This document shows, piece by piece, positions 1 to 64,000 of a stretch of 64,000 nt of DNA (its first letter is position 1; each line of letters begins with the position of its first letter). A program made the position numbers and the translations under genes. A model generated the notes under the pieces. It worked only from the letters and a program-made list of their open reading frames with translations, was not told the DNA's origin and made no database searches. This DNA comes from Anaerolineales bacterium (lineage in GTDB: Bacteria > Chloroflexota > Anaerolineae > Anaerolineales > Villigracilaceae), in NCBI GenBank assembly GCA_050013095.1, contig JBEKFY010000016.1, positions 1,145 through 65,144 on the forward strand. The letters are read 5' to 3'.

Positions 1-1205
1 ATACAAAAGATGTCTCTTTAGGATTTTCTGATTGTGATTTTCAAAATCAGTTTACAGCGGATGGAATTGGGGGTGATGATACCTCATTCTGGATGGAACG
101 ATGCAGTTTCAAACGAGACCTGCAATTAAGGGGAGCAAAACCAAGGGGACTAATATTAAAAGAATGTCTTATCAACGGATCGTTAGATTTAGAAAACACC
201 TGCTGTTCTGATTTCAGTGCTGAAAATCTAAAAACCTTCAACACCCATATTTTTGGACCTATGCAATCTGAGAATAATATCTCCTTGAACAACGCCATGT
301 TTGATGCGAATATCAAATTAGACGTTAAGTCGAAGGTACTAAATCTGAAAGGTGCTCGATTCGAGAGGGGTGGTCAAATCATTGCCGACTCATCTAAAAT
401 AATTGTTGACAACCTTGTTACAGGAGATCCACTCTTTATTTCCGGGAAGGTGCCCGATAGAAAACCAATTATTAATTCGCTTCAAGGCGCCGATACTGGC
501 CGAATTACTTTTTCAAATGTCGATATGAGTAGTTGCATTTTTTATGGGGCTAGGGATCTTAATAAAATAACGATAGAGCCTACTATTACATTCGCACTAT
601 CGCCAGGCCGATACGATATTAAACGGCGTTGCATCGCGGATGAATTTGCTTGGAGGATTAAATCCAGAAATTGGTTATCTAAAATCTGGGAAAAAACCTG
701 GATACGAACAATCAGTGGCGAGGAAGATCAATCTATTTCTGATCAAGTCACCCAACTGCCCACATTAGAAGCTCCGCAGGTTGCAATTGTGTATAGAAGT
801 CTACGAAATAGTTTCGAGGGGAAAAAGGATTTAATGAACGCAGCTGATTTTTATTATGGGGAAATGGAGATGAGGCGCCATAATCTCTCTGCGTCAGTCT
901 CCGATAGAATAATACTCACACTTTATTGGATTATCTCAGGATACGGTCTCTATGCTGCACGGGCGTTGATTTGCTTATTTATAGCAATATTAACCGGTGC
1001 TCTTTGCCTATTTAAATTCGGATTTACAACGCAATCAACTTTTATGGAAAGTCTTATTTTTTCATTCCGTTCTGCTATTCCTGGTTTGCAACCTACGGGG
1101 GAATTGACTATTATCGGTGAATGGACCGAGATCGTCCTATCGATATTAGGGCCTGTGTTGGCAGCACTCGCTGCATTAGCGATTCGCGAAAGGGTAAAGA
1201 GATAA
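1..1205 (+). CDS. Pentapeptide-repeat-like protein with C-terminal transmembrane helices; 5' end lies outside the window
   Basis: The frame of ORF 93-1205 stays open back to nt 3 (..TKDVSLGFSDCDFQNQFTADGIGGDDTSFW-MERCSF..). The N-terminal part has loose five-residue periodicity (CSFKRDLQLRG, LNNAMFDANIKLDV, LKGARFERG). Hydrophobic helices sit near the C-terminus (IILTLYWIISGYGLYAARALICLFIAILTGALCLF; IVLSILGPVLAALAALAI). Confidence 0.5.
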   Translation, partial: TKDVSLGFSDCDFQNQFTADGIGGDDTSFWMERCSFKRDLQLRGAKPRGLILKECLINGSLDLENTCCSDFSAENLKTFNTHIFGPMQSENNISLNNAMFDANIKLDVKSKVLNLKGARFERGGQIIADSSKIIVDNLVTGDPLFISGKVPDRKPIINSLQGADTGRITFSNVDMSSCIFYGARDLNKITIEPTITFALSPGRYDIKRRCIADEFAWRIKSRNWLSKIWEKTWIRTISGEEDQSISDQVTQLPTLEAPQVAIVYRSLRNSFEGKKDLMNAADFYYGEMEMRRHNLSASVSDRIILTLYWIISGYGLYAARALICLFIAILTGALCLFKFGFTTQSTFMESLIFSFRSAIPGLQPTGELTIIGEWTEIVLSILGPVLAALAALAIRERVKR

Positions 1206-1404
1206 TTCGATTATTAGGTATTTTATTAAATCGAATGTTGTAAGTGAAATAATAGCGCCCACGACATTTGTTTGAATGTTAATTTATTTTTCAGGAATGG
1301 CCAAAATAAAACCTTATTTACTCTCTTCGCAAACCCTTTTGAAGACAAAAATATCTAAACTTAACATTCTTTTGGTATATTAAATAATCGAGAATCGATA
1401 AAGA

Positions 1405-4400
1405 TTAGCTTATATTATTAAATGGTTTCTTATCTTTAAGTTGTTTAAGGGCCCGAGATTTCATAATATGGGTATCTTGGATCCCATACTTCTCGCAAAT
1501 TCGTTGACGGACATCGTAAGGTACGGGATATACCTGCATATATTGCCATAACAAATGTTTAAATATCGTGACAGCAAATCGATTCTTTCTGATGATTTTA
1601 TAAAGGTCAGTTGTCTCCTTCTCGCGAAAACCCTTAAAATTATCGAGGTGCACTGAGAGATCAATAAATCGGTAAGAGGTATTTTCTGTTGATTGCAATA
1701 ACTCTTTATATGTGAGGGTCAATAGCTCCATTCCTACTGAGTTTGAGACGTGCTTTACCAGCGTAAACGTAAAACCCTCCATGATAGAGAAAAGCAAGAA
1801 TTTCACTTCCTTATTAAGTCTTTCATATGGCCATTTTGGATTCTGAGAATTTAGAATTTCCGCCAGCTTTTGAACCATATCTTCACGGTTTGATTCTATG
1901 GTCTCCAGGATGTATTTCATTACTCGCAATCCGAGAGAATAACACTCTCGTGCAAGGGCAAGTTTTTGTTCGCCCACTAATGAGCCGGAGAAATTTCTAA
2001 GAAGTTGGCCAAGTATTTGTATTGTCTTAAACGCCACATTTAGCTGTAATACTTCCTCCATCTCAATGTCAGATTTCTCTTCGACGATTTCTTCTATCTG
2101 CTTGTCGGTTGAAGGAACTGTATTTTCTGATTCCTTTTGTGATGATTCATCCTGGGAATCACTTGGTACGGGCAGGAATCGCGGAAGATTTGGTATCAGA
2201 TCACTAACACGCTTGGTGTCTTTTGCGATATCACATTCTTGATAAGATGTGAAAAGAACTTTTGAGGAGGTCAATAACGTCTCGAGAATATAAGGGTCCT
2301 TGCATGAATAACACAGAAAGATAAGGATATTTGCCGATTCTGTATTGTGTAGCCGCTCACACATCCAATGAATTAGCCTCTTTATCTCAGGCTGACTTAC
2401 ATGCTCACTTAGATATCTGCCTACAAAATAATAATAAAGATAAGGGTATCTAAATGAGATTCCACTTATATCCATTTGAAGGACGGACACGTCACATAAA
2501 TCATTGAGGATTCTGTCTTGATCTATGATTAATGAATGATTACTGCAATATTCTTGGTGCCAAATAACAAGATCGTCATGATCAATCGTGGAAATATGAT
2601 GGGTGTAAAACGAATACGCCAATTCGGAAAGATAGCTGTATTGAATATCTATATTACCAACCACTTTGGTTTTTTGGGCAAAGGCCATTGTCAATAATGA
2701 CTCGTATACAAAACCATATGTGCCCGACTTAGTGTTTACTGGATTATGAAGCTCGAGTTGTTGTATGATACCCAATACGAAGATTGGATATGAAGGAATG
2801 AAGTTGCTTCCTATTAGAGAAGCTACTAATTTATTTGCTTGCAGAGTACGGTGCTTCAGGTTAGCTTCATCAATAGATTCGGTTTTCCCCAATGCATACC
2901 ACCTCATCACTAATTCTGACCTTTTACCTTCACCAAATTCCATTAGCTCACAGGTAGTAAAATCCATAAAAAGCGTCTGGTCTCCAAGCTTAGTTGAGAT
3001 TAAGTCGCCAAATCGCATTTGGTCATTGCCGAAAAGCACTATCGTATCATAAAGACCTTCTAGTAGCTGAAGAATCTTGTCTTTGCCCCCATGATTAAGT
3101 GAGCATTTCTGAAAATCGTCAACTATGAGAACTTTCATGTCCGGTTCAAGTTGTTCATACGCCGAGTAATTGGGCGACTCATATAATTTCCCAAAATAAC
3201 TTTGAATGTCGGCGATAACGTGGTTTTCATCGCAGTTCTTTAGCTCTTCACCAGGAATCAGTAGAGGGACAAGATTGCGTTTCCTAAAGTCTTTAAATAA
3301 GGATTTTGCCAAAGATGTCTTGCCACATTTCTCGGAGCCGATAAGCAAGACCCTTTTGTTCTTCAATATATATTCTGGTAGCCTTTCACGAACTATCGTT
3401 TTTGACCACTCATCCTCACCTCTAATATGTGTCATCTTTATTGGAGGATCAACAAAAATGTCTTCAAGGTAGACATCGCGCTTATTTGGATGTGTAAATC
3501 GCACCCCTGGGTCTGAAAGTTCTTTTTCGAAATCTGCCCGAAGCGAATACTCTCTCTTCAATCTGAGGTTATTGCGGATTAGGGGACGTGCATCTGCAGC
3601 TTGGTGCTCATACAATTCGTCTTCATCGTTCCATGAAAAGTGATATATCTCGTGAGTCTTATCTTCCAAATTTATGACGATAGCGTTGAATTCGCTGTCT
3701 CGTCTGGATTTTCCTTGTAATGTTCCGCCCTCAATAAACTCAGTTTCGATTGCATGTGGACGAACTTTACTGTAAATATCGCTGTCATGTTCATGGCCAG
3801 TTAAAACAATATCGGATGTTGATTCGATAGATCTTTTAAATGTTCGGGAATTCGTAGCATTTAACCACGGATAGGGATGATGAAATGCAGTAATTACGAT
3901 TAAGGCCGTACCGGATTCGGGGGCAAGCGCCTTTTGCAGATTATTCACAGGAAAGAGTAGTTTCCCCTGAATTTCATTTTTAGACGACATCCAAGCGGTG
4001 TTCAATAAATTGAATCTTATAATACCTTCACCCGCATCAAATTCTTTAAACCCACATAAGCTGATTTCAGGTCCATTAGTTCCATGCCATACTGATGCGA
4101 AATTATAGTAATTGGATTGGACTGAAACAATCTGAGATATAACCTTATCATCAATCTTTTCTTCTGTAATTGACTCTAATAGTAAGTCTCGAACCGAGTC
4201 GGGTGCTGTGAAATCGCAATCATGGTTGCCAGGGACTAACAGGAAATCAATAGCAACATCACTAAGCCGATCTTGCAATGTGGTCTCAATTTGCTTGAAG
4301 AAAGCATGAGCTGCCTGATATTGTTGGACACCCCCTGAAAAGGCAATATCACCCGTAACTAATACGAATATGTGATCAACATTGAGAAATACACCAGCGC

Positions 4401-4494
4401 AAGCACTGGAAATCTTTTCTGTCCGGTTGAGTATAAAATCACTCGGAGATCTACCGAAATGGATGTCGCTAAGATGCAATATTGCAAGTTTCAT
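1405..4494 (-). CDS. Giant fusion protein: calcineurin-like metallophosphoesterase + P-loop (STAND/AAA-like) NTPase + long helical C-terminal region
   Basis: The ORF runs 1405-4551. Preferred start is ATG at 4494, preceded by GGAGGG. All five metallophosphoesterase motifs are present: LSDIHFG (DxH), TGDIAFSG (GD), VPGNHDCDF (GNHD), AFHHPYPW, LTGHEHD. These are followed by Walker A LLIGSEKCGKTS and Walker B KVLIVDDF, an alpha-helical region of about 550 aa, and an acidic linker (DSQDESSQKESEN..EEIVEEKSDIEMEE). Confidence 0.75.
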   Translation of the reverse strand: MKLAILHLSDIHFGRSPSDFILNRTEKISSACAGVFLNVDHIFVLVTGDIAFSGGVQQYQAAHAFFKQIETTLQDRLSDVAIDFLLVPGNHDCDFTAPDSVRDLLLESITEEKIDDKVISQIVSVQSNYYNFASVWHGTNGPEISLCGFKEFDAGEGIIRFNLLNTAWMSSKNEIQGKLLFPVNNLQKALAPESGTALIVITAFHHPYPWLNATNSRTFKRSIESTSDIVLTGHEHDSDIYSKVRPHAIETEFIEGGTLQGKSRRDSEFNAIVINLEDKTHEIYHFSWNDEDELYEHQAADARPLIRNNLRLKREYSLRADFEKELSDPGVRFTHPNKRDVYLEDIFVDPPIKMTHIRGEDEWSKTIVRERLPEYILKNKRVLLIGSEKCGKTSLAKSLFKDFRKRNLVPLLIPGEELKNCDENHVIADIQSYFGKLYESPNYSAYEQLEPDMKVLIVDDFQKCSLNHGGKDKILQLLEGLYDTIVLFGNDQMRFGDLISTKLGDQTLFMDFTTCELMEFGEGKRSELVMRWYALGKTESIDEANLKHRTLQANKLVASLIGSNFIPSYPIFVLGIIQQLELHNPVNTKSGTYGFVYESLLTMAFAQKTKVVGNIDIQYSYLSELAYSFYTHHISTIDHDDLVIWHQEYCSNHSLIIDQDRILNDLCDVSVLQMDISGISFRYPYLYYYFVGRYLSEHVSQPEIKRLIHWMCERLHNTESANILIFLCYSCKDPYILETLLTSSKVLFTSYQECDIAKDTKRVSDLIPNLPRFLPVPSDSQDESSQKESENTVPSTDKQIEEIVEEKSDIEMEEVLQLNVAFKTIQILGQLLRNFSGSLVGEQKLALARECYSLGLRVMKYILETIESNREDMVQKLAEILNSQNPKWPYERLNKEVKFLLFSIMEGFTFTLVKHVSNSVGMELLTLTYKELLQSTENTSYRFIDLSVHLDNFKGFREKETTDLYKIIRKNRFAVTIFKHLLWQYMQVYPVPYDVRQRICEKYGIQDTHIMKSRALKQLKDKKPFNNIS

Positions 4495-4628
4495 ACACCC
4501 TCCCAATATGGATATGCCAAGTTTACAGACCTTCCTTGAAGAAGTATACATTATTATCGATATATAAAACCCGGGTTAATTTCTAGGCATTTGTACCTTC
4601 TTTTAGCTTGAATATTTTTTGAAAAAAC

Positions 4629-4657
4629 TTGACAACCCATCGCGAAAGTTGTATTAT
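4629..4657 (+). promoter_or_regulatory. Near-consensus sigma70-type promoter facing rightwards
   Basis: TTGACA (4629-4634), exactly 17 nt spacer, TATTAT (4652-4657). It lies in AT-rich intergenic DNA between the divergently oriented MPE-NTPase gene and the recombinase cluster. Confidence 0.5.
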
Positions 4658-4663
4658 AGTTTT

Positions 4664-4806
4664 GGTTGTTTTTGGGTTTATAAAATAAATAAACCCTAAC
4701 CACTCGTCAGCTCCGGAACAGACGCAGTTTCCGGAAAATCCTCGTGAGCAGCATTAGCAATTCCCCACAGAAAAAAGGGGAGAGTGCCGGGCACGAGTTT
4801 TTCTTT
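4664..4806 (+). ncRNA. Candidate small structured RNA or 5' leader downstream of the consensus promoter
   Basis: No ORF on either strand. Hairpins: GGGTTTAT/ATAAACCC (4674-4696), CCGGAA/TTCCGG (4713-4734), CTCGTG...CACGAG (4741-4797) enclosing CCCC/GGGG. These are followed by TTTTTCTTT (4798-4806). Boundaries are inferred, not measured. Confidence 0.25.
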
Positions 4807-5107
4807 AAAGCCCCCCAGCACACACAACCCCATAGAGGCGTACCGTCACCGAACTACCGTTGAGGAACCGCCTCACAGATGCAAATGAACACCGCTTAGA
4901 TTCATTTGCCGCACGCCTACAGAAGACCCTTCTTTCAATGGGAAACTATGCACTGGTACCCTAAGCGAGATCGGGACCCTGGTAGCCAGTGATGCACGCT
5001 AGTCCCAATTGCACCGGAATTTCGGTGAATGGCTTAACGGCAAGGTCTGAATTATTAATCTGGAAACAGTAGGAAACGATTGGAAATAAAAATAAAGAGG
5101 TAAATCT

Positions 5108-6082
5108 ATGCCATCCATAACGCATCAGGTCGCTCGATGTCTGGACCAGGTCACGCTCACGAAGGAAGAGATCGAGGAGTATAAGGTCGAACACGATACC
5201 GTTTCGGTCAAAAAATCTTTACGCCCGGGGGGAGATCCGACCAAACTGTTACCCAATATCCTCGGTATAGGAACAGTAAAAACCTATTTCAGAACTGGCA
5301 AGGTTTTCTTTGAACGAGCCAAAGAACTGTCTGGTGAAAATATGCTCGGCATGCTCCTGACTCATGATGTGATCCTCGCCACGTTCGATGCACATTACGC
5401 GAGTGCTGCAATGGGGACTGCCTCAAAACTCCAGGCGGCCATCAAACATATCTACGCCGGCGCCCTGCTCCTCGGTTGGGTCCATGGGAAGTGCCCGATC
5501 GAGAATGACTTGCGGGAGCGGAACAGCGATCATGTCCTCAAGCACCGCTATGGATACTTCCCAAATGATGCCAAGAGGATCATTGAGTATTTGAGGGTTC
5601 ATTCCGACACCTACTATCTCCCCGCCGAAATTGCGTTGAGATGCGGTCTTCGGGAGAATGAGATCTCCGGATTGAAAGTATCTGATGTCCATAGCCAGGA
5701 AAAGTTTCTCCGGTTCAAAGGAAAAGGGGGCAAGGGCCGGGACGTCCCCATTCCGACCTCCCTTCTAGAAGAGCTGAGCTTGATCCGGACACCGAATTAT
5801 TACTTCACCCCCAGTGAGTCCTGGTGTGCGAATTTTCGGACCATCGTCCAGAAAGCCTGCATGGCGGTCGGGATCGACGGTTCAGGGGTACATCGTTTGA
5901 GAGCCACGTACGCCCAGCTGCAGTACACCAAATTCAGGATGGCCGGCATGAACGATCAGAAAGCCCGACTAGCTGTCTCGAAATTGCTCGGCCACAACCG
6001 GATTGACGTTACCTATGCTTACATTCCCAGGGGGTTCAACTGGGAAGAATATGTGCCCTTTGTTGAGCAGGAAACGCATTGA
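5108..6082 (+). CDS. Tyrosine recombinase/integrase
   Basis: RBS AAAGAGG lies upstream of the ATG. Catalytic-type motifs: GLRENEISGL (Arg), VHRLRATYA (HxxR), LLGHNR (His), VTYAYI (Tyr). Confidence 0.85.
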   Translation: MPSITHQVARCLDQVTLTKEEIEEYKVEHDTVSVKKSLRPGGDPTKLLPNILGIGTVKTYFRTGKVFFERAKELSGENMLGMLLTHDVILATFDAHYASAAMGTASKLQAAIKHIYAGALLLGWVHGKCPIENDLRERNSDHVLKHRYGYFPNDAKRIIEYLRVHSDTYYLPAEIALRCGLRENEISGLKVSDVHSQEKFLRFKGKGGKGRDVPIPTSLLEELSLIRTPNYYFTPSESWCANFRTIVQKACMAVGIDGSGVHRLRATYAQLQYTKFRMAGMNDQKARLAVSKLLGHNRIDVTYAYIPRGFNWEEYVPFVEQETH

Positions 6083-6690
6083 GATCCGCTCACGGATTAT
6101 TTGTAGGCGAACAAGATATGAACATGACCCATCATCGCCTCAAGCTTCCCCACTGTGTGATCGTCAAATCCCCGGGACTCCTACCCATGCTCTATAAAGT
6201 GTCCGAACTGGCCGAGGATCTGCATGTCCCGGATCGTACCCTGAGAGATTGGCTGGAGATGGGTGCCCCATACATCAAAGACGGGAGCAAGCATATCTGG
6301 ATCAACGGTCGGGAATTTGCCGATTGGGTAGCCGGCCATCGCAAACCAAAACGGGAGAGAAGGCTGACCGATACCCAGGCGTATTGCTTCCGATGTAATG
6401 AGGTCGTGGAGATGGTGGGGCCAGAGATCCTGCCCCTTAAAGGCAAGCTCGTCAATGTACGTGGTAGATGCCCTAAGTGTGGTTGTGTCATCAATCGGGG
6501 TAACCGGATTCCCGATGTGACTACACGAAGCAATATTCAGGAATCAAAAGGAAGCAGCAATGATCCTACGGGACAATTACCTCAGGGTCAAGGACCATCT
6601 TCTTTATCTGCACGAAGTGCACCAGGTCCAGATGGTAACGGTACAGAGCTATTGGACGTATCTGCGCCATCTGTTACTCTGGTTGGATGA
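6079..6690 (+). CDS. Excisionase-like HTH protein with C-terminal zinc ribbon; start uncertain
   Basis: MerR/Xis-type HTH YKVSELAEDLHVPDRTLRDWLEMG. Zinc ribbon CFRCNEVV..x..CPKCGC. Alternative starts at 6118 or 6187. The low-complexity 3' tail overlaps the next gene by about 130 nt. Confidence 0.55.
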   Translation: MRSAHGLFVGEQDMNMTHHRLKLPHCVIVKSPGLLPMLYKVSELAEDLHVPDRTLRDWLEMGAPYIKDGSKHIWINGREFADWVAGHRKPKRERRLTDTQAYCFRCNEVVEMVGPEILPLKGKLVNVRGRCPKCGCVINRGNRIPDVTTRSNIQESKGSSNDPTGQLPQGQGPSSLSARSAPGPDGNGTELLDVSAPSVTLVG

Positions 6691-7657
6691 TCAGCCTCTC
6701 GCAAAAGCCGACAAGATCCGCCCCACTTTCCCTGTCTATATAAGCTCCCTGCCGGGAAAGGACGGGGTGCCGGCCCTGGCAATCGAATCACAAAAAAGCA
6801 TCATGGATGTCAGCAGGCGTTTCTTCCACTGGGCCAAGGCAGAAGGGATACACGGATTCCAGTCCATGCCGCAGTCCTGGATCGAAACCCTGAAGGTGGC
6901 CCCTTTTGCGGCCGAGATCCCGCGCTCCCATATCTATGTGACCGAAGAGGAGATCCTGCAGATCGCACGGATACCTGTCCTACCGGATGACCTGGCCGGT
7001 CTCCGTGACAAAGCGGCGGCGTGCATGTTATTCCTGTCCGGAGCCCGAGCTCAGGCTTTCACCACTCTTCCCATCCAGGCAGTCTTCCTGGAAAACCATT
7101 CCATCGACCAGTTCCCCTCTCTGGGCGTAAAAACGAAATTCAATCGATCGATGACGACGTTCCTGCTGGAGATCCCCGAATTACTGGCTGTCGTCCAGGA
7201 GTGGGACACACTTGTACGGGCCCAGCTCTCCCCATCCAGTCCATGGTATGCCGTCATTAATAACCAATGGGGAGAGCAGCATATAACCGATAAAAACCCA
7301 GGGCGCAACCGGGTTGAATCCCTTGATAAACGCATGAAGCGATTAATCACCCAAGCCGGCCTGACATTTAAATCCGCCCACAAATTCCGCCACGGCCACG
7401 CGGTCTATGGACTTCTTCACGCCCGCACGCCGGCTGATTTCAAAGCGGTCTCGATGAATCTGATGCACAGGAGTACAGAGATTACCGATCAGATCTATGC
7501 ATTTCTTTCTGAAGGTGATCTCAAAGCGCATATCCTCAAGTTAGCCGGCAATCCGATCATTGGTCAAAACGGCGAATTGGAAGCGATGATCCGTGGTTCC
7601 AACAAGGAAGAGCTAAAACATGCCCTCGAAGTGATCGGCGAAATGATCGCCAGGTGA
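6560..7657 (+). CDS. Tyrosine recombinase/integrase (second copy, different sequence)
   Basis: ATG 6560 is preceded by AAAGGAAG. It has an N-terminal SAM-like core-binding region. Catalytic-type motifs: SGARAQAF (Arg), HKFRHGHA (HxxR), LMHRS, DQIYAF (Tyr). Confidence 0.8.
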   Translation: MILRDNYLRVKDHLLYLHEVHQVQMVTVQSYWTYLRHLLLWLDDQPLAKADKIRPTFPVYISSLPGKDGVPALAIESQKSIMDVSRRFFHWAKAEGIHGFQSMPQSWIETLKVAPFAAEIPRSHIYVTEEEILQIARIPVLPDDLAGLRDKAAACMLFLSGARAQAFTTLPIQAVFLENHSIDQFPSLGVKTKFNRSMTTFLLEIPELLAVVQEWDTLVRAQLSPSSPWYAVINNQWGEQHITDKNPGRNRVESLDKRMKRLITQAGLTFKSAHKFRHGHAVYGLLHARTPADFKAVSMNLMHRSTEITDQIYAFLSEGDLKAHILKLAGNPIIGQNGELEAMIRGSNKEELKHALEVIGEMIAR

Positions 7658-7860
7658 CGATCTCTTAGTCCGAGAGACGCCGCATCAACTCTGGAGCTGG
7701 ATACCCTCATTCGTCAATCCATCCACGACGGCTACCATCGTCAAATCGAAGTTATTGGGCAGATCATGGCCGGAAGATCAATTCAACTTCATCACATCCC
7801 ATTCTCTGAGAAGAGCCCAGCTTATCCAAATACTCATCACTCTTCATCCATGGAGGAAGT

Positions 7861-9429
7861 ATGACTGAGAGTGTGAATTGTCAGGACGGGTTTGTATCCA
7901 GCAGTCTGGATCATACGGCAAAGACCCAGCAGCCAGAGATCAGAATGGTTTTTGACCGAGAGATCGTTGTGAATAAGTTTCAATTTATTTCCTTTTACCT
8001 TCTGGCGGATACCATCTGCCCGGAACGTTTGGTTGAAATTGCGGACCGATACCCCACCGTCCCGCTCAACTGGCCAGAGCCGGCTCACGAGGTATTCGAA
8101 GGAATCCTTAATGCGGTCAATCAACTCCTTCTTGAGGAGACGAAAAAAAACGAGCAATTCCAGAGTGCCTTCCAGAAGCACCAGGAGGAGGTCGCCGCGT
8201 TGAAGGAGCGGATTCGCTTTCGCGAAGAAGAGGTCAGTTATCTTCAGGAGCAGGTCGATGACCTGAAGGAAAAGCTGCACTTTCGCCGCGAGAGCAGTGG
8301 AAGGCGACCTTCAACGGCTGATTTTCCCGGTTTGACTGGGGAGGACTCTCAAGATCCTTCCCCTTGCTTTCCAGATAGCGAATCCGATCGATCAGCGGTG
8401 AATTCCCTGGAACGCTCCGATCCACCCGGCCTGCCGGAAGAACCCAAGCCGTGGGAGCCGGCAAGTAGGATGGAGGCAGCCGAGGATGGCCCAATTGAAT
8501 CCCAGCCTATGGAGGATCCAGTCAGGGAAAGGAATTCATGGTCAGACGGGGAATTACCGGAAGGAGCAATGACCACGGTGGAATGGGTGGAAAACAGTAT
8601 GACCCTGGGCATGGCCTTCGAGGAATGGCATAGGCTGGACAGGGGATTCTCTGCAGAAGAAAGGCAGAGGGTCGTTTCTGTCTTAAAGATCGTTGGCTCC
8701 GGTACGGTTTCCAAGGCTGATATCCTGGAGAACTTAAAGGGGATGATTGACCCACAACTTAAACCTCAAAGTGTCGCTCGCTACCTGCGGGAGATGGTCG
8801 AGAAGTACAGCCTGTTGAAAGGGAGAAAATATTTGATCAAGGAAAAACATAGTTTGGGTCGTCGGGAGAGAGCCTATGATCTCACGATTTTGGGTAAAGC
8901 CGCTTACCGTTCCATTTCCGGGTTGATAGAAGAGACGCCAAAAGATATCGAGATGATCGCCATTCATAAAACGCCGGACCATTGCGAATTCGTAGACCGG
9001 GCGACCAAAGGATTCAGCCACTTGGGATTCGATGTCTACTGGAAATTTGAAGCCCCTGTATGGCATGGGGTAAAACTGACCGCAGACCTCATGGTGAACA
9101 GCCAGGAGCGGGGCCAATATTATGTATTCACGCTAACCCATGGGCAGCTTAAGGCAAATAAATTGACCGCGAAGCTTAACTTGGCAACCCAATCTACTGG
9201 CCAAATTATCTATATCTTGACGCGAAAGCAGGTGGAAGCCGAGAATGAAGGGTGGAAAGCCATCTGTTATTGGGCATGGAACACCCACCACGACAAGGAT
9301 CTGACCGTCTACTTACTTGGCTTGGATACCCTCGAACAACTCGCCCTAAGCAAAGCCGGTAGCCGGATCGATCCCTGGTTTCTACAAAAAACGCTGCGGG
9401 TTTCCGAACATTCGAACCCCTTTGCTTGA
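7861..9429 (+). CDS. Hypothetical protein: coiled coil, acidic/proline-rich linker, winged-helix-like C-terminal half
   Basis: RBS GGAGGAAG lies before the ATG. Coiled-coil segment: EETKKNEQFQSAFQKHQEEVAALKERIRFREEEVSYLQEQVDDLKEKL. wHTH-like segment: RERAYDLTILGKAAY. It faintly resembles replication-relaxation-type proteins (from memory, weak). Confidence 0.6.
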   Translation: MTESVNCQDGFVSSSLDHTAKTQQPEIRMVFDREIVVNKFQFISFYLLADTICPERLVEIADRYPTVPLNWPEPAHEVFEGILNAVNQLLLEETKKNEQFQSAFQKHQEEVAALKERIRFREEEVSYLQEQVDDLKEKLHFRRESSGRRPSTADFPGLTGEDSQDPSPCFPDSESDRSAVNSLERSDPPGLPEEPKPWEPASRMEAAEDGPIESQPMEDPVRERNSWSDGELPEGAMTTVEWVENSMTLGMAFEEWHRLDRGFSAEERQRVVSVLKIVGSGTVSKADILENLKGMIDPQLKPQSVARYLREMVEKYSLLKGRKYLIKEKHSLGRRERAYDLTILGKAAYRSISGLIEETPKDIEMIAIHKTPDHCEFVDRATKGFSHLGFDVYWKFEAPVWHGVKLTADLMVNSQERGQYYVFTLTHGQLKANKLTAKLNLATQSTGQIIYILTRKQVEAENEGWKAICYWAWNTHHDKDLTVYLLGLDTLEQLALSKAGSRIDPWFLQKTLRVSEHSNPFA

Positions 9430-9519
9430 AGGAAGGTCGGAAGAACCGATCTCATGCTCCAAGTCCCATATAAGTGGTTACGCGCATTACTCAACGCGCT
9501 TTTCATCAGGAGAAAGCTC

Positions 9520-10389
9520 ATGTCCACTTCCACACAAGATCCCTCAGCAGGCTCACCCCGACCATTACCCCTCCTTTCCGAGCTCCTTCCACATCCCCGA
9601 AAATCCTTCACTCTGAATTTCAACTTTTTCCGGTGGGTCTCGAAGATCACACCCTGGGTGGCCCCTATTCCGAGCGCCTTCTTTGTCGCCCGCTCCTCGA
9701 TGAACCACCTGGGGACGCCCCTCCCCATCGCCATCGTCCTGGCCGCGGCGATCGAGCTGCTGGGCCTGACCAGCGTGCACACCTGGCTGCGCTTGTCCAA
9801 CTGGAATTTGACCAGGCGCAAGAGCGATCCCGGCGCCCCTACCCACCTCGCCGTCCTACTCACCTTCCTGTATTTCGCGATCACCCTGGGCATGATCACC
9901 CTGCTGGAGGTGTTCCCTGACCTCTCCCAGTACATGCCGGCTGTGACCCCCTTGCTCACCGTGATCGGGGCGTTCAACCTGGCCCTGCTTTCCCAACAGG
10001 AGCAACGCGAGGCAGCAGTCCGATCCGATCGCGAGGCTCGGAAAATTGAACGGTTGAAGAAGAGGGAAATTGAACGGTCAGGGAATGGTCAACATCAGGG
10101 GAAATCGACCGGTCGGCCCAAAGGTATCCAGGCGTCTCTCTCAGGTTCAAACCCGGAAAACAGAGAGAAACAACAGGTCAATCCCGGTCAGAAACTGACC
10201 GCCGAGGAAGCTTTGAACGCCCTGGTCAAGTTTTTTGAACAGAACCCGGCCGGCTCGTACAGTGCAGCCGGCCGTGCAGCGGGGCGGTCAAAATCATGGG
10301 TGGTTTGGGCGTTGAATGAACTGGAATCCGAAGGAAGGATCAATAAAAATAACAGGCAGATCACTGTTACTCGCTTGAGTCCGTTATAA
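9520..10389 (+). CDS. Hypothetical membrane protein with C-terminal winged-helix-like domain
   Basis: The ORF runs 9454-10389. Preferred start is ATG 9520 after AGGAGA. It has three or more hydrophobic helices, a basic coiled segment and a C-terminal wHTH-like stretch (SYSAAGRAAGRSKSWVVWALNELESEGRI). Confidence 0.5.
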   Translation: MSTSTQDPSAGSPRPLPLLSELLPHPRKSFTLNFNFFRWVSKITPWVAPIPSAFFVARSSMNHLGTPLPIAIVLAAAIELLGLTSVHTWLRLSNWNLTRRKSDPGAPTHLAVLLTFLYFAITLGMITLLEVFPDLSQYMPAVTPLLTVIGAFNLALLSQQEQREAAVRSDREARKIERLKKREIERSGNGQHQGKSTGRPKGIQASLSGSNPENREKQQVNPGQKLTAEEALNALVKFFEQNPAGSYSAAGRAAGRSKSWVVWALNELESEGRINKNNRQITVTRLSPL

Positions 10390-10630
10390 TGAATTAAGAA
10401 TTGATGTGGTGCCTGATTGTGACAATCCAAGGTATAACATCCTATCATTTAGGTAAACAGTAAGGCCCGAAGTGGTTACCAAAACCGATTTTGGTAATAA
10501 CTTAATTCGCTGGTGGGGGAAAATGATAATGAATTCGCTTTCCGGTGGGATTACCGAAAAACAAGCGACAGTAAGAGAATGATTGAGGCAGTAAAGGGGA
10601 TAGAAGGAAAGAGACTGATTTACAAAGAGA

Positions 10631-10661
10631 TAATCAAAAAGGCCGGCTAATTAGCGGCCTT
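10631..10661 (-). terminator. Rho-independent terminator of the toxin/antitoxin operon
   Basis: On the minus strand: AAGGCCG-loop-CGGCCTT hairpin overlapping the stop codon, followed by TTTTTGATT. Confidence 0.5.
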
Positions 10662-11090
10662 AAACGCATTGGTGATAATTTCCTTATGACGAAGAGCTAT
10701 TGACCTTGATGAGTTTACCTTACTCACAATTATTCTTGCATGGTCTTTCAAGATTTCTCCGATAATACGTTTTTGGGGATCTGATATTAATTGACCAACA
10801 ATTTCCTCGTATGAAAGTATATACCACACCCTGTCACAATCTAAAAAAGAATCATATTTCAAGAAACTACTATAAATAGATTTTTTTAGAACAAGATGAT
10901 TCGGGATCAATTTTTCCTTTGAATTGACTTTTAGAAGAAGGGGGTATTCATCGAATCCAACCACAACGAAATACTTATCCGAAGGAATCAATCGGGGCGG
11001 TAAAGCTGTAAAAAGATATAATATCTTTCCGGGTCCAATATTGGTGCTTGCTTCTTCTCTGGTAATCCCCCTGGGGACTAATGCTGGCAT
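10647..11090 (-). CDS. Putative toxin partner of the Panacea antitoxin (no recognisable domain)
   Basis: A 147-aa ORF starts 2 nt after the stop of the DUF4065 gene, on the same strand, with a shared terminator. I recognise no motifs in it. Confidence 0.5.
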   Translation of the reverse strand: MPALVPRGITREEASTNIGPGKILYLFTALPPRLIPSDKYFVVVGFDEYPLLLKVNSKEKLIPNHLVLKKSIYSSFLKYDSFLDCDRVWYILSYEEIVGQLISDPQKRIIGEILKDHARIIVSKVNSSRSIALRHKEIITNAFKAAN

Positions 11091-11092
11091 AT

Positions 11093-11593
11093 TTAGCTAT
11101 TCATGTACTCAAAAATTTCATCGGCGTTTGCAAGGCTCTTGATAATAGATTCAAGGGAAATATCACTCCGGGCCTGTTTATAAGGTTCTTCTTCGTGAAC
11201 AATATCCCATAACTCTTGATAGCTCAATGGGGAATATTTATCAATAGCCTTATTAAGAGCCTCTATATCACTCTCGCTAAGGTAATCTAAATTCGGATCG
11301 CGATTGGGCTTTATTGTGATCCAATCCTCGACCCTGAAAGCCTCTTGGGGATTTTCTTTAATGGGGGATAAGCCGTCGCCTCGTACTGCCTTGATAATGT
11401 CGTAAGCACCACTTGGGACAGGCCCATCCTTCATTGCTACATAGTAATCACCTGTAATTAGGCGACCATAACCCTCTAGATGGAATTTGTCCGCATAATA
11501 CATAATTTTAACGATATGAAAGAGATCGCCATTTTTATGTGAAATATAAACAATGGCCTCAATTGCCTTTTGAATATCAATGAATTTTGGCAT
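11093..11593 (-). CDS. Panacea/DUF4065 (SocA-like) antitoxin-domain protein
   Basis: IVKIMYYADKFHLEGYGRLITGDYYVAMKDGPVPSGAYDIIK matches the DUF4065 signature (K-hYYAD...G-PITG..Y.A...GPVP). Confidence 0.75.
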   Translation of the reverse strand: MPKFIDIQKAIEAIVYISHKNGDLFHIVKIMYYADKFHLEGYGRLITGDYYVAMKDGPVPSGAYDIIKAVRGDGLSPIKENPQEAFRVEDWITIKPNRDPNLDYLSESDIEALNKAIDKYSPLSYQELWDIVHEEEPYKQARSDISLESIIKSLANADEIFEYMNS

Positions 11594-11848
11594 TACTCAT
11601 TCCCTTTATTTTTCTTCTGCTCTTCCGGCATTGATTCCGTTTTCAGCAACGCACCAAATATCTCTATAAACGGTGCGCCCTACAAACTGACGGGCTTCTC
11701 CGCTCCGGCCTTCTTTTCTTCCTTCTCGGTTTTTTGATTGTGCTCTTTCATTTGGTTTCCGGTTGCATTCACCGGGCTTCTGTATTAGAATCATTGCCGG
11801 GAAAGCGGGGCTAGCCAACGTCCGCTTCCCCGGCATGTAGGGCGACTT

Positions 11849-11937
11849 GGAGAGGTGTCCGAGAGGCTTATGGAACTCGTCCCTTAAACGAGTAAGGCGC
11901 TACCACGCCTTCACGGGTCCGAATCCCGTCCTCTCCG
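11849..11937 (+). tRNA. Atypical type-II (long variable arm, Ser-like scaffold) tRNA or tRNA pseudogene; anticodon loop CCCUUAA
   Basis: Manual fold of 89 nt: GGAGAGG-TG-TCC-GAGAGGCTTAT-GGA-A-CTCGT-CCCTTAA-ACGAG-T(AAGGCG-CTACCA-CGCCTT)C-ACGGG-TCCGAAT-CCCGT-CCTCTCC-G. All stems are Watson-Crick, but position 33 is C and the T-loop reads TCC instead of TTC. No CCA is encoded. Confidence 0.6.
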
Positions 11938-12424
11938 TCGTCCCGGGGGAATTTCATGATAATATGTCAATAGAACAAACGTGCTAAACTTTTGTATAAC
12001 CATTATACACGATATAGAACGAGCGTTCAATGGAACAATAGTCTGATGAACTGATGTGCTAATCGGCGAAAACGCTTATTTGTCAACACATAATACCACC
12101 CCACGAATCCATTCTGATTCACTTTGGGGGCTTGGGTCTGTCAAAGGGATAATTTCCAAAATAATTATCGAAAAGGGAGACGGGTAAAAATATGCCATCG
12201 CTGAAGCAAAGAAGCGCATACAAAGCACTCAATTACCAAACGTGAGCACACCAGCACGAGGTGATCGCCCAGGTGTTCGCAACGGACCCCCGCCTGCCTT
12301 CGAAACGCACCTTTCGTAGTTCTAATCCAGAATGCCTGGCCCAAATTGGTGAGAATAGTATCATAACAGGGAATAATAAATCGAAATCGGATAAACTTCC
12401 GCCCAACGCCGGCTCCTAATACAG

Positions 12425-13765
12425 TCATTTCCCGGCAGAGACCTCATCCTGTCTTCGGCATAATTTGGTCAATTTCTTCGCAATCAAGTCGCGGGTCGCG
12501 GCTGGAACTTTCTCGTCCTGCCAGACGTTCCCCAGCTCGTCGGACAGATGCTTCAGCGTCCAGACCGCTACGGATGGGTTTTCGACAGTTAGCTGGCTTT
12601 CCTGATTTGCCCAGATCACCACCGGAGTCACCCACTGTTCAATGCCGTCCGCTTTAAGGAAATTTCCTAGCCGGCCGGCATTGTTATTTGCCTGGCGACT
12701 AGGGCTTTTCTTCTGGGAATGCCAATGATTACCGGCTCTATATTCCCACCGGTCGCCTATATTTCGATATTCCCCAGTAAGATTCTTGATCTCTAGAGCC
12801 AATACCCCGGGAGGACCAACCAAAACGATATCCAAGTCGGCCCTATTTCGTCCCGGCAGATTAATGTTCCAAAAGAGTGACCAGCTCCCATCGAGGGTTT
12901 GGAGAATGATTTCCTTTGTTCGCTCTTCCCCTTCTTGGCCAGCACGGAAGTTATCAATCTGCTTGTCTAATCCATTAAGAAACCGATTGAGAAGATAAAA
13001 CAACACACTGAATATTCCAATAATACCCACAAATGTGGCGATGGTTAAAAGACCGACGGGAGATTTAATCACTTCTGAAATTGTCAGAGTTGGCTTTGTT
13101 GAGGCAAGTCTTGTAAACCCCCAAATCAAGTATGACAGTGATCCTCCAAATATTACTCCGAGGATTAATCCTTGAATAAGTGCCAATTGATATTTCTTAC
13201 GTTCCGCGTAACTTCTCCTGCCGGCAACGATCTGGATAAATCCCGCTGACGGAGTAGGATCATTAATCGTTTGATTAAGGCGCACCAGCATCAATGCAGC
13301 AGCAGCCCGCCTGACTCGTTCTTCCCAAGCATTCTCAGCAGCATATCCGAGGTCTTTAAGGGAGATCTGTTTCGTCTCGACCAGCTTTCCCATCAACTGA
13401 CCCTTGAACGGTTGGAAAGGCCATGGAGTCACCCGGGCTTGCTCCAGGCTAATGCCAATTTGGAATGGTCCATTGGGAACTTGGACAGGCAGGCATTCAA
13501 GCCTCTCATCAGCCGGTGGCCTAGCTTTAGTTTGTTCCGGCTGTGCTAATAAGATATGCGCAGCCTGCTTGAGGCGCGGATTATATGCGTACGTAGCCGC
13601 CCATTCCAGCCGAGTTTGATCAAGGTAGCCTTCCTGCAGGAGCTCACCCAATGGTCGGGGATTGCTCTTAAGCCAGAGGACTTTCCGAGCCTCTGCAAGA
13701 TTCATGGTCAGAGATTGATTATTGTGTTGACCGAAGATGTCATGTGATGACTTGTCCATAACCAT
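12425..13765 (-). CDS. Membrane-anchored NERD (nuclease-related domain) protein
   Basis: C-terminal NERD-like core: ADLDIVLVGPPGVLALEIKNLTGEYR. Two hydrophobic helices: LALIQGLILGVIFGGSLSYLIWGF and GLLTIATFVGIIGIFSVLFYLL. The N-terminal region has two related repeats of about 55 aa. Confidence 0.75.
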   Translation of the reverse strand: MVMDKSSHDIFGQHNNQSLTMNLAEARKVLWLKSNPRPLGELLQEGYLDQTRLEWAATYAYNPRLKQAAHILLAQPEQTKARPPADERLECLPVQVPNGPFQIGISLEQARVTPWPFQPFKGQLMGKLVETKQISLKDLGYAAENAWEERVRRAAAALMLVRLNQTINDPTPSAGFIQIVAGRRSYAERKKYQLALIQGLILGVIFGGSLSYLIWGFTRLASTKPTLTISEVIKSPVGLLTIATFVGIIGIFSVLFYLLNRFLNGLDKQIDNFRAGQEGEERTKEIILQTLDGSWSLFWNINLPGRNRADLDIVLVGPPGVLALEIKNLTGEYRNIGDRWEYRAGNHWHSQKKSPSRQANNNAGRLGNFLKADGIEQWVTPVVIWANQESQLTVENPSVAVWTLKHLSDELGNVWQDEKVPAATRDLIAKKLTKLCRRQDEVSAGK

Positions 13766-14224
13766 TCTTCCCTGATGTAAGATTGAGAAAATGTACGAAG
13801 GACGCCTTTTGAGGCTAGACGTCTACCCCAGCGAAGACTGCATCCACGACCACAACGATAGCGTCAAACTCACTAGGCAATGACCATAGCCAAGTGATTA
13901 AGATCACTATATAACCTTCTAGTTTGCGTAACTATAACTATCTTGTTGCAATACGTATCCTTATCGGATTACGAAAGTGTAAACGGTTGGAGAGTCGAGG
14001 AGCGAAGGACATTTCTTAGTTTGATCCCTCAACCTTTACGAAAAAAACCAATAACTCTGCTATTTTTCCACTTTTGCAAAGCCCTTGAGATATTATCAAA
14101 ATACGCCTTAGGGATTGAAAATATACACCATATACATCCCTTGGATGTGAAGGTGTGCTAGAATTTAATCAAATGAATCTGGTGGGGGTTTTCTCATGCG
14201 ACTCTTGTCGGTCCAGGAGACCAT

Positions 14225-15136
14225 ATGTCTGTAATCATCGACAGTGAGCGTGGGCGAAAAGCAGCCGATTTGCTGTTCAACGCATTCTCAACTACCGGCA
14301 TTCACGGTCGGACTGATATGCCAGAAGATGTACTGCCGGCCGCTGCGACCCGCGGTTCTCTTGAACATATTCTTTTCATCACTTTGACAGTGTGCATAGA
14401 TTACCAGCGCGATGCAGCCGCCTTGTGGGAAAGCTCCCGCCATACATTCGGTGATCCAGCCACCCGTTATCTGTTTGACCCCCGAGCTCTCCATGAAACA
14501 ACTTTATCGACCATTGTTCGCGATATGCAGAAATATGGATTATCTAAAAAGCCTCAGCAGGACGCTTATATCTGGTCTACGGTGGGAATATCATTTTACA
14601 AAAAGTGGCAGGGGGATCCGAGAAATTTCCTAGAAAATTGTAAGTGGGGAGCTCTGAGGGTTCTTGAACATCTAAAGAATGACATCCATCCCTTAAACGA
14701 GCGCCAAGTCACAGACTTTCCCTTCCTACGCGGAGATAAGATCGGTCCGCTCTGGTTGCGTATGCTACGGGATAATGCGGGAATAACCAAAATCCAAGAC
14801 CTTGACCGGGTACCTATTCCGGTTGACATTCATATAGGCAGAGCAACCCTGGCGTTAGGAGTTGTGCGAGGTCAATATTCGGGAGGGTTTGGTAATTTAT
14901 TTGAGACGATTCGGAAAGCTTGGTTCGAAAGTGTTCGCGGTCTTCAAGTGGGAGAGCGCCCGATGATGGCGCTGGATGTCGATGAGCCACTTTGGCATCT
15001 TTCACGCTTCGGTTGCACATACCGAGACAAGCAAAGTGGCGTATGCCCCCTAATTCAGAGCTGCGAAGCAAAATCACTTTGTATCAAAGGGAAGGTAGAC
15101 ATACACAATGGGAGCACTATAGAGCTGTATACATGA
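14225..15136 (+). CDS. Divergent HhH-GPD / endonuclease III-like DNA glycosylase-family protein with a 4-Cys cluster
   Basis: RBS AGGAGA. HhH-like FLRGDKIGPLWLRML, then PVDIHIGRATLALG (compare EndoIII GVGRKTANVVL ... AVDTHIFRV, which carry its catalytic Lys and Asp). C-terminal Cys cluster: CTYRDKQSGVCPLIQSCEAKSLC. Confidence 0.55.
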   Translation: MSVIIDSERGRKAADLLFNAFSTTGIHGRTDMPEDVLPAAATRGSLEHILFITLTVCIDYQRDAAALWESSRHTFGDPATRYLFDPRALHETTLSTIVRDMQKYGLSKKPQQDAYIWSTVGISFYKKWQGDPRNFLENCKWGALRVLEHLKNDIHPLNERQVTDFPFLRGDKIGPLWLRMLRDNAGITKIQDLDRVPIPVDIHIGRATLALGVVRGQYSGGFGNLFETIRKAWFESVRGLQVGERPMMALDVDEPLWHLSRFGCTYRDKQSGVCPLIQSCEAKSLCIKGKVDIHNGSTIELYT

Positions 15137-15585
15137 AGACACTCTGCATCGTACCTTGCGGAATGCGAAAAATCTGGAAAAGTAATCCCACCGCCGGCCC
15201 AACGCCAGCAGGGGAAGTCTATACGGGATCATTTGCCCGAAAATGTCAGGAATATGCCTCTGTCTTTTATCCGGGCGCTTACGTCATCCTTTCGGCAAAA
15301 TATGGGTTTCTTTGGCCTGACGATATCATCCCAGGAGATTACAACGTCACATTCAACGATTCGAAAACGCACCCTATCAAGATATCTGAGATGATTGAGA
15401 GTGCCCGATCAAAAGGGCTTTATGTATATGACCAATTAGTGGTAGTTGCTGGAAAACATTATGTGGACACGGCTAAGCAAGTCTTCCCGGGCAAACAGTT
15501 CCATGAGCCCCTGAAGGGTTGTACCGGAAATGGCTTTATGTTGCAACGAATGACTGAAGCCATTCGAATAAAGCTTCCCCTATAA
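15133..15585 (+). CDS. Small conserved hypothetical protein (DUF6884-like by memory), translationally coupled to the glycosylase-like gene
   Basis: ATG 15133 overlaps the upstream TGA (ATGA). The N-terminal 47 codons of ORF 14992-15585 were discarded. Motifs: CIVPCG and ILSAKYGFLWPDDIIPGDYNVTF. Confidence 0.55.
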   Translation: MKTLCIVPCGMRKIWKSNPTAGPTPAGEVYTGSFARKCQEYASVFYPGAYVILSAKYGFLWPDDIIPGDYNVTFNDSKTHPIKISEMIESARSKGLYVYDQLVVVAGKHYVDTAKQVFPGKQFHEPLKGCTGNGFMLQRMTEAIRIKLPL

Positions 15586-15821
15586 ACTGCTGGTTTACGA
15601 GCACCACTCTCCCACCATCCAACTTTGACTGATAATATAATCAATCTTCTTGAGCCTGTGGCTTAAGATCGATCATAGCCCGACAAGACAAAATGGAATA
15701 ATCAGGGATTAGATTTTCTCACGGAAGCATGCATAACAAGGTTTAAACCGTAATTCATTCCTCAGCTCGTCTCTCCACCCTCTGAAATCCATTCGGATTA
15801 AGTTTTTTATATGATAAACAA

Positions 15822-17621
15822 TTATAAATCCTCGTATATAGCACCTATATTTAGTTGGTGACCATCAACCAGAAGTTTTACAGTCTTGATAACCAATTCG
15901 GCACGTTTTCTCAAGAAGAGATTAAAGTCATTCTTTATTTTTATCGATTTTTCTTTTTTGGACAATCCTTCATAGCCGCCATTTGATAGTTCTTGAATTG
16001 GAATCAAATGGGATTGAAGGCGTTCACGAATAATTTCTTCAGTTGTCCATTCATAACGGTCTTTTAGGTATTCAAGGGGGTCTTTTCGACCAATTGAAAT
16101 ATTAGTTTTGTCGATTATCAAAGCACAGTTCAAAGCCCGAAAACTATCAATTTCCCCCTCCTTCAGCAAAGCATCTGGGAAGATATGATGATATTGTCGC
16201 TGTCCAATATTATTTATGTCCAATCGTTCTCCTGTGGAGAAATCCAATGCCCCTAAACGTGAGGCTACAGCTAAAATACCTCGACCTCGAATGGTGGTTC
16301 GTTTAGGCCACTCAACTGGAATCAATTCTTCTACTTCAACAAGAGAATACTCAGAGAGAATTGGTACATCGGTAAAGCTGTATTCTGTGCCATCTTCTTT
16401 TAGCTCGGTTCGTATAATACCGCCTAGTGCATTAAAATCTGAAAAGGCATGTGTAGCTGCTGCGTTTTCGTAACGGTCAGTAAAGAAGGCGTACCAAAGA
16501 TATTTTTTCAATAGGAGCTCATCCTGTCCTAGTTTATCTCCCGATTCTGGAATATCCGCATATAATGCGGCGATAACTGCCAAAACAGCATTGGTCGGTA
16601 AGCGTTGTTCATCGTAGATACCTTCGCTTTTTAGGAACGTCGCCATGCGATACAAGCCGCGCTCCATTTTCCCCCAATTTTCAACCATCTTGCGCTTGTC
16701 CATATCCCAAACGCCACGCTGATTCGGTAAAAATCCCTGCAAAAGGGAGGATGTTGTAAGGATTAACTCTGACAATGTGGAATAGCGAGCCACTTCAGGA
16801 TGCTTTTCGTTGAGTTCATCTTCTAAATCATGAAGCGATTTGCCCATTACATTTTCAACTTCAGCGACAACGATGTCATACATCGAAAGCGGTTTGCTGT
16901 TCGTGTTCATGTTAATAAACACTTTTAACGCTACAGATTTGTCTGTGTTTGAAGGTAATGATAAATAAGGCAGATTGTAATTCGCAACAACAGAGCGCAA
17001 ATCTTTGATTCTGTCGCTTACTCGTTTTTGAAAATCATAGAATTTTTTCAACTCGCTCTTACCGCCATCCTTGGGCTCATGTGGACTTGTTGCCTTTTCA
17101 ATCCAGTCATCAATTTCTTTCTGAATATCTTCGGGGCGGAGAAGGTGAACTGGAATCATTCCTCTCTGCAAACATTGCGCGGGGTCATCACACCAAATCG
17201 GATATCGTTCACCATTCTTCTTGTAGTAACGCCCGCGCCAGTATGTAATCATATCCTCCATTTCTTCGTCCTTGTCATAGTTGTCAAACTCTTTTAGATG
17301 GATAAAGTATGTCTCCCACTCGTAATTATTATGAAAGACACGCCACAACGCGGTAAGTCTTTGTTGACCATCAAGCAAATGTTCATAGATACGACTACTC
17401 AATTCGGGCGCGGTTGCTAAATATCGAGAAATGAATTTTTCCTCATCGCCTACCTCCAGAATGAGTGTGATGCCAAGTGGGAGGTTTTGAATTACGGTTT
17501 CAATCAGACTGCAAATTCGTCCTCGATCCCAGGCTTCGAAACGTTGAAATCGTGGCAGTCTGATCTCAGCTTGTTGAATTTTCCCATACCAATCACTAAG
17601 TTTACGATTTCTAGCTTCCAT
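15822..17621 (-). CDS. GmrSD-family (DUF262 + DUF1524) type IV restriction enzyme, BrxU-like
   Basis: N-terminal DUF262/ParB-like region: RLPRFQRFEAWD ... LLDGQQRLTAL. C-terminal His-Me/DUF1524-like region: QYHHIFPDALL ... IIDKTNISIGRKDP. It lies at the distal end of the BREX operon. Confidence 0.8.
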   Translation of the reverse strand: MEARNRKLSDWYGKIQQAEIRLPRFQRFEAWDRGRICSLIETVIQNLPLGITLILEVGDEEKFISRYLATAPELSSRIYEHLLDGQQRLTALWRVFHNNYEWETYFIHLKEFDNYDKDEEMEDMITYWRGRYYKKNGERYPIWCDDPAQCLQRGMIPVHLLRPEDIQKEIDDWIEKATSPHEPKDGGKSELKKFYDFQKRVSDRIKDLRSVVANYNLPYLSLPSNTDKSVALKVFINMNTNSKPLSMYDIVVAEVENVMGKSLHDLEDELNEKHPEVARYSTLSELILTTSSLLQGFLPNQRGVWDMDKRKMVENWGKMERGLYRMATFLKSEGIYDEQRLPTNAVLAVIAALYADIPESGDKLGQDELLLKKYLWYAFFTDRYENAAATHAFSDFNALGGIIRTELKEDGTEYSFTDVPILSEYSLVEVEELIPVEWPKRTTIRGRGILAVASRLGALDFSTGERLDINNIGQRQYHHIFPDALLKEGEIDSFRALNCALIIDKTNISIGRKDPLEYLKDRYEWTTEEIIRERLQSHLIPIQELSNGGYEGLSKKEKSIKIKNDFNLFLRKRAELVIKTVKLLVDGHQLNIGAIYEDL

Positions 17622-17746
17622 TGGGTTTGTATCCTCATGTTATGAGATTAATATTCTGGCTTTCTCAGTTTAGAAAACTAAAATTACGATAGCAGTATTG
17701 AACCCAGCTTTTATAGGTTCAAATCCTGTAAAGGCTTTCCTTTAAT

Positions 17747-18775
17747 CTAATCTACCTTGCTATTCTCTCGATTATAAGATACCAATGATTTCAATATGTC
17801 GGACAACTCCTCTTCATGTGTAAGGTTTGGAATGTCCACTGCTGCACATGGTCCATTATAAAAATCTTGCACCCCTTGAGAGAGAGTCGCCACTGTGTAA
17901 TATTTAATTAGACTTTTTATTCGTTCTTCAGGCATCATGACAATAAAACGAATCTTCTTACTTCTGAATTTTATAAAGGCGATATTTTTAGGGCCTTTAA
18001 TGGATATATAATATTTTTGAGGATTAAAAATCAATTTATCATCAATACTCAAGGCTATCTGTTTTATCTTTTCGTAGATATTTCTCAAACCTTGATCTAC
18101 ATTTTCTAGATGATATTCTTCAGATATTACACGGTCTTCAGTTTCTTCGTTTGTCAAATCAATATGCTCTATGTATTGAATGGCTTCAAAGTCCGGAGTA
18201 ATAGTGTAAATATAATCGGTGTTAGAAATATATTTTTTTATCTCTACTAACTTAACCAGTTTTCCCCAAGTATCGGTGTAAGTATCAAATATTTCTGGTA
18301 GTTCTGTAATTTGGCCGTCGGTTATGAGCAATATATTTTGACTGGTCTCGATAATATTGCTAAGAAATTTATATACCTCAGTATTACCAAGAAATCCCCT
18401 AAATGAAGTTTTAAGGGTTTTATCCTTTTCGACCGCTTCATAAAGTTTGTCTACAAGTTCTTTTCGAAGTTTAGTGTTCTTATAAAATGCAAAGAATTTT
18501 GTGATCTGTGGAAAAATATGTTTGTAAAAGCTGTGTTGTGTAACTTCAATTTCAACTATATAAAATTGTGGGTCAGCTTTGTCTGTAAAATCAAAGAAAA
18601 ATCCATCAGGTATAGAATCACCTAATGATCTTGATTCAATCTTCTTTTTAGCATTAATATAAATAGTGTCTTTCCCGAATAATACCTTTGAGTGTAAAAC
18701 CACGTCATCCTCAAAATCCTTTTCGGAAGGAAATTTGAATTCTAAATAGCGTTTACCATTTCCGATGATAGTCAT
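17747..18775 (-). CDS. Hypothetical protein, possible PD-(D/E)xK-like N-terminal domain and DUF5655-like C-terminal domain
   Basis: IPDGFFFDF...FYIVEIEVTQHS resembles a restriction-endonuclease-fold core. The C-terminal YYISIKGPKNIAFIKFRSKKIRFIVMM resembles DUF5655 (from memory). It is co-oriented between brxL and the GmrSD gene. Confidence 0.45.
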   Translation of the reverse strand: MTIIGNGKRYLEFKFPSEKDFEDDVVLHSKVLFGKDTIYINAKKKIESRSLGDSIPDGFFFDFTDKADPQFYIVEIEVTQHSFYKHIFPQITKFFAFYKNTKLRKELVDKLYEAVEKDKTLKTSFRGFLGNTEVYKFLSNIIETSQNILLITDGQITELPEIFDTYTDTWGKLVKLVEIKKYISNTDYIYTITPDFEAIQYIEHIDLTNEETEDRVISEEYHLENVDQGLRNIYEKIKQIALSIDDKLIFNPQKYYISIKGPKNIAFIKFRSKKIRFIVMMPEERIKSLIKYYTVATLSQGVQDFYNGPCAAVDIPNLTHEEELSDILKSLVSYNRENSKVD

Positions 18776-18929
18776 AATTGGCTCCTGGATTATTCATCCC
18801 AAAAAGCTTACCCTGCTCGTTCAGAAACTATTCAAATCCGGCTACATTTTTATGTTGTTAAAAGAGAAGCCGTTATCCCTAGCTGTTTTATTCCATTAGA
18901 ACTTTCCTCCCACCAGTAAAAAGTTCATA

Positions 18930-20960
18930 TTATTGTCTAAAATGCTTCTTCGAATACTCCAATACTTCACTGGTCGATAACTGTACTGAAGATGGACCAT
19001 TGCGCACATAAAACTCTTCAAGCCCGTCAATCTTCAGGAAAACTGGAGTAGAACTAGTTTTACAATCCACCCGTAAGATTTTCTTATCGTCAATTACTTT
19101 CAGTACATATTGAATTTGATTTACGAACTGCTTGCCTATTTTGCCGTTGATGAGGTTAGCAAAATGAAGCAAATATTTATCATCATTCGGGAGTTGATCC
19201 AGGTCGAGCCCAAGAATATTGCCATTATCCTCCACCCCAACCAACAATATACCACCCTCCGTGTTCAGAAAGGCAACGATCGTTTTCAACACATCATGCT
19301 CAATGCCTTTATCAATCTGTTTTGCCAGGATATTCCAACGAAGGGTAGACTTGAACTCCAGCTTGGCATTTTCGCCAGCTTGTATCAATTTCTCTTCGTC
19401 TGACAACCCTTTCTCTTGAAGCTTTTCAGATACGTTTATAGTCTGCTTTTTATTGTCGGGTTGGGTTACGGGTTTATTGTAATAATGCTGCGGGTACTGC
19501 TTTTCCTCCGCAGTTTTGACAACTATCTCCTCCCCCTCCCCTGAGGCAAAGTACTTGAAAGTTACATCAGGATAAGTGTTGTCAATTCTCATCAATTGGT
19601 CTTTGATACGTTTTCTGCCTTCGATAGAAAACTTCAAAAGCATTTCCACATCTTCTTTGGGTGCTTCACCAGCAGGGAATAAAATCTTTATCAAGCCAGA
19701 TAGCGATTTAGTAATCCCATCCCGATCCCGGGTAGAAATATCATCAGACAGCTCAAAGTTCTCCAAGTATTTTTGAGAGAAATCATAGCTCCTGAGTTTT
19801 CTCAGGATCTCTGCCAGATAATCAACGACGAATCCATATCCACGAGAAAACATCTCACCCCGGATGATTTCCACTTCCCATCCTGGGATGTAAAAATGGA
19901 GGCGATCGAGAAAGGCAGAGTCATAGTATTGGGTAGGAAGGTCGTCGAATAGGTTCGTATGCCTGAGCATATACTCGAGGTCATGGGTGGTATTCCCAAC
20001 AAAGGCCATGGACGCTTCAGCGCCGAGCGTTTCTATGCCTCTTGAAAAAGTTTTATTGGCCATGTAGTTCTTAAGGATATCGACCAATGCCTTATTTGCC
20101 GTTTTCTTCTTACCCGCAAATTCATCGAAAGCGACGATATCCCAGTAACCGACTAATCCAATCCTTCCGGTTGTATTATTCACAAATAGCTTTGGCACAG
20201 TTACTTCTCCACCTGAGATAAGGATCCCATGTGGAGAAAAATCGGAATAAATATGAGACTTGCCTGTCCCCTTGGGACCCAATTCGATCAGGTTGAAATT
20301 GCGCTCGCAGTAGGGAACCAGGCGCATTAATTGGAGCAATTTTGCTCTCGATGAGAACTTTGATGGATCGAAGCCGATGCTTTGGATAAGCAGATCGATC
20401 CATTCGTCCAGCGTGAACTGCTTGCGCGCTTCCAGATACTGTTCGAAATCAAAATTAGACATCTGGATCGGTTTGATCGAGACTAGGATCCAAGGGACAA
20501 CCTTGGGATCATCAGTATATTTGTATTCGATGTCTGAGATACACCAAACTCCACTGACCAGAAGCTTAGGATGCTTCTTGACCGTATCCGAATCGATCCA
20601 TACTTCGCTAATACCCAGATTGGAGAAGGCCGCTTCGTAGGTGTCGTTCCGCTCATTGAGTTCTACGCTGACTTTGTCAATTACCCTATGCCGCCCTTTT
20701 TCCCTGATGAGGGATTTGACAAGATTGGCTTCATTACGATGCACATAATGTTCACGAATTACATCTTTGACCGTCTCTATCCCTGATTGCAAACTGGTTT
20801 CATCTGAAGTAGCACAATATTGGCCCAACAGGTATTCAAGCACGTAGGTCGGTACAACCGCATTACCTCTAACCGCTTTGACCAGGTCCTTGCGGACAAC
20901 CAAGCCAGCAAAGTGTTCGTTGATTTTTTGGTCCAGGTAGTTCATCACATTTCCTTCCAA
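18930..20960 (-). CDS. brxL: BrxL-family AAA+ protein, with the C-terminal Lon-like domain apparently replaced by an AlbA_2/Schlafen-type domain
   Basis: Canonical BrxL N-terminus: LDQKINEHFAGLVVRKDLVKAVRGNAVVPTYVLEYLLGQYCA. Walker A LGPKGTGKSH, Walker B WDIVAFDEFAG. The last 150 aa or so read ENAKLEFKSTL...VLKTIVAFLNTEGGILLVGVEDNGNILGL (AlbA_2 signature). No GPSAG-type Lon serine motif is present. Confidence 0.85.
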   Translation of the reverse strand: MEGNVMNYLDQKINEHFAGLVVRKDLVKAVRGNAVVPTYVLEYLLGQYCATSDETSLQSGIETVKDVIREHYVHRNEANLVKSLIREKGRHRVIDKVSVELNERNDTYEAAFSNLGISEVWIDSDTVKKHPKLLVSGVWCISDIEYKYTDDPKVVPWILVSIKPIQMSNFDFEQYLEARKQFTLDEWIDLLIQSIGFDPSKFSSRAKLLQLMRLVPYCERNFNLIELGPKGTGKSHIYSDFSPHGILISGGEVTVPKLFVNNTTGRIGLVGYWDIVAFDEFAGKKKTANKALVDILKNYMANKTFSRGIETLGAEASMAFVGNTTHDLEYMLRHTNLFDDLPTQYYDSAFLDRLHFYIPGWEVEIIRGEMFSRGYGFVVDYLAEILRKLRSYDFSQKYLENFELSDDISTRDRDGITKSLSGLIKILFPAGEAPKEDVEMLLKFSIEGRKRIKDQLMRIDNTYPDVTFKYFASGEGEEIVVKTAEEKQYPQHYYNKPVTQPDNKKQTINVSEKLQEKGLSDEEKLIQAGENAKLEFKSTLRWNILAKQIDKGIEHDVLKTIVAFLNTEGGILLVGVEDNGNILGLDLDQLPNDDKYLLHFANLINGKIGKQFVNQIQYVLKVIDDKKILRVDCKTSSTPVFLKIDGLEEFYVRNGPSSVQLSTSEVLEYSKKHFRQ

Positions 20961-23453
20961 CTAAAGATCAAAATCCGTATTGAACGAACGCCTGAGTTGA
21001 TAATCCATAGAACGATACTCTCTATAATGCGATGTGCTAGCAACGGATTCTTCCATTTTTAGATAAACCGTTTGATTGTTCACATCATCCGCTTTTCGAC
21101 TCAGGATAAAGCGTACCCGCACTTCCCTCTCACGAGGGTTAGGGGATGCCAAATCAAAATCAAGATAATGAGAATCGGAGATCAGCATATTATCCTGAGT
21201 ATAAATCCCAGCTCGGATGTGTCTGGCTTGAAGCTTAGGAGAAACAGGTTCGGTCTGGAAAAAAACGACCGAAATTTGTCCAGATGAAATGATCGAAGAT
21301 GAACTGGTGATGATATCAACTTCCACAATGCCCACATCGGCTGCACGGATCTTGTTAATCTTGATAACAGGGATGATTACTTCCTGCAAGGCTGCACCAC
21401 CATGGACGTAACGACTTCCTGAACCTTGTAGCCGCAGACGATTGATCGACTTGGGAATCATTACCTGAAAATCACCTGTCAAACCTAATTCGCTGAATTT
21501 AAAATCTTTCATACTTTTATTAGAATTCAATCCATTTCCAATAATAAACCTGCGAGTACGATAATAGATTTCTTCACCCTCGACATCCTGATACGCAAAT
21601 TCGCTTTCATCAAGAGGTTGGTTCTGATAAATAAAACCATGGTCTGAAGTAATTAGAATATTGGAAAAATAGGAATCATACAATTTTTTTAAAATAGCCT
21701 TTATATCTTCAAAGGTTTTATCAATGATATCAAAGACCCTTCCTTCCGATAATTTATCATCGCCAGTGTGGTCAATTTGATCGTGGTAAATATAAACGAC
21801 TTGAGCTCCTTTCGTTACTTCCCGGTATTTATCTCGATTCATCGAGAGTAGGTCTTCGGCGCGAAGTGCAATCGCACCCTTTTCGACCGCATTCGAAAGG
21901 ATATTCGACCGGTTATCAAGGCCTTTCGAGGATTGCCCATCTACTTGGACGCTTCCATCTTTTAATATCGTCAGTTCATGATGAGGTAAAAGAGCCGCCA
22001 TGCCCAGTTGGGTATAGGTTGGTAGCGAAGACAAAATTGGTTCTATCTCTGCTGTATACCCTTCTTCCTTTTCTATCTCTCCAGCTAACTCCTGCCCAAT
22101 CTCATACCGAAGAGCATCCGAGATGATCACTGCAACTTTATTTTTGGTACTTAGATATTCACTTATGTAATGGGTGAAAAACTCAGATTGACTCAGAAAT
22201 GGGGCGGCTTCCCAGATTTGAGCAGAGTCGACAAAATGTTGCCATTTATCATTGAGTTCGAGTAAATAGTTGTTTGAGTAGAGGTTTTCAATCCGTTCTA
22301 TCAATTTTGATAAGAGGGTAGTCGCCTTCGAAGACCGTACATGGAAAATTAATTTTCGGTAGTACTGATCCAGACGATACCAGGTGCTCTGATATTTGCG
22401 GATTCCATCGGGCATGGATTCCATGCGCAGGTCGGCGTTATCCAATTCGTTGACGAATTTGGAGCCGAAATTCAGGGCTTCATAAATGTCGCTGAATTCT
22501 CTGAACCAATGCGTGTTGCGCCTGCGCCAGATAAGATTATCACATTCCCCTGCAGAAAGAGTGCGGTCGAGAATCTGCTGGGTAAGGGTGGCTAGAATTT
22601 TCTTGTCGATTAGCTGGAAATAATCAATATCGATTATTTTTTGGATCGACCGGTTCTGTAAATCATTCTCAATACCCAGAATATCGGCATACTCATTGGA
22701 GAGAGCTTCGAAGGCAGCTTGATAATGGACACTATCTCGCCAACGTTTGAGGAAGACCAGCGCATCTTGCGTGAGAGTCGAAGTCTCTTCAAGGCTTTGG
22801 AAATAACATGCTTTGAAAAGAGTGATCGCAAAGTCCTGAATGCCTGGAGTTTGGGATTTGTAACCAAATTGGGCTTCGAGCCGGCCCCACAGGAATGTAT
22901 CCAAATTACAGAGGTGGATCAACCCAAATCTCTCATGTTTGTCTTCAGCAAGATCCCCCAATAAAATTTCCAGAACGCTTTCCACCCGATTTTCAATATC
23001 ATTGACGCAAACTGCCAGCATCTTGGTTCGAATGGCATTGTGGGTATCATCCGCAACAAGCCGAGACTTGAGGGCAAGGCGACGTTTTTCGTCCTTAAAA
23101 AACTCTATGTGTTCCTGGATCAGATCCCAAAGGCTAGGCGCGAGCTCTAATTCGCTCATCCACAAAGACACCTGATCGCCGCTAAACTCTCCTTGTGCCA
23201 GTAGGACATCCAACAACCAGTTATTCAATTCTTCTGGTTTCGGACCTTCGTGATAGAGCAAGAATTTTTGCCCGGGCTTCACACGCAGGACGTGATATTT
23301 AACTCCATATTCGTTATTCTTCAGTTCAATCTTTTCCACCCCCTCAAGCTGCAGGGATTCAAATTCCTGCCGTAATTCCTTCTTTTCGTCATACCAGAAT
23401 ACGATCCGGTGTTTATCGAAAAGGCGGGTAATGGCCTGTGCAATTTTATCCAT
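20961..23453 (-). CDS. pglZ: BREX PglZ alkaline-phosphatase-superfamily protein
   Basis: An 830-aa protein in the canonical position between pglX and brxL. The PglZ-type core (VAVIISDALRYE ... ILITSDHGF) matches the family signature. Confidence 0.9.
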   Translation of the reverse strand: MDKIAQAITRLFDKHRIVFWYDEKKELRQEFESLQLEGVEKIELKNNEYGVKYHVLRVKPGQKFLLYHEGPKPEELNNWLLDVLLAQGEFSGDQVSLWMSELELAPSLWDLIQEHIEFFKDEKRRLALKSRLVADDTHNAIRTKMLAVCVNDIENRVESVLEILLGDLAEDKHERFGLIHLCNLDTFLWGRLEAQFGYKSQTPGIQDFAITLFKACYFQSLEETSTLTQDALVFLKRWRDSVHYQAAFEALSNEYADILGIENDLQNRSIQKIIDIDYFQLIDKKILATLTQQILDRTLSAGECDNLIWRRRNTHWFREFSDIYEALNFGSKFVNELDNADLRMESMPDGIRKYQSTWYRLDQYYRKLIFHVRSSKATTLLSKLIERIENLYSNNYLLELNDKWQHFVDSAQIWEAAPFLSQSEFFTHYISEYLSTKNKVAVIISDALRYEIGQELAGEIEKEEGYTAEIEPILSSLPTYTQLGMAALLPHHELTILKDGSVQVDGQSSKGLDNRSNILSNAVEKGAIALRAEDLLSMNRDKYREVTKGAQVVYIYHDQIDHTGDDKLSEGRVFDIIDKTFEDIKAILKKLYDSYFSNILITSDHGFIYQNQPLDESEFAYQDVEGEEIYYRTRRFIIGNGLNSNKSMKDFKFSELGLTGDFQVMIPKSINRLRLQGSGSRYVHGGAALQEVIIPVIKINKIRAADVGIVEVDIITSSSSIISSGQISVVFFQTEPVSPKLQARHIRAGIYTQDNMLISDSHYLDFDLASPNPREREVRVRFILSRKADDVNNQTVYLKMEESVASTSHYREYRSMDYQLRRSFNTDFDL

Positions 23454-23461
23454 GGAATGAC

Positions 23462-26400
23462 CTACTCACTCAACCCTGGGATATGACTCAATGCGGAACC
23501 GAATTTATTGTAATTGACCTTAACCCCGTCATCCAGATCAATCTTGACCTGCTCCGTCGCCAACGGATAGAGGATCTCATCCTCATATTCCTTCAACTCG
23601 GACAATACTTTGTCGAACTGGGTAGTCTCTTTCAAGGCTTTCGTCTTCTGGCTTTGACTCGCGCTCCCACTGACCGAGACCGCTTCCAAATGTGATTTGT
23701 GCGACTGGAGTTTCTTGATGTATTCGCGCAAATAGTCATTCAGCACAATGGAGACAGTATCGGGCTGGTAGCGGTGCAAGTAGATCAATGCATTGAAACT
23801 GCCCTTGGGGCTGGAGAACATCCAATAAATAGGACGTTTCTTGTAGGTCTGCATATGGTCTTTGTAGAATTCCTTGACAAAGTAACTGCGAACATCGCGC
23901 CCAATCGACTCTTCGATAAACATAAGGTTTTCGTCGTAATGCTCTTCACCAAATGTGACGCGCAAGAACTTCTTGAAGCGTTCGGCAATATCGTCTTCGA
24001 ACCATTCGCCTTCCAGAACGGGGATGACGTTGTCTTCATCAGGCATGAAGGTTGGCTTGGGGACTTGCTTCAAGTAGTCCTTGATCGTCTCGCCCTGATT
24101 TGCCAGCACCAGACCTGGCTTGTCAAGCGAGTAGCGCCCGAACATACAGCCCACAGCGTAACTGATGAATTCCTTCATCGTATCGGTGCGTAAGAGTGCT
24201 TCCAGTTCTCCTTTGCTTCTTTTACCACCATAACGATAGCGTGGATTGCATGTCAGCGTGATTTCTTCTAGTGGCACTTCGGCCGTCAGTTCGTCTTGCA
24301 GTCCGTAGGCTTCAATGAAGCCACGATTGTTTTCTTCTTCCAATTCGCGCATCTGTTGCGTATGATTAACCCAATCCTGGCGCAGTAGTTCATATGTTTT
24401 ATTAAATATTTCTTGTCGGAAACTAGGATTCAGCAGGGGACATTCGCGAAAACCCCAAGATGTTTCATACATATCCCAATCGGATCGCGCTATGTCGATT
24501 AATTGCTTTCCATTTCTACCAAGCTTCAGGTTTGGTAATGGCGTTTGACTGATTATGCCAGAACTATAGTTAAGTGTTGGGTTCATAATTCCAATTAGAT
24601 TCACCCAAATTTTGCTATTTAATCCAATGAGTAAACCAAATAAATCCGAATCACTACTAAACCCAAAGACTCCTCCAGCCGCATTTGAAATCATTGTGCT
24701 TTCATCAGAAAGTCTAAAGGAGATTTTTCCAAATGAAATAGTTGACCAAGTAATTCCTTTAAGAAAGTAAAGTTCTGTATTAAAAATCCGTCTTGACCAA
24801 TGAGTAGTATTGGGGTCCTTAGGGTTGCTTGTTACCCATGCTTTTATCTCTTTTCCATCATCCCTCCAATTAACTACATGCTCTAAATTTCCAAACCATT
24901 TCCTATATTGCCCCCCTTTTTGGAAAAGATACCAAACTTCTGAGCGCGAAATCGACTCTTCGCGGGATCTTACAACAGAGTTAATATTATTACGTGATGG
25001 TTCCCAGATAAATCTCACAAATCTTTCATTGTCAGATGTGGAAAGTCCGCTACCTACTAATAAAAGTCTACCAATCTTTTTTTCTTTGAATAAAGCAGAT
25101 GTTCCTTTACCAAGCCAATAAGCAATCAGATTGCCAGGAATATCGCTAAAATCAGCGGCTTTTGCATGGTACACAAAGCCGCAATTAGGGTTCTTTATTG
25201 ATTCTCTAATAGCGTTGGCTTTCTTTGCTTCAGTTTTTTCATCAACGAGACGAATATATAGTCCATTACCTTTGGCAAGAACAGACTGCAGGACAAACGC
25301 TGTAGTTGATACTACCTCACCTCCGATACTGTCAAATGCTCTAGCACCTAAATGAGCCATAGACAAAATTGACCAATAATTCAAGATTTTTAACCGCATC
25401 TTCTCAAATGACGATAGAAACATCCAGCTTTGCATAGTGACCATTGAGCTATATCCTTCAGTAAGTACAAAGTCAAAATTACGTTCAATAAACATAGCAA
25501 AGATATCGGATTTACTATCAGGATAAAAATCCTTAGCAAAAATTTTAAGGTCCTCGTTAAACCCGCTACCGCCCATATATGGCGGATTAGTAACAGATAC
25601 ATGGTAGCGGGGTGAAAGAAACTCGGCGAATTTCAACACTTTCAACACGCGCTCATGCACGCTATACAAAAACAGATCCCCGCCCAGGTTCTTCCCCTCC
25701 AACATGCTACGCACATAACCTGCATCGGTCAGCAATGGGCGGATAAGCGAACCAAAGTTATCCGTGTGCTCAAACTGACGCAGGGTCTCCATTAACGGCT
25801 CTGTGAACAGGTCACGCCCAACCGCCTTCGTATACTGCTTTAACTCTGCGTCGGTGAAGGTTACATTCTCGAACACGCAGATATTCGGGTTCGTTTCACG
25901 TGTAAAAAATCGGCGGTCTTTGGCGCGTGCTTTCATCATCATCGCGAACGCCGCTAGCGCTCCGGCGCGCGGGTCAATTTCGAGGCCGAAGAGGTTCTTC
26001 TCAAGGATCAGGCGTGGAATGTCCGCTGGCTGGTATCCTGATTCCTCATAGATGGCATAGAGGAGGTCGAAAGCGAAGGTCAGCATGTGCCCGGATCCGC
26101 AAGCAGGATCGCAAATCCGCAGCTCTTCGGGGTCGGAGACCTTCAGAAAGTCCTTTTCCTCTTGATTTGGTCTTATATAGTATTCCATCTGAGCGACCAG
26201 CTTCGAGTCTGGATGGTTGAGCATCCACAGCCGGCCGAGTGAATTCTCAACCAGGTAGCGTACAATCCAATGCGGGGTGAACAACTGCGTCGCTGCCGGG
26301 ATATCCACAGCCTCTATTTTCTGGTTCTCCTTAAGTGCTTCAAAGACCTCATCCTTGCGCTCCGAAATGTAATACTGGTACAGCCAGCCAATCACCTCCA

Positions 26401-26980
26401 CATCCTCGCACGCCTCGGGCGTCAGAACTTGGCGCAAATCATGCAGGACCGAATTCTCCGAAAGCAGATCCAGCGGCATCAACAGTTCAGTGTAATCGGC
26501 AATCTTTTCGAACAGGAACGGCATTGCTTTGTTATAGAAGTTACACACTCCTACCAGCAACAGGCGGTAGGCTTCCTGTTGCGGATCTGTCGACGGGCGT
26601 TTACCGTTAAGTAGGTCAAAGATCCCCTTCGCATCCACGACGCTTTTTAGATCATTGTCAATGAAGCCGCGCTTGGCTTCCAATAATATTTCGGGCTGAG
26701 TGCCGTTTTCAGCAGGTGATACCACCCCGATCGGAGTATAGTGATTCACGTCCATAAAACGTAATGCACAGAACCGGTTAAACCAGGTATATGCCACGCG
26801 GTCGATGACTGTTTTCTTTGAAGACGCTTCAATCTGTGCCTTCAACTCCGCCACAACCTTCGCCTTCTCACGGATCTCGACACTGTCCGATCGCAACACC
26901 TGCTCCAGGCGCACCGCCACCTGTTCCAATAACTGACGGCGGGCACCCTGAGCAAATTTCTTCAATTTGGTTGTTTCCAT
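23462..26980 (-). CDS. pglX: BREX PglX N6-adenine DNA methyltransferase
   Basis: A 1172-aa protein. SAM-binding ICDPACGSGHML and catalytic VTNPPYMGG (NPPY) motifs. Canonical position after brxC. Confidence 0.9.
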   Translation of the reverse strand: METTKLKKFAQGARRQLLEQVAVRLEQVLRSDSVEIREKAKVVAELKAQIEASSKKTVIDRVAYTWFNRFCALRFMDVNHYTPIGVVSPAENGTQPEILLEAKRGFIDNDLKSVVDAKGIFDLLNGKRPSTDPQQEAYRLLLVGVCNFYNKAMPFLFEKIADYTELLMPLDLLSENSVLHDLRQVLTPEACEDVEVIGWLYQYYISERKDEVFEALKENQKIEAVDIPAATQLFTPHWIVRYLVENSLGRLWMLNHPDSKLVAQMEYYIRPNQEEKDFLKVSDPEELRICDPACGSGHMLTFAFDLLYAIYEESGYQPADIPRLILEKNLFGLEIDPRAGALAAFAMMMKARAKDRRFFTRETNPNICVFENVTFTDAELKQYTKAVGRDLFTEPLMETLRQFEHTDNFGSLIRPLLTDAGYVRSMLEGKNLGGDLFLYSVHERVLKVLKFAEFLSPRYHVSVTNPPYMGGSGFNEDLKIFAKDFYPDSKSDIFAMFIERNFDFVLTEGYSSMVTMQSWMFLSSFEKMRLKILNYWSILSMAHLGARAFDSIGGEVVSTTAFVLQSVLAKGNGLYIRLVDEKTEAKKANAIRESIKNPNCGFVYHAKAADFSDIPGNLIAYWLGKGTSALFKEKKIGRLLLVGSGLSTSDNERFVRFIWEPSRNNINSVVRSREESISRSEVWYLFQKGGQYRKWFGNLEHVVNWRDDGKEIKAWVTSNPKDPNTTHWSRRIFNTELYFLKGITWSTISFGKISFRLSDESTMISNAAGGVFGFSSDSDLFGLLIGLNSKIWVNLIGIMNPTLNYSSGIISQTPLPNLKLGRNGKQLIDIARSDWDMYETSWGFRECPLLNPSFRQEIFNKTYELLRQDWVNHTQQMRELEEENNRGFIEAYGLQDELTAEVPLEEITLTCNPRYRYGGKRSKGELEALLRTDTMKEFISYAVGCMFGRYSLDKPGLVLANQGETIKDYLKQVPKPTFMPDEDNVIPVLEGEWFEDDIAERFKKFLRVTFGEEHYDENLMFIEESIGRDVRSYFVKEFYKDHMQTYKKRPIYWMFSSPKGSFNALIYLHRYQPDTVSIVLNDYLREYIKKLQSHKSHLEAVSVSGSASQSQKTKALKETTQFDKVLSELKEYEDEILYPLATEQVKIDLDDGVKVNYNKFGSALSHIPGLSE

Positions 26981-27002
26981 GAGAATGATGCTCCCGTCTT
27001 GC

Positions 27003-30000
27003 TTATAATCGAATCCGCTTGTTTGCTTTGATGGCCTTCAGCAATGCCTTCTTAAGGGCCTGCAAATAATTCTCAATATCTTCTTCGCTTGCTATATAAG
27101 GTAAATCGAACTTCATGTCCAGTTCGGTTTGCGATACGTATTCGATTGATTTTTCCTTGTCTTTTTTCGTCCAATCTGTGATGCTGGTCAACAGGCGGTT
27201 GTACTCTTTGGTTTCATATTGCCCAATTTGGTCACGGATCACTGCAATAATGTTTTGCCCATGGACGTACGTGACAATCGCCTCAAAAGACTGATCGATT
27301 TCTTTTTTCTGGCTTTCCTTCAATTTGCCGTATTCATCCATAGCCTTGATACGCGTCTGCAGCTGGGATACCTTTTTCAAACCATTTTCTTTTTCTAGCT
27401 TTAATTGTTTATCAATCTCTTTTTTCAGACCATCCAGCAGAGTCTTGGCCTCCCTCATTTTGTTGCCTTTGAAGCAATCGGGTGCTTCGATAATCGCGTT
27501 TAGTTGGCCAGGTTTTTCACTGCCAATACCCGAAAAATTCGGGCCTTGAGTATGTAAAAACTGACTGGCCTCATCGTAAATTGTCTTATTCGATCCCATC
27601 ATAAAAGCTCGGATTGGATCGATAACATTTTCTTTCATGTCGAGCAGCGAATTTTCCTGTTTGGGCAGTTCTGAAAAGTAGAAGGAATAATCCTTCCCGG
27701 CTAGTTCTTGAATGGCTTTGATGGGTTTGTCTAACTCGCTCAGGAAAGGATATAGACTTTTTTGTGAGTAGAGTTCTTTTAGATCCGATAGGGTTTGCTG
27801 AAATGCGTTTCGAACTTCAACTCCCAAATCTTTGGCTTCATTCATGCTGGTGGGTTTATCAAAAAAGTTATTATAGAACTCTTTAACCCGCCTCAACTCA
27901 GACGTTGGTGGAGCTATCTGCGGATCAATGATAACATTTCCGAAGCTATATGTATTTCTTAGCGCCTGTTCAAGAACCGCTCCTTCAAGGATATTAGAAT
28001 CACTTCGCGCTTCGATCTTACCCCGACCTAACAGCATGGCAACCAGACATTGAATGGCAGCCAGATACCATCCATAAGGCTTTTTGGTAAATTTCTCTTC
28101 AATGCCTTTCATCGTTGTGCGCTGGCCCACACTTTTATTGCTCAGGATAAAAGCCAACATTTCTTGTTCCGGTTCCGTGATCGAGTCAATCAATAATGAG
28201 CCCTCGCTAATTTTGAGATACTTTTTAATATCGTTCTCGTCATATTGGGTTTCTTTGAGCATGCTTAGGTTAGGATATGTTCGAATGATCAATTGATTAA
28301 ATCCCTTGACCAGGCGTGTCTTTGGATCATCCCCAGTTACTTCGATCACTGTTCCTGCAACAAAAAATCTTGACCTGGTGATCAATTCACGTACACGATC
28401 CTGAACCAATTTCATTCGGTCTGTATTCTGGCGGGCTTTGCTATCCAGAATACTTAATACCGATTCCTTTTGCTTGTTGGAGCGACTCAGACGTATATAC
28501 TTATCCGTCTTTTTATAATGGAGTAAATCAAAAACCAGGCGGGAATCGGAAGGCATGACAACCATTAACTCTGCTCTTCCTAATGAATTCGCTGTTAGAA
28601 TTTCGATATTATCCACATTCTCACTGAACGGAGTTATGAAGTGAATAGTCAGTTCATGCTCTCGCCCATTGATCTTGTCGTCAAGTTTCTTGGTGAACGG
28701 ATAATCCTGCCCGGTAACATCGTATCGGATCTTTCGGTCACGAATGATTTCTGTAAACAGAATTTCGTCAAGAGCCTCTGCGACATCACCAGAGTCGACG
28801 TCGGTATTTTTAATCTCTTCTTCTATGTCTTTTTCATCATCCGTAAGATACTCATATATTTCCCCGTTTCTCTGGATATAAGTTTGTTGCTCGAGTAAGT
28901 TCAGGGCTTCTTCAATGTCTTTCCTCAGCTTGGAGACATCTTGCGTGAACGTCTCTTGTAGCAAAACTCTCAGATTTCGCGGGGTGGCATTAAATCCCTT
29001 GATATATTTCACCAGGAGGAGAGATTTTAATACCCGGATAGCGAAAAGATTATTAAGGTTGTTCGTGGCTTTATATAATGAGCCAGTAATGAAAGGTTTG
29101 AGAGTGGCCTCGATACCCGCAAACATTAAATCAAAGGTGGCGAGTTCCCCAACATCATTGTTACCGATATCCTTCACCACTTGCTGAAAGACCCCTAGCA
29201 TCGATCGTTCTCCAACTGAACTGTGCCTGCCTTCGAAGGCTCCGTGCGATGATAGGTTTTCAATCGATGATTGGAATAACGTAAATTGATAAGGGACAAA
29301 GGGGTAGCAATTTGTAAAATGTTGCTTATCGGTATAATTTCGATACGTTGTTGCACCATCTGTGAAGGTAAACAAAGTGTCAAAAGTGTTTTTTTCTTTA
29401 TCGTAAGAATTCTCCATAATAGAAGTACCCGTCTTATTTTTGGATAACAGTCGTTTCTGAATAACTTCGTCAACATTCTGACTGGTTAGTTTCAATCTGG
29501 TCTTGAAACGGTCTTGAATCTTTGAAAAGTCATTGGACATTTGTTTGCTCATATCACCAAGTACAGAATCCATATCGGCTTGCGCCGTCACAACCAACCA
29601 CGATTGGCCGTTACATTTTGTTGCTAGGCTCTCGGCAATCGACTGAAGATTGGTCATAAATTTCACATTATCGGCGATATACTGGCCCACTTCATCCACA
29701 AAGAAATTCAACCGGAAACCCGGAGTCTGTTTTTTTATATAGTCACTTACTTCGTTGGCAAAATCTTCGATAGATAGTTTGTAATCCCCGCGATATGCAT
29801 CGATAATGTTTTTATTGGTTTCTTCCTTCGTACCCGATACTTGCGAATAAGCTTTGGCAATGTTCCCTTTTTCTAGGATTACCTCCTCTCGCCCCTTTTC
29901 CCAATCCTTGCCGGCAAGCTCTTTATATGCTCGTTTGAATTTCTCATATAAGCCTCGTTTATCGAGATCACGCTCGAATTGAGCGACGTAACCCTGTTTG

Positions 30001-30461
30001 CTATAGTAACCGCACATCTCATTAAAAACTTTAACGAATACAGTTAGAACCGCATCGATTTCAGTCTTACTAATTGCATCGGCCTTCTGATCAATATTAA
30101 AAAGGATGCTTTTGGATGGAATTGTTACTGCGCGTTTAATATCTGCCTTGAGCATCGCCTCGTTGCATTTGGGTAGGAAATACTCTAGTGTGGGTTTGCC
30201 ATCAATAACTATATTTTCCATAAGCAGCGCCAGCATTTTTAGCAAGTGTGACTTCCCAGAGCCGAAAAAACCGGAAATCCAGACTCCGTTTGCGCCGCGA
30301 TAATCGTTATAGGCTTCTAAGAATTTTTCCAGGCTCTTGGAAATTTCATTGGTAATGACGTATTCTTCCGCTTCAAGCTTCAGACTGGTCAAGTCGTCTG
30401 CTTTAATAACACCCTCGATCGTTCGGTCAATGGGTTTCTCAAAGATCTCTTTCAGTTTCAT
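27003..30461 (-). CDS. brxC: BREX BrxC/PglY P-loop ATPase
   Basis: A 1152-aa protein. Walker A ISGFFGSGKSHLLKML, Walker B-like FFVDEVGQY. Canonical position after brxB. Confidence 0.9.
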   Translation of the reverse strand: MKLKEIFEKPIDRTIEGVIKADDLTSLKLEAEEYVITNEISKSLEKFLEAYNDYRGANGVWISGFFGSGKSHLLKMLALLMENIVIDGKPTLEYFLPKCNEAMLKADIKRAVTIPSKSILFNIDQKADAISKTEIDAVLTVFVKVFNEMCGYYSKQGYVAQFERDLDKRGLYEKFKRAYKELAGKDWEKGREEVILEKGNIAKAYSQVSGTKEETNKNIIDAYRGDYKLSIEDFANEVSDYIKKQTPGFRLNFFVDEVGQYIADNVKFMTNLQSIAESLATKCNGQSWLVVTAQADMDSVLGDMSKQMSNDFSKIQDRFKTRLKLTSQNVDEVIQKRLLSKNKTGTSIMENSYDKEKNTFDTLFTFTDGATTYRNYTDKQHFTNCYPFVPYQFTLFQSSIENLSSHGAFEGRHSSVGERSMLGVFQQVVKDIGNNDVGELATFDLMFAGIEATLKPFITGSLYKATNNLNNLFAIRVLKSLLLVKYIKGFNATPRNLRVLLQETFTQDVSKLRKDIEEALNLLEQQTYIQRNGEIYEYLTDDEKDIEEEIKNTDVDSGDVAEALDEILFTEIIRDRKIRYDVTGQDYPFTKKLDDKINGREHELTIHFITPFSENVDNIEILTANSLGRAELMVVMPSDSRLVFDLLHYKKTDKYIRLSRSNKQKESVLSILDSKARQNTDRMKLVQDRVRELITRSRFFVAGTVIEVTGDDPKTRLVKGFNQLIIRTYPNLSMLKETQYDENDIKKYLKISEGSLLIDSITEPEQEMLAFILSNKSVGQRTTMKGIEEKFTKKPYGWYLAAIQCLVAMLLGRGKIEARSDSNILEGAVLEQALRNTYSFGNVIIDPQIAPPTSELRRVKEFYNNFFDKPTSMNEAKDLGVEVRNAFQQTLSDLKELYSQKSLYPFLSELDKPIKAIQELAGKDYSFYFSELPKQENSLLDMKENVIDPIRAFMMGSNKTIYDEASQFLHTQGPNFSGIGSEKPGQLNAIIEAPDCFKGNKMREAKTLLDGLKKEIDKQLKLEKENGLKKVSQLQTRIKAMDEYGKLKESQKKEIDQSFEAIVTYVHGQNIIAVIRDQIGQYETKEYNRLLTSITDWTKKDKEKSIEYVSQTELDMKFDLPYIASEEDIENYLQALKKALLKAIKANKRIRL

Positions 30462-30476
30462 GGTATTGTTCCTTAT

Positions 30477-31085
30477 CTATTGGAGGCGTTTGAAAATATT
30501 AAAAGCACGGTAGTAATTATCATCAAGAAGCCGTCCAAACAAATTCAAAGAACTTCCTTTTTCAATAGATTGGTTGTACTCCCCGGGGAAAAACATAATT
30601 GTGGGCTTCCCCTTGGCAACAGTTTGCAAGTTATTGAGAACAGTGTGAGATCTGATATATGGGAACACTTCGCCTACCCCAGTAATAAAGATCACAGCAT
30701 AATCGTCTTTTTCCATTTTTTGAGCAATGGCAGGAATCAAATGGGTTTCGGGATCAAGGACGCCCTGAAGCATTTCTTTGAATTCTGATTTCGATAATTT
30801 TGGCTCATCTTCTATGACTTTGTCCCAAACCCCTCTTTCCTTTAAAAGTTCAATCGTCAGATCATATAAATTAATTTTTAATACTTTGATCCCTTTGTTT
30901 TTTAATTGGTTGACAAGCTGCCGATAAATCTTACTCATTTCCTCGAATTCGAAGGGTTGGAATGGGCAAATAAAAAATGGGACTTCGTTTCCCAATCCTT
31001 GCATTTTGAGGAATCTTTGACTGCTGATCGTAGTTAAAAGATATTCATATCTTTCAGTCAGTGATTTATTTTGTATGTCAGCCAT
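30477..31085 (-). CDS. brxB: BREX BrxB (DUF1788)
   Basis: A 202-aa protein. ERYEYLLTTISSQRFLKMQGLGNEVPFFICPFQPFEFEEM fits the DUF1788 pattern. It is the second gene of the operon. Confidence 0.85.
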   Translation of the reverse strand: MADIQNKSLTERYEYLLTTISSQRFLKMQGLGNEVPFFICPFQPFEFEEMSKIYRQLVNQLKNKGIKVLKINLYDLTIELLKERGVWDKVIEDEPKLSKSEFKEMLQGVLDPETHLIPAIAQKMEKDDYAVIFITGVGEVFPYIRSHTVLNNLQTVAKGKPTIMFFPGEYNQSIEKGSSLNLFGRLLDDNYYRAFNIFKRLQ

Positions 31086-31092
31086 AACCCAA

Positions 31093-31701
31093 TTAACCCT
31101 CTACATCAGTTAGCCGCAGTGGGAATATTTGATAACTCGTTGGCGCGTTCGGCTTTAATACCTCTACTACTCGCTTCGAAAGCATCGCCTGGATAATCAG
31201 GTTATCCCCCGAAGTCAGACCGGCCTCTTTTAGCATTCGAAAAACTACTGTTCTTAGTTTGATTCTCGTAGACGAAGTAATTGTTTCCAGGTCATCGTTC
31301 CAATCGGCTTTTCGGTTGAAAAACGCGTCATAATCAAATTCGGTGAGTTGAAGATTTAAACTCATGAATTTATCGTGCAGTACTTCTATCGCAAATTCCT
31401 CTATAATTTTATAGGTTTTACATACCGCAAACCAAAGCAGGTATTTTTGTTCCTGCAGATTACCCTCAACGAGCAATTCAAGCTGCGGTTCAGAAAGGAG
31501 CTCAAGGCGTTGGGTAAGTTCTCGGAAAACCCTCACAGTTCTACTTCCCGTCCTGGATTGAAGGAGATTTTGCTCAAAGATTACCTTCCTGGCTTTTTCC
31601 CAATCTTTGATATTTAAATATACTTCCGCAATTTTTACAGATTCGGGGAGGGATAAACCGGCAGCAGTGAAGGATAACTTATATTTGTTCACAGAAGCCA
31701 T
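31093..31701 (-). CDS. brxA: BREX BrxA (DUF1819)
   Basis: A 202-aa protein. YKLSFTAAGLSLPESVKIAEVYLNIKDWEKARKVIFEQNLLQSRTGSRTVRVFRELTQRL fits the DUF1819 pattern. It is the first gene of the operon. Confidence 0.85.
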   Translation of the reverse strand: MASVNKYKLSFTAAGLSLPESVKIAEVYLNIKDWEKARKVIFEQNLLQSRTGSRTVRVFRELTQRLELLSEPQLELLVEGNLQEQKYLLWFAVCKTYKIIEEFAIEVLHDKFMSLNLQLTEFDYDAFFNRKADWNDDLETITSSTRIKLRTVVFRMLKEAGLTSGDNLIIQAMLSKRVVEVLKPNAPTSYQIFPLRLTDVEG

Positions 31702-32129
31702 AAAAAGCCTAATCCGATAGGTGGAATAGGTATTAAGAACACCCTTTAAGTATTATATTTCAAAAGCAAAAAGGAGATCCTTACAAACGCATCCCATAAA
31801 TCTCGACAAAATAACTTGTAAGATGGCTCAGAATAAATTTCATGCCTTACCAATCCGAAAATACGGGCCTAGAGATTGTGTCGATTATTCAATTATCTTA
31901 TTCTCAAGTGCCTCAACCCCACTTCCTATGAATTTCTCAAATTGCAAACAGGAGAGTATTATCTGCTCCTAGAAGCCCGGTGGAATTTTAGACGAGGTCA
32001 GGGTAGTGATTACTCTACTGCAACGACATATATTTTTCGTCGCGAATGACCTTCCTGCCTGTAGTTCAAAGTTGTCCCGTGCTCATTTGATTTCTCCAGA
32101 TGGAGGAACAAGACAATCTTTAGATGATT

Positions 32130-32705
32130 TTACCTAGTTGCTGGGCTACAGTTCGGGGGAGGAATGATACAGGCCCCACGATTCGGTCCATAAGCCGCCA
32201 TCGGATCCTGAGGGATGAATTGATACAAGTTGAGTGCGCCCATCTCGAACAGCGTCCACGAGGCCGGCAGGTAATCCAATAAGCTGTGGTAATGGACATT
32301 GGCTGGCAGATGATAATAGGGTTCATTGGGATGCTTTATGTGTAGTATGAGCCCGTAGTCCATCATTGGTTTTACCACCACAAGAATAAAACCGATCTCC
32401 ATCCGATAACACATCCCCTTGGAATGCATTGGGTATTCCCCATGATGCATCAGCTGCCATTGCGCTTCATTCACAGAATATTCCTCTTGGCGCTCTGCTT
32501 GGATCTGGTAGAAGGTCTTGCCACCGAATTGCGGGAGCTCCATCGGCTGGCCGGCCCGCCAGGCGAAATAGATCGGCGGGGCCAGGACCACGATCAATAT
32601 GACCAGCACCGCCGTGCGAAAGAGATAGACGATCGAACCCCAGATGATGGTCCCGAGGCAGCACGACTTCTTAGGTTTGGAAACCAAATTCCCATTCGTG
32701 TTCAT
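32130..32705 (-). CDS. Hypothetical membrane-anchored protein
   Basis: A GC-rich 191-aa ORF with an N-terminal hydrophobic helix region (CCLGTIIWGSIVYLFRTAVLVILIVVLAPPIYF). No domain recognised. Confidence 0.5.
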   Translation of the reverse strand: MNTNGNLVSKPKKSCCLGTIIWGSIVYLFRTAVLVILIVVLAPPIYFAWRAGQPMELPQFGGKTFYQIQAERQEEYSVNEAQWQLMHHGEYPMHSKGMCYRMEIGFILVVVKPMMDYGLILHIKHPNEPYYHLPANVHYHSLLDYLPASWTLFEMGALNLYQFIPQDPMAAYGPNRGACIIPPPNCSPATR

Positions 32706-32822
32706 GACTGATCCTCCGTAAAGGCTCAGCCGGCAAAAGAATATCCGTTGTAAGCTGCCAAGACTCTCTCGCCGGCGGGCCTCGAAAATAGGTTCTCCGG
32801 ATAAAAATGCGGCGAGACAAAG

Positions 32823-33818
32823 CTAAAGCCTCCAGTGATCGGCAGGGCTGGCGCGATTGTGGGCCTGCTCGACATCCACCTGGGCGATCTGGGCGTAATA
32901 GCGCACCATGTCCAAGCTCCCGTGACCCAGCAGAATCTGCAGGGTGAACACATCCCCGCCCGAACGCAGGTACATGATCGCAAAGGTGTGTCGAAACTTA
33001 TGGGGATAAACGTTTTTCACACCGGCGCGATCACCGATGCGCTTGATCAGGTGTTCCAGACTGGATCTGGTAAATGGCCGGCCGCGTAGGACCACAAAGA
33101 GCGGGGCACCTTGTTCCTCCCCGTCCTCGCGGCCGGCCAGATAGCGCCAGACCGCCGAGCGAGCCGTTTTCCCCAGGTAAACGGTCCGGCCTTTTCCACC
33201 CTTTGCCCCGCCTTCGATTCCGTGCTTGATCACCAGGGCGCCGCGCTTCGGATCAAAATCCTCGATTTTCAGCGAACAGAGCTCCGAGGCGCGCACCCCT
33301 GAATCAACCAGGGTCAAGATGATTGCCTCGTCCCGATTGGCGGTGTGCCGGCGCATCACGAACCGCCGGCGGTTGGAGGGTGCGGCCTCGCGGGCGTAGA
33401 GGCAGGCCTTAAGCATCCGCTGGAGCTCCTCCTGAGTAAATGGGTTCACCGGATTCCTTTGGAAGCGCGGGGCCGGGATCTCCTTGACCGGGTTTTCCAC
33501 TCCCAGCTCTTTGCTGGCCCAGGTGAAGAAAGACGCAAAGGTGATATAGAAATTCCTCAGCGTCTTGGGCGCCAGCGGACGCGTGTCGCCGCTCAGGCGC
33601 CGGGGGACATATTCCGTCCTCATGTAATTAAGGTAGTTGCTGATGTCGGATGGGCGGACTCGGCTGACCGGCATGTCCCCCGTATATTTGACCCAGTCTT
33701 CAAGCAAGTCCTGATACCCCGACACGGTACGGAGGCTCAGACCTTCAGCGGTTTTGTAGTTCACAAAACCGGTGATGGCACGGGAGAAAGGTATTTGACC
33801 TGGTGCTCTGTGGTTCAT
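32823..33818 (-). CDS. Tyrosine integrase (phage-integrase family) adjacent to the tRNA gene
   Basis: N-terminal SAM-like domain (FVNYKTAEGLSLRTVSGYQDLLEDW). Catalytic-type motifs: DSGVRASEL (Arg), HKFRHTFA (HxxR), LLGHGS (His), MVRYYAQ (Tyr). It ends about 90 nt from the tRNA 3' end. Confidence 0.9.
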   Translation of the reverse strand: MNHRAPGQIPFSRAITGFVNYKTAEGLSLRTVSGYQDLLEDWVKYTGDMPVSRVRPSDISNYLNYMRTEYVPRRLSGDTRPLAPKTLRNFYITFASFFTWASKELGVENPVKEIPAPRFQRNPVNPFTQEELQRMLKACLYAREAAPSNRRRFVMRRHTANRDEAIILTLVDSGVRASELCSLKIEDFDPKRGALVIKHGIEGGAKGGKGRTVYLGKTARSAVWRYLAGREDGEEQGAPLFVVLRGRPFTRSSLEHLIKRIGDRAGVKNVYPHKFRHTFAIMYLRSGGDVFTLQILLGHGSLDMVRYYAQIAQVDVEQAHNRASPADHWRL

Positions 33819-33907
33819 GCAAAAACCTCCTAGCTGAGATTTTTGCCAACCGCAGTCCTCCGGGTTAACGAAAAACCATAGCCTTGCGAGCTATGGTTCG
33901 TGAAAAG

Positions 33908-33979
33908 TTGCGGGGGCTGGACTCGAACCAGCGACCTCCAGGTTATGAGCCTGACGAGCTGCCACTGCTCTACCCCGCG
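33908..33979 (-). tRNA. tRNA-Met (anticodon CAT), probably initiator
   Basis: Reverse complement: CGCGGGG-TA-GAGC-AGTGGCA-GCTC-G-TCAGG-CTCATAA-CCTGG-AGGTC-GCTGG-TTCGAGT-CCAGC-CCCCGCA-A. The C1/A72 mismatch is typical of bacterial initiators. The anticodon stem has only two of the usual three consecutive G:C pairs. No CCA is encoded. Confidence 0.9.
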
Positions 33980-34154
33980 TCGGATGGAGCGAAGCGTAAT
34001 TGTATCACTGGCCTATACCCCCGTCAAGCGAATAACTTAATAAGTCTCCACAGCTTTGCACAAACTCCAGAAATGAACCAGAGAGAGTAATGAAAGCCGG
34101 GGCTGGCGACCCGTCTTGGAGATTATTGGTGTTGGATGAGCGAGCAAGGTTATT

Positions 34155-34439
34155 TTATACCTGACTGGAAGAGACGATTTCCCCGTCATGCCATTCCGGT
34201 TCGGCTGCCAGGTATTGCATTAGATTCTTAAATTCCCTGTCCTGCTCGGGGCTTTCGGCGTTGGCCACGTAAGTGGCCTTATCTTTGAAAATGGCCACCA
34301 GCCACAATTCATCCTGGCTTGCGTCACTCTGAAACACATAAGAAGCGATGTATCCGGCTGGCCGGCGTGTCATTCCCATCTTGCGGACTTGTTCTATGGA
34401 GCCTTTTTTGGCTTTCAGTTTGGCAATTGTTCCGTACAT
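34155..34439 (-). CDS. Small ABM-like (antibiotic biosynthesis monooxygenase fold) protein, tentative
   Basis: A 94-aa ORF with an alternating beta-alpha pattern (GYIASYVFQSD..ELWLVAIFKDKATY). The assignment is weak. Confidence 0.4.
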   Translation of the reverse strand: MYGTIAKLKAKKGSIEQVRKMGMTRRPAGYIASYVFQSDASQDELWLVAIFKDKATYVANAESPEQDREFKNLMQYLAAEPEWHDGEIVSSSQV

Positions 34440-34997
34440 AATGACCTCCTCTGGACGATACCTATAAGATCGTTGATATTAGGACTATTTTACTCCAAAA
34501 TAGGCTGGGGCGGAACAACTCGGCCGGCCTGGAATAGAGTGTTTTTAAAGAATTTGCAGGTGGCACGAACTTCAGAATTTAGCCATAAAAAGCACAGAGC
34601 TCACTGAGGATCTTTGCTTTTCTCCGCCCTACCAGTGGGCTCCGTGGCTAATTTTTACTCGGTCCCACAAGGCGTCGATAACTATAAGAACGCCGTGCCA
34701 AACCCATCCACACCTGGTGGAACATCGGGAACACTCACTCCGATCGCCGGGATATGACCTCCCGGGAGAACTACCCCCTCATGAACAAAGAAAAAATGGG
34801 TGAGGCGGCGACATGCCTCATCAGCCTGACTCCGGGCATCTTTCTTGCGATAAAGAAATATCGCACCGCTATGGCAGCAATGCGATATTCAAGGTTCATT
34901 CAACGAAAGAATTGGCTCGAGCCTGACAACTTCAAGAACCTCGTGGGACGACCCAGGAAAACGATTCGCGGCTTGAAACCTTTGGATTCCCTGGTGC

Positions 34998-35276
34998 TTA
35001 ATTGAACTTGTTGACCGCAGGGCGCTCCACGCGCGGTTTGGCGATATTGACCTTGATTACATTCCCGGCCAAGGAATACGAATTAAACATGCTGATGGCC
35101 TTGTCGGCGTCTGCCTGGGTGGTCATATTGACAAAGGCAAAGCCTTTGGACGTTCCGCTGTCCCGCTCCTTGACCAGATCCACCAGGGTGACTTTCCCGG
35201 CTTGCTCAAACAAGGTTTTAATTTCAGCCTCTGTGGTTGACTTGGCCAGGTTCCCTACATAAATTCTGATTTCCAT
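34998..35276 (-). CDS. RNA-binding protein with an RRM domain
   Basis: Start moved to ATG 35276 (MEIRIYVGNL). RNP-2 IYVGNL and RNP-1 KGFAFVNM motifs are present. Confidence 0.85.
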   Translation of the reverse strand: MEIRIYVGNLAKSTTEAEIKTLFEQAGKVTLVDLVKERDSGTSKGFAFVNMTTQADADKAISMFNSYSLAGNVIKVNIAKPRVERPAVNKFN

Positions 35277-35432
35277 TTCTATTACTGCTTTCCTCCGGCA
35301 CGGCCGGAATATGAGATGGCCGCCAGCCCATAAATGGGTCGGCAGCCAGAGTGCGACAGAGATCCAATTATTCAACTTCGCTTTCAGTCTAACACAGTTT
35401 TGGCTCGTGGACGAAGCAGTTTCACCTTTCGA

Positions 35433-36413
35433 TCAAGGCTTGAGAAGGACCTCCTGGCTGAACAAATACATTTGACCGCTGATGCGATCATCCTGCTCGG
35501 TGACGACCAGCAGGGCCGGGGTCGCGACGGAAACCGAATAGGGGATATCCGTACTGAAGGGGACGTAACTATCATCGGGGGCGGGGTTCACCGTTACCAG
35601 GCGGGTGCTGATCACCGCCTTATCCTGGGTGATCAGTTCAAGCACCGTCGGAAGAGCGTTGAACGGGCGCATCGAACCAGCCACAGTCAGCCTGCCACCC
35701 GTGGCGACCGACCCCGCGGTCGGGAAATTCAGGGCACAGCGTTCCTTCAAATTACCGGGCGGGTTGATCTCCTCATTCCCATCCGACATTAAAAGCAAAT
35801 GTACGGAGTTGCTGGCCACCGTGCGCCCGTACTGGTCTTCGGTGCTGATGGTCAAGCGGCCCAATTCACCTGCCGCGCCGACCTCAAATGGGATCTCCAG
35901 GTAATAATAGGACCATGTCGCCCCGTACGGGAGAAACACGATCTCGCGCACCAGCAGGCGGCCGTCTTCGCCGTAAAGCTCGATCGTGGCTTTATGGTCA
36001 TACCCGGGAATGACATAGATACGCAGTTGGATCGGGGAAACGACCTTGGATAAGGGTCCCGGAGTCAGGATCTGGATCGCGTCGGAACCAGCGGTCGGCA
36101 ATGGCAGGGCGGTCTCATCCGGCGTCGGGGCGATGAGCGACGGCAGGGGAATGGTGGTCTCGGTTAAGGTCGCAGTCGGCTCAACGGTCGGAATTGTCGC
36201 AGAAGGGGTAGGCGGAACGATCTCCGGTGTGGGAGAGTCGGTCGCCTCCAAACTGACCGCCTGGCTGGGTTCGGTCGTTAGAGTGGGCAGCCGGAGCTGC
36301 GGAGTGGCCGTGGCCAGGACACCCGGCGCCTGGCTGCAGGCAGATAAAACGACCACGAGAAGGAAGACCGAGCCGCGGAAGAGGGGTCTCATAACAGTTG
36401 GCAAACCTCCCAT
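35433..36413 (-). CDS. Secreted lipoprotein, hypothetical
   Basis: Signal/lipobox FLLVVVLSAC (an alternative start is 36392). PT-rich linker, then a beta-rich domain. Confidence 0.6.
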   Translation of the reverse strand: MGGLPTVMRPLFRGSVFLLVVVLSACSQAPGVLATATPQLRLPTLTTEPSQAVSLEATDSPTPEIVPPTPSATIPTVEPTATLTETTIPLPSLIAPTPDETALPLPTAGSDAIQILTPGPLSKVVSPIQLRIYVIPGYDHKATIELYGEDGRLLVREIVFLPYGATWSYYYLEIPFEVGAAGELGRLTISTEDQYGRTVASNSVHLLLMSDGNEEINPPGNLKERCALNFPTAGSVATGGRLTVAGSMRPFNALPTVLELITQDKAVISTRLVTVNPAPDDSYVPFSTDIPYSVSVATPALLVVTEQDDRISGQMYLFSQEVLLKP

Positions 36414-36434
36414 TGGTCCATGGGAGATTTTCGA

Positions 36435-37934
36435 TTAAAGCCCGTAGATCTCACCATATTTCTGGTTAAGATAACGCAGATAGGGATGCGGATCGATCCT
36501 GGATCCCGTCACCTTCTGCACCAATTCCTGTGGCTCGTATTTTTTTCCATAACGATGGACCTTCTCGCGCAGCCAGGCAAGCAGGCCATCGAATTTCCCG
36601 GACCGGATCTCGTCCGAGAGGTCGGGGAGATCCTGGTTGATCTTCTCCCACAATTGGGCTGAGATCAGATTGCCAAGGGCGTAGGTCGAAAAATACCCGA
36701 TCATTCCACTAGACCAGTGCACGTCCTGTAAAACCCCCTCGGCATCATTCGGAGGGGTAACCCCTAAGTAGTCCTGCATCTTGGTGTTCCAGACCTCGGG
36801 CAGGTCTTTGACCGCCACCCTCCCTTCCAGCATGGCGATCTCGATCTCCAGGCGCAGCATGATGTGCAGGTTGTAAGTGGCTTCGTCCGCCTCCACCCGG
36901 ATAAAGGAAGGCTGGACCCGGTTGATGCCCCGGTAGAACTTGTCCAGGGACACTTTTTTGAGCTGCGGGAAGACCGCCTGCAAACGCGGGTAGAAATGCT
37001 GCCAGAAGGGCAGCGAGCGCCCGACCAGGTTTTCCCAGAGGCGCGACTGCGACTCGTGCACCGCTAATGAGGCCCCGGCTGACAGAGGCGAGCGCTCCAG
37101 CTCGGGCGCATGGCCCTGATCGTACAGCCCATGCCCGCACTCATGCATGGTGCCGAACAGCATAGTGTTCAGGAAATTCGGGTCGACCCGGGTCGTGATG
37201 CGCACATCGCCCGAGCTGGTGCTCTGGGTAAACGGATGGGGGGCTTTGTCCTGGCGGCCGCGCCGCCAATCGTATCCGAACCGGGTGATCACCTCCACCC
37301 CAAAATCCCATTGTTTCTTTTCATCGAACGGCTGGTGCAGGAAGGAATCATCCACCTGTGGTTTCCCGGCGATGGTCTTGATCAACTCCACCTGCTTTGG
37401 GCGTATGGCGTTAAAGATCGCTTGGACCTCGGCGGTCTTCATCCCGGGTTCATAATCGTCAAGCAGGACGTCATAAGGGTGATCGGCAGGTGGGAAAAAT
37501 GTCACATAGCGTTGGGCCAATTCGATGACCTTCTCCAGGTGCGGGCGGAAGAGGGAGAAATCAGATTTCTGGCGTGCCGCCACCCAGGCCTGGTAGGCGA
37601 GCGACTGGATCTGGCTCGACTCCACGATAAAGTCCGAGGGGACGCGAATGGCCTTGTCATAATCCCGGGCCGCCACCTTGATGAGGCGCGCCTCATCCGA
37701 ATCGGGGTCAAGCCCCGCCGCGTAAGGCTTAAGCTCATTGAGCAGTTTCCCGAGCTCGGGGGATGTTCCCCGATCGTGGGCGATGCGTCCGAGGGTACCA
37801 AGCTGCTCGCCGCGCGCCGCTGCCCCTTCCGGCGGGAGGTTGACCTGCTGATCCCAGCCCAGCAGGGCTGCGGCCCCGTTCAGGTCGGTGATCTCTGCCA
37901 GGTACATCTTGAGTTGTTGTAATTTTTTATCCAT
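36435..37934 (-). CDS. Carboxypeptidase Taq-type M32 metallopeptidase
   Basis: HECGHGLY (HExxH zinc site), HESQSRLWEN and IRVEADEATYNLHI are typical M32 motifs. Length 499 aa. Confidence 0.9.
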   Translation of the reverse strand: MDKKLQQLKMYLAEITDLNGAAALLGWDQQVNLPPEGAAARGEQLGTLGRIAHDRGTSPELGKLLNELKPYAAGLDPDSDEARLIKVAARDYDKAIRVPSDFIVESSQIQSLAYQAWVAARQKSDFSLFRPHLEKVIELAQRYVTFFPPADHPYDVLLDDYEPGMKTAEVQAIFNAIRPKQVELIKTIAGKPQVDDSFLHQPFDEKKQWDFGVEVITRFGYDWRRGRQDKAPHPFTQSTSSGDVRITTRVDPNFLNTMLFGTMHECGHGLYDQGHAPELERSPLSAGASLAVHESQSRLWENLVGRSLPFWQHFYPRLQAVFPQLKKVSLDKFYRGINRVQPSFIRVEADEATYNLHIMLRLEIEIAMLEGRVAVKDLPEVWNTKMQDYLGVTPPNDAEGVLQDVHWSSGMIGYFSTYALGNLISAQLWEKINQDLPDLSDEIRSGKFDGLLAWLREKVHRYGKKYEPQELVQKVTGSRIDPHPYLRYLNQKYGEIYGL

Positions 37935-37964
37935 ATCTGAGGATGGTTCCTTTGAGGATGAAAA

Positions 37965-39029
37965 TTATTGGAGTTTTTGGGTTGGCGTTGGCGTTGGCGT
38001 ACGCGTCGGTAAAGGCGTTGGCGTGGGCGTGGGGGGAAGCGGGCAGATGCCTGGTTCATTTCCGGTCGGGGTGAAGCCTACCGCCCAGCGGCAGGTGTTG
38101 TCGATCCCATAGAGAGCCTTGAGCGGATAGTACTGCGTCAGCTCGACGAGCGGCGATCCCGCCTGCGCCTGGGTGAAGTGGTCGTCGTAATCGAACCAGT
38201 CCGGATGGAACATGACCGGGTCGATCGCCCAGGCTCCCCACAGGAAGGGATTGGCATCGTTGAACAGTGTCCGTTTGAATGCGATCTGGACGCTCGAGGA
38301 ATTGAGCTGAGAGATCCGTCCCCAGGCTAGGTCCGGATCTGACCCCTGGCCCTGATTGAAAAGGAGCTTCTCGTAGCCGTCCCCGGTCTGCGGCGGGGGG
38401 TCCGACTCGACCGGATGAATGCCGCCGACGTCATGGTTCGCATCCTCCCAGATCTGGACACCGTCCGTGGTCCAGCCTACCCCTGGGGCAAGGACCACGA
38501 CCAGAAAGTCTCCACGGCCATCCCGGTTCACATCCAATTCGACCGCGTACTCCTCGGTCAGGCCGCCTTTCGGATCCTGGCCGACCAGGTCGATCGTCAC
38601 GTAGTCCCAGGAGGAATCCCTTGAGAATCGGGCCGCTTTGATATCGAGATCAGGATAGTAGGTGGTCATGGTCTGGTCAAAAGGCCGCTCGAAAAGGTTG
38701 ATATTAAAATTCTCGCCACCCGGCGCCCGATGCTGGGAGGCTACCGAGGATGAATCGATGTCCTGGATCTGACTCACAAAGGAGGCCGGAGGATCCACAG
38801 GAGAGGTTTTATGGACGATGGCCGTCGGCGTTCCGCTGGCTGCCGCGGACAGCACGGTCGCGGGCAGGGCAATTGCAACCGGCACAGTCGCGCTGGGCAA
38901 TATGGAAAGCGGCGTAGTGCTGGTAAAACCCTGCACGACCGAATACGGCAGGTTGCAGGCTGCAGCCGTAGCAAGCAGGGTCCCTACGAAGAGACAGCAC
39001 CTCCAAAATGCGCGCGATCTTCCTCTCAA
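37965..39029 (-). CDS. Secreted hypothetical protein with a PT-rich C-terminal tail
   Basis: N-terminal signal-like segment (CCLFVGTLLATAAAC). C-terminal PPTPTPTPLPTRTPTPTPT. Confidence 0.6.
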   Translation of the reverse strand: MRGRSRAFWRCCLFVGTLLATAAACNLPYSVVQGFTSTTPLSILPSATVPVAIALPATVLSAAASGTPTAIVHKTSPVDPPASFVSQIQDIDSSSVASQHRAPGGENFNINLFERPFDQTMTTYYPDLDIKAARFSRDSSWDYVTIDLVGQDPKGGLTEEYAVELDVNRDGRGDFLVVVLAPGVGWTTDGVQIWEDANHDVGGIHPVESDPPPQTGDGYEKLLFNQGQGSDPDLAWGRISQLNSSSVQIAFKRTLFNDANPFLWGAWAIDPVMFHPDWFDYDDHFTQAQAGSPLVELTQYYPLKALYGIDNTCRWAVGFTPTGNEPGICPLPPTPTPTPLPTRTPTPTPTQKLQ

Positions 39030-39204
39030 CCCATCTCCTATTTCATTGTATCCTCAAAATGGGGCGACACCCCTACACGCAGAAGGTCATTTGCATGCAA
39101 CCTTCGCAAGTCTCGATTATACTCCCCCTCCATCAGCGCATCTTATCCGGGAGAGTTGCGAGGCGGAGGCAGTCCAGGCGGAGCCAATCGTCCCTGCAAA
39201 GGAT

Positions 39205-39778
39205 CTAAATCCGGTAATACCAGTTCAGCATGACCTCATGGGCCACCTCCGGCACCCCGGCATACCCGAACCGGTGGATCTCACCCGGTTCGCAGCCCAT
39301 GCGCTGGTAGAAGCGGCAGGCGGGAACGTTGACGTTCTGCGTCTCGACCTTCATCTGCCGGAGGCCGCGCTTCCGGGACCAATCCACTGCATAACGAAAG
39401 AGCAGGATGCCAGCGCCGCGGTACTGCGGTCGTACGCGGATGTCCCAAAGCACGCATAGATCGCTCCGGGCTTCCAGCATAAAGACCCCGGTCGAATCGA
39501 CGGCTACGGCGGCCGCGCCCGCGGTCTCGTCCCCCCAGCGGGCCAGGAAGAAGCCCCAGGCGCGCACATCGAAACTTCCGGGGCCAATCCAGGGCAGTCT
39601 CGCCATGGGCATCATAATCCTTGATATAAGGGTCGACCGGCACCTCCTCGAGGCGCATACCTCCCAGGCCTCCCTGGATGAGTTCGACCTGCAGGACGGA
39701 CCTGACCTCCAGGCTGCTTGGGACACGGGCGTATTCCGCCAGGCGGTCAGGCGTGATCTCGATGATCTCGAGTTTCAC
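39205..39778 (-). pseudogene. GNAT acetyltransferase (streptothricin-acetyltransferase-like) interrupted by a 1-nt frameshift
   Basis: The N-terminal 69 aa are in frame A (MKLEIIEITPDRLAEY...DWPRKF). The GNAT core is in frame B (DVRAWGFFLARW...QYRGAGILLFRYAVDWSRKRG...FYQRMGC). The junction is at the homopolymers GGGG/AAA around 39572-39585. Confidence 0.6.
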
Positions 39779-39870
39779 AGCCCTCCTGAATCAAACTCCC
39801 GATGCTGAAAAGACACCGGGAGTTGAGATGCAGATGAAAGGGTTTCCTCCGCCGAAGCCGGCGGCGCGGT

Positions 39871-41103
39871 TTATTCGTATCGCAGGGCTTCAACAGGCTC
39901 AAGACCCGCGGCTCGGTTTGCCGGATAGATACCGAAGAACAGGCCGACCGCCGCCGAGAAGAGCGTCGCCAGAAGGATCGAGTTGAGCTGGACGGTCGGA
40001 CTGAAGGCGTTTCCGGTGGCCGTGGCGATCTGCCCAATCAGGAGGGCGAGCAGCCAGCCCAGGACGATGCCGATCAAGCCGCCGAAAAGGCTCAAGAGAG
40101 ATGATTCGGTCAGGAACTGGATCAGGATATCGCGCTTGCGAGCCCCCAGGGCTTTGCGCAGGCCGATCTCGCGCGTCCGTTCGGTGACCGAAACCAGCAT
40201 GATGTTCATGATGCCGATCCCGCCGACCAGCAGGGAGATAGCTGCGATGCCTCCGATAAAGATGGTGAACACGCCGGTGATGGTCGTTGCAATCGAAAGC
40301 ACATCCTGTTGCGAGAAGATGGTGAAGTCATCCAGCCCCGGCTGAGTGCGGTGCCGTTCACGGAGGACCTGGGAGACCTCCTCGGTCGCCAAGGTGACCG
40401 TCTTGGGGCTCGTGGCCTGTACCAGGAGTTCGTCGACGGAGTTGGGAACGGTGGAGGGGATCAGGCGGGCCTGGGCTGTGGTAAAGGGCACAATGATCCG
40501 GCTGTCCTGGCTGCCGAAAGAACTCCCGCCCTTCGAGGCCAGCACGCCGACCACGCGGAACGGTTGTTCATTGATTCGCAGGGTCGCACCGATCAGCCCG
40601 TCATGGCGGCCGTATAGTTTATCCGCGATGGCAGGACCGATCACCGCCACGGAGGCATATCCCAGCATCTGGTCCTGGGTCAGGAAGCTTCCCTCGGTCA
40701 CTGTAAAGTTCTGCAGCGTGAAATAGGACGGGGTGGCGCCGATGATGGCGCTGCGGGTCGCCTTCCCGATCGTCGTGCTGACCTCCGCGCTGCCCTGGAT
40801 GCTGGGAGAAACCGCCGCCACGTCCGGCGCAGCCAGAGGATTGGCGATGGCCTGGGCATCGGCCAGGGTCAGCGGACGAGGGTTCGTCACGTCCACGGTA
40901 TTATTCCCCGGGGAGACGAACAACAGGTTCGTCCCGATCCCGCTGATGGCGCTGGTGATCGAGGACTGCGCACCCTGGCCGACCGAAAGCATGGCGATGA
41001 CCGCCGCCACGCCGATAATGATCCCCAGGATGGTCAGGCCGGAACGCAGCCGGTTCGAGTTCAGGCTTTCGAGCGCTTCCAGGATGGATTGACCGATGTT
41101 CAT
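39871..41103 (-). CDS. ABC transporter permease, MacB/FtsX family
   Basis: MacB_PCD-type periplasmic domain followed by FtsX helices (ISLLVGGIGIMNIMLVSVTERTREIGLRKALGA). Confidence 0.9.
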   Translation of the reverse strand: MNIGQSILEALESLNSNRLRSGLTILGIIIGVAAVIAMLSVGQGAQSSITSAISGIGTNLLFVSPGNNTVDVTNPRPLTLADAQAIANPLAAPDVAAVSPSIQGSAEVSTTIGKATRSAIIGATPSYFTLQNFTVTEGSFLTQDQMLGYASVAVIGPAIADKLYGRHDGLIGATLRINEQPFRVVGVLASKGGSSFGSQDSRIIVPFTTAQARLIPSTVPNSVDELLVQATSPKTVTLATEEVSQVLRERHRTQPGLDDFTIFSQQDVLSIATTITGVFTIFIGGIAAISLLVGGIGIMNIMLVSVTERTREIGLRKALGARKRDILIQFLTESSLLSLFGGLIGIVLGWLLALLIGQIATATGNAFSPTVQLNSILLATLFSAAVGLFFGIYPANRAAGLEPVEALRYE

Positions 41104-41777
41104 ACGGCCTCGACCAGTCCATCGCGTAGATGGATGATGCGCTGCGTTCGGGAAGCCACCGTCGGGTCATGGGTGATGATGATCAGCGTCGTGCCCTTTT
41201 CCCGGTTGAGGTCCAGGAGCAGTTGGATGATCTCCTTGCCGACCTTGGAGTCAAGGTTGCCGGTCGGTTCGTCCGCCATGACGATCGCGGGGTTATTAAC
41301 CAGGGCGCGGGCGATCGCCACGCGCTGCTGCTGTCCGCCGGAGAGCTCTGTGGGCCGGTGAAACACCCGGTCCTTTAATCCAACTGCTTCGAGGGCTTCC
41401 ATGGCGATCTGCTTGCGGCCCGAGGTCACACCCGCGTAGCGCAGCGGCAGCTCAACATTGGCGAGGGCCGTGGTGCGCGAGAGCAGGTTAAAGCTCTGGA
41501 ACACGAACCCGACCTTGCGGTTGCGGATATCCGCCAGCTGATCATCTTTCAAGGTGGAAACCTGTTCTCCATCCAGGGTGTAGTCTCCGCTGGTGGGCAG
41601 GTCCAGGCAGCCCAGGATATTCATCAAGGTCGATTTGCCCGACCCGGACGGCCCCATGATGGCAATCACCTCGCCGCGCTCGATCTGCAGCGAAACGCCG
41701 CACAGGGCGCACACTTCCACCTCACCCATCACATAGGTCTTAACCAGATCCCTGGCGATAATGACCGGTTCTGCCAT
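41100..41777 (-). CDS. ABC transporter ATP-binding protein (MacB/LolD-like)
   Basis: Walker A GPSGSGKST, signature LSGGQQQRVAIARAL, Walker B IVMADEPTGNLD. Confidence 0.9.
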   Translation of the reverse strand: MAEPVIIARDLVKTYVMGEVEVCALCGVSLQIERGEVIAIMGPSGSGKSTLMNILGCLDLPTSGDYTLDGEQVSTLKDDQLADIRNRKVGFVFQSFNLLSRTTALANVELPLRYAGVTSGRKQIAMEALEAVGLKDRVFHRPTELSGGQQQRVAIARALVNNPAIVMADEPTGNLDSKVGKEIIQLLLDLNREKGTTLIIITHDPTVASRTQRIIHLRDGLVEAV

Positions 41778-43237
41778 TAACCACCTCCGCCACCGAAGCG
41801 GAAACCGCCACCGCCACCCCCACCGGCGCGCTGCCCGCTGAAGATACCGGAGGGGGGATTCAAGATGATCAGGTCGCCGACCTTGAGGTCGCCCGAAAGA
41901 ACCTGGCTGACTGTATCCGAGGAGGCGCCGAGCGTGACGGGGACTTCCTGGACAACTCCATTGCGAATGACGTAAACCACCTGCTGGTTATTTACCTCGC
42001 GCACGGCCCCGTTCGGCACGATCAGCACATTGTTCAGCTGATTCACCACGATCGTCACCGCAGCCGTCATGCCAGGTTTGACCAGGGCATCTGTATCATC
42101 GAGCTGCACGGTGACGGTGAAGTTCACAGCCCCCGAGACGACATCCCCGGCCTGGGCGACCGTCACCACCTGGCCAGTATACGTCTTGCCCTGGATGGCA
42201 TCGAAGGTCAGCGTCACATTCTGGCCGACCTTCACGCTGTCGATGTCCACCTCCGAGACCTGGACGTCCACCAGCAGCTTGGAAAGGTCATCGATCCGGA
42301 ACGCGCTCGTGCCCGGTGCCACCTGATCCCCCACGAGCCCGTTGACCTCCGTTACGGTACCGGCGAAAGGCGCACTGATCTGGGCCAGCTGAACGGCGGC
42401 GCGTGCCGAATCAACGTTCGCCTGGTCTATCAGGATATCGTTCGGATCCGGTCCGTTTTGCAGCTTGTTCCAGGTGCGCTGGGCGTCGGCCACCTGCGCC
42501 TGAGCCTGAGCCAGCTGGGCGTCCAGTACGGCCTGATCCTGGTCCGTGTTATGACCGACGTACCAGTTGTAGGTGGCGATCAGGTTATCGCGATTTTTCT
42601 TGGCAGTATAGAGATTCGTATAAGCAGCCGCCCGGTTGACATTGTCGTATGCCAGATTGGAAGTGTCATTGTATCGTGCCTGGAGAACAGACACCTGTTT
42701 GTTGGCCAGGACAATTTCCTCTTCCTGATTGATGATCGTCTGCGGATCAGCGCGGAAGGAGGTCTGGTAGGCATAATTCGACTCGACGGTATAGAGGTTC
42801 TTCTGAGCGTTCGCCAGGTCGAGCTGGGCCTGAGCTTGGGCCGATTTGGAGTGCAGAAGATCGTCCAGCGCCTTCTGGGCTGTGGCCAGAGCTGCCTGCG
42901 CTTGGATCACATTCTGCGGCAGCGAGGTCGGATCGAGAGAAGCCAGAACATCTCCCGCTTTGACCGGATCCCCGGGTTGAACGTTCAACGCTGCGACCGT
43001 GCCGGTCGTCTGCCAGGACAGGCTGGCAGTCTGGCGCGCCCTCACCGTGCCGGTCGCACCGACGGAGGCGGTCAGGCTGCCGCGCGCCGCGGCCTGGGTC
43101 TGATACAGGGCAGCCTGCGCCTGGTTCTGACTCCGGATCCTCAGTCCTACCACGACGACAATCACCAGGACCACAACACCCAGGATGATCCAGATGCGGG
43201 TCCTGATCCCCTTAATCCAACCAAAGAATTTCTTCAT
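41777..43237 (-). CDS. Efflux periplasmic adaptor (HlyD/MacA-type membrane fusion protein) with a Gly-rich C-terminal tail
   Basis: Start moved to ATG 43237 (MKKFFGWIKG..., TM helix). Coiled-coil hairpin and beta-barrel/lipoyl motifs (GDPVKAGDVLASLD). Tail GGGGGGGFRFGGGGG. Confidence 0.85.
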   Translation of the reverse strand: MKKFFGWIKGIRTRIWIILGVVVLVIVVVVGLRIRSQNQAQAALYQTQAAARGSLTASVGATGTVRARQTASLSWQTTGTVAALNVQPGDPVKAGDVLASLDPTSLPQNVIQAQAALATAQKALDDLLHSKSAQAQAQLDLANAQKNLYTVESNYAYQTSFRADPQTIINQEEEIVLANKQVSVLQARYNDTSNLAYDNVNRAAAYTNLYTAKKNRDNLIATYNWYVGHNTDQDQAVLDAQLAQAQAQVADAQRTWNKLQNGPDPNDILIDQANVDSARAAVQLAQISAPFAGTVTEVNGLVGDQVAPGTSAFRIDDLSKLLVDVQVSEVDIDSVKVGQNVTLTFDAIQGKTYTGQVVTVAQAGDVVSGAVNFTVTVQLDDTDALVKPGMTAAVTIVVNQLNNVLIVPNGAVREVNNQQVVYVIRNGVVQEVPVTLGASSDTVSQVLSGDLKVGDLIILNPPSGIFSGQRAGGGGGGGFRFGGGGG

Positions 43238-43645
43238 GGTACTTTCTCTCCATAACCGGATTCTACTGCTTCTTGCACATCCATCCAAGTTTCGCTGTCT
43301 CGAATTAGCCGAGCATGACGGGTCCGCGGTTTCAATACTTACGCGGTACTTTGTAATTCCGGGTATATCCGGACCGAAATAGAATAAAAGAACTGCGCCC
43401 TTTTCCCAGGATGACAGAGAACGGGAAAGGGAAGGAGTGATATGGTTATACGACCCACAAACTGTAATTTTACTCGAGGGTCATCAAAACGGGAGGCTAA
43501 AATCAAGTGTTCTAATGGAACTATTACATATTCCTTTGTGATAATCGTCGCAAGCAATGGTGACATATAAGCCTGTATGGCGGCCTGTAAACTGGGTATG
43601 ATGATAGCAGTAGTAGGAAAAGCATTGATAGGCTTAGAGGTGGCC

Positions 43646-45085
43646 ATGCAAAAAATACCGAGCGAATCCCTTGAAATTGACCGCAAAGCGCGGGTTTACA
43701 TGCCCTACCAGGATGTATCCCTGCGTCCTTCCGAGGAACGGGTGGGCGATGGCAACGACGTGGTCATTCCTCTGGATGCCGAGCGCGCCATGCTGGAGGC
43801 TTCGCGCTGCATCCACTGCCCGGATCCGGCTCCCTGCATGCTGGCCTGTCCCTGCCACAACGACATCCCCTCCACCATGTGGCTGATCGAACAGGGATGT
43901 TTTGTCGAGGCCTCCCAGCTTTATCGCCAGATGTCCAGCCTGCCAGAGATCTGCTCGCGGGTCTGCCCGCATGAACAGCTCTGCCAGGGGTCCTGCGTTC
44001 TGAACAAGACCTACGAGCCGGTGCTCTGCGGTCCACTCGAATCTTTTGCAGTCGATTATGAGCGCAAGACCCAGGAGGTAACCATCCCGGTCGGAACAGC
44101 GACCGGGAAGAAGGTCGCCATCGTCGGGGCAGGCCCCGCGGGCCTCGGCTGTGCGGAGATCCTGCTCCAGCTGGGTCATGCGGTCACCCTCTTCGACTCC
44201 AAACTCGCCCCCGGGGGGCTGCTCGTTTACGGCATTCCCAGTTTCAAGCTCAGCAAGGATGTTTTCTTCTCCCGCTGGGGAGACTTCGAACGGGCTGGAG
44301 CGAAATGGGTCCCCAGCACGACGATCGGCAAGGACAGGACAATCGATGACCTTTTCCACGAAGGCTTCGAAGCGGTCTTCATCGGGGTCGGTACCGGGAT
44401 CGACGCAAAAATGGACATCCCCGGCGAGGACCTGCCGGGTGTCTACGAGGCGACCGATTTCCTGGAGCGGAGCAATACGGACCTTAAGCTTCTTCCCAAG
44501 GACCAGCGCAAACGGCCGGCCGTGGGAAAACGGGTCGTCGTCATCGGCGGAGGCGACACGGCTTCCGATTGTCTGCGCACCTCCCTGCGCAGCGGCGCTG
44601 AGGAAGTCACCTGTCTCTATCGCCGAACCGAGAAGGAAATGCCCGGCGGCCGCAAGGACCGCAAGCTGGCCCGCGAGGAAGGTGCCAAGTATCGTTTCCT
44701 GACCCAGCCGGTCAAATTCATCGCCGGCGAGGACGGCCACCTGGCGGCCGTCGAGTGCATCGAGATGAGGCTCGGCGAGCCGGATGCCAAAGGCCGGCGC
44801 AAGCCGGTGCCGGTCGAAGGATCGAATTTTTCGATCGCCGTGGATACAGCCATCAAAGCCCTCGGTTACTGGCCGGATCCGATCATCGGGAAGTCCACGC
44901 CTGACCTGGAGGTCCACGATTACGGCCTGATCACCGTCGTGGACCGCGAGAGCGGTGCCACCAGCCGGCCCGGCGTTTACGCCGGCGGGGACGATGTCAC
45001 GGGACCGGATCTGGTCGTTACCGCCATGGTGGCCGGCCGGAAGGCCGGGATGGCCATCGACCAGTATCTCCAGGGTACTGCATAA
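43646..45085 (+). CDS. GltD-like NAD(P)H-dependent FAD/Fe-S oxidoreductase (glutamate synthase small-subunit family)
   Basis: Start moved to ATG 43646. N-terminal Fe-S cysteines (CIHCPDPAPCMLACPC; CSRVCPHEQLCQGSC). Dinucleotide folds VAIVGAGPAGLGCA and VVVIGGGDTASDC. Confidence 0.85.
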   Translation: MQKIPSESLEIDRKARVYMPYQDVSLRPSEERVGDGNDVVIPLDAERAMLEASRCIHCPDPAPCMLACPCHNDIPSTMWLIEQGCFVEASQLYRQMSSLPEICSRVCPHEQLCQGSCVLNKTYEPVLCGPLESFAVDYERKTQEVTIPVGTATGKKVAIVGAGPAGLGCAEILLQLGHAVTLFDSKLAPGGLLVYGIPSFKLSKDVFFSRWGDFERAGAKWVPSTTIGKDRTIDDLFHEGFEAVFIGVGTGIDAKMDIPGEDLPGVYEATDFLERSNTDLKLLPKDQRKRPAVGKRVVVIGGGDTASDCLRTSLRSGAEEVTCLYRRTEKEMPGGRKDRKLAREEGAKYRFLTQPVKFIAGEDGHLAAVECIEMRLGEPDAKGRRKPVPVEGSNFSIAVDTAIKALGYWPDPIIGKSTPDLEVHDYGLITVVDRESGATSRPGVYAGGDDVTGPDLVVTAMVAGRKAGMAIDQYLQGTA

Positions 45086-45131
45086 ATCAGCAGATCCAGA
45101 CCCCTTCGAAAGCTTAAAAATCCAAATTCTG

Positions 45132-45165
45132 AAAATCGGGAGGCCCATTCCGGCCTCCCGATTTT
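45132..45165. terminator. Bidirectional rho-independent terminator between convergent genes
   Basis: AAAATCGGGAGGCC-cattc-CGGCCTCCCGATTTT: a GC-rich 11-bp stem flanked by an A-run and a T-run. Confidence 0.6.
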
Positions 45166-45232
45166 GATCCAGCCACTGCCGCACGGATCTTCAAGTCGTG
45201 CGGCGTATTCAGGTCGTCCGGGAATGATACGC

Positions 45233-48200
45233 CTAAGGCGTGAAGCTCCACCAGGTCCCGTTATCGGCAAGCGTGGACCCTGGCGGCTTGACCGCCTCCA
45301 CCTCCCAGTAATAGGTAATTCCTGGGCTCACGCCGCTTGTCGTGAGGCTGGTCGAATAGGTCACTGTCCAGGCCGAATTGCAGCGGTCATCGTTGATCGT
45401 ATCGTAACAGACCAGATAGAGGGCCGCGCCGCTCGAGGCGCCCCAGCTCAGGGTCCCGTTCGACCCCACTCCCTTGGCGCCATTCGCCGGATGGATCTTG
45501 CCGAAGGCACCGGGTCCGCCCGGAAGCGACGTTACGGTGGGGGAGATACCGCCCGAGGTCGGGGTAGGTGTCACGGTACTGGTCGGCGTCCGAGTCGCGG
45601 TCCAAGTCGGCTGCGCAGGCGTAAGGGTAGGGGTGAAGGTCGCTCCCGGCAGGACAGTGCCCGGGACGCCAGAAGGCGAGAAGCTCCACCAAGTGCCGTT
45701 ATCGGCAAGGGTGGCCCCCGGCGGTTTCACCGCCTCCACCTCCCAGTAATAGGTCATCCCGGGACTCAGCCCGCTCACGCTGGCGCTGGTGGTGTAGGTC
45801 ACGGTCCAGGCCGTGTTGCAGCGGTTGTCGTTCACGGTATCCAAACAGTACAGGTACAGGGCGACGCCGCTGGAGGAGCCCCAGCTCAAGACGACATTCA
45901 TCCCCACCCCCCCTGCGCCGTTCGCCGGATTGATCTTGCCGAAGTATCCAGGTGCACCCGGCTGCGAGGTAGGGGTGACTGTGGGTGTCGGTGTGATCGA
46001 AGGGACCGTGGTGGGGGTACGTGTTGGGGTGGATGTGATCGATGGGACCGCAGTGATGGTCGGGGTCAGGCTGGGCGTGACCGTGGCAGGTGTATCAGAG
46101 GGGGTAAAGCTCCACCAGGTCCCGCCATCGGCAGAGGCCGTCCCGCTTGAGTTCACCGCCTGGACCTGCCAGTAATAGGTCGTCCCCGCGACCAGCCCGG
46201 TAAGTGCGGCGCTGGTGGAAGTGGTGCTTGTCCAGGTTCCATCACAGCTATCGTTGTCGACCGTATCGTAACAATACTGATAGGAGGTCGCTGTAGCGCT
46301 TGATCCCCAGGTGAGCGTCTCGTCCGTTGGTTCGGCAGGGGCGCCGTCGGCCGGGCTGATCTTGCCGAACGCTCCTGGAACACACGCGCTGGTCTTGGCA
46401 TTGACGGTGTTCGAGTCCAGCGATTGAACGTTCTGGCGCTTGGAGCGCAGCAAAAATGAATAGGTTGTGCCACAGGTCAGGCCCGAGACCGAAGTGCTGG
46501 TCGTGCCATGCGGAAGGCTGGCAATATACTGGCTGTTGATATAGACATCATAGGCATCGATATTCGCAGGTTCATCGGTCGAGAGCGTCCAGGCGAGGTT
46601 GATCTGGCTGGCAGAGACCACTTTTGCCGACAGTCCTGTGGAGCCTTGAGGCCGGATATTGAAATGCCAGATCGGACCGGTCGTATTCCCATAACTGTTG
46701 CCGACCGTGACCTGCCAGGAATAGGCGCCGCCGTACTGCTGCCCCAGGTGGTAGCTTGAGCAGCCGATGGTTGGATGGATGTCAATACTGCCGCCCCAGA
46801 TGTGCATGGTGCAGTAAATGGCGTTCGTATTCCAGTACATGGTTGTGTCAAAGGTTCGATCGTTCGTCGTCCCATCGGTCGGTTTTGGATCGGTGGGCTG
46901 GCCCGGGGGGCTGGTCGGTCCCGGACCCTGGTAGGGGACCGCCACGATGCCGTCCAGGACATCGCTGTCGATCACCATGGAGACCCCTCCCCAGGTTTCG
47001 GTATGATCCCCGGCGTACTGACGGATGCGCTGGTGGTTGGCCCAGTCGCTGTCCGTGATGCAGGATCCTCCCCATACGGTCGCCGTGCTGGAGTACGAGC
47101 TGAGATTCCACCTCGCAATCCAGATCGCGTCGGGGGTATAGTGATTTTTCAGGAAGTCGGTCAGGGCGGAAGAACAGGGCGATCCGTAGACGCCTGCCAG
47201 ATCCGACTTGGCGTTCAGCTCTTTCACCCAGCCGTTCATGAAGGACTGGACTGCCGAGCGGCAGCTCGTGTTGCTGGTATTGTATGACTCCAAATCGTAA
47301 TAAATGACCGTGCTGGTCTGCGCAGGGTCGGTCAGACTCAGGCTGGCGGCTGCGGCCAGGGCCAGATCAGCCTGACTGATCCCCTGGGAATAGGCCGTCG
47401 TGGTGTTTGAGCTTATGCGCGAAGCGAAGCTCGAACAGGGCGCCTGTGGACCGACCCAGGTGGGGACGAACTTCCAGCCTTGCTGGTGCAACTGGGTTAA
47501 ATAATAAGGCGTCAGGGCAGTGTTTGGACAAGCGCGCGCCGATCCGCCAATATACAGATTGACCGTCGCGTAAGGCCCGGAATTCCACCAGGATTGCAGC
47601 TGGCTGAGGGTCCCGATCTCGCATTCATCAAAGCCTGCGCCGGCGAGGGACGCCGTACTGTCCGCCGGTTTATTATCGAAGCTGACCTCCAGCGTAAACC
47701 CGTTCCCGCTGCGAGGGCTGAAGGCTGAGAGGGACGAGAGCGAACGGATCCCCTGGGTTCCGAGCGGAGTCCATGTTCGACCCCCATCCCGGGTGCCCAT
47801 CAAGCGGGCCGTCAGGCTGCAGACCGCATCGACGGCAAGACTGCAATCCCCCTCCATTTGCGAAGCCCAGCCGACCTGCGGGGTGGCCATGTGCATCTCC
47901 AGGATGCCCCCCGAACGGCCGTCGGCGCTTGCCACGGTGGCATACTGCCCCGGGCCGGTCTTCACGAGGATGGAATTGGTGTGGGGGGCCAGGAGGATCC
48001 AGTGATCCGGATCCAGGACCGCCAACGGCGGAGGCGTGCCGAGCTCCCCGCTCGAGGCCAGGCTCAGGCCTTTGTCCAGGCTCCAGGATGCGCCCCCATC
48101 CTCGGTCCTGAAGAAATCGACCTGCATCAGGCCGCCGGTCGTGACCGTGACCGGCAGCAGGCCGTGGCGGACATCCGAGAAGGTGGGGGTCAGATAGGTC

Positions 48201-48925
48201 CAGGTCTGGTCCGCCTGGAGCGAGGCCGGGAGCACCGCTTGCGCCTGCCAGGTCCGGCCGCCATCCTGGGTGCGGTACAACTCATGCCCATCCGCTCCGC
48301 CCGCCACCCATCCGACCGAGCTCGTGACGAAAGAAACCGGCGCACCGATGGGAAGGGCCACTTTCGTCCAGTGACGGCCGCCGTCCGTGGTCCGGAACAG
48401 GCTGCCCAGGCTGAAGTTAACCCCGGTCGCTTGCTGGATGACGAGCCAGCCGGTATGGTCATCCAGCCACTGCATGTAGACCGCTTTGGCATTTGCTGCG
48501 GGATCGCCCCCTGCAAACAGGGGGAGGTCCTCGGACTGCCAGGTATGACCGCCATCGACGGTCGTGTCAAGGCTGTAGACCGGATCCCCGCTTGCTTGAG
48601 CCGCGAGCAGCGCCCAGCCTTGAGCGCGATCGATAAAATCGATCGCGGCAATGGTCGCGGTCCGGGACCCCGGAGGGGTGATCTCCTGCCAGCTGTTGCC
48701 TGCGTCGGAGGACCAGTACAGCCGGTTACTCAACAACAACCATCCCGCCTCAGCCGTGACCGGGCGAAAACCCCAGATCCCGGACGACTGGATGGGATTC
48801 GAGTCTGCGGGGCCAGAGGTGGATGAGGGGGAAAACTGGCCACCCCCCATGCTGATCAGGACAGAGCCCAACAACAGGATGACAGGCAGGGCTTTCCACG
48901 CTCGGAAATCCAACGATCGATGCAT
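45233..48925 (-). CDS. Large secreted multidomain protein (BNR/Ycf48-like propeller, DUF1906-like glycosidase-like domain, Fn3-like domains, three C-terminal repeat modules)
   Basis: Start moved to ATG 48925 (MHRSLDFRAWKALPVILLLGSVLI, signal peptide). Repeated S/T-x-D-x-G-x-T-W motifs (DGGHTWQ, DGGRHWT, DGGRTWQ, DGGASWS, DGGRTWT). The DUF1906-like segment reads GFDECEIGTLSQLQSWW...VNLYIGG. Confidence 0.8.
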   Translation of the reverse strand: MHRSLDFRAWKALPVILLLGSVLISMGGGQFSPSSTSGPADSNPIQSSGIWGFRPVTAEAGWLLLSNRLYWSSDAGNSWQEITPPGSRTATIAAIDFIDRAQGWALLAAQASGDPVYSLDTTVDGGHTWQSEDLPLFAGGDPAANAKAVYMQWLDDHTGWLVIQQATGVNFSLGSLFRTTDGGRHWTKVALPIGAPVSFVTSSVGWVAGGADGHELYRTQDGGRTWQAQAVLPASLQADQTWTYLTPTFSDVRHGLLPVTVTTGGLMQVDFFRTEDGGASWSLDKGLSLASSGELGTPPPLAVLDPDHWILLAPHTNSILVKTGPGQYATVASADGRSGGILEMHMATPQVGWASQMEGDCSLAVDAVCSLTARLMGTRDGGRTWTPLGTQGIRSLSSLSAFSPRSGNGFTLEVSFDNKPADSTASLAGAGFDECEIGTLSQLQSWWNSGPYATVNLYIGGSARACPNTALTPYYLTQLHQQGWKFVPTWVGPQAPCSSFASRISSNTTTAYSQGISQADLALAAAASLSLTDPAQTSTVIYYDLESYNTSNTSCRSAVQSFMNGWVKELNAKSDLAGVYGSPCSSALTDFLKNHYTPDAIWIARWNLSSYSSTATVWGGSCITDSDWANHQRIRQYAGDHTETWGGVSMVIDSDVLDGIVAVPYQGPGPTSPPGQPTDPKPTDGTTNDRTFDTTMYWNTNAIYCTMHIWGGSIDIHPTIGCSSYHLGQQYGGAYSWQVTVGNSYGNTTGPIWHFNIRPQGSTGLSAKVVSASQINLAWTLSTDEPANIDAYDVYINSQYIASLPHGTTSTSVSGLTCGTTYSFLLRSKRQNVQSLDSNTVNAKTSACVPGAFGKISPADGAPAEPTDETLTWGSSATATSYQYCYDTVDNDSCDGTWTSTTSTSAALTGLVAGTTYYWQVQAVNSSGTASADGGTWWSFTPSDTPATVTPSLTPTITAVPSITSTPTRTPTTVPSITPTPTVTPTSQPGAPGYFGKINPANGAGGVGMNVVLSWGSSSGVALYLYCLDTVNDNRCNTAWTVTYTTSASVSGLSPGMTYYWEVEAVKPPGATLADNGTWWSFSPSGVPGTVLPGATFTPTLTPAQPTWTATRTPTSTVTPTPTSGGISPTVTSLPGGPGAFGKIHPANGAKGVGSNGTLSWGASSGAALYLVCYDTINDDRCNSAWTVTYSTSLTTSGVSPGITYYWEVEAVKPPGSTLADNGTWWSFTP
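45236..46380. repeat. Three tandem coding repeats of about 420-430 nt (domain modules ending WWSF(T/S)P)
   Basis: The DNA motif GATCTTGCCGAA recurs at about 45497, 45931 and 46351. The protein modules read FGKI.PA.G......L.WG.S.....Y..C.DT..D..C...WT......S....GL..G.TYYW.V.AV...G....D.GTWWSF. Confidence 0.7.
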
Positions 48926-49163
48926 GTTCCGTCCGGGCTCCGCAGGGATTCTGGAGAATTGATCCTTCCGATGACTTTCCCGATGATCTTCATTAATTCT
49001 AATGGGTATAAAGCAGAAAGACAAGAGACTTTTCTCTATACGCAAAAATGACCACCCTCCAAACCCGGGATGAAAAGATCAAGTTCTGTCCCTCCATTCA
49101 CCAGGTTCGAGCCCGCCCGGGCAGGCACTACGGGCTGATGAAAATCTGGTTATAATCCCCCCC

Positions 49164-50438
49164 ATGCTCTGGTTTTATCGTTTCGTCAGGACCGCGGAAA
49201 CCGCGCTGCTGCTCGTGCTCGTAGCTGCCTTTGTGGGGGGAAGCACCGGGATCGCGAGGGATGAAACCGATACCATCCGCCGCTTCACCCGCCCGATCGA
49301 ATTCGATTTCGTCACCTGGACCCTGGATGCGCTGGGTGTAAAGCTTGCCCAAGTGGCCCTGGGGACACCCTACTATTTCGATCCATCCGCCCGCCCCCGG
49401 ATCGTGACGGATTATGTCCAGCTGGTCGGCCAGATCCAAAACGACGAAGGCCAGCTGAACCTTATCTATTCCAACCCCTCCATCCATGATCCTCGGTCCG
49501 CCTCCGTCAACCTACGCAAAGAACTGGCAAACCTGAATTCCCGGGAGAGCCAGCTGGGGCCGGTGGCAGAGTCCATCCTGCAGGACGAGGTCAGCACGGT
49601 CATCGCTCAGGAGGGCCTGGCGATCGGCGGCGAGGTGATCCCGCCCGTCCTCTTCCACATCACGCCCTTGCCCGATGATCTGGTGGTCTCGCCGCGCAAC
49701 AAGGTCCAGGAGGACGCCGCCATCTCCCTGGTGCCGGGCATCCCCGTTGACCAGCAGTCCGGGCTCGAAGATCGGGTGGACAAGGCCATGAACGTTTCCA
49801 CCCTGGTCACCCCGGTCGGCGGCATCGCCACCTATCCCACCATGGTCGAACAGGTCACCGATCTGAACTGGCTGACCGACACCGTCTCCCATGAATGGAC
49901 CCACAACTGGCTGACGCTGCGTCCCCTGGGTCTGAACTACGACTCGAGCCCGCTGGTGCGCTCGATGAACGAGACCACCGCGGACATTTCAGGTGGAGAG
50001 ATCTCGGCGATCGTGTTGAAACGGTTCTATCCCGAACTGGTGGGCGGGTCTTTCGACAGGACGGTCAGCCTGCCCGCTGGTCCGGTCGGTCCCAAGGCCA
50101 TCCCCATCGTCCCTTTTGATTTCCGTGCCGAAATGCACACGACCCGGGTCCGCGTGGACACTCTGCTCGCAGCCGGCAAGATCAACCAGGCGGAAACATA
50201 CATGGATGAGCGCCGCCTGATCTTCTGGGACAACGGCTACCCGATCCGTAAATTGAACCAGGCCTATTTCGCCTTCTATGGGGCCTATGAGGACATCCCT
50301 GGCGGCGCGGCGGGCGAGGATCCCGTCGGCCCGGCAGTACGCGCCCTGCGGGCCCGCAGCAAAACGCTCGCCGATTTCCTTAACGCCATAGCGGCAATGA
50401 GCTCCTTCCAGCAGTTGCAGACAGCCGTTTCCAGGTGA
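49164..50438 (+). CDS. Membrane-anchored hypothetical protein with an HExxH motif (putative metallopeptidase)
   Basis: N-terminal helix ALLLVLVAAFVGG. HEWTHNW (HExxH) motif. Confidence 0.6.
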   Translation: MLWFYRFVRTAETALLLVLVAAFVGGSTGIARDETDTIRRFTRPIEFDFVTWTLDALGVKLAQVALGTPYYFDPSARPRIVTDYVQLVGQIQNDEGQLNLIYSNPSIHDPRSASVNLRKELANLNSRESQLGPVAESILQDEVSTVIAQEGLAIGGEVIPPVLFHITPLPDDLVVSPRNKVQEDAAISLVPGIPVDQQSGLEDRVDKAMNVSTLVTPVGGIATYPTMVEQVTDLNWLTDTVSHEWTHNWLTLRPLGLNYDSSPLVRSMNETTADISGGEISAIVLKRFYPELVGGSFDRTVSLPAGPVGPKAIPIVPFDFRAEMHTTRVRVDTLLAAGKINQAETYMDERRLIFWDNGYPIRKLNQAYFAFYGAYEDIPGGAAGEDPVGPAVRALRARSKTLADFLNAIAAMSSFQQLQTAVSR

Positions 50439-50444
50439 CCTGCC

Positions 50445-51686
50445 ATGCCCAAATACCTCTTCCTCGTACCCCTCCTCGTGCTGATCTCCGCCTGCGCCCA
50501 AAGTCCGCCTTCGGTTGCTCCGACCCAGCCCCCTGCACCGACCCAAAATGAATCCGGGCCGACAGTCACGCCCGTGAATATGCCCTGCGTCGTCCTGAAC
50601 CAGCCCTCCCCTACCGGAACACCCGCGCCAACAGCCTCCGGAGCGCAGAACAGTCACAGCCTCGGGCTGGGAAGCGCGGCTGTCACCATCCTGGTCTTCA
50701 GCGACTACCAGTGCCCGGCCTGCAGATATGTGGCCGAGGTCCTCAAGCAAATCTATCAAACCCATCCAGACGACGTACGCTTGATCTACCTGGATTACCC
50801 CTTGCCGGGGCATGATAAGGCCATCCTCGCCATTCAGGCGGCGGATGCAGCCGACCAGCAGGGCAAGTTCTGGGAAATGCACGACCTGCTCTTCGAAAAA
50901 CAGGCCGAGTGGTCCGGACTCACACCCAGTGCCTTTCCGGCCTGGGTGGTTGAGCAAGCTGCCGGCCTTGGCCTGAATGTCGCCCAGTTCCAGAGCGATT
51001 TTCAGGGTCAGGTGGTGAAGGCGCTTGCCCAGAACGCCCAAAAGGCGGTCGCGTCTGACTCGGCGAATCCGAAGTCCCTGCCGGCCGTGTATATCAACAG
51101 CGCGACACCATATACGAACAGTCTGGTTGACTTCGCCGGATTGGATCAGGTCGTCAGCCTGCTGGCGCTGACCAAAAAGCAGTACAGCAGCTGTCCGCCG
51201 ATGGAGGTCGATCCGTTAAAACAGTACCTGGCTACCCTGCATACCGCCAAAGGGGATATTGTCATCCAGTTGTACGCCGATAAGGCCCCCCTGGCGGTTA
51301 ACGATTTCGTCTTCCTGGCGCGCTCCGGCTGGTATAACAACAATACGTTCGAGCGTGTCCTGCCGGGGATCCTGGTGCAGACCGGAGACCCGAGCGGCAC
51401 CGGGATGGGCAATCCGGGCTACTTCATTGACACCGATATACCGAAGGGGCTGCTTTTCGACCGGCCGGGGGTGGTGGCCATGGCCAATACGGGGACAAAC
51501 ACCAACGGCAGCCAGTTCCTGATCACTCTGGCCGCTGAACCCCAGATGAACGGGGCCTACACCATCTTCGGCCAGGTCCTCTCCGGAATGGACATCCTCG
51601 GGCAGCTGACCGCCCGCGACCCCTCCCCAGACCAGTACCTGTCGCCCGGGGATGCCCTCACGACCGTCACCATCACGGAAAGGTAG
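50445..51686 (+). CDS. Lipoprotein fusion of a DsbA-like thioredoxin domain and a cyclophilin-type peptidyl-prolyl isomerase
   Basis: Lipobox LLVLISAC. CPAC active site (FSDYQCPACRY). Cyclophilin motifs FERVLPGILVQTGDP and VVAMANTGTNTNGSQFLITL. Confidence 0.8.
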   Translation: MPKYLFLVPLLVLISACAQSPPSVAPTQPPAPTQNESGPTVTPVNMPCVVLNQPSPTGTPAPTASGAQNSHSLGLGSAAVTILVFSDYQCPACRYVAEVLKQIYQTHPDDVRLIYLDYPLPGHDKAILAIQAADAADQQGKFWEMHDLLFEKQAEWSGLTPSAFPAWVVEQAAGLGLNVAQFQSDFQGQVVKALAQNAQKAVASDSANPKSLPAVYINSATPYTNSLVDFAGLDQVVSLLALTKKQYSSCPPMEVDPLKQYLATLHTAKGDIVIQLYADKAPLAVNDFVFLARSGWYNNNTFERVLPGILVQTGDPSGTGMGNPGYFIDTDIPKGLLFDRPGVVAMANTGTNTNGSQFLITLAAEPQMNGAYTIFGQVLSGMDILGQLTARDPSPDQYLSPGDALTTVTITER

Positions 51687-51693
51687 ACCCCGC

Positions 51694-52941
51694 ATGCAAT
51701 CCAACCTCATCCAGAACAGATGGAAATCGGTTTTGCTGATCGTCTTCGCCGCCCTGGGAATCCTGGGACTCCTTGGCAGAGGAACCTTCTTGATCGTGCA
51801 GGGGGCCGCGACCTTCTCTGTGATGGCCTTCCAGGCTTCCTCAGACCTGGCGGGGAACGTCCTGGATGCCCTCAGCATGGTATTTTGCGCCCTGCTGCTC
51901 GTCCCGGTGATCGCTTACAACCTGCGGGCGCTCCAGGGACGGACCCTCCCCGCCATAACCGTCCCCCCCATCCGGTTCTGGCAGGCGGCGGTCCTCGGGG
52001 TGGTATGGCTCCTGATCGCGGTCGTCGGGAGCATCCTGTCGAGTTTATTCACTTACGGCTGGGTCGTGCTGGCGGTTTTTTTCCCGCTGGGGGTGGCTCT
52101 GCCGATCGCCTTTCTGGTGTGGATCGGCCTGGGGGGCCTGCCGACCGGTTCGGTGCGCCGGCTGTGGGCCGTGTTCGGCCTGGCCATGGCGGGGAGCACG
52201 GTCCTAGCCCTGCTGGCGGAGTATCTGGTGGTTGGAGCGGGGGCCCTGGTTGGCTGGGCCGCGCTGCTGGCGCATCCCGAGTGGCGTGATGTTATTCAGC
52301 AGCTGCAGACGCAGGTGACCCAGGCCAGCGATATGCAGACTGTGCTCAGCGTGCTCGCCCCCTACCTGACCAACCCGTTCATCGTGCTCGTCATCCTGGT
52401 CTTCGCCTCAGGGATCGGTCCCCTCATTGAAGAAGCCGCAAAACCTGCCGCGATCTGGCTCGTGGGGAGGCACCTGCGTTCTCCCTCCGAAGGCTTTGCC
52501 CTGGGAGTCCTGTGCGGAGCAGGTTTTGCCCTGCTGGAAGGTGTAACTGCTGCCAGCGGCTTTTCACAGATGTGGGGGGTGGGCATGGCCGGACGTGCCG
52601 CCAGCTCCCTGATGCACATCATGGCGAGCGGCCTCGTCGGCTGGGGGATCGCCTCCGCCCGCCTGGAAAAGCGCTTCCTGCGCCTGGGGGGCGCCTACCT
52701 GGGGGCGGTCTGCCTGCACGGCCTCTGGAACGGTGCGGTCGTTCTGGCGGTATATGGTGCGGCACGCTGGATCCTCGCCAAAGGGCCGTCCGACCTGCTC
52801 TCGATCGTCTTCATCGGGACCGGGGTGGGGCTGCTGTGCCTCCTGCTTCTCTTGATCCTGGTCGCCCTGCCCGTCGCGAACCGCTTCCTGCGCCCTGTGC
52901 CGGCTGCTCCGCAAGCAGCCGCAGGACAAATTGATGTATAA
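51694..52941 (+). CDS. PrsW-family intramembrane protease-like protein
   Basis: Start moved to ATG 51694. Polytopic. Motifs IEEAAKPAA (EExxK) and CLHGLWNG (HxxxN). Confidence 0.7.
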   Translation: MQSNLIQNRWKSVLLIVFAALGILGLLGRGTFLIVQGAATFSVMAFQASSDLAGNVLDALSMVFCALLLVPVIAYNLRALQGRTLPAITVPPIRFWQAAVLGVVWLLIAVVGSILSSLFTYGWVVLAVFFPLGVALPIAFLVWIGLGGLPTGSVRRLWAVFGLAMAGSTVLALLAEYLVVGAGALVGWAALLAHPEWRDVIQQLQTQVTQASDMQTVLSVLAPYLTNPFIVLVILVFASGIGPLIEEAAKPAAIWLVGRHLRSPSEGFALGVLCGAGFALLEGVTAASGFSQMWGVGMAGRAASSLMHIMASGLVGWGIASARLEKRFLRLGGAYLGAVCLHGLWNGAVVLAVYGAARWILAKGPSDLLSIVFIGTGVGLLCLLLLLILVALPVANRFLRPVPAAPQAAAGQIDV

Positions 52942-52976
52942 TCCAGCCGCCCAACCTGGGCAAACCGAGGAGTTCT

Positions 52977-53648
52977 ATGCATTTCATTCTTAAAGCGATC
53001 GATTTTATCCTGCACGTCAATGTTTACTTGAAAGTCATCCTTACCACCTACGGCGCCTGGACCTACGCACTGCTCTTCTTAATCATTTTCATGGAGACCG
53101 GGTTCGTCATCACCCCTTTCCTGCCCGGTGATTCGCTCATCTTTGCCGCAGGGGCCCTGGCCCCGACCGGCTCCCTGAATGTTTTCGTCCTGTACCTGAT
53201 CTTTACCGCCGCGGCGATCGGGGGCGATACGGCCAATTACTGGATCGGCCACGCCATCGGCGCGCGGGCCTTCACCGGCGAGATCAAGTGGATCAAGAAG
53301 GAGTACCTGGACCGCGCGCATGCCTTCTTCGAGAAGCACGGCGGCATGGCGATCATCCTGGGGCGTTTTGTGCCGATCATCCGCACTTTTGTACCCTTCG
53401 TGACCGGGATAAGCGAAATGCCCTACGGGCGCTTCATCCGCTGGGATGTGACGGGGGGTCTCGTCTGGGTGGCCCTTTTCCTGGCAGGCGGTTACACCCT
53501 GGGCAATAATGCCTGGGTGCAGAACCATTTCTCCGTGGTGATCGTGATCATCGTCCTGATCTCGGTCGTCCCGGCCCTGGTGGAGGGCTGGAAAGCGAGA
53601 AATGAAAGCAAAAAAGTAAATCCCCGAACGAAGGCCGAGATCAGCTGA
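52977..53648 (+). CDS. DedA/SNARE-associated family membrane protein
   Basis: ETGFVITPFLPGDSLIFAAGAL and GRFVPIIRTFVPFVTG are typical DedA motifs. Confidence 0.85.
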   Translation: MHFILKAIDFILHVNVYLKVILTTYGAWTYALLFLIIFMETGFVITPFLPGDSLIFAAGALAPTGSLNVFVLYLIFTAAAIGGDTANYWIGHAIGARAFTGEIKWIKKEYLDRAHAFFEKHGGMAIILGRFVPIIRTFVPFVTGISEMPYGRFIRWDVTGGLVWVALFLAGGYTLGNNAWVQNHFSVVIVIIVLISVVPALVEGWKARNESKKVNPRTKAEIS

Positions 53649-53668
53649 GGATCGTGACTCCTCCGATC

Positions 53669-53712
53669 AAAGACGGTCGCCTGCAATGAGAGGCAACCGT
53701 CTTTATTTTTTT
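53669..53712. terminator. Rho-independent terminator between convergent genes
   Basis: AAAGACGGT-(cgcctgcaatgagaggca)-ACCGTCTTT followed by ATTTTTTT. Confidence 0.7.
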
Positions 53713-53743
53713 ATCATGGATTCAGCGACCGGGACGAATCCGG

Positions 53744-56236
53744 TCACTGCGTGGTGCCGAGGAAGCGCGGGAACCAGTACCAGAGCAGGTCGGCGGCCGG
53801 CTTGCCATGCACCGAGGCGGAGGCATCCTGCAGGATGGCGGGTGGGTAGTAGCCGCGGCTGACAAACCCGCTGATCCAGGGTCGTTCGTTGACCGCCTCG
53901 AGAAGTGCCTGGTAGAGATCCGCCTGCGCGCTCAGGTTGACCGCGGAACCACCCGCGCCGGGGCTCGTGAGCTCGGCGGATGAGAACGAGGTCTGGGCCG
54001 CGCCGTTCGCGGATGGATAGGCTACCGCCAGGATGACCGGCTTCTGCAGGGCAGCCTGGAAGGGTTGAATGTCGCTGTCCAGCAGCTTACCGGCCTGGGC
54101 GTGCAGATCGTCCACGCTTGGCTGGGCCGTGGTGCTCAAGGGGGCGGACCAGAGCAGGTACACCCCGTCCAATTGATTCAGAAAAGCCGGGGCAGTGGCA
54201 AGGCCGCCGGGGTAGGCCAGGGCCCAGAAGAGGCTGCCCTTGTAGCGGCCGCGGACATCCGCCAGGATCGCCGCCCAGCGTGTGTCGGCATCGGAGGGCA
54301 CGCCCGAGTCGCTCCCGTTCGCCAGGTGGCCGCCCGGCAGGGCGGGCGTGAGCCAGTCCCCACCCAGGATCAGGGTCTGGGCACCGGTCTTGGCAGCCAG
54401 GTCGGCATGGTAATCGGCGAAAGCCTGATAGCGATCGAACCAGCTTGCCCACCAGTCGGCGGTGCGCGGTGCAGTGCTCCACCAGTCCGCCGCATTGGCC
54501 GGCAGGGCGGGCTGCGGGAAGAGGGCCACGCTCAGGGTAGCAGACCGGGCGCTGTTGATCATTTGGTTGGTATCCGTCCAGAGCGGGTCATGCCCGGGCA
54601 CAGGGGAGAAGTCGAGCGGCGAAACGGATCGATAGGTCCAGGTGGGCGTCAGCACGAGCCAGTTAGCGCTGAGAGCCTTGATGTTTTGAACCGCCAGAGG
54701 CTCCCACGCCTGCCAGGTGGGATCATAATCGGACTGCAACTCCACCCCGGCAAAAAAACCGGCGGAGCGCACATTCACCTGCAAGCCGACCACGTTGCCG
54801 GGCGATGAATTCCCGAGCCAGGTCCAGTTGTTGATCGTGTCCTGCAGGTCCTGGGGGGTCAGGCTGGTCGATACCGGCCGTCCTGGCTGACTGGCCGCGG
54901 TGGCCTGATCGTCGGCCAGGCCGCACTGGTCATTCCGGCAATAGCGGTATTCAAAACCTCCCAGGATGTTCAGGGGGCTGAAGAGCTTGTATACCCACTG
55001 GTTGTTGCCGCGCGGCCACATTGGAATCGGCTCGGTCCAGCCGTACGGATTGAACTGGATGGAAACGATGTCGGAGACCGGGGTGCTGGAGGGGACACTC
55101 ACCTCGAACAGGATCGGTGCTGAGGGGCCAGCCTGCCAGGTATGGACCATGTCCTGGACCTGGACCGGGTTCTGGGTTGTGGGTACCACCAGCTGGCGCA
55201 GGGTAAAAGTTCCATCCAGCTCGTGTTCGGCGTTCCAGAAACCATCCCCCAGGGTATATTTATAGCGGATATCCGCCCCCTCCGGCAGGGGTATTGTGAG
55301 AGAGTAACGGCCATCCGCCATGGGGGTCAGCATCGGCATGCGCGCGGCGACGGTGCTCAAACCCCCATCCAGATCGCTGAAGGTATTTCCCAGCTGGAGC
55401 AGGTTTCCAGCCAGCCGGATGGGCACCCCCTGAAGCGTGCCCTGTGGGACGATCACGGTAAAGGTGACGTTCACCAGGGTCACAGGGGTCAGTGAGATCT
55501 TGACCGGCGTGAGCCGACCCGCTTCCACCCGGGCGCCCTGCTGGAAGGTCTGATACATCCCATCCAGAGCGTACGCCACCAGGTTGTGAGTGCCGGGCGG
55601 CAGCCCCTCCAGGAAGAAGGTGCCGTTCGAATCGGTGAGGGTCTGTTCGCCTCCCGCCGTGACCAGGATATCGGGAATGCCTCCCCCCGTGGAGGCATCC
55701 AGGGCCTGACCGGTCAGCTGTCCGGTCGAGCCCGAAAACGGGCTGCCGCTCCAGGCTGCGACCACATCCTGCACGGTGGCAGGCCCGCTCACATAGATCA
55801 TGCGATACCGCACCGGATGCCCGGCCGAGTCGACCTCCGGGGTGGGCAGGGCGCCCTGCACGAGATAGCGGTATTTGATCACGCTGTTCAGTGCAAATGG
55901 GATGCTGGCCATGTAGTGCTCGGCATCCTGACTCTGCATCGGATAATTTGTGGGATTCAACCCCAGGCCGGTCACCTCGTCCACGACACTTAAAACCAGG
56001 TTCTCCCCCGCGAGCAGCGGGGCGGGCAGGGTCACCTGGAAAGTGAGCGCAGCCGAAGGCTGGGGGGTGGAGGTCGGCGGCAGGGGGGAGGCCGGTGTGG
56101 AGGTGGGTGGAACGAGACCGGACAGGTTCGTGGGGATATTTAAAAGCGATAAGGTGCAGGCATTGAGCAGCAGGAAGGCAAGGCCTGCCACGGCGAAGGT
56201 TTTTAATCGGAAATGCCGCACAGGAAGATTCTTCAT
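53744..56236 (-). CDS. Large secreted lipoprotein with a CarboxypepD_reg-like domain and a glycosidase-like C-terminal region, hypothetical
   Basis: Start moved to ATG 56236 after GAAGGAGGGGG. Lipobox LLLNAC. CarboxypepD_reg-like segment: GQALDASTGGGIPDILVTAGGEQTLTDSNGTFFLEGLPPGTHNLV. Confidence 0.7.
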   Translation of the reverse strand: MKNLPVRHFRLKTFAVAGLAFLLLNACTLSLLNIPTNLSGLVPPTSTPASPLPPTSTPQPSAALTFQVTLPAPLLAGENLVLSVVDEVTGLGLNPTNYPMQSQDAEHYMASIPFALNSVIKYRYLVQGALPTPEVDSAGHPVRYRMIYVSGPATVQDVVAAWSGSPFSGSTGQLTGQALDASTGGGIPDILVTAGGEQTLTDSNGTFFLEGLPPGTHNLVAYALDGMYQTFQQGARVEAGRLTPVKISLTPVTLVNVTFTVIVPQGTLQGVPIRLAGNLLQLGNTFSDLDGGLSTVAARMPMLTPMADGRYSLTIPLPEGADIRYKYTLGDGFWNAEHELDGTFTLRQLVVPTTQNPVQVQDMVHTWQAGPSAPILFEVSVPSSTPVSDIVSIQFNPYGWTEPIPMWPRGNNQWVYKLFSPLNILGGFEYRYCRNDQCGLADDQATAASQPGRPVSTSLTPQDLQDTINNWTWLGNSSPGNVVGLQVNVRSAGFFAGVELQSDYDPTWQAWEPLAVQNIKALSANWLVLTPTWTYRSVSPLDFSPVPGHDPLWTDTNQMINSARSATLSVALFPQPALPANAADWWSTAPRTADWWASWFDRYQAFADYHADLAAKTGAQTLILGGDWLTPALPGGHLANGSDSGVPSDADTRWAAILADVRGRYKGSLFWALAYPGGLATAPAFLNQLDGVYLLWSAPLSTTAQPSVDDLHAQAGKLLDSDIQPFQAALQKPVILAVAYPSANGAAQTSFSSAELTSPGAGGSAVNLSAQADLYQALLEAVNERPWISGFVSRGYYPPAILQDASASVHGKPAADLLWYWFPRFLGTTQ

Positions 56237-56435
56237 ACCCCCTCCTTCGGTCGAGGGACGCACGAAAAGGATGGCATGGACTTATTGTACAAGCGAATGA
56301 GGCTTATTGGGTAGGGCAAGAAGGAGGTCTTTTGAAAAAAAGCGCACCCCCCGGGTAGGCGGGGTTTGCGGATACACCCGGATGGTCCTGAGGAGGCGCA
56401 ATCATTGGGCGGATTGGAGGGCTTGCAGCGGATAT

Positions 56436-56870
56436 TTATTTTGAGGGCTGCAGAGATTGGGCGATCTCGTTCTGGTGTTCTGCCAGGCTTCCCAGGACCC
56501 CGTTCACGAAGCGGGGGGCACTGTCGGAGCCGTACATTTTGGCCAGTTCGACCGCTTCGTTGATCGCCACCTTGACCGGCGTGCTCTTCTGAACGGCAAA
56601 TTCCCAGGTCGAGATGCGCAGGATATTGCGGTCGATGGCCGCGATCTGATCCAGCGGCCATTCAGGCGCATATTTGGCGATAACCCGGTCCAATTTTTCC
56701 CTCAGCGGAAGGACGCCAAAAACGATCTGGCGGACAAATTCCGCCAGATCGTCACTTAAAACCTCCCCATCCAGGCGTTCCTGCAGGACCTGCCCCGGAA
56801 CATGCTTGACCAGATCAATCTCGAAGAGCACTTGCAGGGCAGTGCCGCGGGCCTTGGTGCGGGCCTTCAT
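56436..56870 (-). CDS. nusB: Transcription antitermination factor NusB
   Basis: RGTALQVLFEIDL ... IDRNILRISTWEF ... TPVKVAINEAVELAKMYG is a typical NusB sequence. Confidence 0.9.
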   Translation of the reverse strand: MKARTKARGTALQVLFEIDLVKHVPGQVLQERLDGEVLSDDLAEFVRQIVFGVLPLREKLDRVIAKYAPEWPLDQIAAIDRNILRISTWEFAVQKSTPVKVAINEAVELAKMYGSDSAPRFVNGVLGSLAEHQNEIAQSLQPSK

Positions 56871-56876
56871 AATAAT

Positions 56877-57221
56877 TCATGCCTCTGTGTGATAGTCAAT
56901 ATCCTCGATGTGGATGTTAACATGGCCTACTTTCAGGCCGGTCATCTCCGCAATGGCACGCGCCACTTGATGCTGGACATTGCGGCTGACCTCACGGATG
57001 TTGACATCCTTATCCAGCACCAGGTAAAGGTCCACGAAGACATCGCTGTCCTCGATCACGATCCGTACCCCTGCATTGCCGCGCCCGAACAGGCTGTTGA
57101 CCCCTCCTCGGACCGGGGCCATGCGGTTCACGCCCTCGACCTCCATGGCCGACATGCGGGCGATGGTCAGCAGCACCTCGGGGGTCAGGGTGGTCTTCCC
57201 TAAAGAATGATACTCGCTCAT
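56877..57221 (-). CDS. Asp23/Gls24-family alkaline shock protein
   Basis: GKTTLTPEVLLTIARMSAMEVEGV ... VARAIAEMTGLKVGHVNIHIEDI. It lies directly upstream of nusB, a common arrangement. Confidence 0.85.
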   Translation of the reverse strand: MSEYHSLGKTTLTPEVLLTIARMSAMEVEGVNRMAPVRGGVNSLFGRGNAGVRIVIEDSDVFVDLYLVLDKDVNIREVSRNVQHQVARAIAEMTGLKVGHVNIHIEDIDYHTEA

Positions 57222-57253
57222 TAAGTCTCCTCGTTGGCCTCGTGCGAATTATA

Positions 57254-57943
57254 TCACCTGAGCCTGCCTACCCATAGAACACCTTCAACCCGCCGGCGCT
57301 TCAAGGCCAGTCCGAGCGCCGACCCACCTGCAAGGTTGATCACCCCGGCCATCAGGAAGGCATCCTCCCAGAAAGGCAGGGGAAAGAGGCGGATCAGCGT
57401 ATCCGAGTCCAGGAAGAGCCAGCTCGTGCCGGTGAAAAAGAGGGAATGGAAGACCGTAAAGAACTCCCAGAAATTGATCCAGGCCAGGATGCCGATCAGG
57501 GCGGTCAGGCCGGCCGTCAGCCAGCCTCCTCGGCGGATCCCGTCCAGATAAGCCTCCCACCAGTCTCCCCACCTCGCCCAGAGCCCCACACCCAGGACGA
57601 CCAACCAGTCCAGATAGCCGGCGATCATGGCCGCCTGGACCACCTTTTTGACATCCTGCATGTGGCTCACCTCACGGGGGTTAAAGAGGGGCGTGCCATC
57701 CGGTAAGGTCAGGTTCGCCAGGGTCTTGACACTCGATCCGGGCTGCAGATAATCCACCGCAATCGCCCCCCAGTGCAGTCGGTCGCTAAGTGTGAAACCG
57801 TAAGCATCCTTGGGGAAACCGGGCAGGTGGTATTCGATCTCCAGGAAGGTGTGGGTCAGGAGCAGCCGCAGCCCCAAAAAGGTGAGTGCAACTGGCAGCA
57901 GAAGGGTGATGAGCCAGGACAGGATGGAATGGACGGTTTTCAT
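57254..57943 (-). CDS. TIGR01906/DUF1461-family integral membrane protein
   Basis: FFTVFHSLFFTGTSWLFLDSDTLIRLFPLPFWEDA matches my memory of the family signature. Four hydrophobic helices. Confidence 0.65.
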   Translation of the reverse strand: MKTVHSILSWLITLLLPVALTFLGLRLLLTHTFLEIEYHLPGFPKDAYGFTLSDRLHWGAIAVDYLQPGSSVKTLANLTLPDGTPLFNPREVSHMQDVKKVVQAAMIAGYLDWLVVLGVGLWARWGDWWEAYLDGIRRGGWLTAGLTALIGILAWINFWEFFTVFHSLFFTGTSWLFLDSDTLIRLFPLPFWEDAFLMAGVINLAGGSALGLALKRRRVEGVLWVGRLR

Positions 57944-57986
57944 TTACTCTCCTAAGAATCAACCGGCTCGGCCGGGCACTCCGGCC

Positions 57987-59537
57987 CTACTTCAGGGTAT
58001 TCATCCCGCCGTTCATGATGAAGTTCAGGATCATGTTGTTCGTGATCCACTCGATGGGGGCCAGATCATCGGTGAAAACCATCGTCTGCGCCGGTGCCGG
58101 CTGGAGGTTTACCAGGGTCAGGGCCATCGAATCGAGCAGCAGCGGGTGGACACCGCCCCTCAGGTAGAGGGCCGACAGATTCGCCTCCAGATCTTGCGAG
58201 GTGGTCGGCTGGAGGGTCGCATACAGCATCGAGTTGAAGGTGTTCGGGATGTCCATCACGTAGATCGATGGGAAGATCGTGCGGATGGTGGTCGCCAGAC
58301 CGTCGATCAGGCGCCGGTCTCCGGGAGCGCGGCCCACATTGATCACCAGGACCCCCTGCGGGTTCAGGTGGTCGGCGACGACCTGGAAGAACTCCCGGGT
58401 GGTCAGGTGCGGCGGAATATAAGGCGGACGATAGGCATCCACACAGATCAGGTCATACTTGTACGGGCTGGTGGTGAGCCCCCAGCGGGCATCCTGGATG
58501 ATGACATTCAGGTTTTTCAGGTCCAACCCGAAATAGGTGCGCCCGACCTGCACGATCTTCGGATCGATCTCAAAGCCGTCGATGGTCACGTTCGGAAAGA
58601 CGGCCGCGGCCTGGCGGGCCGTGGTGCCGGCCGCCAGACCCAGGATGGCGATGCGGCCCACCTGCTCCGGCTGCCGGCCGGGGTAGAAGAACGGCCCGAC
58701 CAGGAATTGCTGCCAGGGTCCGCCGTATTCGAGCGTCCCGGGGTTATATTCCGAATGGATCCCCTGGCCTTCGTTCAGGCGCAGATAGCGCGTCCCGTTG
58801 AACTCGAGCACCTGAATATAGTTATAGGCCGATTCGGTCTCGTAGATCTGCCCGCTGGTATTCTTGATCCCACCGCGCCCGCCAAAAAGAGCGAAGAGCG
58901 CCAGGACCACGACCATCAAGAGATACGGCAGCACCCGTCGCCAGCCTGCACTCCTCCCCAGGCCTATGAGCGCCACGACCAGGAGCACCGCGCTGAACAC
59001 CAGGAAGGTCCGGGTGGTGCCAATGGTCGGGATGAGCAGCAGGGTCGGCAGGAAGGTGCCGAGGAAAGAACCGAGGGTCGAGATGCCGTAGATTGTCCCG
59101 GCCACGTTCCCCGCCCGGGCGCGGTCCTCCAGACTCAGGCGGATGGCGAAGGGTGAGATCATCCCGAACAGGGTCACCGGCACGATGAATAACACCACGA
59201 CCCCCGTGAACGAGCCGGCCAGGAGGCCGATCTGCAGGTTGTCGAAGGCGTTGGCCGCCATGCGCAGCACGGGGTCCGAGACATAGGGCACGACCGCCAG
59301 CGTAAAGGCGCCCCAGGCCAGGATGGCATACATCGTCGCCTCATGAGGCGAGCGGTCCGCCCAACGCCCGCCCAGGAAGTATCCGAGGGTCAGGTAGACC
59401 AGGATCAGCCCGATGATCACCGCCCAGACCGGGTTGCTGGTCCCAAAAATGTTGCCCAAGAGGCGCGCCGCGCCGAATTCGGCGGCCATGGAGGTCATGC
59501 CGGATACGAAGACGGTGAAGTAAAGATATTTGCGCAT
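57987..59537 (-). CDS. Fused polytopic membrane domain + spermidine-synthase-like (aminopropyltransferase fold) protein
   Basis: An N-terminal domain of about 7 TM helices, then IAILGLAAGTTARQ (SAM/dcSAM-type G-rich loop) and DLICVDAY. Confidence 0.8.
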   Translation of the reverse strand: MRKYLYFTVFVSGMTSMAAEFGAARLLGNIFGTSNPVWAVIIGLILVYLTLGYFLGGRWADRSPHEATMYAILAWGAFTLAVVPYVSDPVLRMAANAFDNLQIGLLAGSFTGVVVLFIVPVTLFGMISPFAIRLSLEDRARAGNVAGTIYGISTLGSFLGTFLPTLLLIPTIGTTRTFLVFSAVLLVVALIGLGRSAGWRRVLPYLLMVVVLALFALFGGRGGIKNTSGQIYETESAYNYIQVLEFNGTRYLRLNEGQGIHSEYNPGTLEYGGPWQQFLVGPFFYPGRQPEQVGRIAILGLAAGTTARQAAAVFPNVTIDGFEIDPKIVQVGRTYFGLDLKNLNVIIQDARWGLTTSPYKYDLICVDAYRPPYIPPHLTTREFFQVVADHLNPQGVLVINVGRAPGDRRLIDGLATTIRTIFPSIYVMDIPNTFNSMLYATLQPTTSQDLEANLSALYLRGGVHPLLLDSMALTLVNLQPAPAQTMVFTDDLAPIEWITNNMILNFIMNGGMNTLK

Positions 59538-59776
59538 CAGAGGCTGGTTCGCTTCAACCAGAAGTATTGCTGATTATACCGTCAGGAACACGGTATTCCG
59601 CCTTCTGGTCTTTATCAGAAGGCGGGAATTTTTATTCATTTTCCTCGGGGGGAGATAGCCGCGCGATCCCTGTAAAACCATTATTGTTGAAATCCACCTG
59701 GATAATGACAAAATGTTTTCGGTCCGATTTATTGTGATATTATCACTTGAATCCTGGATTGATAGCGTGAGGTAAC

Positions 59777-61198
59777 ATGCGCCTTCCGATGTTACTGATA
59801 TTCGTGCTCGTTCTCGCAGGCTGTTCCCTGCCCGTGACTTCGGCCCCGCCGGAGCTGCTTCCCACCAACACCAGTCAGCCTACCGCAACCGGATCGAATG
59901 TTCAACCTGGCGCACCTCCCCCGGTCACGAGCCAGCCCGCCACTAGCTTAGCCGAAGGGATCAGTTATGTACCCGGGTCATCGCAGAAGGTCTGCCAGCT
60001 CACGGGTGAGACGGATCGCGAAATGAAACAGCCGACGGCCAGTCAAACCACCAGCCGATACGGGCTGGTCTCAACCGACCTGGGTTACTCGTTCGAGCAC
60101 AATGGAAAACTGTTCTTTCTTTTCGGCGATTCCTTCGCGAGCCCCACATTTAATGGTAAGCCGAACTCGTTCCAGGATCCCCCGCGCAATCCGGATGACA
60201 ACGATGCCATCGGCTTCACCGCGGATACCAGCCTCAACCCGTGCGTCAAGCTCGATTTTGTCACGGACTCAATCGGCGCCTACAAGAACCCGGTGGTGAT
60301 GAATGCCCAGGGCCAGCCGGCGATCACCCTTCGAAATTTCGAGGTCCCGGTCGCCGGGATCAGCGATGGCGGGAAGATGTACGTGATCTTCGCGACGAAC
60401 CACTATGTCTTTCCTTCAGGCCCGAACAAAGGCACCGTGACATTCGGAACCCGTTCGGTCGTGGGGGAATCGGACGACAACGCCAATACCTTCCACTATC
60501 TCTACGATCTCTCCACAGGGCCGAACGCAAGGTTTTTGAACGTCGCCATGGCACGGGGGAGTGACGGTTACCTGTACTTCTGGGGGACCCAGGGCGGGAT
60601 GCTCTACCGGAAAAGCCCGCCGTTCCTGGCCCGGAAACCCATCGGCAGCATGAACAGCTTGAGTGGCATCGAGTATCTGCAGGCGGTCCAACCCGACGGC
60701 ACGCCGGTCTTCGTGCCGAGCGAAAGTCAGGCGACGCCGCTTTTCCACGATTACCTGCCAGATGCCACAAGCACGCCGCAAGTCGCGGACTGCATGGGCG
60801 AGCTGGGTGTCGACTGGAATCCGTACGTCAAACGCTGGGTGATGCTCTACAACTGTCTCAACAACACACCCGCCAATCCGCGCGGGATCTATATGAGGAC
60901 CGCGCGCGAGCCGTGGGGGCCCTGGAGCTCTGCGCAGACCATCTTTAACCCCGTCACGGATGGAGGCTATTGCGTTTTTATCCACCGCGCCGTGACCACG
61001 CAGAATCCCACCCCTTGCGATCAGGTCAGCGATCCCGGCAGGTTGAACATGTCGGGCGGCGAGTATGGGCCGTACTTCATCTCCCGCTTTACCACCGGTA
61101 ACTCGTCCACCGGAATTTCGACCTTTTATTACACCCTCTCCACCTGGAATCCGTATGGCCAGGTCATCATGAAGACCACGGTCCAAGTTTCCCCGTAA
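59777..61198 (+). CDS. Secreted lipoprotein, DUF4185-like (beta-propeller glycosidase-like) protein
   Basis: Lipobox LVLAGC. TDLGYSFEHNGKLFFLFGDS resembles the DUF4185 N-terminal signature (from memory). Confidence 0.6.
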   Translation: MRLPMLLIFVLVLAGCSLPVTSAPPELLPTNTSQPTATGSNVQPGAPPPVTSQPATSLAEGISYVPGSSQKVCQLTGETDREMKQPTASQTTSRYGLVSTDLGYSFEHNGKLFFLFGDSFASPTFNGKPNSFQDPPRNPDDNDAIGFTADTSLNPCVKLDFVTDSIGAYKNPVVMNAQGQPAITLRNFEVPVAGISDGGKMYVIFATNHYVFPSGPNKGTVTFGTRSVVGESDDNANTFHYLYDLSTGPNARFLNVAMARGSDGYLYFWGTQGGMLYRKSPPFLARKPIGSMNSLSGIEYLQAVQPDGTPVFVPSESQATPLFHDYLPDATSTPQVADCMGELGVDWNPYVKRWVMLYNCLNNTPANPRGIYMRTAREPWGPWSSAQTIFNPVTDGGYCVFIHRAVTTQNPTPCDQVSDPGRLNMSGGEYGPYFISRFTTGNSSTGISTFYYTLSTWNPYGQVIMKTTVQVSP

Positions 61199-61624
61199 CC
61201 CCTGTCAGGAAGATCAAATAATAAATAAGGGTACGCACCCCATTCATCCCAAATACAGAGAAAGGGGTGTACCCCTGCGGTTCAAGGCATCAAGCTAATC
61301 GCAAACGAGGCCTGAACACGATGACCGCCACGGACAGCCTGATCTGAAGAATCGACAGGACCTTCGTCCGCAGGGAAAGCACCTGCGTGCCGCCCAGGCC
61401 AAATTGCGTGCTGCTCCTAAATCCCAGAAAAATATAGTCTCAGAAGCGAGGCTGCCAATCCTCCCAGCCAGCCATGGAAGGCATGCGTTGTGGGAAAGCA
61501 AAATCATAGCGCCGTGCAGTGCCATCGCGCCGGGCGCGCGGACCGCCCAGGAGTGCTCTCCTTCGTTCAAATAAAATGTTTGCACTTTTTGTCCGAATTC
61601 ATATCCGACGCGGTGAGACGAGGA

Positions 61625-61653
61625 TTGACACGGATCTGATCCTGGAGTATTAT
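61625..61653 (+). promoter_or_regulatory. Candidate sigma70 promoter of the padR operon
   Basis: TTGACA (61625-61630), 17 nt spacer, TATTAT (61648-61653). A palindrome centred on CGATATATCG lies immediately downstream (61655-61680). Confidence 0.45.
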
Positions 61654-61700
61654 TACGTTTAGCGATATATCGTAAAACGTTGCAACGGGAGATGTAATAT

Positions 61701-62009
61701 ATGGACGCTTTTGAATTTGGTCGTTTCTCAGATCCCGCTTTGTTGATCCTGGCCAGCCTGGCTGGCGGCGAAAAACATGGCTATGCCATGATGGAAGATA
61801 TCGAAGCCATGACCGGCGTTCGACTGGGCCCTGGCACCTTGTATGGGGCTTTGTCCCGCCTTGAACAGTCCGGCTTGATCAAGGCCTTACCGGCTGACGA
61901 ACGCCGGCGTCCCTACCAGCTGACCGCTCAGGGTGCCGCATTCCTGCGCCAGTACCTGGCCAGCCTGGGAAATCTTGTCTCTCTGGGTCTTAAGAGGTTG
62001 GAAGCGTGA
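61701..62009 (+). CDS. PadR-family transcriptional regulator
   Basis: LILASLAGGEKHGYAMMEDIEAMTGVRLGPGTLYGALSRLEQSGLI is a classic PadR wHTH. Confidence 0.85.
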   Translation: MDAFEFGRFSDPALLILASLAGGEKHGYAMMEDIEAMTGVRLGPGTLYGALSRLEQSGLIKALPADERRRPYQLTAQGAAFLRQYLASLGNLVSLGLKRLEA

Positions 62010-62983
62010 TGACGGATAAAGTAAGGCCGTGGTTGATCAGCTTGTACCCGCCTGCCTGGCGGGACCGGTACGCGGCCGAATTCGATGCATTACTCGAGCA
62101 GTGCCTGCGCTCGCCCCTAGATGTGGTGGACGTGTTCCTGGGAGCCATGGATGCGCGTCTGCAGCTCTTGAATGGAGAAAACGTTAATTGGAGGATGATG
62201 AATATGCTCAACAAGCTGCGCACAACCATATTAATCGTTTTTGCCGCGTATATTGGATTTATCATCGCGGGATTCAGCCTAGTAGGGCTGGCAGACGACA
62301 GTCCCATGATCCCGTTGATGAAGACGAATTTTGCCCTGGCGGCCGCCTGGACGACGATCCAGATCGGCGCGGTCGTGGCCCTGCTGGCGGTCGTGATCGG
62401 CGGCTTGCCGCTGGCCCTGACGATCATCCGCCGCGCCCTGGCGGTTGATCGCCGCAATTTGGGCTTGCTCCTGGTGCCCGTATTATCCTTCCTGGCATTG
62501 ATCCTCTACATCGGTTTTGTGTTTTCCGTGGCGACGGGCAGGATTCTGATCCCCGGTGTTGTCCAGGTGGTCCAGCCTGGGAATTTTCCACCCGGAAATC
62601 GTCTGATAATGGAGGGTCTCATGCTGGTCTTTGTCCTGGGGGCCATCGCCAGCACGTTAGCCGTCTGGAAAGCCATTTCCAACACCGATGTCGAGCAGGA
62701 GACATTCCGCGCTGTCGGCCGCCCGCTGACCGTGAAGATCTACATGTTTGCCTATGTGCCGGCAGTGATCACGACGCTTTCCATGCTGGTCATCCTGGTC
62801 GCTACGCTGACCTGGGGTTGGTTGTCCTTTACGGCCCTCCCCCAAGTATTTGCCGGAAACTTCGGTCCCTGGGGGACAAGCACACAAGTCTGGTTCTATG
62901 GTATCGCCGTTTTAATGGGCATTTGCACCCTGGCAGCTTTTTTGGGATTGGCGCGCAGCCGTTCGGCCCGAGCATCGGCTTAA
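62006..62983 (+). CDS. Polytopic membrane protein co-transcribed with padR
   Basis: Its GTG/ATG start overlaps the padR stop. Six or more hydrophobic helices. No domain recognised. Confidence 0.6.
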   Translation: MMTDKVRPWLISLYPPAWRDRYAAEFDALLEQCLRSPLDVVDVFLGAMDARLQLLNGENVNWRMMNMLNKLRTTILIVFAAYIGFIIAGFSLVGLADDSPMIPLMKTNFALAAAWTTIQIGAVVALLAVVIGGLPLALTIIRRALAVDRRNLGLLLVPVLSFLALILYIGFVFSVATGRILIPGVVQVVQPGNFPPGNRLIMEGLMLVFVLGAIASTLAVWKAISNTDVEQETFRAVGRPLTVKIYMFAYVPAVITTLSMLVILVATLTWGWLSFTALPQVFAGNFGPWGTSTQVWFYGIAVLMGICTLAAFLGLARSRSARASA

Positions 62984-63480
62984 ACCTCTACTACCACGAC
63001 AGCCTTTCCTCCCTGTTGTATTCAAAAATCAAGATTGGTTTGCAAGTCTTTGCACGCGCCGATTATTTTTGCCAAAAGAGACGACTGACGAAAAAATCCT
63101 GCGCGTTTTAGCCAGGGTATTCAAGTTCATTGCTCTGGCGCTCCTGACAATCGTCTTGACCTGCGCGGCATGTATCGGCTATCTGGCGGTTGCCAGAAAT
63201 ACGCCGCTCCAGTTGCCATCTCCGAGTTCGTGTACCCAGGGACCCGATCCAACCCTTATTTCCCCAAAATTCTTATTCAGCTCCCCACATCCCTGTCCTT
63301 CGCCTGGATCGCTTCTCCCTCCATATCGGACTTAAGGTACAATCCCTTCAGGGGATTGTGCAACATGTCTGGGGATAAAACTCAACTCATAAAAATAGAA
63401 AACTCAACTCAGATTAAGTTGAGTCAATCATGTTTGTAATGGCTTATCCATCCACATTATAAGACAACAACAATTGAGAC

Positions 63481-64000
63481 TTACAATCTACCCAGAATCT
63501 CCTCACGCTTGCGATGGTATTCTTCTTCTGTGACAAGCTCTTTCTCGCGCAATTGTCGCAACTCAGTCAAATGCTCCGCTGTGGTCCGCTGTTGGCTAGG
63601 AGATGAGCTGGGCTTGGCTGCAGCGAAAGAACTGCTCAGATTGATGTGGGTCTGACTGGCCATGCTGCTGTTTGGAACGACCACATGGCGATTGTCATCC
63701 GTCTTCAAGAGTGTATAGCCAAGATTGATGCTTTCGACCAATCCCGTTTCCAAACCTGTTGGCGCGGTCACCTGCAAGTGGTCACCCACGTTGAAGGGGC
63801 GGTAAAGCAGCAGGGAAATCCCGGCAATTAGGTTGCCCAACGTATTTTGGGCCGCTAAACCGATAATGACCGAGAGGATGCCGGCACTGGCCAGCCAGGC
63901 TGTGCCTAAACCCGACAACGCGGGAACCAGGTGTGCATAAGAAATGAACGCAAAAATATAGACACAAAACCGAACGAGTTGTGCCAAAAATTTGACCGCA
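63481..64000 (-). CDS. MscS-family mechanosensitive channel with a C-terminal SHOCT domain; 5' end lies outside the window
   Basis: The frame stays open to nt 64000. Pore helix/beta domain: GLAAQNTLGNLIAGISLLLYRPFNVGDHLQV. C-terminal SHOCT-like ELVTEEEYHRKREEILGRL. Confidence 0.75.
   Translation of the reverse strand, partial: AVKFLAQLVRFCVYIFAFISYAHLVPALSGLGTAWLASAGILSVIIGLAAQNTLGNLIAGISLLLYRPFNVGDHLQVTAPTGLETGLVESINLGYTLLKTDDNRHVVVPNSSMASQTHINLSSSFAAAKPSSSPSQQRTTAEHLTELRQLREKELVTEEEYHRKREEILGRL

Follow-up and report, generated by a model that had tools for sequence, protein, structure and literature searches.

A divergent DS-8-family metallophosphoesterase-STAND ATPase, probable cargo of a tRNA-Met integrative defence island in an Anaerolineales bacterium

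Near the left end of a 64,000-nucleotide stretch of an Anaerolineales genome (contig JBEKFY010000016.1; hereafter, the window) lies a gene for a large protein in which a calcineurin-like phosphoesterase is fused to a P-loop NTPase and a long helical region. Does this gene represent an unnamed phage-defence system with a new class of effector, as a first-pass annotation had proposed, or does it belong to a system already known, and on what might its N-terminal domain act? Very probably, the gene encodes a divergent DS-8-family single-protein STAND antiphage ATPase that belongs to the cargo of a tRNA-Met integrative defence island.

The gene is contained in a single long ORF on the minus strand (1405-4551); the plus strand across this region is riddled with stops. 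The ATG at 4494 (MKLAILHLSDIHF), which opens the 1029-residue version, is preferred as start to the ATG further upstream, at 4551, because of the Shine-Dalgarno sequence in front of it and because homologues begin at the same residue (consensus MKxLxLHLSDIH). The intact protein of 1029 residues that had first been annotated, at that time without a strand, is thus confirmed at 1405-4494 on the minus strand, and identical copies of the gene are present on 19 metagenome contigs. Its GC content is 0.39; the island as a whole has 0.445, and the chromosome on its right side 0.595. A scan for promoters and terminators around the gene gave nothing above the shuffled expectation. The gene and the parts of its product are as follows:

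1405-4494, minus strand: complete DS-8-family coding sequence, 1029 amino acids plus stop (ORF and translation, NF053861.1, PDC-S60)
4498-4504, minus strand: Shine-Dalgarno sequence GGGAGGG, with a gap of 3 nt to the ATG at 4494 (read from the sequence)
3595-4494, minus strand: residues 1-300, binuclear metallophosphoesterase effector domain with a beta-sandwich at its end (Pfam, motifs, Foldseek, TIR swap)
3385-3594, minus strand: residues 301-370, conserved pre-NTPase linker, consensus LxDPGAxFTHP...DIFVYPDLR (65-sequence alignment)
2935-3384, minus strand: residues 371-520, P-loop nucleotide-binding domain with Walker A at G386-T393 and Walker B at 455-460 (Pfam, Foldseek)
2395-2934, minus strand: residues 521-700, STAND helical and winged-helix domains (Pfam nSTAND_NTPase4, secondary structure of the model)
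1480-2394, minus strand: residues 701-1005, C-terminal domain made up of helices throughout, putatively a sensor or regulator (stand-alone model, conservation)
2059-2172, minus strand: residues 775-812, acidic disordered linker inside the C-terminal domain (AlphaFold2 model)

All phosphoesterase motifs and both Walker motifs lie where they had been annotated (SDIH at residue 9, GDIAF at 48, GNHD at 89, HHP at 205, GHEHD at 233, Walker A GSEKCGKT at 386, Walker B LIVDDF at 456) and are conserved in a family alignment of 65 sequences, each 30-44% identical to the query. Residues S9, D10, H12, G48, D49, G89, N90, H91, D92, H205, H206, G233, H234, H236, G391 and D459 are invariant in this alignment, and K392 and T393 are conserved in at least 90% of it; judged from sequence, these catalytic and Walker matches are not due to chance. 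The Pfam family Metallophos (PF00149) matches residues 5-237 (E 6.5e-9, 36.9 bits vs a gathering score of 21.5), and the five motifs DxH, GD, GNH[DE], H and GHxH that mark calcineurin-like metallophosphoesterases are all present. AAA-type Pfam matches in the P-loop domain are weak. The STAND-clade profile nSTAND_NTPase4 matches residues 636-691 (E 3.5e-11, 43.4 bits vs a gathering score of 27) and, together with the P-loop and the helical and winged-helix domains, places the protein in the STAND superfamily.

An AlphaFold2 model of the whole protein (mean pLDDT 83.6) is nearly all helix over residues 520-1005, in agreement with the long helical C-terminus of the first description. In structure searches (Foldseek), the centre of the protein matches NLRC4, NLRP3 and NLRP9 at 1e-8 to 4e-7, and Avs4 is a weak whole-chain match (5e-5); the Pfam profile, the model and the NLR matches back the proposed STAND/NLR-like layout of effector, NTPase and C-terminal domain. 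The C-terminal domain modelled alone reaches pLDDT 89 and pTM 0.85, equals the catalytic domain in conservation, and contains the invariant residues G829, Q830, K844 and R857 (65-sequence alignment). A structure search with it against the PDB gave no significant match (best E 0.048); generic helical repeats and 14-3-3 proteins, at E ~0.05 or worse, were set aside with no interpretation drawn.

The statement that the gene matches no named, experimentally validated system does not hold. The protein matches the NCBIfam equivalog NF053861.1 (DS8_antiphage) with 965.7 bits vs a cutoff of 790, residues 7-1005 covering profile positions 1-994 of 994. A PADLOC search, proposed along with the first-pass annotation, returned PDC-S60, whose two models both match strongly (residues 316-1022 at E 2.7e-98, residues 4-481 at E 2.8e-37), PDC entries being predicted candidates and not validated systems (PMC11514479). 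The PADLOC model PDLC05050 aligned from its position 190 onward only, and therefore probably describes a variant whose N-terminal effector is of another kind. DS-8 itself (E. coli WP_032203427.1) was named in the DefensePredictor study (bioRxiv 2025 / Science 2026; PMC13092281), in which the cloned gene, challenged with 24 phages, protected E. coli, and protection was lost with the phosphoesterase mutants D52A and N84A or the Walker A mutant K375A (PMC13092281). This is the very assay, mutants included, that the first-pass annotation had suggested. The three mutated residues correspond to D49, N90 and K392 of the present protein.

Both DS-8 and the query are single proteins of ~1015-1030 residues in which a metallophosphoesterase is followed by a STAND NTPase and a C-terminus of helices; they differ in that identity is just 27-28% and that the host here is an uncultured bacterium of ~60% GC, not an enterobacterium. 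Identity is 28% to the published N-terminal 399 residues of E. coli DS-8 (E 9e-38) and 27% over 605 collinear residues of a 635-residue Citrobacter protein (E 1e-61), which is itself 81% identical to DS-8 in a search with those 399 residues; the C-terminal ~400 residues were compared with E. coli DS-8 via the NCBIfam profile only. The gene found zero matches in 5,426 complete E. coli genomes (megablast and blastn), and the kinship is thus seen at the protein level only. On this evidence from sequence, the protein is a distant, divergent member of the DS-8 family and not a new system. The match to a named system is what the first-pass annotation had itself listed as overturning its novelty; its call of the architecture is unaffected. 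Likewise, the fusion of a metallophosphoesterase to a STAND module is already DS-8 and validated, its phosphoesterase and Walker A mutants having lost activity (PMC13092281), and should not be presented as a new effector class. The value of the present gene is comparative, as an intact and highly divergent ortholog that keeps every essential residue narrows down the truly invariant positions, four of them in the C-terminal domain.

That the N-terminal domain is the effector had been proposed from the layout, and its exchangeability bears this out: in plasmid proteins of Vibrio, Lactococcus and Streptococcus, this scaffold is headed by a TIR domain instead of the phosphoesterase. Other predicted conflict operons, too, open with DS-8-like phosphoesterase modules, which likewise speaks for an effector role. 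The protein WP_159404407.1 of Vibrio parahaemolyticus pVPHB2014-1 aligns with residues 321-1018 (25% identity, E 2e-60), so that the shared scaffold begins at about residue 321. This TIR-nSTAND4 protein has the linker, NTPase, C-terminal domain, ILGQ..RN motif and Pfam nSTAND_NTPase4 match in common with the query, but carries an N-terminal TIR where the query has the metallophosphoesterase. The tripartite build of effector, STAND NTPase and C-terminal domain is shared more widely with Avs, bNACHT and animal NLR proteins, and NLRC4, NLRP3, NLRP9 and Avs4 are structurally similar; in contrast to these, the effector of the query is a metallophosphoesterase, and its C-terminal domain is not of the TPR, LRR or WD40 type and matched no solved sensor. 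No Avs model (PADLOC) and no NACHT family profile (Pfam PF05729) matched at E <= 1. Membership in Avs1-5 (AVAST) was rejected on the missing profile match and because the structure search with the C-terminal domain gave nothing significant, and membership by NACHT/bNACHT profile was not found, the link consisting of structural similarity and of bNACHT01 being a remote DS-8 homologue by HHblits (PMC13092281). The protein is best called nSTAND4/NACHT-like.

The surroundings of the gene in the window agree with the description of an AT-rich defence island with BREX, GmrSD, NERD and toxin-antitoxin genes, borne out by Pfam and by the difference in GC content. The island between the two copies of a 46-bp repeat measures 36,396 bp; in positions 1-35000 of the window, Rfam found tRNA-Met alone.

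33905-33950, unstranded: attachment-site repeat of 46 bp, the 3' part of tRNA-Met, with an exact second copy on the same contig, 2.4-2.5 kb beyond the left end of the window
33907-33979, minus strand: tRNA-Met gene, integration site of the island (ARAGORN; Rfam 63.4 bits)
32823-33818, minus strand: island integrase, a tyrosine recombinase (Pfam Phage_integrase, E 5.6e-30)
18930-31701, minus strand: complete type I BREX operon with BrxA, BrxB, BrxC, PglX, PglZ and BrxL (Pfam)
10647-17621, minus strand: region of further defence/addiction cargo (Pfam, PADLOC)
15822-17621, minus strand: GmrSD-type gene (GmrSD_N; Pfam)
12425-13765, minus strand: NERD gene (Pfam)
11093-11593, minus strand: SocA/Panacea antitoxin (Pfam), which together with its upstream partner ORF spans 10647-11593

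As far as can be read from its sequence, the gene very likely encodes an ATPase that defends against phage as a single protein and has a phosphodiesterase for its "warhead". We infer that in the uninfected cell the protein would be autoinhibited and monomeric. An infection cue, sensed via the C-terminal domain, would allow ATP-dependent oligomerisation of the STAND module—trigger and oligomerisation both being assumptions drawn from Avs and NLR proteins—and the N-terminal phosphoesterase domains, gathered in this way, would become active. By hydrolysing an essential phosphodiester or pyrophosphate substrate, they would then halt phage replication, host growth probably being sacrificed in an abortive-infection outcome.

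The family is present in at least 319 of ~185,000 species genomes, with a patchy distribution over many phyla, and no homologues were found in phage genomes (tblastn, 50,697 records). The largest cluster of neighbour genes comprises 8 of 81 loci, neighbours differ between the individually inspected contexts, and no partner gene is conserved across the 81 loci, which supports the single-gene nature claimed at the outset. Neighbours of homologues within 4 kb are richer in PADLOC models, 257 of which they matched vs 32 matched by ORFs at least 6.5 kb away, a contrast that counts models, not genes, and is semi-quantitative only, because the crude, composition-based ORF calling picks some antisense ORFs (e.g., Longilinea RNR); about half of the individually inspected contexts (4 of 8) are housekeeping. 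These housekeeping surroundings, and the eight of the 81 loci that lie directly downstream of ribonucleotide reductase (RNR) operons, could be taken to mean that the protein does not serve defence in its host, and is a housekeeping or regulatory STAND ATPase of nucleotide metabolism or else a decaying passenger or addiction gene. We consider this very improbable, given that the tested family member DS-8 protects against phage (PMC13092281), that the curated equivalog cutoff is passed, that the gene is intact with every catalytic residue kept and identical on its 19 metagenome contigs, that it is located in a 36-kb island dense with defence systems, and that the family is patchily distributed across phyla.

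Within a defensive role, it is the substrate on which readings diverge. The closest solved relatives of the N-terminal domain are small-molecule phosphodiesterases and phosphatases, namely GpdQ, Lmo2642, SMPDL3A/B, purple acid phosphatase and Rv0805, with Foldseek values of 5e-7 for GpdQ, ~1e-6 for SMPDL3A/B and 8e-6 for Rv0805, vs 1.5e-4 for SbcD; the top match is B. subtilis YydB in the YydD-YydB model, on which the literature offered nothing usable. GpdQ, Rv0805 and SMPDL3A/B share the fold and all five metal-binding motifs with the query, but are stand-alone enzymes without an NTPase at 11-16% identity, and the same substrate is not to be assumed. In other systems, TIR domains act as effectors that consume NAD. 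Because the solved relatives are small-molecule enzymes, TIR is interchangeable with the phosphoesterase, and homologues lie downstream of RNR, we lean somewhat, by analogy, towards a small nucleotide-type substrate and a depletion of nucleotide pool or cofactor, with DNA a rather unlikely target and anything else a still less likely one. An Mre11/SbcD-like nuclease degrading phage and/or host DNA on the DS-8 scaffold, as in Avs3/Avs4, would fit with nucleases being the commonest STAND effectors and with the PADLOC model PDLC00736 ('Effector', 'Endonuclease') matching residues 1-291 (E 9.9e-19), although 'Endonuclease' is here a label and not an assayed activity. The matches to SbcD TIGR00619 (E 0.0034, 17.2 bits vs a cutoff of 77.65) and to SbcD/Mre11 chains (E 0.0025-0.01) are weak and, in sequence as in structure searches, far below those to the small-molecule enzymes, which weakens this option of the first-pass annotation, and an SbcC/Rad50 partner is absent; hence, we regard it as unlikely. 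Membership in an SbcCD/Mre11-Rad50 repair complex was itself rejected, with scores far under the cutoff and no partner gene: such complexes share the metallophosphoesterase superfamily fold and an associated ATPase, but their SMC-like Rad50/SbcC is a separate protein, whereas the query has a fused STAND P-loop. Alternatively, a DS-8-type protein might carry a cyclic-nucleotide phosphodiesterase that removes a phage- or host-made second messenger. In the DS-8 study, SMPDL3A is the protein to which the domain is aligned, and a cyclic nucleotide is favoured (PMC13092281). Foldseek matches to SMPDL3A/B, Rv0805 and Lmo2642 (cyclic-nucleotide/nucleotide phosphodiesterases) at 1e-6 to 8e-6 point the same way. 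The HHP fourth motif, typical of class III cNMP phosphodiesterases, is present as well. Yet GpdQ, purple acid phosphatase and YydB equal or outscore SMPDL3A, no cyclase or signal-generating gene is conserved beside the family (81 loci), and the same scaffold bears TIR, a consuming or toxic effector; moreover, destroying a signal is the behaviour of an immune antagonist and would not alone stop a phage, so that we hold this reading to be fairly improbable.

The depletion that we favour may be spelled out further, in a tentative form to which we give a low probability. The effector might deplete dNTPs/NTPs, NAD-derived compounds or dinucleoside polyphosphates rather than a cyclic-nucleotide signal, the placement beside RNR would reflect coupling to dNTP supply, and the C-terminal domain would sense a conserved small molecule or host factor, not a variable phage protein. 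If the dNTP-pool reading is true, the placement would imply a regulatory or functional coupling, e.g., read-through expression when NrdR is derepressed in infection. The RNR operons concerned are of class II and class Ia, and the placement recurs in six or more divergent lineages. In metagenomes the linkage is weak (2 of 62 loci, both Acidobacteriota-like). Both the RNR linkage and the swap of TIR for the phosphoesterase offer cheap leads on substrate, trigger and the function of the C-terminal domain.

On sequence grounds, the gene at window positions 1405-4494 (minus strand) belongs to the validated antiphage family DS-8 as a distant new member (27-28% identity), and it is also covered by the PADLOC phage-defence candidate class PDC-S60 and by nSTAND4. 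The first-pass annotation had taken it for an unnamed, unvalidated single-gene defence system, which is outdated: the 1029-aa product scores 965.7 bits (curated cutoff 790) against the NCBIfam equivalog NF053861.1 "DS8_antiphage", spanning profile positions 1-994 of 994, and DS-8 itself has been phage-challenged in E. coli. Two PDC-S60 models match with E-values of 2.7e-98 and 2.8e-37; since three independent libraries (NCBIfam, PADLOC, and Pfam with nSTAND_NTPase4) agree, the protein is assigned to one family. Membership in the Avs or NACHT families is ruled out by profile. In PADLOC, "PDC" denotes candidates that are predicted, not experimentally tested (PMC11514479). The name DS-8 was introduced by the DefensePredictor study (bioRxiv, January 2025; Science 2026), in which the E. 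coli protein WP_032203427.1, a 1014-aa "metallophosphoesterase", was cloned into MG1655 and challenged with 24 phages; according to its authors, one protein comprising a metallophosphatase and a NACHT domain makes up the whole system, and defence is abolished by each of the substitutions D52A, N84A and K375A (PMC13092281). Counted along the published sequence, these residues are the GD aspartate, the GNHD asparagine and the Walker A lysine, with D49, N90 and K392 as equivalents in the window protein. The latter is 28% identical to the N-terminal 399 residues of DS-8 (Table S8 of that paper; E 9e-38), and along 605 collinear residues (E 1e-61) it shares 27% identity with a Citrobacter protein, which in turn is 81% identical to DS-8; membership over the last ~400 residues is carried by the NCBIfam match along the entire profile and not by direct alignment with DS-8.

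The minus strand of window 1405-4551 is a single long open reading frame, with stops throughout on the plus strand. Initiation at the ATG at 4494, yielding the N-terminus MKLAILHLSDIHF..., is favoured because a GGGAGGG ribosome-binding site precedes it at 4498-4504 and because the family consensus in the homologue alignment starts at the same residue. The motifs located in the translation and the domains delimited in an AlphaFold2 model, built from the family alignment (mean pLDDT 83.6), are as follows.

Motifs and domains of the protein encoded at window 1405-4494, minus strand
Residue 9: SDIH, phosphoesterase motif
Residue 48: GDIAF, phosphoesterase motif
Residue 89: GNHD, phosphoesterase motif
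Residue 205: HHP, phosphoesterase motif
Residue 233: GHEHD, phosphoesterase motif
Residue 386: GSEKCGKT, Walker A
Residue 456: LIVDDF, Walker B
Residues 1-300: phosphoesterase, an alpha/beta sandwich ending in a small beta-sandwich
Residues 371-520: P-loop domain
Residues 521-700: helical and winged-helix domains
Residues 701-1005 (window 1480-2394): all-helical C-terminal region, broken by a disordered acidic linker at 775-812

Both Pfam matches, Metallophos (E 6.5e-9) and nSTAND_NTPase4 (E 3.5e-11), exceed their gathering scores. Across 65 homologues that are merely 30-44% identical to the query, the residues of all five phosphoesterase motifs, Walker A residue G391 and Walker B residue D459 do not vary, and K392 and T393 of Walker A are at least 90% conserved; retention in such divergent homologues argues against chance occurrence of the motif strings. 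The previous description of a 1029-aa reading frame with a helical C-terminus thus stands, every listed motif being found in the translation, and the minus strand is the sole correction. Its reading as an effector-NTPase-sensor protein of STAND/NLR type was likewise essentially right, in view of the Pfam domains, the AlphaFold2 model and the NLR matches obtained with Foldseek.

When the whole model was compared with the PDB by Foldseek, the best N-terminal match was B. subtilis YydB in the integrative YydD-YydB model (E 3.5e-15), and further matches were the small-molecule metallophosphodiesterases and phosphatases GpdQ (5e-7), Lmo2642 (1e-6), SMPDL3B/SMPDL3A (1-2e-6), purple acid phosphatase (1e-6) and Rv0805 (8e-6). 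SbcD/Mre11 appeared at just 1.5e-4 or weaker, and a PDB-sequence profile search concurs (GpdQ 1.5e-6; SbcD/Mre11 2.5e-3 or weaker; Rv0805 0.04). Between the effector options proposed earlier, Mre11/SbcD-like or cyclic-nucleotide phosphodiesterase, the former is therefore the weaker, being outranked by GpdQ-type relatives in both searches. The SMPDL3A likeness emphasised by the DS-8 paper is real, but not privileged. Identity with SbcCD is rejected on the same comparisons. The central region resembles NLRC4, NLRP9 and NLRP3 (1e-8 to 4e-7) as well as Avs4 (5e-5). Modelled alone, the C-terminal 330 residues reach a pLDDT of 89 and a pTM of 0.85, and the C-terminal domain had no significant structural match in the PDB (best E 0.048). 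It is nonetheless conserved, with a mean identity to the query in the family alignment of 0.39 versus 0.37 for the catalytic domain, and with four residues invariant among the 65 homologues—G829, Q830, K844 and R857—within the motif INVAFKTIQILGQ(I/L)LRN.

A tblastn search of plasmids retrieved full-length relatives from Clostridium botulinum and Paenisporosarcina, and proteins from Vibrio parahaemolyticus, Lactococcus and Streptococcus that carry a TIR-protein annotation and whose alignment is confined to the stretch between residue ~321 and the C-terminus. The Vibrio protein, encoded on plasmid NZ_CP034287.1 (locus L014, 7491-10112), comprises 873 aa with Pfam TIR_2 at residues 7-108 followed by nSTAND_NTPase4, and is 25% identical to residues 321-1018 of the window protein (E 2e-60), the C-terminal motif included. 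Judged from these alignments, one NTPase and C-terminal scaffold bears either a metallophosphoesterase or a TIR domain, which places the effector boundary near residue 320; the TIR-bearing form is a sister architecture of DS-8. Alternative N-terminal domains on one scaffold are the usual signature of an exchangeable effector. Among effectors predicted in fusions with STAND NTPases, calcineurin-like phosphoesterases had been named before (PMC8195603). Phosphoesterase modules resembling that of DS-8 are found apart from this scaffold as well: leading a "GTPase-associated system" (GASH) operon on Agrobacterium pAtCFBP6624 (L176, 5001-8388), within a 1422-aa protein adjoining UvrD-like helicases on a Bacillus cereus plasmid (L177, 5001-9269), and as a remnant flanked by transposases in Deinococcus. 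The Agrobacterium and Bacillus cereus modules look like other predicted conflict systems with the same effector.

More than 944 homologues are contained in the protein collection, almost all of which measure 1015-1045 aa and share both Pfam domains, and the nearest full-length one is 44% identical. A relative is encoded by at least 319 of ~185,000 species-representative genomes, scattered over Chloroflexota, Acidobacteriota, Myxococcota, Verrucomicrobiota, Bacteroidota, Bacillota, Planctomycetota, Nitrospirota, Campylobacterota and Proteobacteria; none of the phage genomes searched carries a family member. Among eight contexts inspected one by one, two adjoin type I restriction-modification or pAgo genes plus transposases, two give weaker hints (an HsdS fragment with DUF3800; small toxin-antitoxin-like genes) and four are housekeeping surroundings. 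Within 4 kb of a homologue (132 ORFs, 68 loci), 257 PADLOC models matched at E <= 1e-10, chiefly type I RM, Mads and PDC-S02, versus 32 models among the 148 ORFs at least 6.5 kb away, a contrast that counts models rather than genes, uses crude ORF calls and draws its 80 genome loci as the best 80 of 319. Semi-quantitatively, it backs an association with defence.

When neighbouring ORFs were clustered all against all, no partner recurred in more than 8 of the 81 loci, which fits a single-gene system. The largest cluster is ribonucleotide reductase (RNR), encoded directly upstream on the same strand in those eight. Seven carry the class II enzyme NrdJ (Longilinea, Herpetosiphon, four Acidobacteriota and one Gemmatimonadales genome), preceded by NrdR in both Chloroflexota loci checked; in Salinisphaera, it is class Ia NrdA-NrdB, with DS-8 beginning 50 nt after nrdB. 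The gap between RNR and DS-8 is 15-145 nt in six of the eight.

Compared loci with RNR linkage
L016: 7431-13057
L023: 5695-13077
L027: 6990-13051
L033: 6986-13048
L042
L046
L074: 5628-11268
L082: 5400-13045
Also L107 and L125

Two close pairs excepted, the RNR-linked DS-8 proteins show a pairwise similarity of just 0.21-0.37, implying at least six separate DS-8 lineages. Independent metagenome contigs replicate the link weakly: of 62 loci whose upstream sequence was available, two show it, each Acidobacteriota-like. It is absent from the window itself, and the DS-8 paper (PMC13092281) makes no mention of RNR. The linkage, recorded as a lead, may reflect an insertion hotspot or a regulatory or functional coupling.

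The best-supported picture of DS-8 action is the standard STAND logic, with oligomerisation, trigger and outcome carried over from Avs and NLR proteins; architecture and effector modularity are observations of this analysis, and E. coli DS-8 requires its phosphoesterase as well as its Walker A lysine (PMC13092281). The protein would reside as an autoinhibited monomer in the uninfected cell until its C-terminal domain reads an infection cue; ATP-dependent oligomerisation of the NTPase module would then switch on the N-terminal phosphoesterase by proximity, the activity of which would block phage replication.

As to the substrate, we lean towards a small nucleotide-type molecule, because the closest relatives of solved structure are hydrolases of small phosphodiesters or nucleotides, not of DNA, and because the RNR linkage hints at nucleotide metabolism. 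TIR domains are NAD-consuming effectors in other systems, and the interchangeability of the two domains on this scaffold points the same way, as does the consideration that mere erasure of a signalling nucleotide would be useless to a single-gene system. DNA is a rather unlikely substrate given those relatives, even though the phosphoesterase domain scores against a PADLOC effector model bearing the label "Endonuclease" (E 1e-18); a substrate of neither kind is the further alternative. Interest in the gene is modest and lies in the substrate and trigger of the family, the RNR association and the highly conserved, structurally unmatched C-terminal domain.

The window is 100% identical, across a 14.5-kb overlap, to a 100.9-kb JGI metagenome contig (L001), and the identical protein is present on 19 contigs. 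The gene lies on an integrative island delimited by the following features.

Island boundary features
Window 33907-33979: tRNA-Met
Window 32823-33818: integrase, adjoining tRNA-Met
Window 33905-33950: 46-bp direct repeat, 3' part of tRNA-Met
L001 16941-16986 (window -2491 to -2446): exact copy of the repeat, 2.4-2.5 kb past the left edge of the window

The repeat-bounded island measures 36,396 bp and has a GC content of 0.445 versus 0.595 in the adjacent chromosome (0.39 in the DS-8 homologue). Besides the DS-8 homologue, it carries a complete type I BREX system, a GmrSD-type protein, a NERD protein, a SocA/Panacea module, a tyrosine-recombinase block and, outside the window, a PhD/PIN pair. 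Immediately beyond the left repeat is another integrase with 53% identity to the first, an arrangement that suggests tandem islands at this tRNA-Met. Between BrxL and the GmrSD-type gene, a 342-aa ORF (window 17747-18775) had no Pfam match and matches PADLOC PDC-S18 (E 7e-11). In BrxL (window 18930-20960), the N-terminal and ATPase domains are followed at the C-terminus by Schlafen AlbA_2 (residues 530-661, E 9.6e-19), with no Lon-protease-type domain reported.

Window 5108-10389 contains a run of three ORFs, consecutive or overlapping, of which two match Pfam Phage_integrase and the middle one matches MerR weakly; next come two ORFs without annotation (522 and 311 aa). The GC content of this block (0.46-0.54) exceeds that elsewhere in the island, and the block is possibly a nested mobile element of recombinase-in-trio-like type, inserted beside the DS-8 gene. 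ARAGORN called a 92-nt tRNA-Lys(CTT) at window 11848-11939, in the interval separating the SocA module from the NERD gene; at the gathering threshold Rfam lends it no support, and it is possibly a spurious call or the degenerate remnant of a tRNA-like sequence. Convergent with the DS-8 gene, window 1-1205 and its continuation to the left encode a 594-aa protein (L001 13290-15074) with just a faint pentapeptide-repeat match and no match in the PADLOC search; beyond this cargo gene, outside the window, the PhD/PIN pair is accompanied by two HTH genes.

Follow-up and report, generated by a model that had tools for sequence, protein, structure and literature searches.

A rare, island-borne gene pair joining a putative Fe-S-loop HhH glycosylase to a DUF6884 protein, with a possible role in base-excision defence

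Two overlapping genes, here called A and B, lie in a horizontally acquired defence island of an Anaerolineales bacterium, within the 64,000-nucleotide stretch of contig JBEKFY010000016.1 that was analysed (the window). The predicted fold of the A protein supports its membership of the HhH-GPD glycosylase superfamily, and B encodes a DUF6884 protein. We propose, with a probability that we put at about one half, that the two form a self-contained base-excision defence module that targets non-canonical bases, perhaps 7-deazaguanines, in DNA entering the cell. This reading is supported by the predicted fold and putative active site of A, by its DUF6884 partner, by the linkage of the two genes, by their mobile and defence-rich context, and by the precedent of the Dag glycosylases.

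Results

Organisation of the gene pair

The coordinates of both genes and of their motifs are collected in Table 1. The TGA stop codon of A (15134-15136) overlaps the ATG of B to give ATGA at 15133-15136, as had been recognised when the DNA was first read, and on this arrangement of codons B is translationally coupled to A. A Shine-Dalgarno-like element, read directly from the sequence, stands 5 nt before the A start codon; a simple scan of 13700-15900 detected neither a sigma-70-like promoter on the + strand nor an intrinsic terminator. An alternative TTG start for B, at 14992, would give a protein of 197 residues and appears both in the mechanical list of open reading frames and in the gene call behind P0271. 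The 150-residue form is favoured because it agrees with the family alignment and because the 4-nt stop/start overlap (NTGA) is kept in 21 of the 25 coupled A-B pairs. The homologues found for each (673 for A, 366 for B) argue that both are genuine genes, as opposed to fortuitous reading frames.

Table 1. Features of the A-B gene pair (positions in the window)
Feature	Position	Strand	Description
Shine-Dalgarno-like AGGAG	14215..14219	+	5' of the gene A ATG
Gene A	14225..15136	+	303-aa ORF; Fe-S-loop protein of the HhH-GPD superfamily (AGOG/Qng1-like), putative DNA glycosylase/AP lyase
HhH element LRGDKIGPLWLRML	14726..14767	+	A residues 168-181; K172, putative Schiff-base lysine
PVDIH motif	14819..14833	+	A residues 199-203; D201, putative catalytic aspartate
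Four-Cys loop C264-x9-C274-x5-C280-x5-C286	15014..15082	+	putative [4Fe-4S] cluster loop
Gene B	15133..15585	+	150-aa DUF6884 protein with YaaA/DpdC/ArcS-C1-like fold; start ATG 15133
B motif LCIVPCGMRKIW	15142..15177	+	B residues 4-15; DUF6884 CxxxK motif, resembles ArcS C1 PC-x3-KPY
B motif ILSAKYGF	15286..15309	+	B residues 52-59; LSAxxG motif of DUF6884

Predicted fold and active site of A

Homologues of A (best E 1e-176, the window's own protein left out) are 60-84% identical and span both Bacteria and Archaea, which points to recent transfer between the domains. In an alignment of 34 sequences the mean column identity is 72%, unusually high for a defence gene. Whether searched as a single sequence or as the 34-sequence profile, A gave no significant match to Pfam, NCBIfam, PADLOC or PDB sequences. 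For Pfam and for the PADLOC models there was nothing at E up to 1; neither PF00730 (HhH-GPD) nor PF10576 (the EndoIII Fe-S loop) matched A, and PF00730 is also missing among the families matched by the 34 homologues.

Since the direct sequence searches returned nothing, A is placed by structure prediction. Its AlphaFold (AF2) model (pLDDT 89.7, pTM 0.87) shows the hallmarks of HhH-GPD proteins, a two-lobed, all-helical fold with the putative active site between the lobes and an HhH element followed by a conserved Asp, and Foldseek matches it with probability 1.0 and TM scores of 0.43-0.58 to Qng1, EndoIII, MutY/MUTYH, Mig and NTHL1. The best PDB match is Qng1 (7u07; E 4e-6, TM 0.58, probability 1.0), followed by DNA complexes of EndoIII (1orp, E 2e-4) and by MutY. 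At the level of sequence the nearest family is AGOG, the archaeal 8-oxoguanine DNA glycosylase/lyase. Its Pfam family, PF09171, matches 31 of the 34 homologues below threshold (E 0.0017 or worse) and reaches threshold in the distant member P0235 (27.7 bits, against a gathering threshold of 26.1 bits). The predicted fold, together with these weak AGOG matches, supports the superfamily assignment made from the sequence alone, although the PF00730 model to which that assignment had been tied is unmatched.

Invariant in all 34 sequences are G170, K172, G174, P175 and D201, together with L168, R169, I173, L176, R179 and L181 in the HhH element and I198, P199, V200 and H203 around the putative catalytic aspartate in PVDIHIGRA (residues 199-207). 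The position of K172, the putative Schiff-base lysine, is one that we take to be equivalent to the lysine position in the G-R-K-T-A of EndoIII, a comparison that builds on the motif picked out earlier. The lysine-bearing hairpin and PVDIHIGRA had been described as some 25 residues apart; both motifs are there, and the separation of K172 from D201 is 29 residues, compared with 18 for the equivalent pair in E. coli Nth. Near the C-terminus, C264, C274, C280 and C286 are likewise invariant and carry the x9, x5, x5 spacing already noted. Further invariant residues of A are D59, Y60, Q61, R62, W68, W117, W128, D153 and H155. Judged from this pattern, the loop probably binds a [4Fe-4S] cluster, and three homologues are named 'Iron-sulfur cluster loop' in UniRef. 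When the profile of A was aligned by hhalign with an EndoIII-family protein from one of the genomes that encode A (locus L005), a local match to the Cys loop CTARNPQHSICPLRDIC was obtained (E 0.0064, low probability). Because this alignment covers only the loop and its probability is low, EndoIII homology is not established for A.

The sequence-only reading had called A EndoIII-like. The predicted HhH-GPD fold, the Lys/Asp pair and the four cysteines are in keeping with that description, as are the second-tier fold matches to EndoIII and MutY (1orp, 1p59, 6u7t), the G-x-K in the hairpin, the [PA]-V-D-x-H-I-x-R motif, and a C-P-L-x3-C element that aligns with the EndoIII-family protein. It is not upheld by the Pfam models or by the spacings, the cysteines of EndoIII being separated by x6, x2 and x5, and A is about 90 residues longer than EndoIII or MutY. 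Strictly taken, A is therefore not EndoIII-like; among solved folds it comes closest to Qng1, among sequence families to AGOG.

Qng1 (7u07, 7ulc; PF10343) matches the model of A with TM scores of 0.55-0.58 over about 300 columns, at an identity of only 14-18%. Roughly 30 residues separate its catalytic Lys from its catalytic Asp (mutants K199C and D231N in the PDB titles), much as in A. Three of the 34 homologues touch PF10343 (Qng1/DUF2419), with E values of 0.15 or worse. The substrate given in the PDB titles is queuosine-5'-monophosphate and not DNA, and family A differs further from Qng1 in its four-Cys loop and its DUF6884 partner.

The DUF6884 partner

B belongs to DUF6884 (PF21818; E 1.3e-11; score 45.2 bits, cut-off 30), a family in which, to our knowledge, no protein has an assigned biochemical function. 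The family had been named correctly in the sequence-only reading, and B contains both motifs cited there, CIVPCG (residues 5-10) and ILSAKYGFLWPDD (residues 52-64). In the B family alignment C5, C9, G10, K13 and W15 are invariant within LCIVPCGMRKIW, and I52, L53, S54, A55, G58 and F59 within ILSAKYGF; CxxxK and LSAxxG are given as DUF6884 motifs in the Pfam description (PMC11701544). The first also resembles the PC-x3-KPY motif described for ArcS (PMC5699537, PMC10516641), in that P8-C9-x3-K13 is present, but the KPY-x2-S-x2-H continuation of ArcS C1 is missing from B.

Among the PADLOC models, PDC-M57A matches B over its full length (E 1e-12 in our search), whereas A has no counterpart there and the pair as such is missing from PADLOC; a literature search on the names PDC-M57, PDC-M41 and PDC-S18 found no description. 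The PADLOC DpdC model gives a marginal match (E 9e-4) over 59 residues only, and PF03883 (YaaA/DUF328), at 13.4 bits, stays below its cut-off of 29.6. These scores suggest that the kinship of B with YaaA and DpdC is at the level of the superfamily only, within a set of base-flipping proteins of nucleic acids that also takes in ArcS C1 (DUF5591).

The AF2 model of B (pLDDT 95.7) has a single PDB match with a Foldseek probability above 0.9, namely 2q07 (AF0587; probability 0.98, TM 0.46). This protein is ArcS2-like (E 3.6e-8) and carries LLLPCTARKPY, an instance of PC-x3-KPY, after its first strand. YaaA (5caj) is missing from the top 50 PDB fold matches, despite the relatedness stated in Pfam. 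Phage DUF6884/YaaA-like proteins in BFVD match the B fold with TM scores of 0.6-0.78, and ArcS2 is missing from these viral matches. The hhalign comparison of the B profile with STSV2 ArcS2 was not significant, so that the tie between B and ArcS is a fold-plus-motif lead. As to what such proteins may do, baits carrying abasic sites or ribonucleotides have captured the DUF6884 member YfjM (PMC10220248, PMC11701544), and ArcS2 acts on dPreQ0 in DNA (PMC10516641), as DpdC does according to the literature.

Might the pair then be a module for DNA modification or for the turnover of modified bases? B would convert a 7-deazaguanine or some other modified base in DNA and A would edit, remove or recycle it, salvaging the base from DNA or from nucleotides in the manner of Qng1. 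The two would serve as writer and eraser of an epigenetic mark, on the DNA of the host or of an element, that adjoining restriction systems would use. Such a role would suit the match of A to Qng1 and the weak PF10343 contacts among its homologues. It would also suit the ArcS-C1-like fold of B, the part that its relatives DpdC and ArcS2 play in finishing DNA modifications, and the methyltransferases, R-M systems and an EVE protein that often adjoin the pair. However, the sequence-level ties to Qng1, DpdC and ArcS are all sub-threshold, and no genes for queuosine or preQ0 synthesis or for TGT (DpdA/TGT, QueC/D/E, FolE) stood out in the annotated neighbourhoods. An HhH element and a putative Fe-S loop are, moreover, features that bind the DNA backbone, and with a hairpin lysine that predicts strand cleavage they are hard to square with the benign marking of self DNA. 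We regard such a turnover role as improbable. A core operon of the queuosine-salvage type, against which the sequence-only reading had set its proposal, is half touched by these results, because the best structural match of A is a queuosine-salvage enzyme; in distribution and context, however, the pair resembles a mobile module and not a salvage operon.

Linkage of A and B

At the 50 loci where A is intact, B is coupled downstream in 25, fused to A in 3, upstream in 2-4 and convergent in 1, and a further 5-7 carry B remnants; an intact B adjoins about two thirds of the intact A genes. Fusions occur in both orders, and the pairwise identities of the two proteins co-vary (Mantel r 0.72, with none of 2000 permutations as high). 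The co-occurrence of the two families, which it had been proposed to measure, is thus borne out by adjacency, by the conserved overlap, by fusion and by parallel divergence. The neighbour families that recur look generic, and none of them extends beyond 9 of about 60 loci, implying that the module consists of two genes. B is not strictly required, since at L003 and L005 A is intact while B has decayed.

Being small, translationally coupled and set in a defence island, the two genes could also form a toxin-antitoxin or abortive-infection pair, with A genotoxic to the host DNA and B neutralising it until infection; DNA-base-modifying toxins with antidotes exist in DarT/DarG. The loss of B speaks against this, since an intact A beside a B that is a remnant or absent (L003, L005, L012 and others) should kill the cell if B served as its antidote. 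The natural A-B fusions in both orders argue the same way, and the relatives of B bind DNA lesions and are not known to inhibit proteins. Mainly on the grounds of intact A with decayed B and of the fusions, we reject a toxin-antitoxin role, which we hold to be highly improbable.

Distribution and genomic context

Among 185,579 species genomes, A was found at 66 loci in more than 20 phyla; 16 of these are fragmentary or decayed, some through contig ends. In the window the pair stands between a gene for a NERD protein (12425-13765, - strand) and one for a GmrSD_N protein (15822-17621, - strand), the latter followed by a complete type 1 BREX block, so that the neighbours are where they had first been placed. 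The island has a GC content of 38-47%, compared with 55-64% for the core, and is bounded by a tRNA-Met gene and an integrase. The A-B pair is thus part of a horizontally acquired defence island.

Relatives of the pair have as neighbours UvrD/GajB-like helicases, PDDEXK nucleases, AAA_15 proteins, methyltransferases, type I R-M systems and integrases, and further a KAP NTPase, DUF499/DUF1156 proteins, a WYL regulator, EVE and PDC-M41 proteins, and prophage genes. R-M, defence or prophage genes adjoin the pair in most of the annotated loci. Some loci have housekeeping flanks, such as the cobalamin genes in Methanoliparum, or recA/recX or ftsZ/nrd on one side. Taken together, these data support a pair that is rare, patchy, co-transferred and island-borne and that is not a core repair operon, in keeping with the earlier judgement that it is organised unlike housekeeping nth or mutY genes. 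A phage-encoded origin of A was considered and rejected: a scan of viral contigs found no A, and GenBank phages gave a single marginal match, an 'endonuclease III' gene of a haloarchaeal virus, which has no neighbouring DUF6884 gene. Plasmids yielded only two A homologues, both distant and both on haloarchaeal megaplasmids.

A mobile pair need not be a defence system, and it may instead be an accessory DNA-repair module, borne on mobile elements as fitness cargo for mostly anaerobic hosts, in which an AGOG-like A would remove purines damaged by oxidation or in other ways and B would bind abasic or damaged sites. AGOG, the nearest sequence family of A, is itself a repair enzyme for 8-oxoguanine, and Fe-S glycosylases have a classic role in repair, as Nth and MutY show. 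YaaA acts in peroxide stress and YfjM in the binding of abasic and ribonucleotide baits. The sequences are also very highly conserved, and recA/recX, nrd or other housekeeping genes adjoin some loci. Set against this are the scarcity of the pair (66 of some 186,000 species genomes), its scatter over so many phyla and its many pseudogenes. At L005, moreover, the family-A gene has a canonical EndoIII-family gene some 8 kb away. The low-GC island here, and the R-M, defence or prophage genes that mostly flank the pair elsewhere, also fit poorly with repair. Finally, some family members carry N-terminal winged-helix-like fusions (DUF7669/7662/7664), which we infer to be typical of conflict-system effectors. 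We think a repair role doubtful. Were it correct, A would still represent an unannotated, strongly conserved family of putative Fe-S glycosylases.

Discussion

In the defence reading that we prefer, A would act on double-stranded DNA, where it would flip out a non-canonical base, excise it and then nick the strand by β-elimination through K172. B, whose synthesis the stop/start overlap ties to that of A in constant proportion, would probably act in a complex with it. B may engage the same flipped base, recognising it or converting it chemically; alternatively, it may hold on to the abasic product and so keep the lesion from normal repair. The role would be defence against phages or other mobile genetic elements whose DNA is modified, through base excision of the kind carried out by the Dag and Brig glycosylases.

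The Brig1 glycosylase had been cited in the sequence-only reading as the precedent for such immunity. It remains one, but a closer precedent is now available in Dag1-17, HhH glycosylases that defend against 7-deazaguanine phages (Getz et al., bioRxiv 10.1101/2025.10.29.685425). Compared with the Dags, which we know by description and locus tags, A similarly has an HhH-superfamily fold that sequence searches do not detect. The Lys/Asp catalytic pair of Dag1 (K118/D184) has its putative equivalent in A, AGOG and Tag are structural neighbours of some Dags, and both the Dags and the present A-B pair are located in horizontally acquired, low-GC, defence-rich DNA. The differences are that Dags are single-gene integron cassettes, mainly in Vibrionaceae, and that neither an Fe-S loop nor a DUF6884 partner has been reported for them. 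Several observations weigh against a defence role for the A-B pair: the failure of A to give a significant Pfam, NCBIfam, PADLOC or PDB sequence match, the unusual conservation of the family, the housekeeping flanks of some loci, the survival of A where B has decayed, and the single-gene nature of the known Dags, with no DUF6884 partner.

Which base would be attacked? Our leading guess is a base of the 7-deazaguanine type (preQ0, ADG or G+), an idea that derives solely from the nearest folds of the two partners. It is weakened by the marginal DpdC match of B, by the non-significant hhalign comparison with ArcS2, by the lack of ArcS2 among the viral fold matches, and by annotated neighbourhoods in which no preQ0-pathway gene stood out. 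A more specific version is that the PC-x3-K cysteine of DUF6884, being ArcS/DpdC-like, would engage the nitrile or amide side chain of a 7-deazaguanine flipped out of phage DNA, after which A would excise the base and nick the strand, giving a form of 'convert-then-excise' immunity. We consider this version unlikely. If correct, however, it would provide the first function for DUF6884, and would mean that chemistry of the archaeosine/queuosine type and a queuine-salvage-like fold have been recruited for immunity in both Archaea and Bacteria.

Glycosylase immunity to phages with modified DNA has been recognised only recently, first for Brig1 and then for Dag1-17 and Brig2, all of them single proteins from well-studied Proteobacteria. 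If the defence reading of the A-B pair is true, such immunity would come to include a system of two components in which the partner is fixed. It would also take in an AGOG/Qng1-like branch of the HhH superfamily that contains Fe-S, as well as Archaea and uncultured anaerobic phyla. A testable function would, moreover, be on offer for DUF6884, a widespread family that occurs in phages too and for which the sole lead is the binding of abasic sites and ribonucleotides. Glycosylases specific for hypermodified bases would, in addition, be useful as reagents for mapping DNA modifications.

The association of DUF6884 proteins with HhH proteins reaches beyond family A. On a haloarchaeal megaplasmid a B partner lies beside an A-like gene of 27% identity, and in one link of the A-B type the partner is a true YaaA. 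In Thermococcus piezophilus and Archaeoglobus sulfaticallidus, close homologues of B have bona fide AGOG-family proteins as their partners; these AGOG proteins are only about 17% identical to A and, as aligned, have neither the Cys loop nor the HhH lysine region, but they keep the Asp motif in the form IPIPVDYRV.

Family and predicted fold of A

The 303-residue protein A, the start codon of which has a Shine-Dalgarno-like AGGAG 5 nt 5' of it, carries LRGDKIGPLWLRML at residues 168-181, PVDIHIGRA at 199-207 and four C-terminal cysteines spaced C264-x9-C274-x5-C280-x5-C286, and its 150-residue partner B carries CIVPCG and ILSAKYGFLWPDD; every motif quoted in the sequence-only reading is thus present. 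No match to A was found in Pfam, NCBIfam or PADLOC at E values up to 1, nor among PDB sequences, either for the single query or for a 34-sequence profile. Homologues nevertheless number 673 in a 5.8-billion-protein collection, most of them exactly 302 residues long and 60-84% identical (548 clusters when representatives clustered at 50% identity are searched). They come from Archaea (Methanoliparum, Argoarchaeum, Methanosarcinales, Methanomethylicia) and from Bacteria (Chloroflexota, TA06, Omnitrophota, Nitrospirota and others), and Staphylothermus hellenicus carries a 302-residue form. In an alignment of 34 sequences, with a mean column identity of 72%, K172, D201, all four cysteines, MPED (32-35), IDYQR (58-62) and several tryptophans are invariant.

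When scanned singly, 31 of these 34 homologues touch the model for AGOG, the archaeal 8-oxoguanine DNA glycosylase/lyase (PF09171; best E 0.0017), and three touch Q_salvage (PF10343; E 0.15 or worse); one distant family member lies above the AGOG gathering score. The alignment-based AlphaFold2 model of A is confident (pLDDT 89.7, pTM 0.87), and a Foldseek search of the PDB places eleven chains of the queuine-salvage glycosylase Qng1/DUF2419 at the top (E 4e-6 to 6e-5; TM 0.52-0.58 over ~300 columns), followed by EndoIII-DNA complexes (1orp, E 2e-4) and then by MutY/MUTYH, Mig and NTHL1. The model, its structural matches and the weak AGOG and Q_salvage hits together indicate that A belongs, as a divergent protein, to the HhH-GPD glycosylase superfamily, with the AGOG/Qng1 branch predicted to be nearest.

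The proposal of an EndoIII-like glycosylase therefore stands at the level of the superfamily, through the predicted fold and the invariant Lys/Asp pair, but not at that of the Nth family, from which A is separated by its Cys spacing, its K-D spacing and Pfam. The Lys-Asp distance of 29 residues is nearer to that of Qng1 (K199/D231 in PDB entry titles) than to that of Nth. Since A also lies below the AGOG threshold and outside Qng1 by sequence, no assignment narrower than the HhH-GPD superfamily can be made for it. Its C-terminal Cys loop aligns weakly and locally with that of one EndoIII-family protein, including a C-P-L-x3-C element, and three homologues bear the UniRef name 'Iron-sulfur cluster loop'; from these resemblances a putative Fe-S cluster can be assigned to the loop. 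Some A proteins have an N-terminal DUF7669, DUF7662, DUF7664 or DUF7225 domain (P0116, P0169, P0235, P0130, P0131, P0123; L073:5796-6899), which may be an extra DNA- or modification-reading module; DUF7669 also matches the linker-histone winged helix, weakly.

B is a DUF6884 protein

The TGA stop of A overlaps the ATG of B at 15133 (ATGA), as had been read from the sequence. A mechanical ORF list moved the start of B upstream to a TTG at 14992. We prefer the ATG because the family alignment begins at the Met overlapping the A stop, not at the TTG, and because an NTG overlapping the TGA of A, a 4-nt NTGA, is retained in 21 of the 25 coupled pairs (L038 and L051 appear likewise).

Pfam assigns B to DUF6884 (PF21818, E 1.3e-11), bearing out the family that had been guessed, with a weak match to YaaA; in PADLOC, B matches PDC-M57A over its full length (E 1e-12) and DpdC marginally (E 9e-4). 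DUF6884 is described by the Pfam authors as YaaA-like, with CxxxK and LSAxxG motifs and a positively charged cleft, and in an AlphaFold3 model a flipped nucleotide occupies the putative active site (PMC11701544). YfjM, the Bacillus subtilis member, was recovered preferentially on DNA baits containing abasic sites or ribonucleotides (PMC10220248). C5, C9, G10, K13, W15 and ILSA-x2-GF are invariant in the B subfamily alignment.

The AlphaFold2 model of B is very confident (pLDDT 95.7) and matches phage DUF6884/YaaA-like proteins in a viral structure library (TM 0.6-0.78). Its sole PDB match at probability >0.9 is 2q07 (AF0587, 'unknown function'; E 8.6e-3, probability 0.98). In Sulfolobus virus STSV2 the DUF5591 catalytic core occurs as a standalone protein, ArcS2, and PC-x3-KPY is a motif of archaeosine synthase (PMC10516641). 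The viral ArcS2 (STSV2_16) matches 2q07 with E 3.6e-8, in an alignment that spans LLLPCTARKPY of AF0587, an instance of this motif, and the match identifies 2q07 as an archaeosine-synthase C1-like protein. In B, LCIVPCGMRKIW follows the first strand at the position equivalent to PC-x3-KPY of AF0587. Because the comparison of the B and ArcS2 profiles is not significant, we regard the B-ArcS link as a structural and motif lead rather than as established homology.

A and B form a linked unit

When one genome was scanned for each of 185,579 species, 66 A loci emerged, all in MAGs, from more than 20 phyla and both domains. ORFs were called at the loci and then searched with HMMs for A and B; 16 loci hold fragments of A only, some cut by contig ends, and the linkage counts cover the 50 with intact A. 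B lies directly downstream at 25 of the 50, is fused to A at three, directly upstream at two to four and convergent at one, and persists only as a recognisable remnant at five to seven; no B was found at 12, two of which lack the contig room for it. The two families thus do co-occur, with B adjacent, fused or remnant at most loci. Fusions occur in both orders, A-B and B-A, among representative proteins (P0124, P0130, P0131, P0171, P0179, P0216, P0138), and the pairwise identities of A and B correlate over 27 loci (Mantel r 0.72; none of 2000 permutations as high). No conserved third gene was found around the A+B loci. The natural fusions, and the loci where A is intact although B has decayed, contradict a toxin-antitoxin relationship.

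The pairing extends beyond close relatives. A Halomicrobium megaplasmid has an A-like gene (27% identical) with a convergent DUF6884 neighbour, and one A is paired with a bona fide YaaA-family protein in place of B. In Thermococcus piezophilus and Archaeoglobus sulfaticallidus (L074:7222-8450, L073:5796-8450), close homologues of B, 56-61% identical to the B of the window, stand beside true AGOG-family proteins that have no Cys loop and are ~17% identical to A, implying that the DUF6884 partner was kept and the glycosylase swapped; in Archaeoglobus an IS element sits between the two genes. As the pairing persists through such deep divergence, what stays constant is the combination of an AGOG-like HhH glycosylase with a DUF6884/YaaA-like protein. 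We have high confidence in the A-B linkage and in the structural and family assignments of both proteins.

Genomic context

The GC content of the window is 38-47% from ~1 to 32 kb, except for 52-54% at 6-10 kb, and 55-64% at 32-64 kb, with a step from ~40% to ~60% at roughly 32 kb. The left half has the look of a defence island integrated at a tRNA gene, and the annotated neighbours confirm that A+B lie between a NERD gene and a GmrSD/BREX block.

Features of the left half of the window and its boundary
Feature	Position	Strand	Remarks
STAND/metallophosphatase protein	1405-4551	-	1048 aa; PADLOC PDC-S60, E 3e-98
Tyrosine recombinase	5108-6082
Tyrosine recombinase	6560-7657
ORF	7861-9429		522 aa; no family match; after recombinases
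ORF	9454-10389		311 aa; no family match; after recombinases
ORF	10647-11090	-	147 aa; no family match; Panacea antitoxin directly upstream
SocA/Panacea-domain antitoxin	11093-11593	-
tRNA-Lys-like (CTT) element	11848-11939	+	ARAGORN; 92 nt, unusually long; between Panacea and NERD genes
NERD protein	12425-13765	-	446 aa; NERD domain, residues 275-385
A+B	14225-15585	+
Gene A	14225-15136	+	303-aa ORF
Gene B	15133-15585	+	150-aa ORF
GmrSD_N (DUF262) protein	15822-17621	-	599 aa; best PADLOC match HEC-05
PDC-S18-like gene	17747-18775	-	342-aa protein; weak DUF5655 match
BREX block	31701 down to 18930	-	complete type 1 operon; order BrxA, BrxB, BrxC, PglX, PglZ, BrxL
BrxL	18930-20960	-
PglZ	20961-23453	-
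PglX	23462-26980	-
BrxC	27003-30461	-
BrxB	30477-31085	-
BrxA	31093-31701	-
Tyrosine recombinase adjoining tRNA-Met	32823-33818	-	marks island boundary
tRNA-Met	33907-33979	-	marks island boundary

Several island genes have features of their own. BrxL is extended at its C-terminus by a Schlafen AlbA_2 domain (residues 530-661, E 1e-18), and in the 1048-residue protein a calcineurin-like metallophosphatase is joined to a novel STAND NTPase 4 domain. For the GmrSD_N protein Pfam gives the N-terminal domain only, and an HHIFP motif lies near its C-terminus. The NERD protein has a weak DUF3169-like match (E 0.026) at about residues 190-272, a stretch that looks hydrophobic, and weak PADLOC matches to PglW and MkoA, in both cases at their N-termini; the protein may be a NERD nuclease anchored in the membrane. 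The Panacea antitoxin and the adjacent ORF are likely to be a toxin-antitoxin pair. The tRNA-Lys-like element may contain an intron, may be a degenerate tRNA, or may be a former attachment site that marks nested insertions, and the GC content of the segment at 5108-10389, above that of the remaining island, suggests a mosaic of insertions.

In other genomes the neighbours are varied and largely of defence or mobile type. Individual loci have PDC-M41, an SLFN-type helicase, a PDDEXK nuclease, UvrD and a methyltransferase; an N6-MTase, AAA_15/21, DUF87, SNF2 and a sacsin-like protein; HincII, an Eco57I-type MTase, an EVE protein and an IS element splitting the pair; N6_Mtase/HsdM fragments and a NOV_C helicase; alongside prophage genes, a WYL regulator, ERCC4 and a large DEAD helicase; or Rad52, PDDEXK, DUF4917 and an integrase. 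DUF499 and a KAP NTPase also occur. The 102 nearest neighbours of 32 pairs match 127 Pfam families, none dominant, the commonest being PDDEXK_1, UvrD/GajB-like helicases, AAA_15, methyltransferases and integrases, with some housekeeping families too. The search of viral contigs yielded no A, and in phage and plasmid records the protein is all but missing.

Some single loci merit mention. In a Chloroflexia MAG, the closest genome relative (L001:8135-9795), the pair is preceded by a 295-residue PDC-M41A match (E 6e-125) and a DUF5131 protein, a further candidate defence pair. At L020:1885-2661 the gene just upstream of A encodes a Tag-like 3-methyladenine glycosylase that also has a faint QueF-like match; at L014:4584-5525 a radical-SAM enzyme lies just downstream of A and a B remnant; and at L080:7040-7966 a WYL-domain regulator immediately precedes the pair, with prophage nearby.

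This distribution is the signature of a small accessory module, horizontally moved and often lost. Could it be a mobile repair module, in which AGOG-like removal of 8-oxoG is joined to a YaaA/YfjM-like lesion binder? The family names and high conservation would fit, as would the few loci flanked by housekeeping genes, but rarity, patchiness, decay and island context do not, and L005 also has a canonical EndoIII-family gene ~8 kb from its family-A gene. A core repair or salvage operon, the possibility set against the defence proposal from the start, is contradicted by the rare, patchy and fragmentary copies and by their island setting.

Proposed mechanism and substrate

By analogy with known systems, we give about an even chance that A+B is a glycosylase-based defence. 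A would bind duplex DNA through its HhH element and Fe-S loop and flip a base into its pocket, where D201 and K172 would cleave the N-glycosidic bond; because the Lys sits in the HhH element, A would, like Nth, AGOG and Dag1, also nick the strand by beta-elimination. B, made together with A and probably bound to it, might engage the same extrahelical base or, as the YfjM pull-down suggests, bind the abasic or nicked product so that the lesion persists. The target is likely to be a non-canonical base in invading DNA.

Which base? The nearest characterised folds of both proteins all handle 7-deazaguanines: Qng1 acts on queuosine monophosphate, and ArcS C1/ArcS2 and DpdC on preQ0 in tRNA or DNA. 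Dag1-17, moreover, are HhH glycosylases that defend specifically against 7-deazaguanine phages (bioRxiv 10.1101/2025.10.29.685425). For these reasons a 7-deazaguanine would be the best single guess, given a defence role, at a chance of roughly one in three; each link of A and B to 7-deazaguanine enzymes is sub-threshold at the sequence level. The resemblances to Qng1 and DpdC/ArcS2 would also suit a role in writing, erasing or salvaging a modified base, but no TGT/DpdA or preQ0-synthesis genes stood out in the annotated neighbourhoods and the lyase-type lysine sits badly with it.

The pair as such is absent from PADLOC 2.0, where PDC-M57A, a candidate component, is matched by B alone and no model is matched by A; among four papers that mention DUF6884, neither of the two listed ties it to a glycosylase or to defence. 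The Dag families, published as locus tags without sequences, were compared with A by description. Against glycosylase-based defence as so far described, what is new in A+B is the obligate-looking DUF6884 partner, the putative Fe-S loop and the distribution across both domains.
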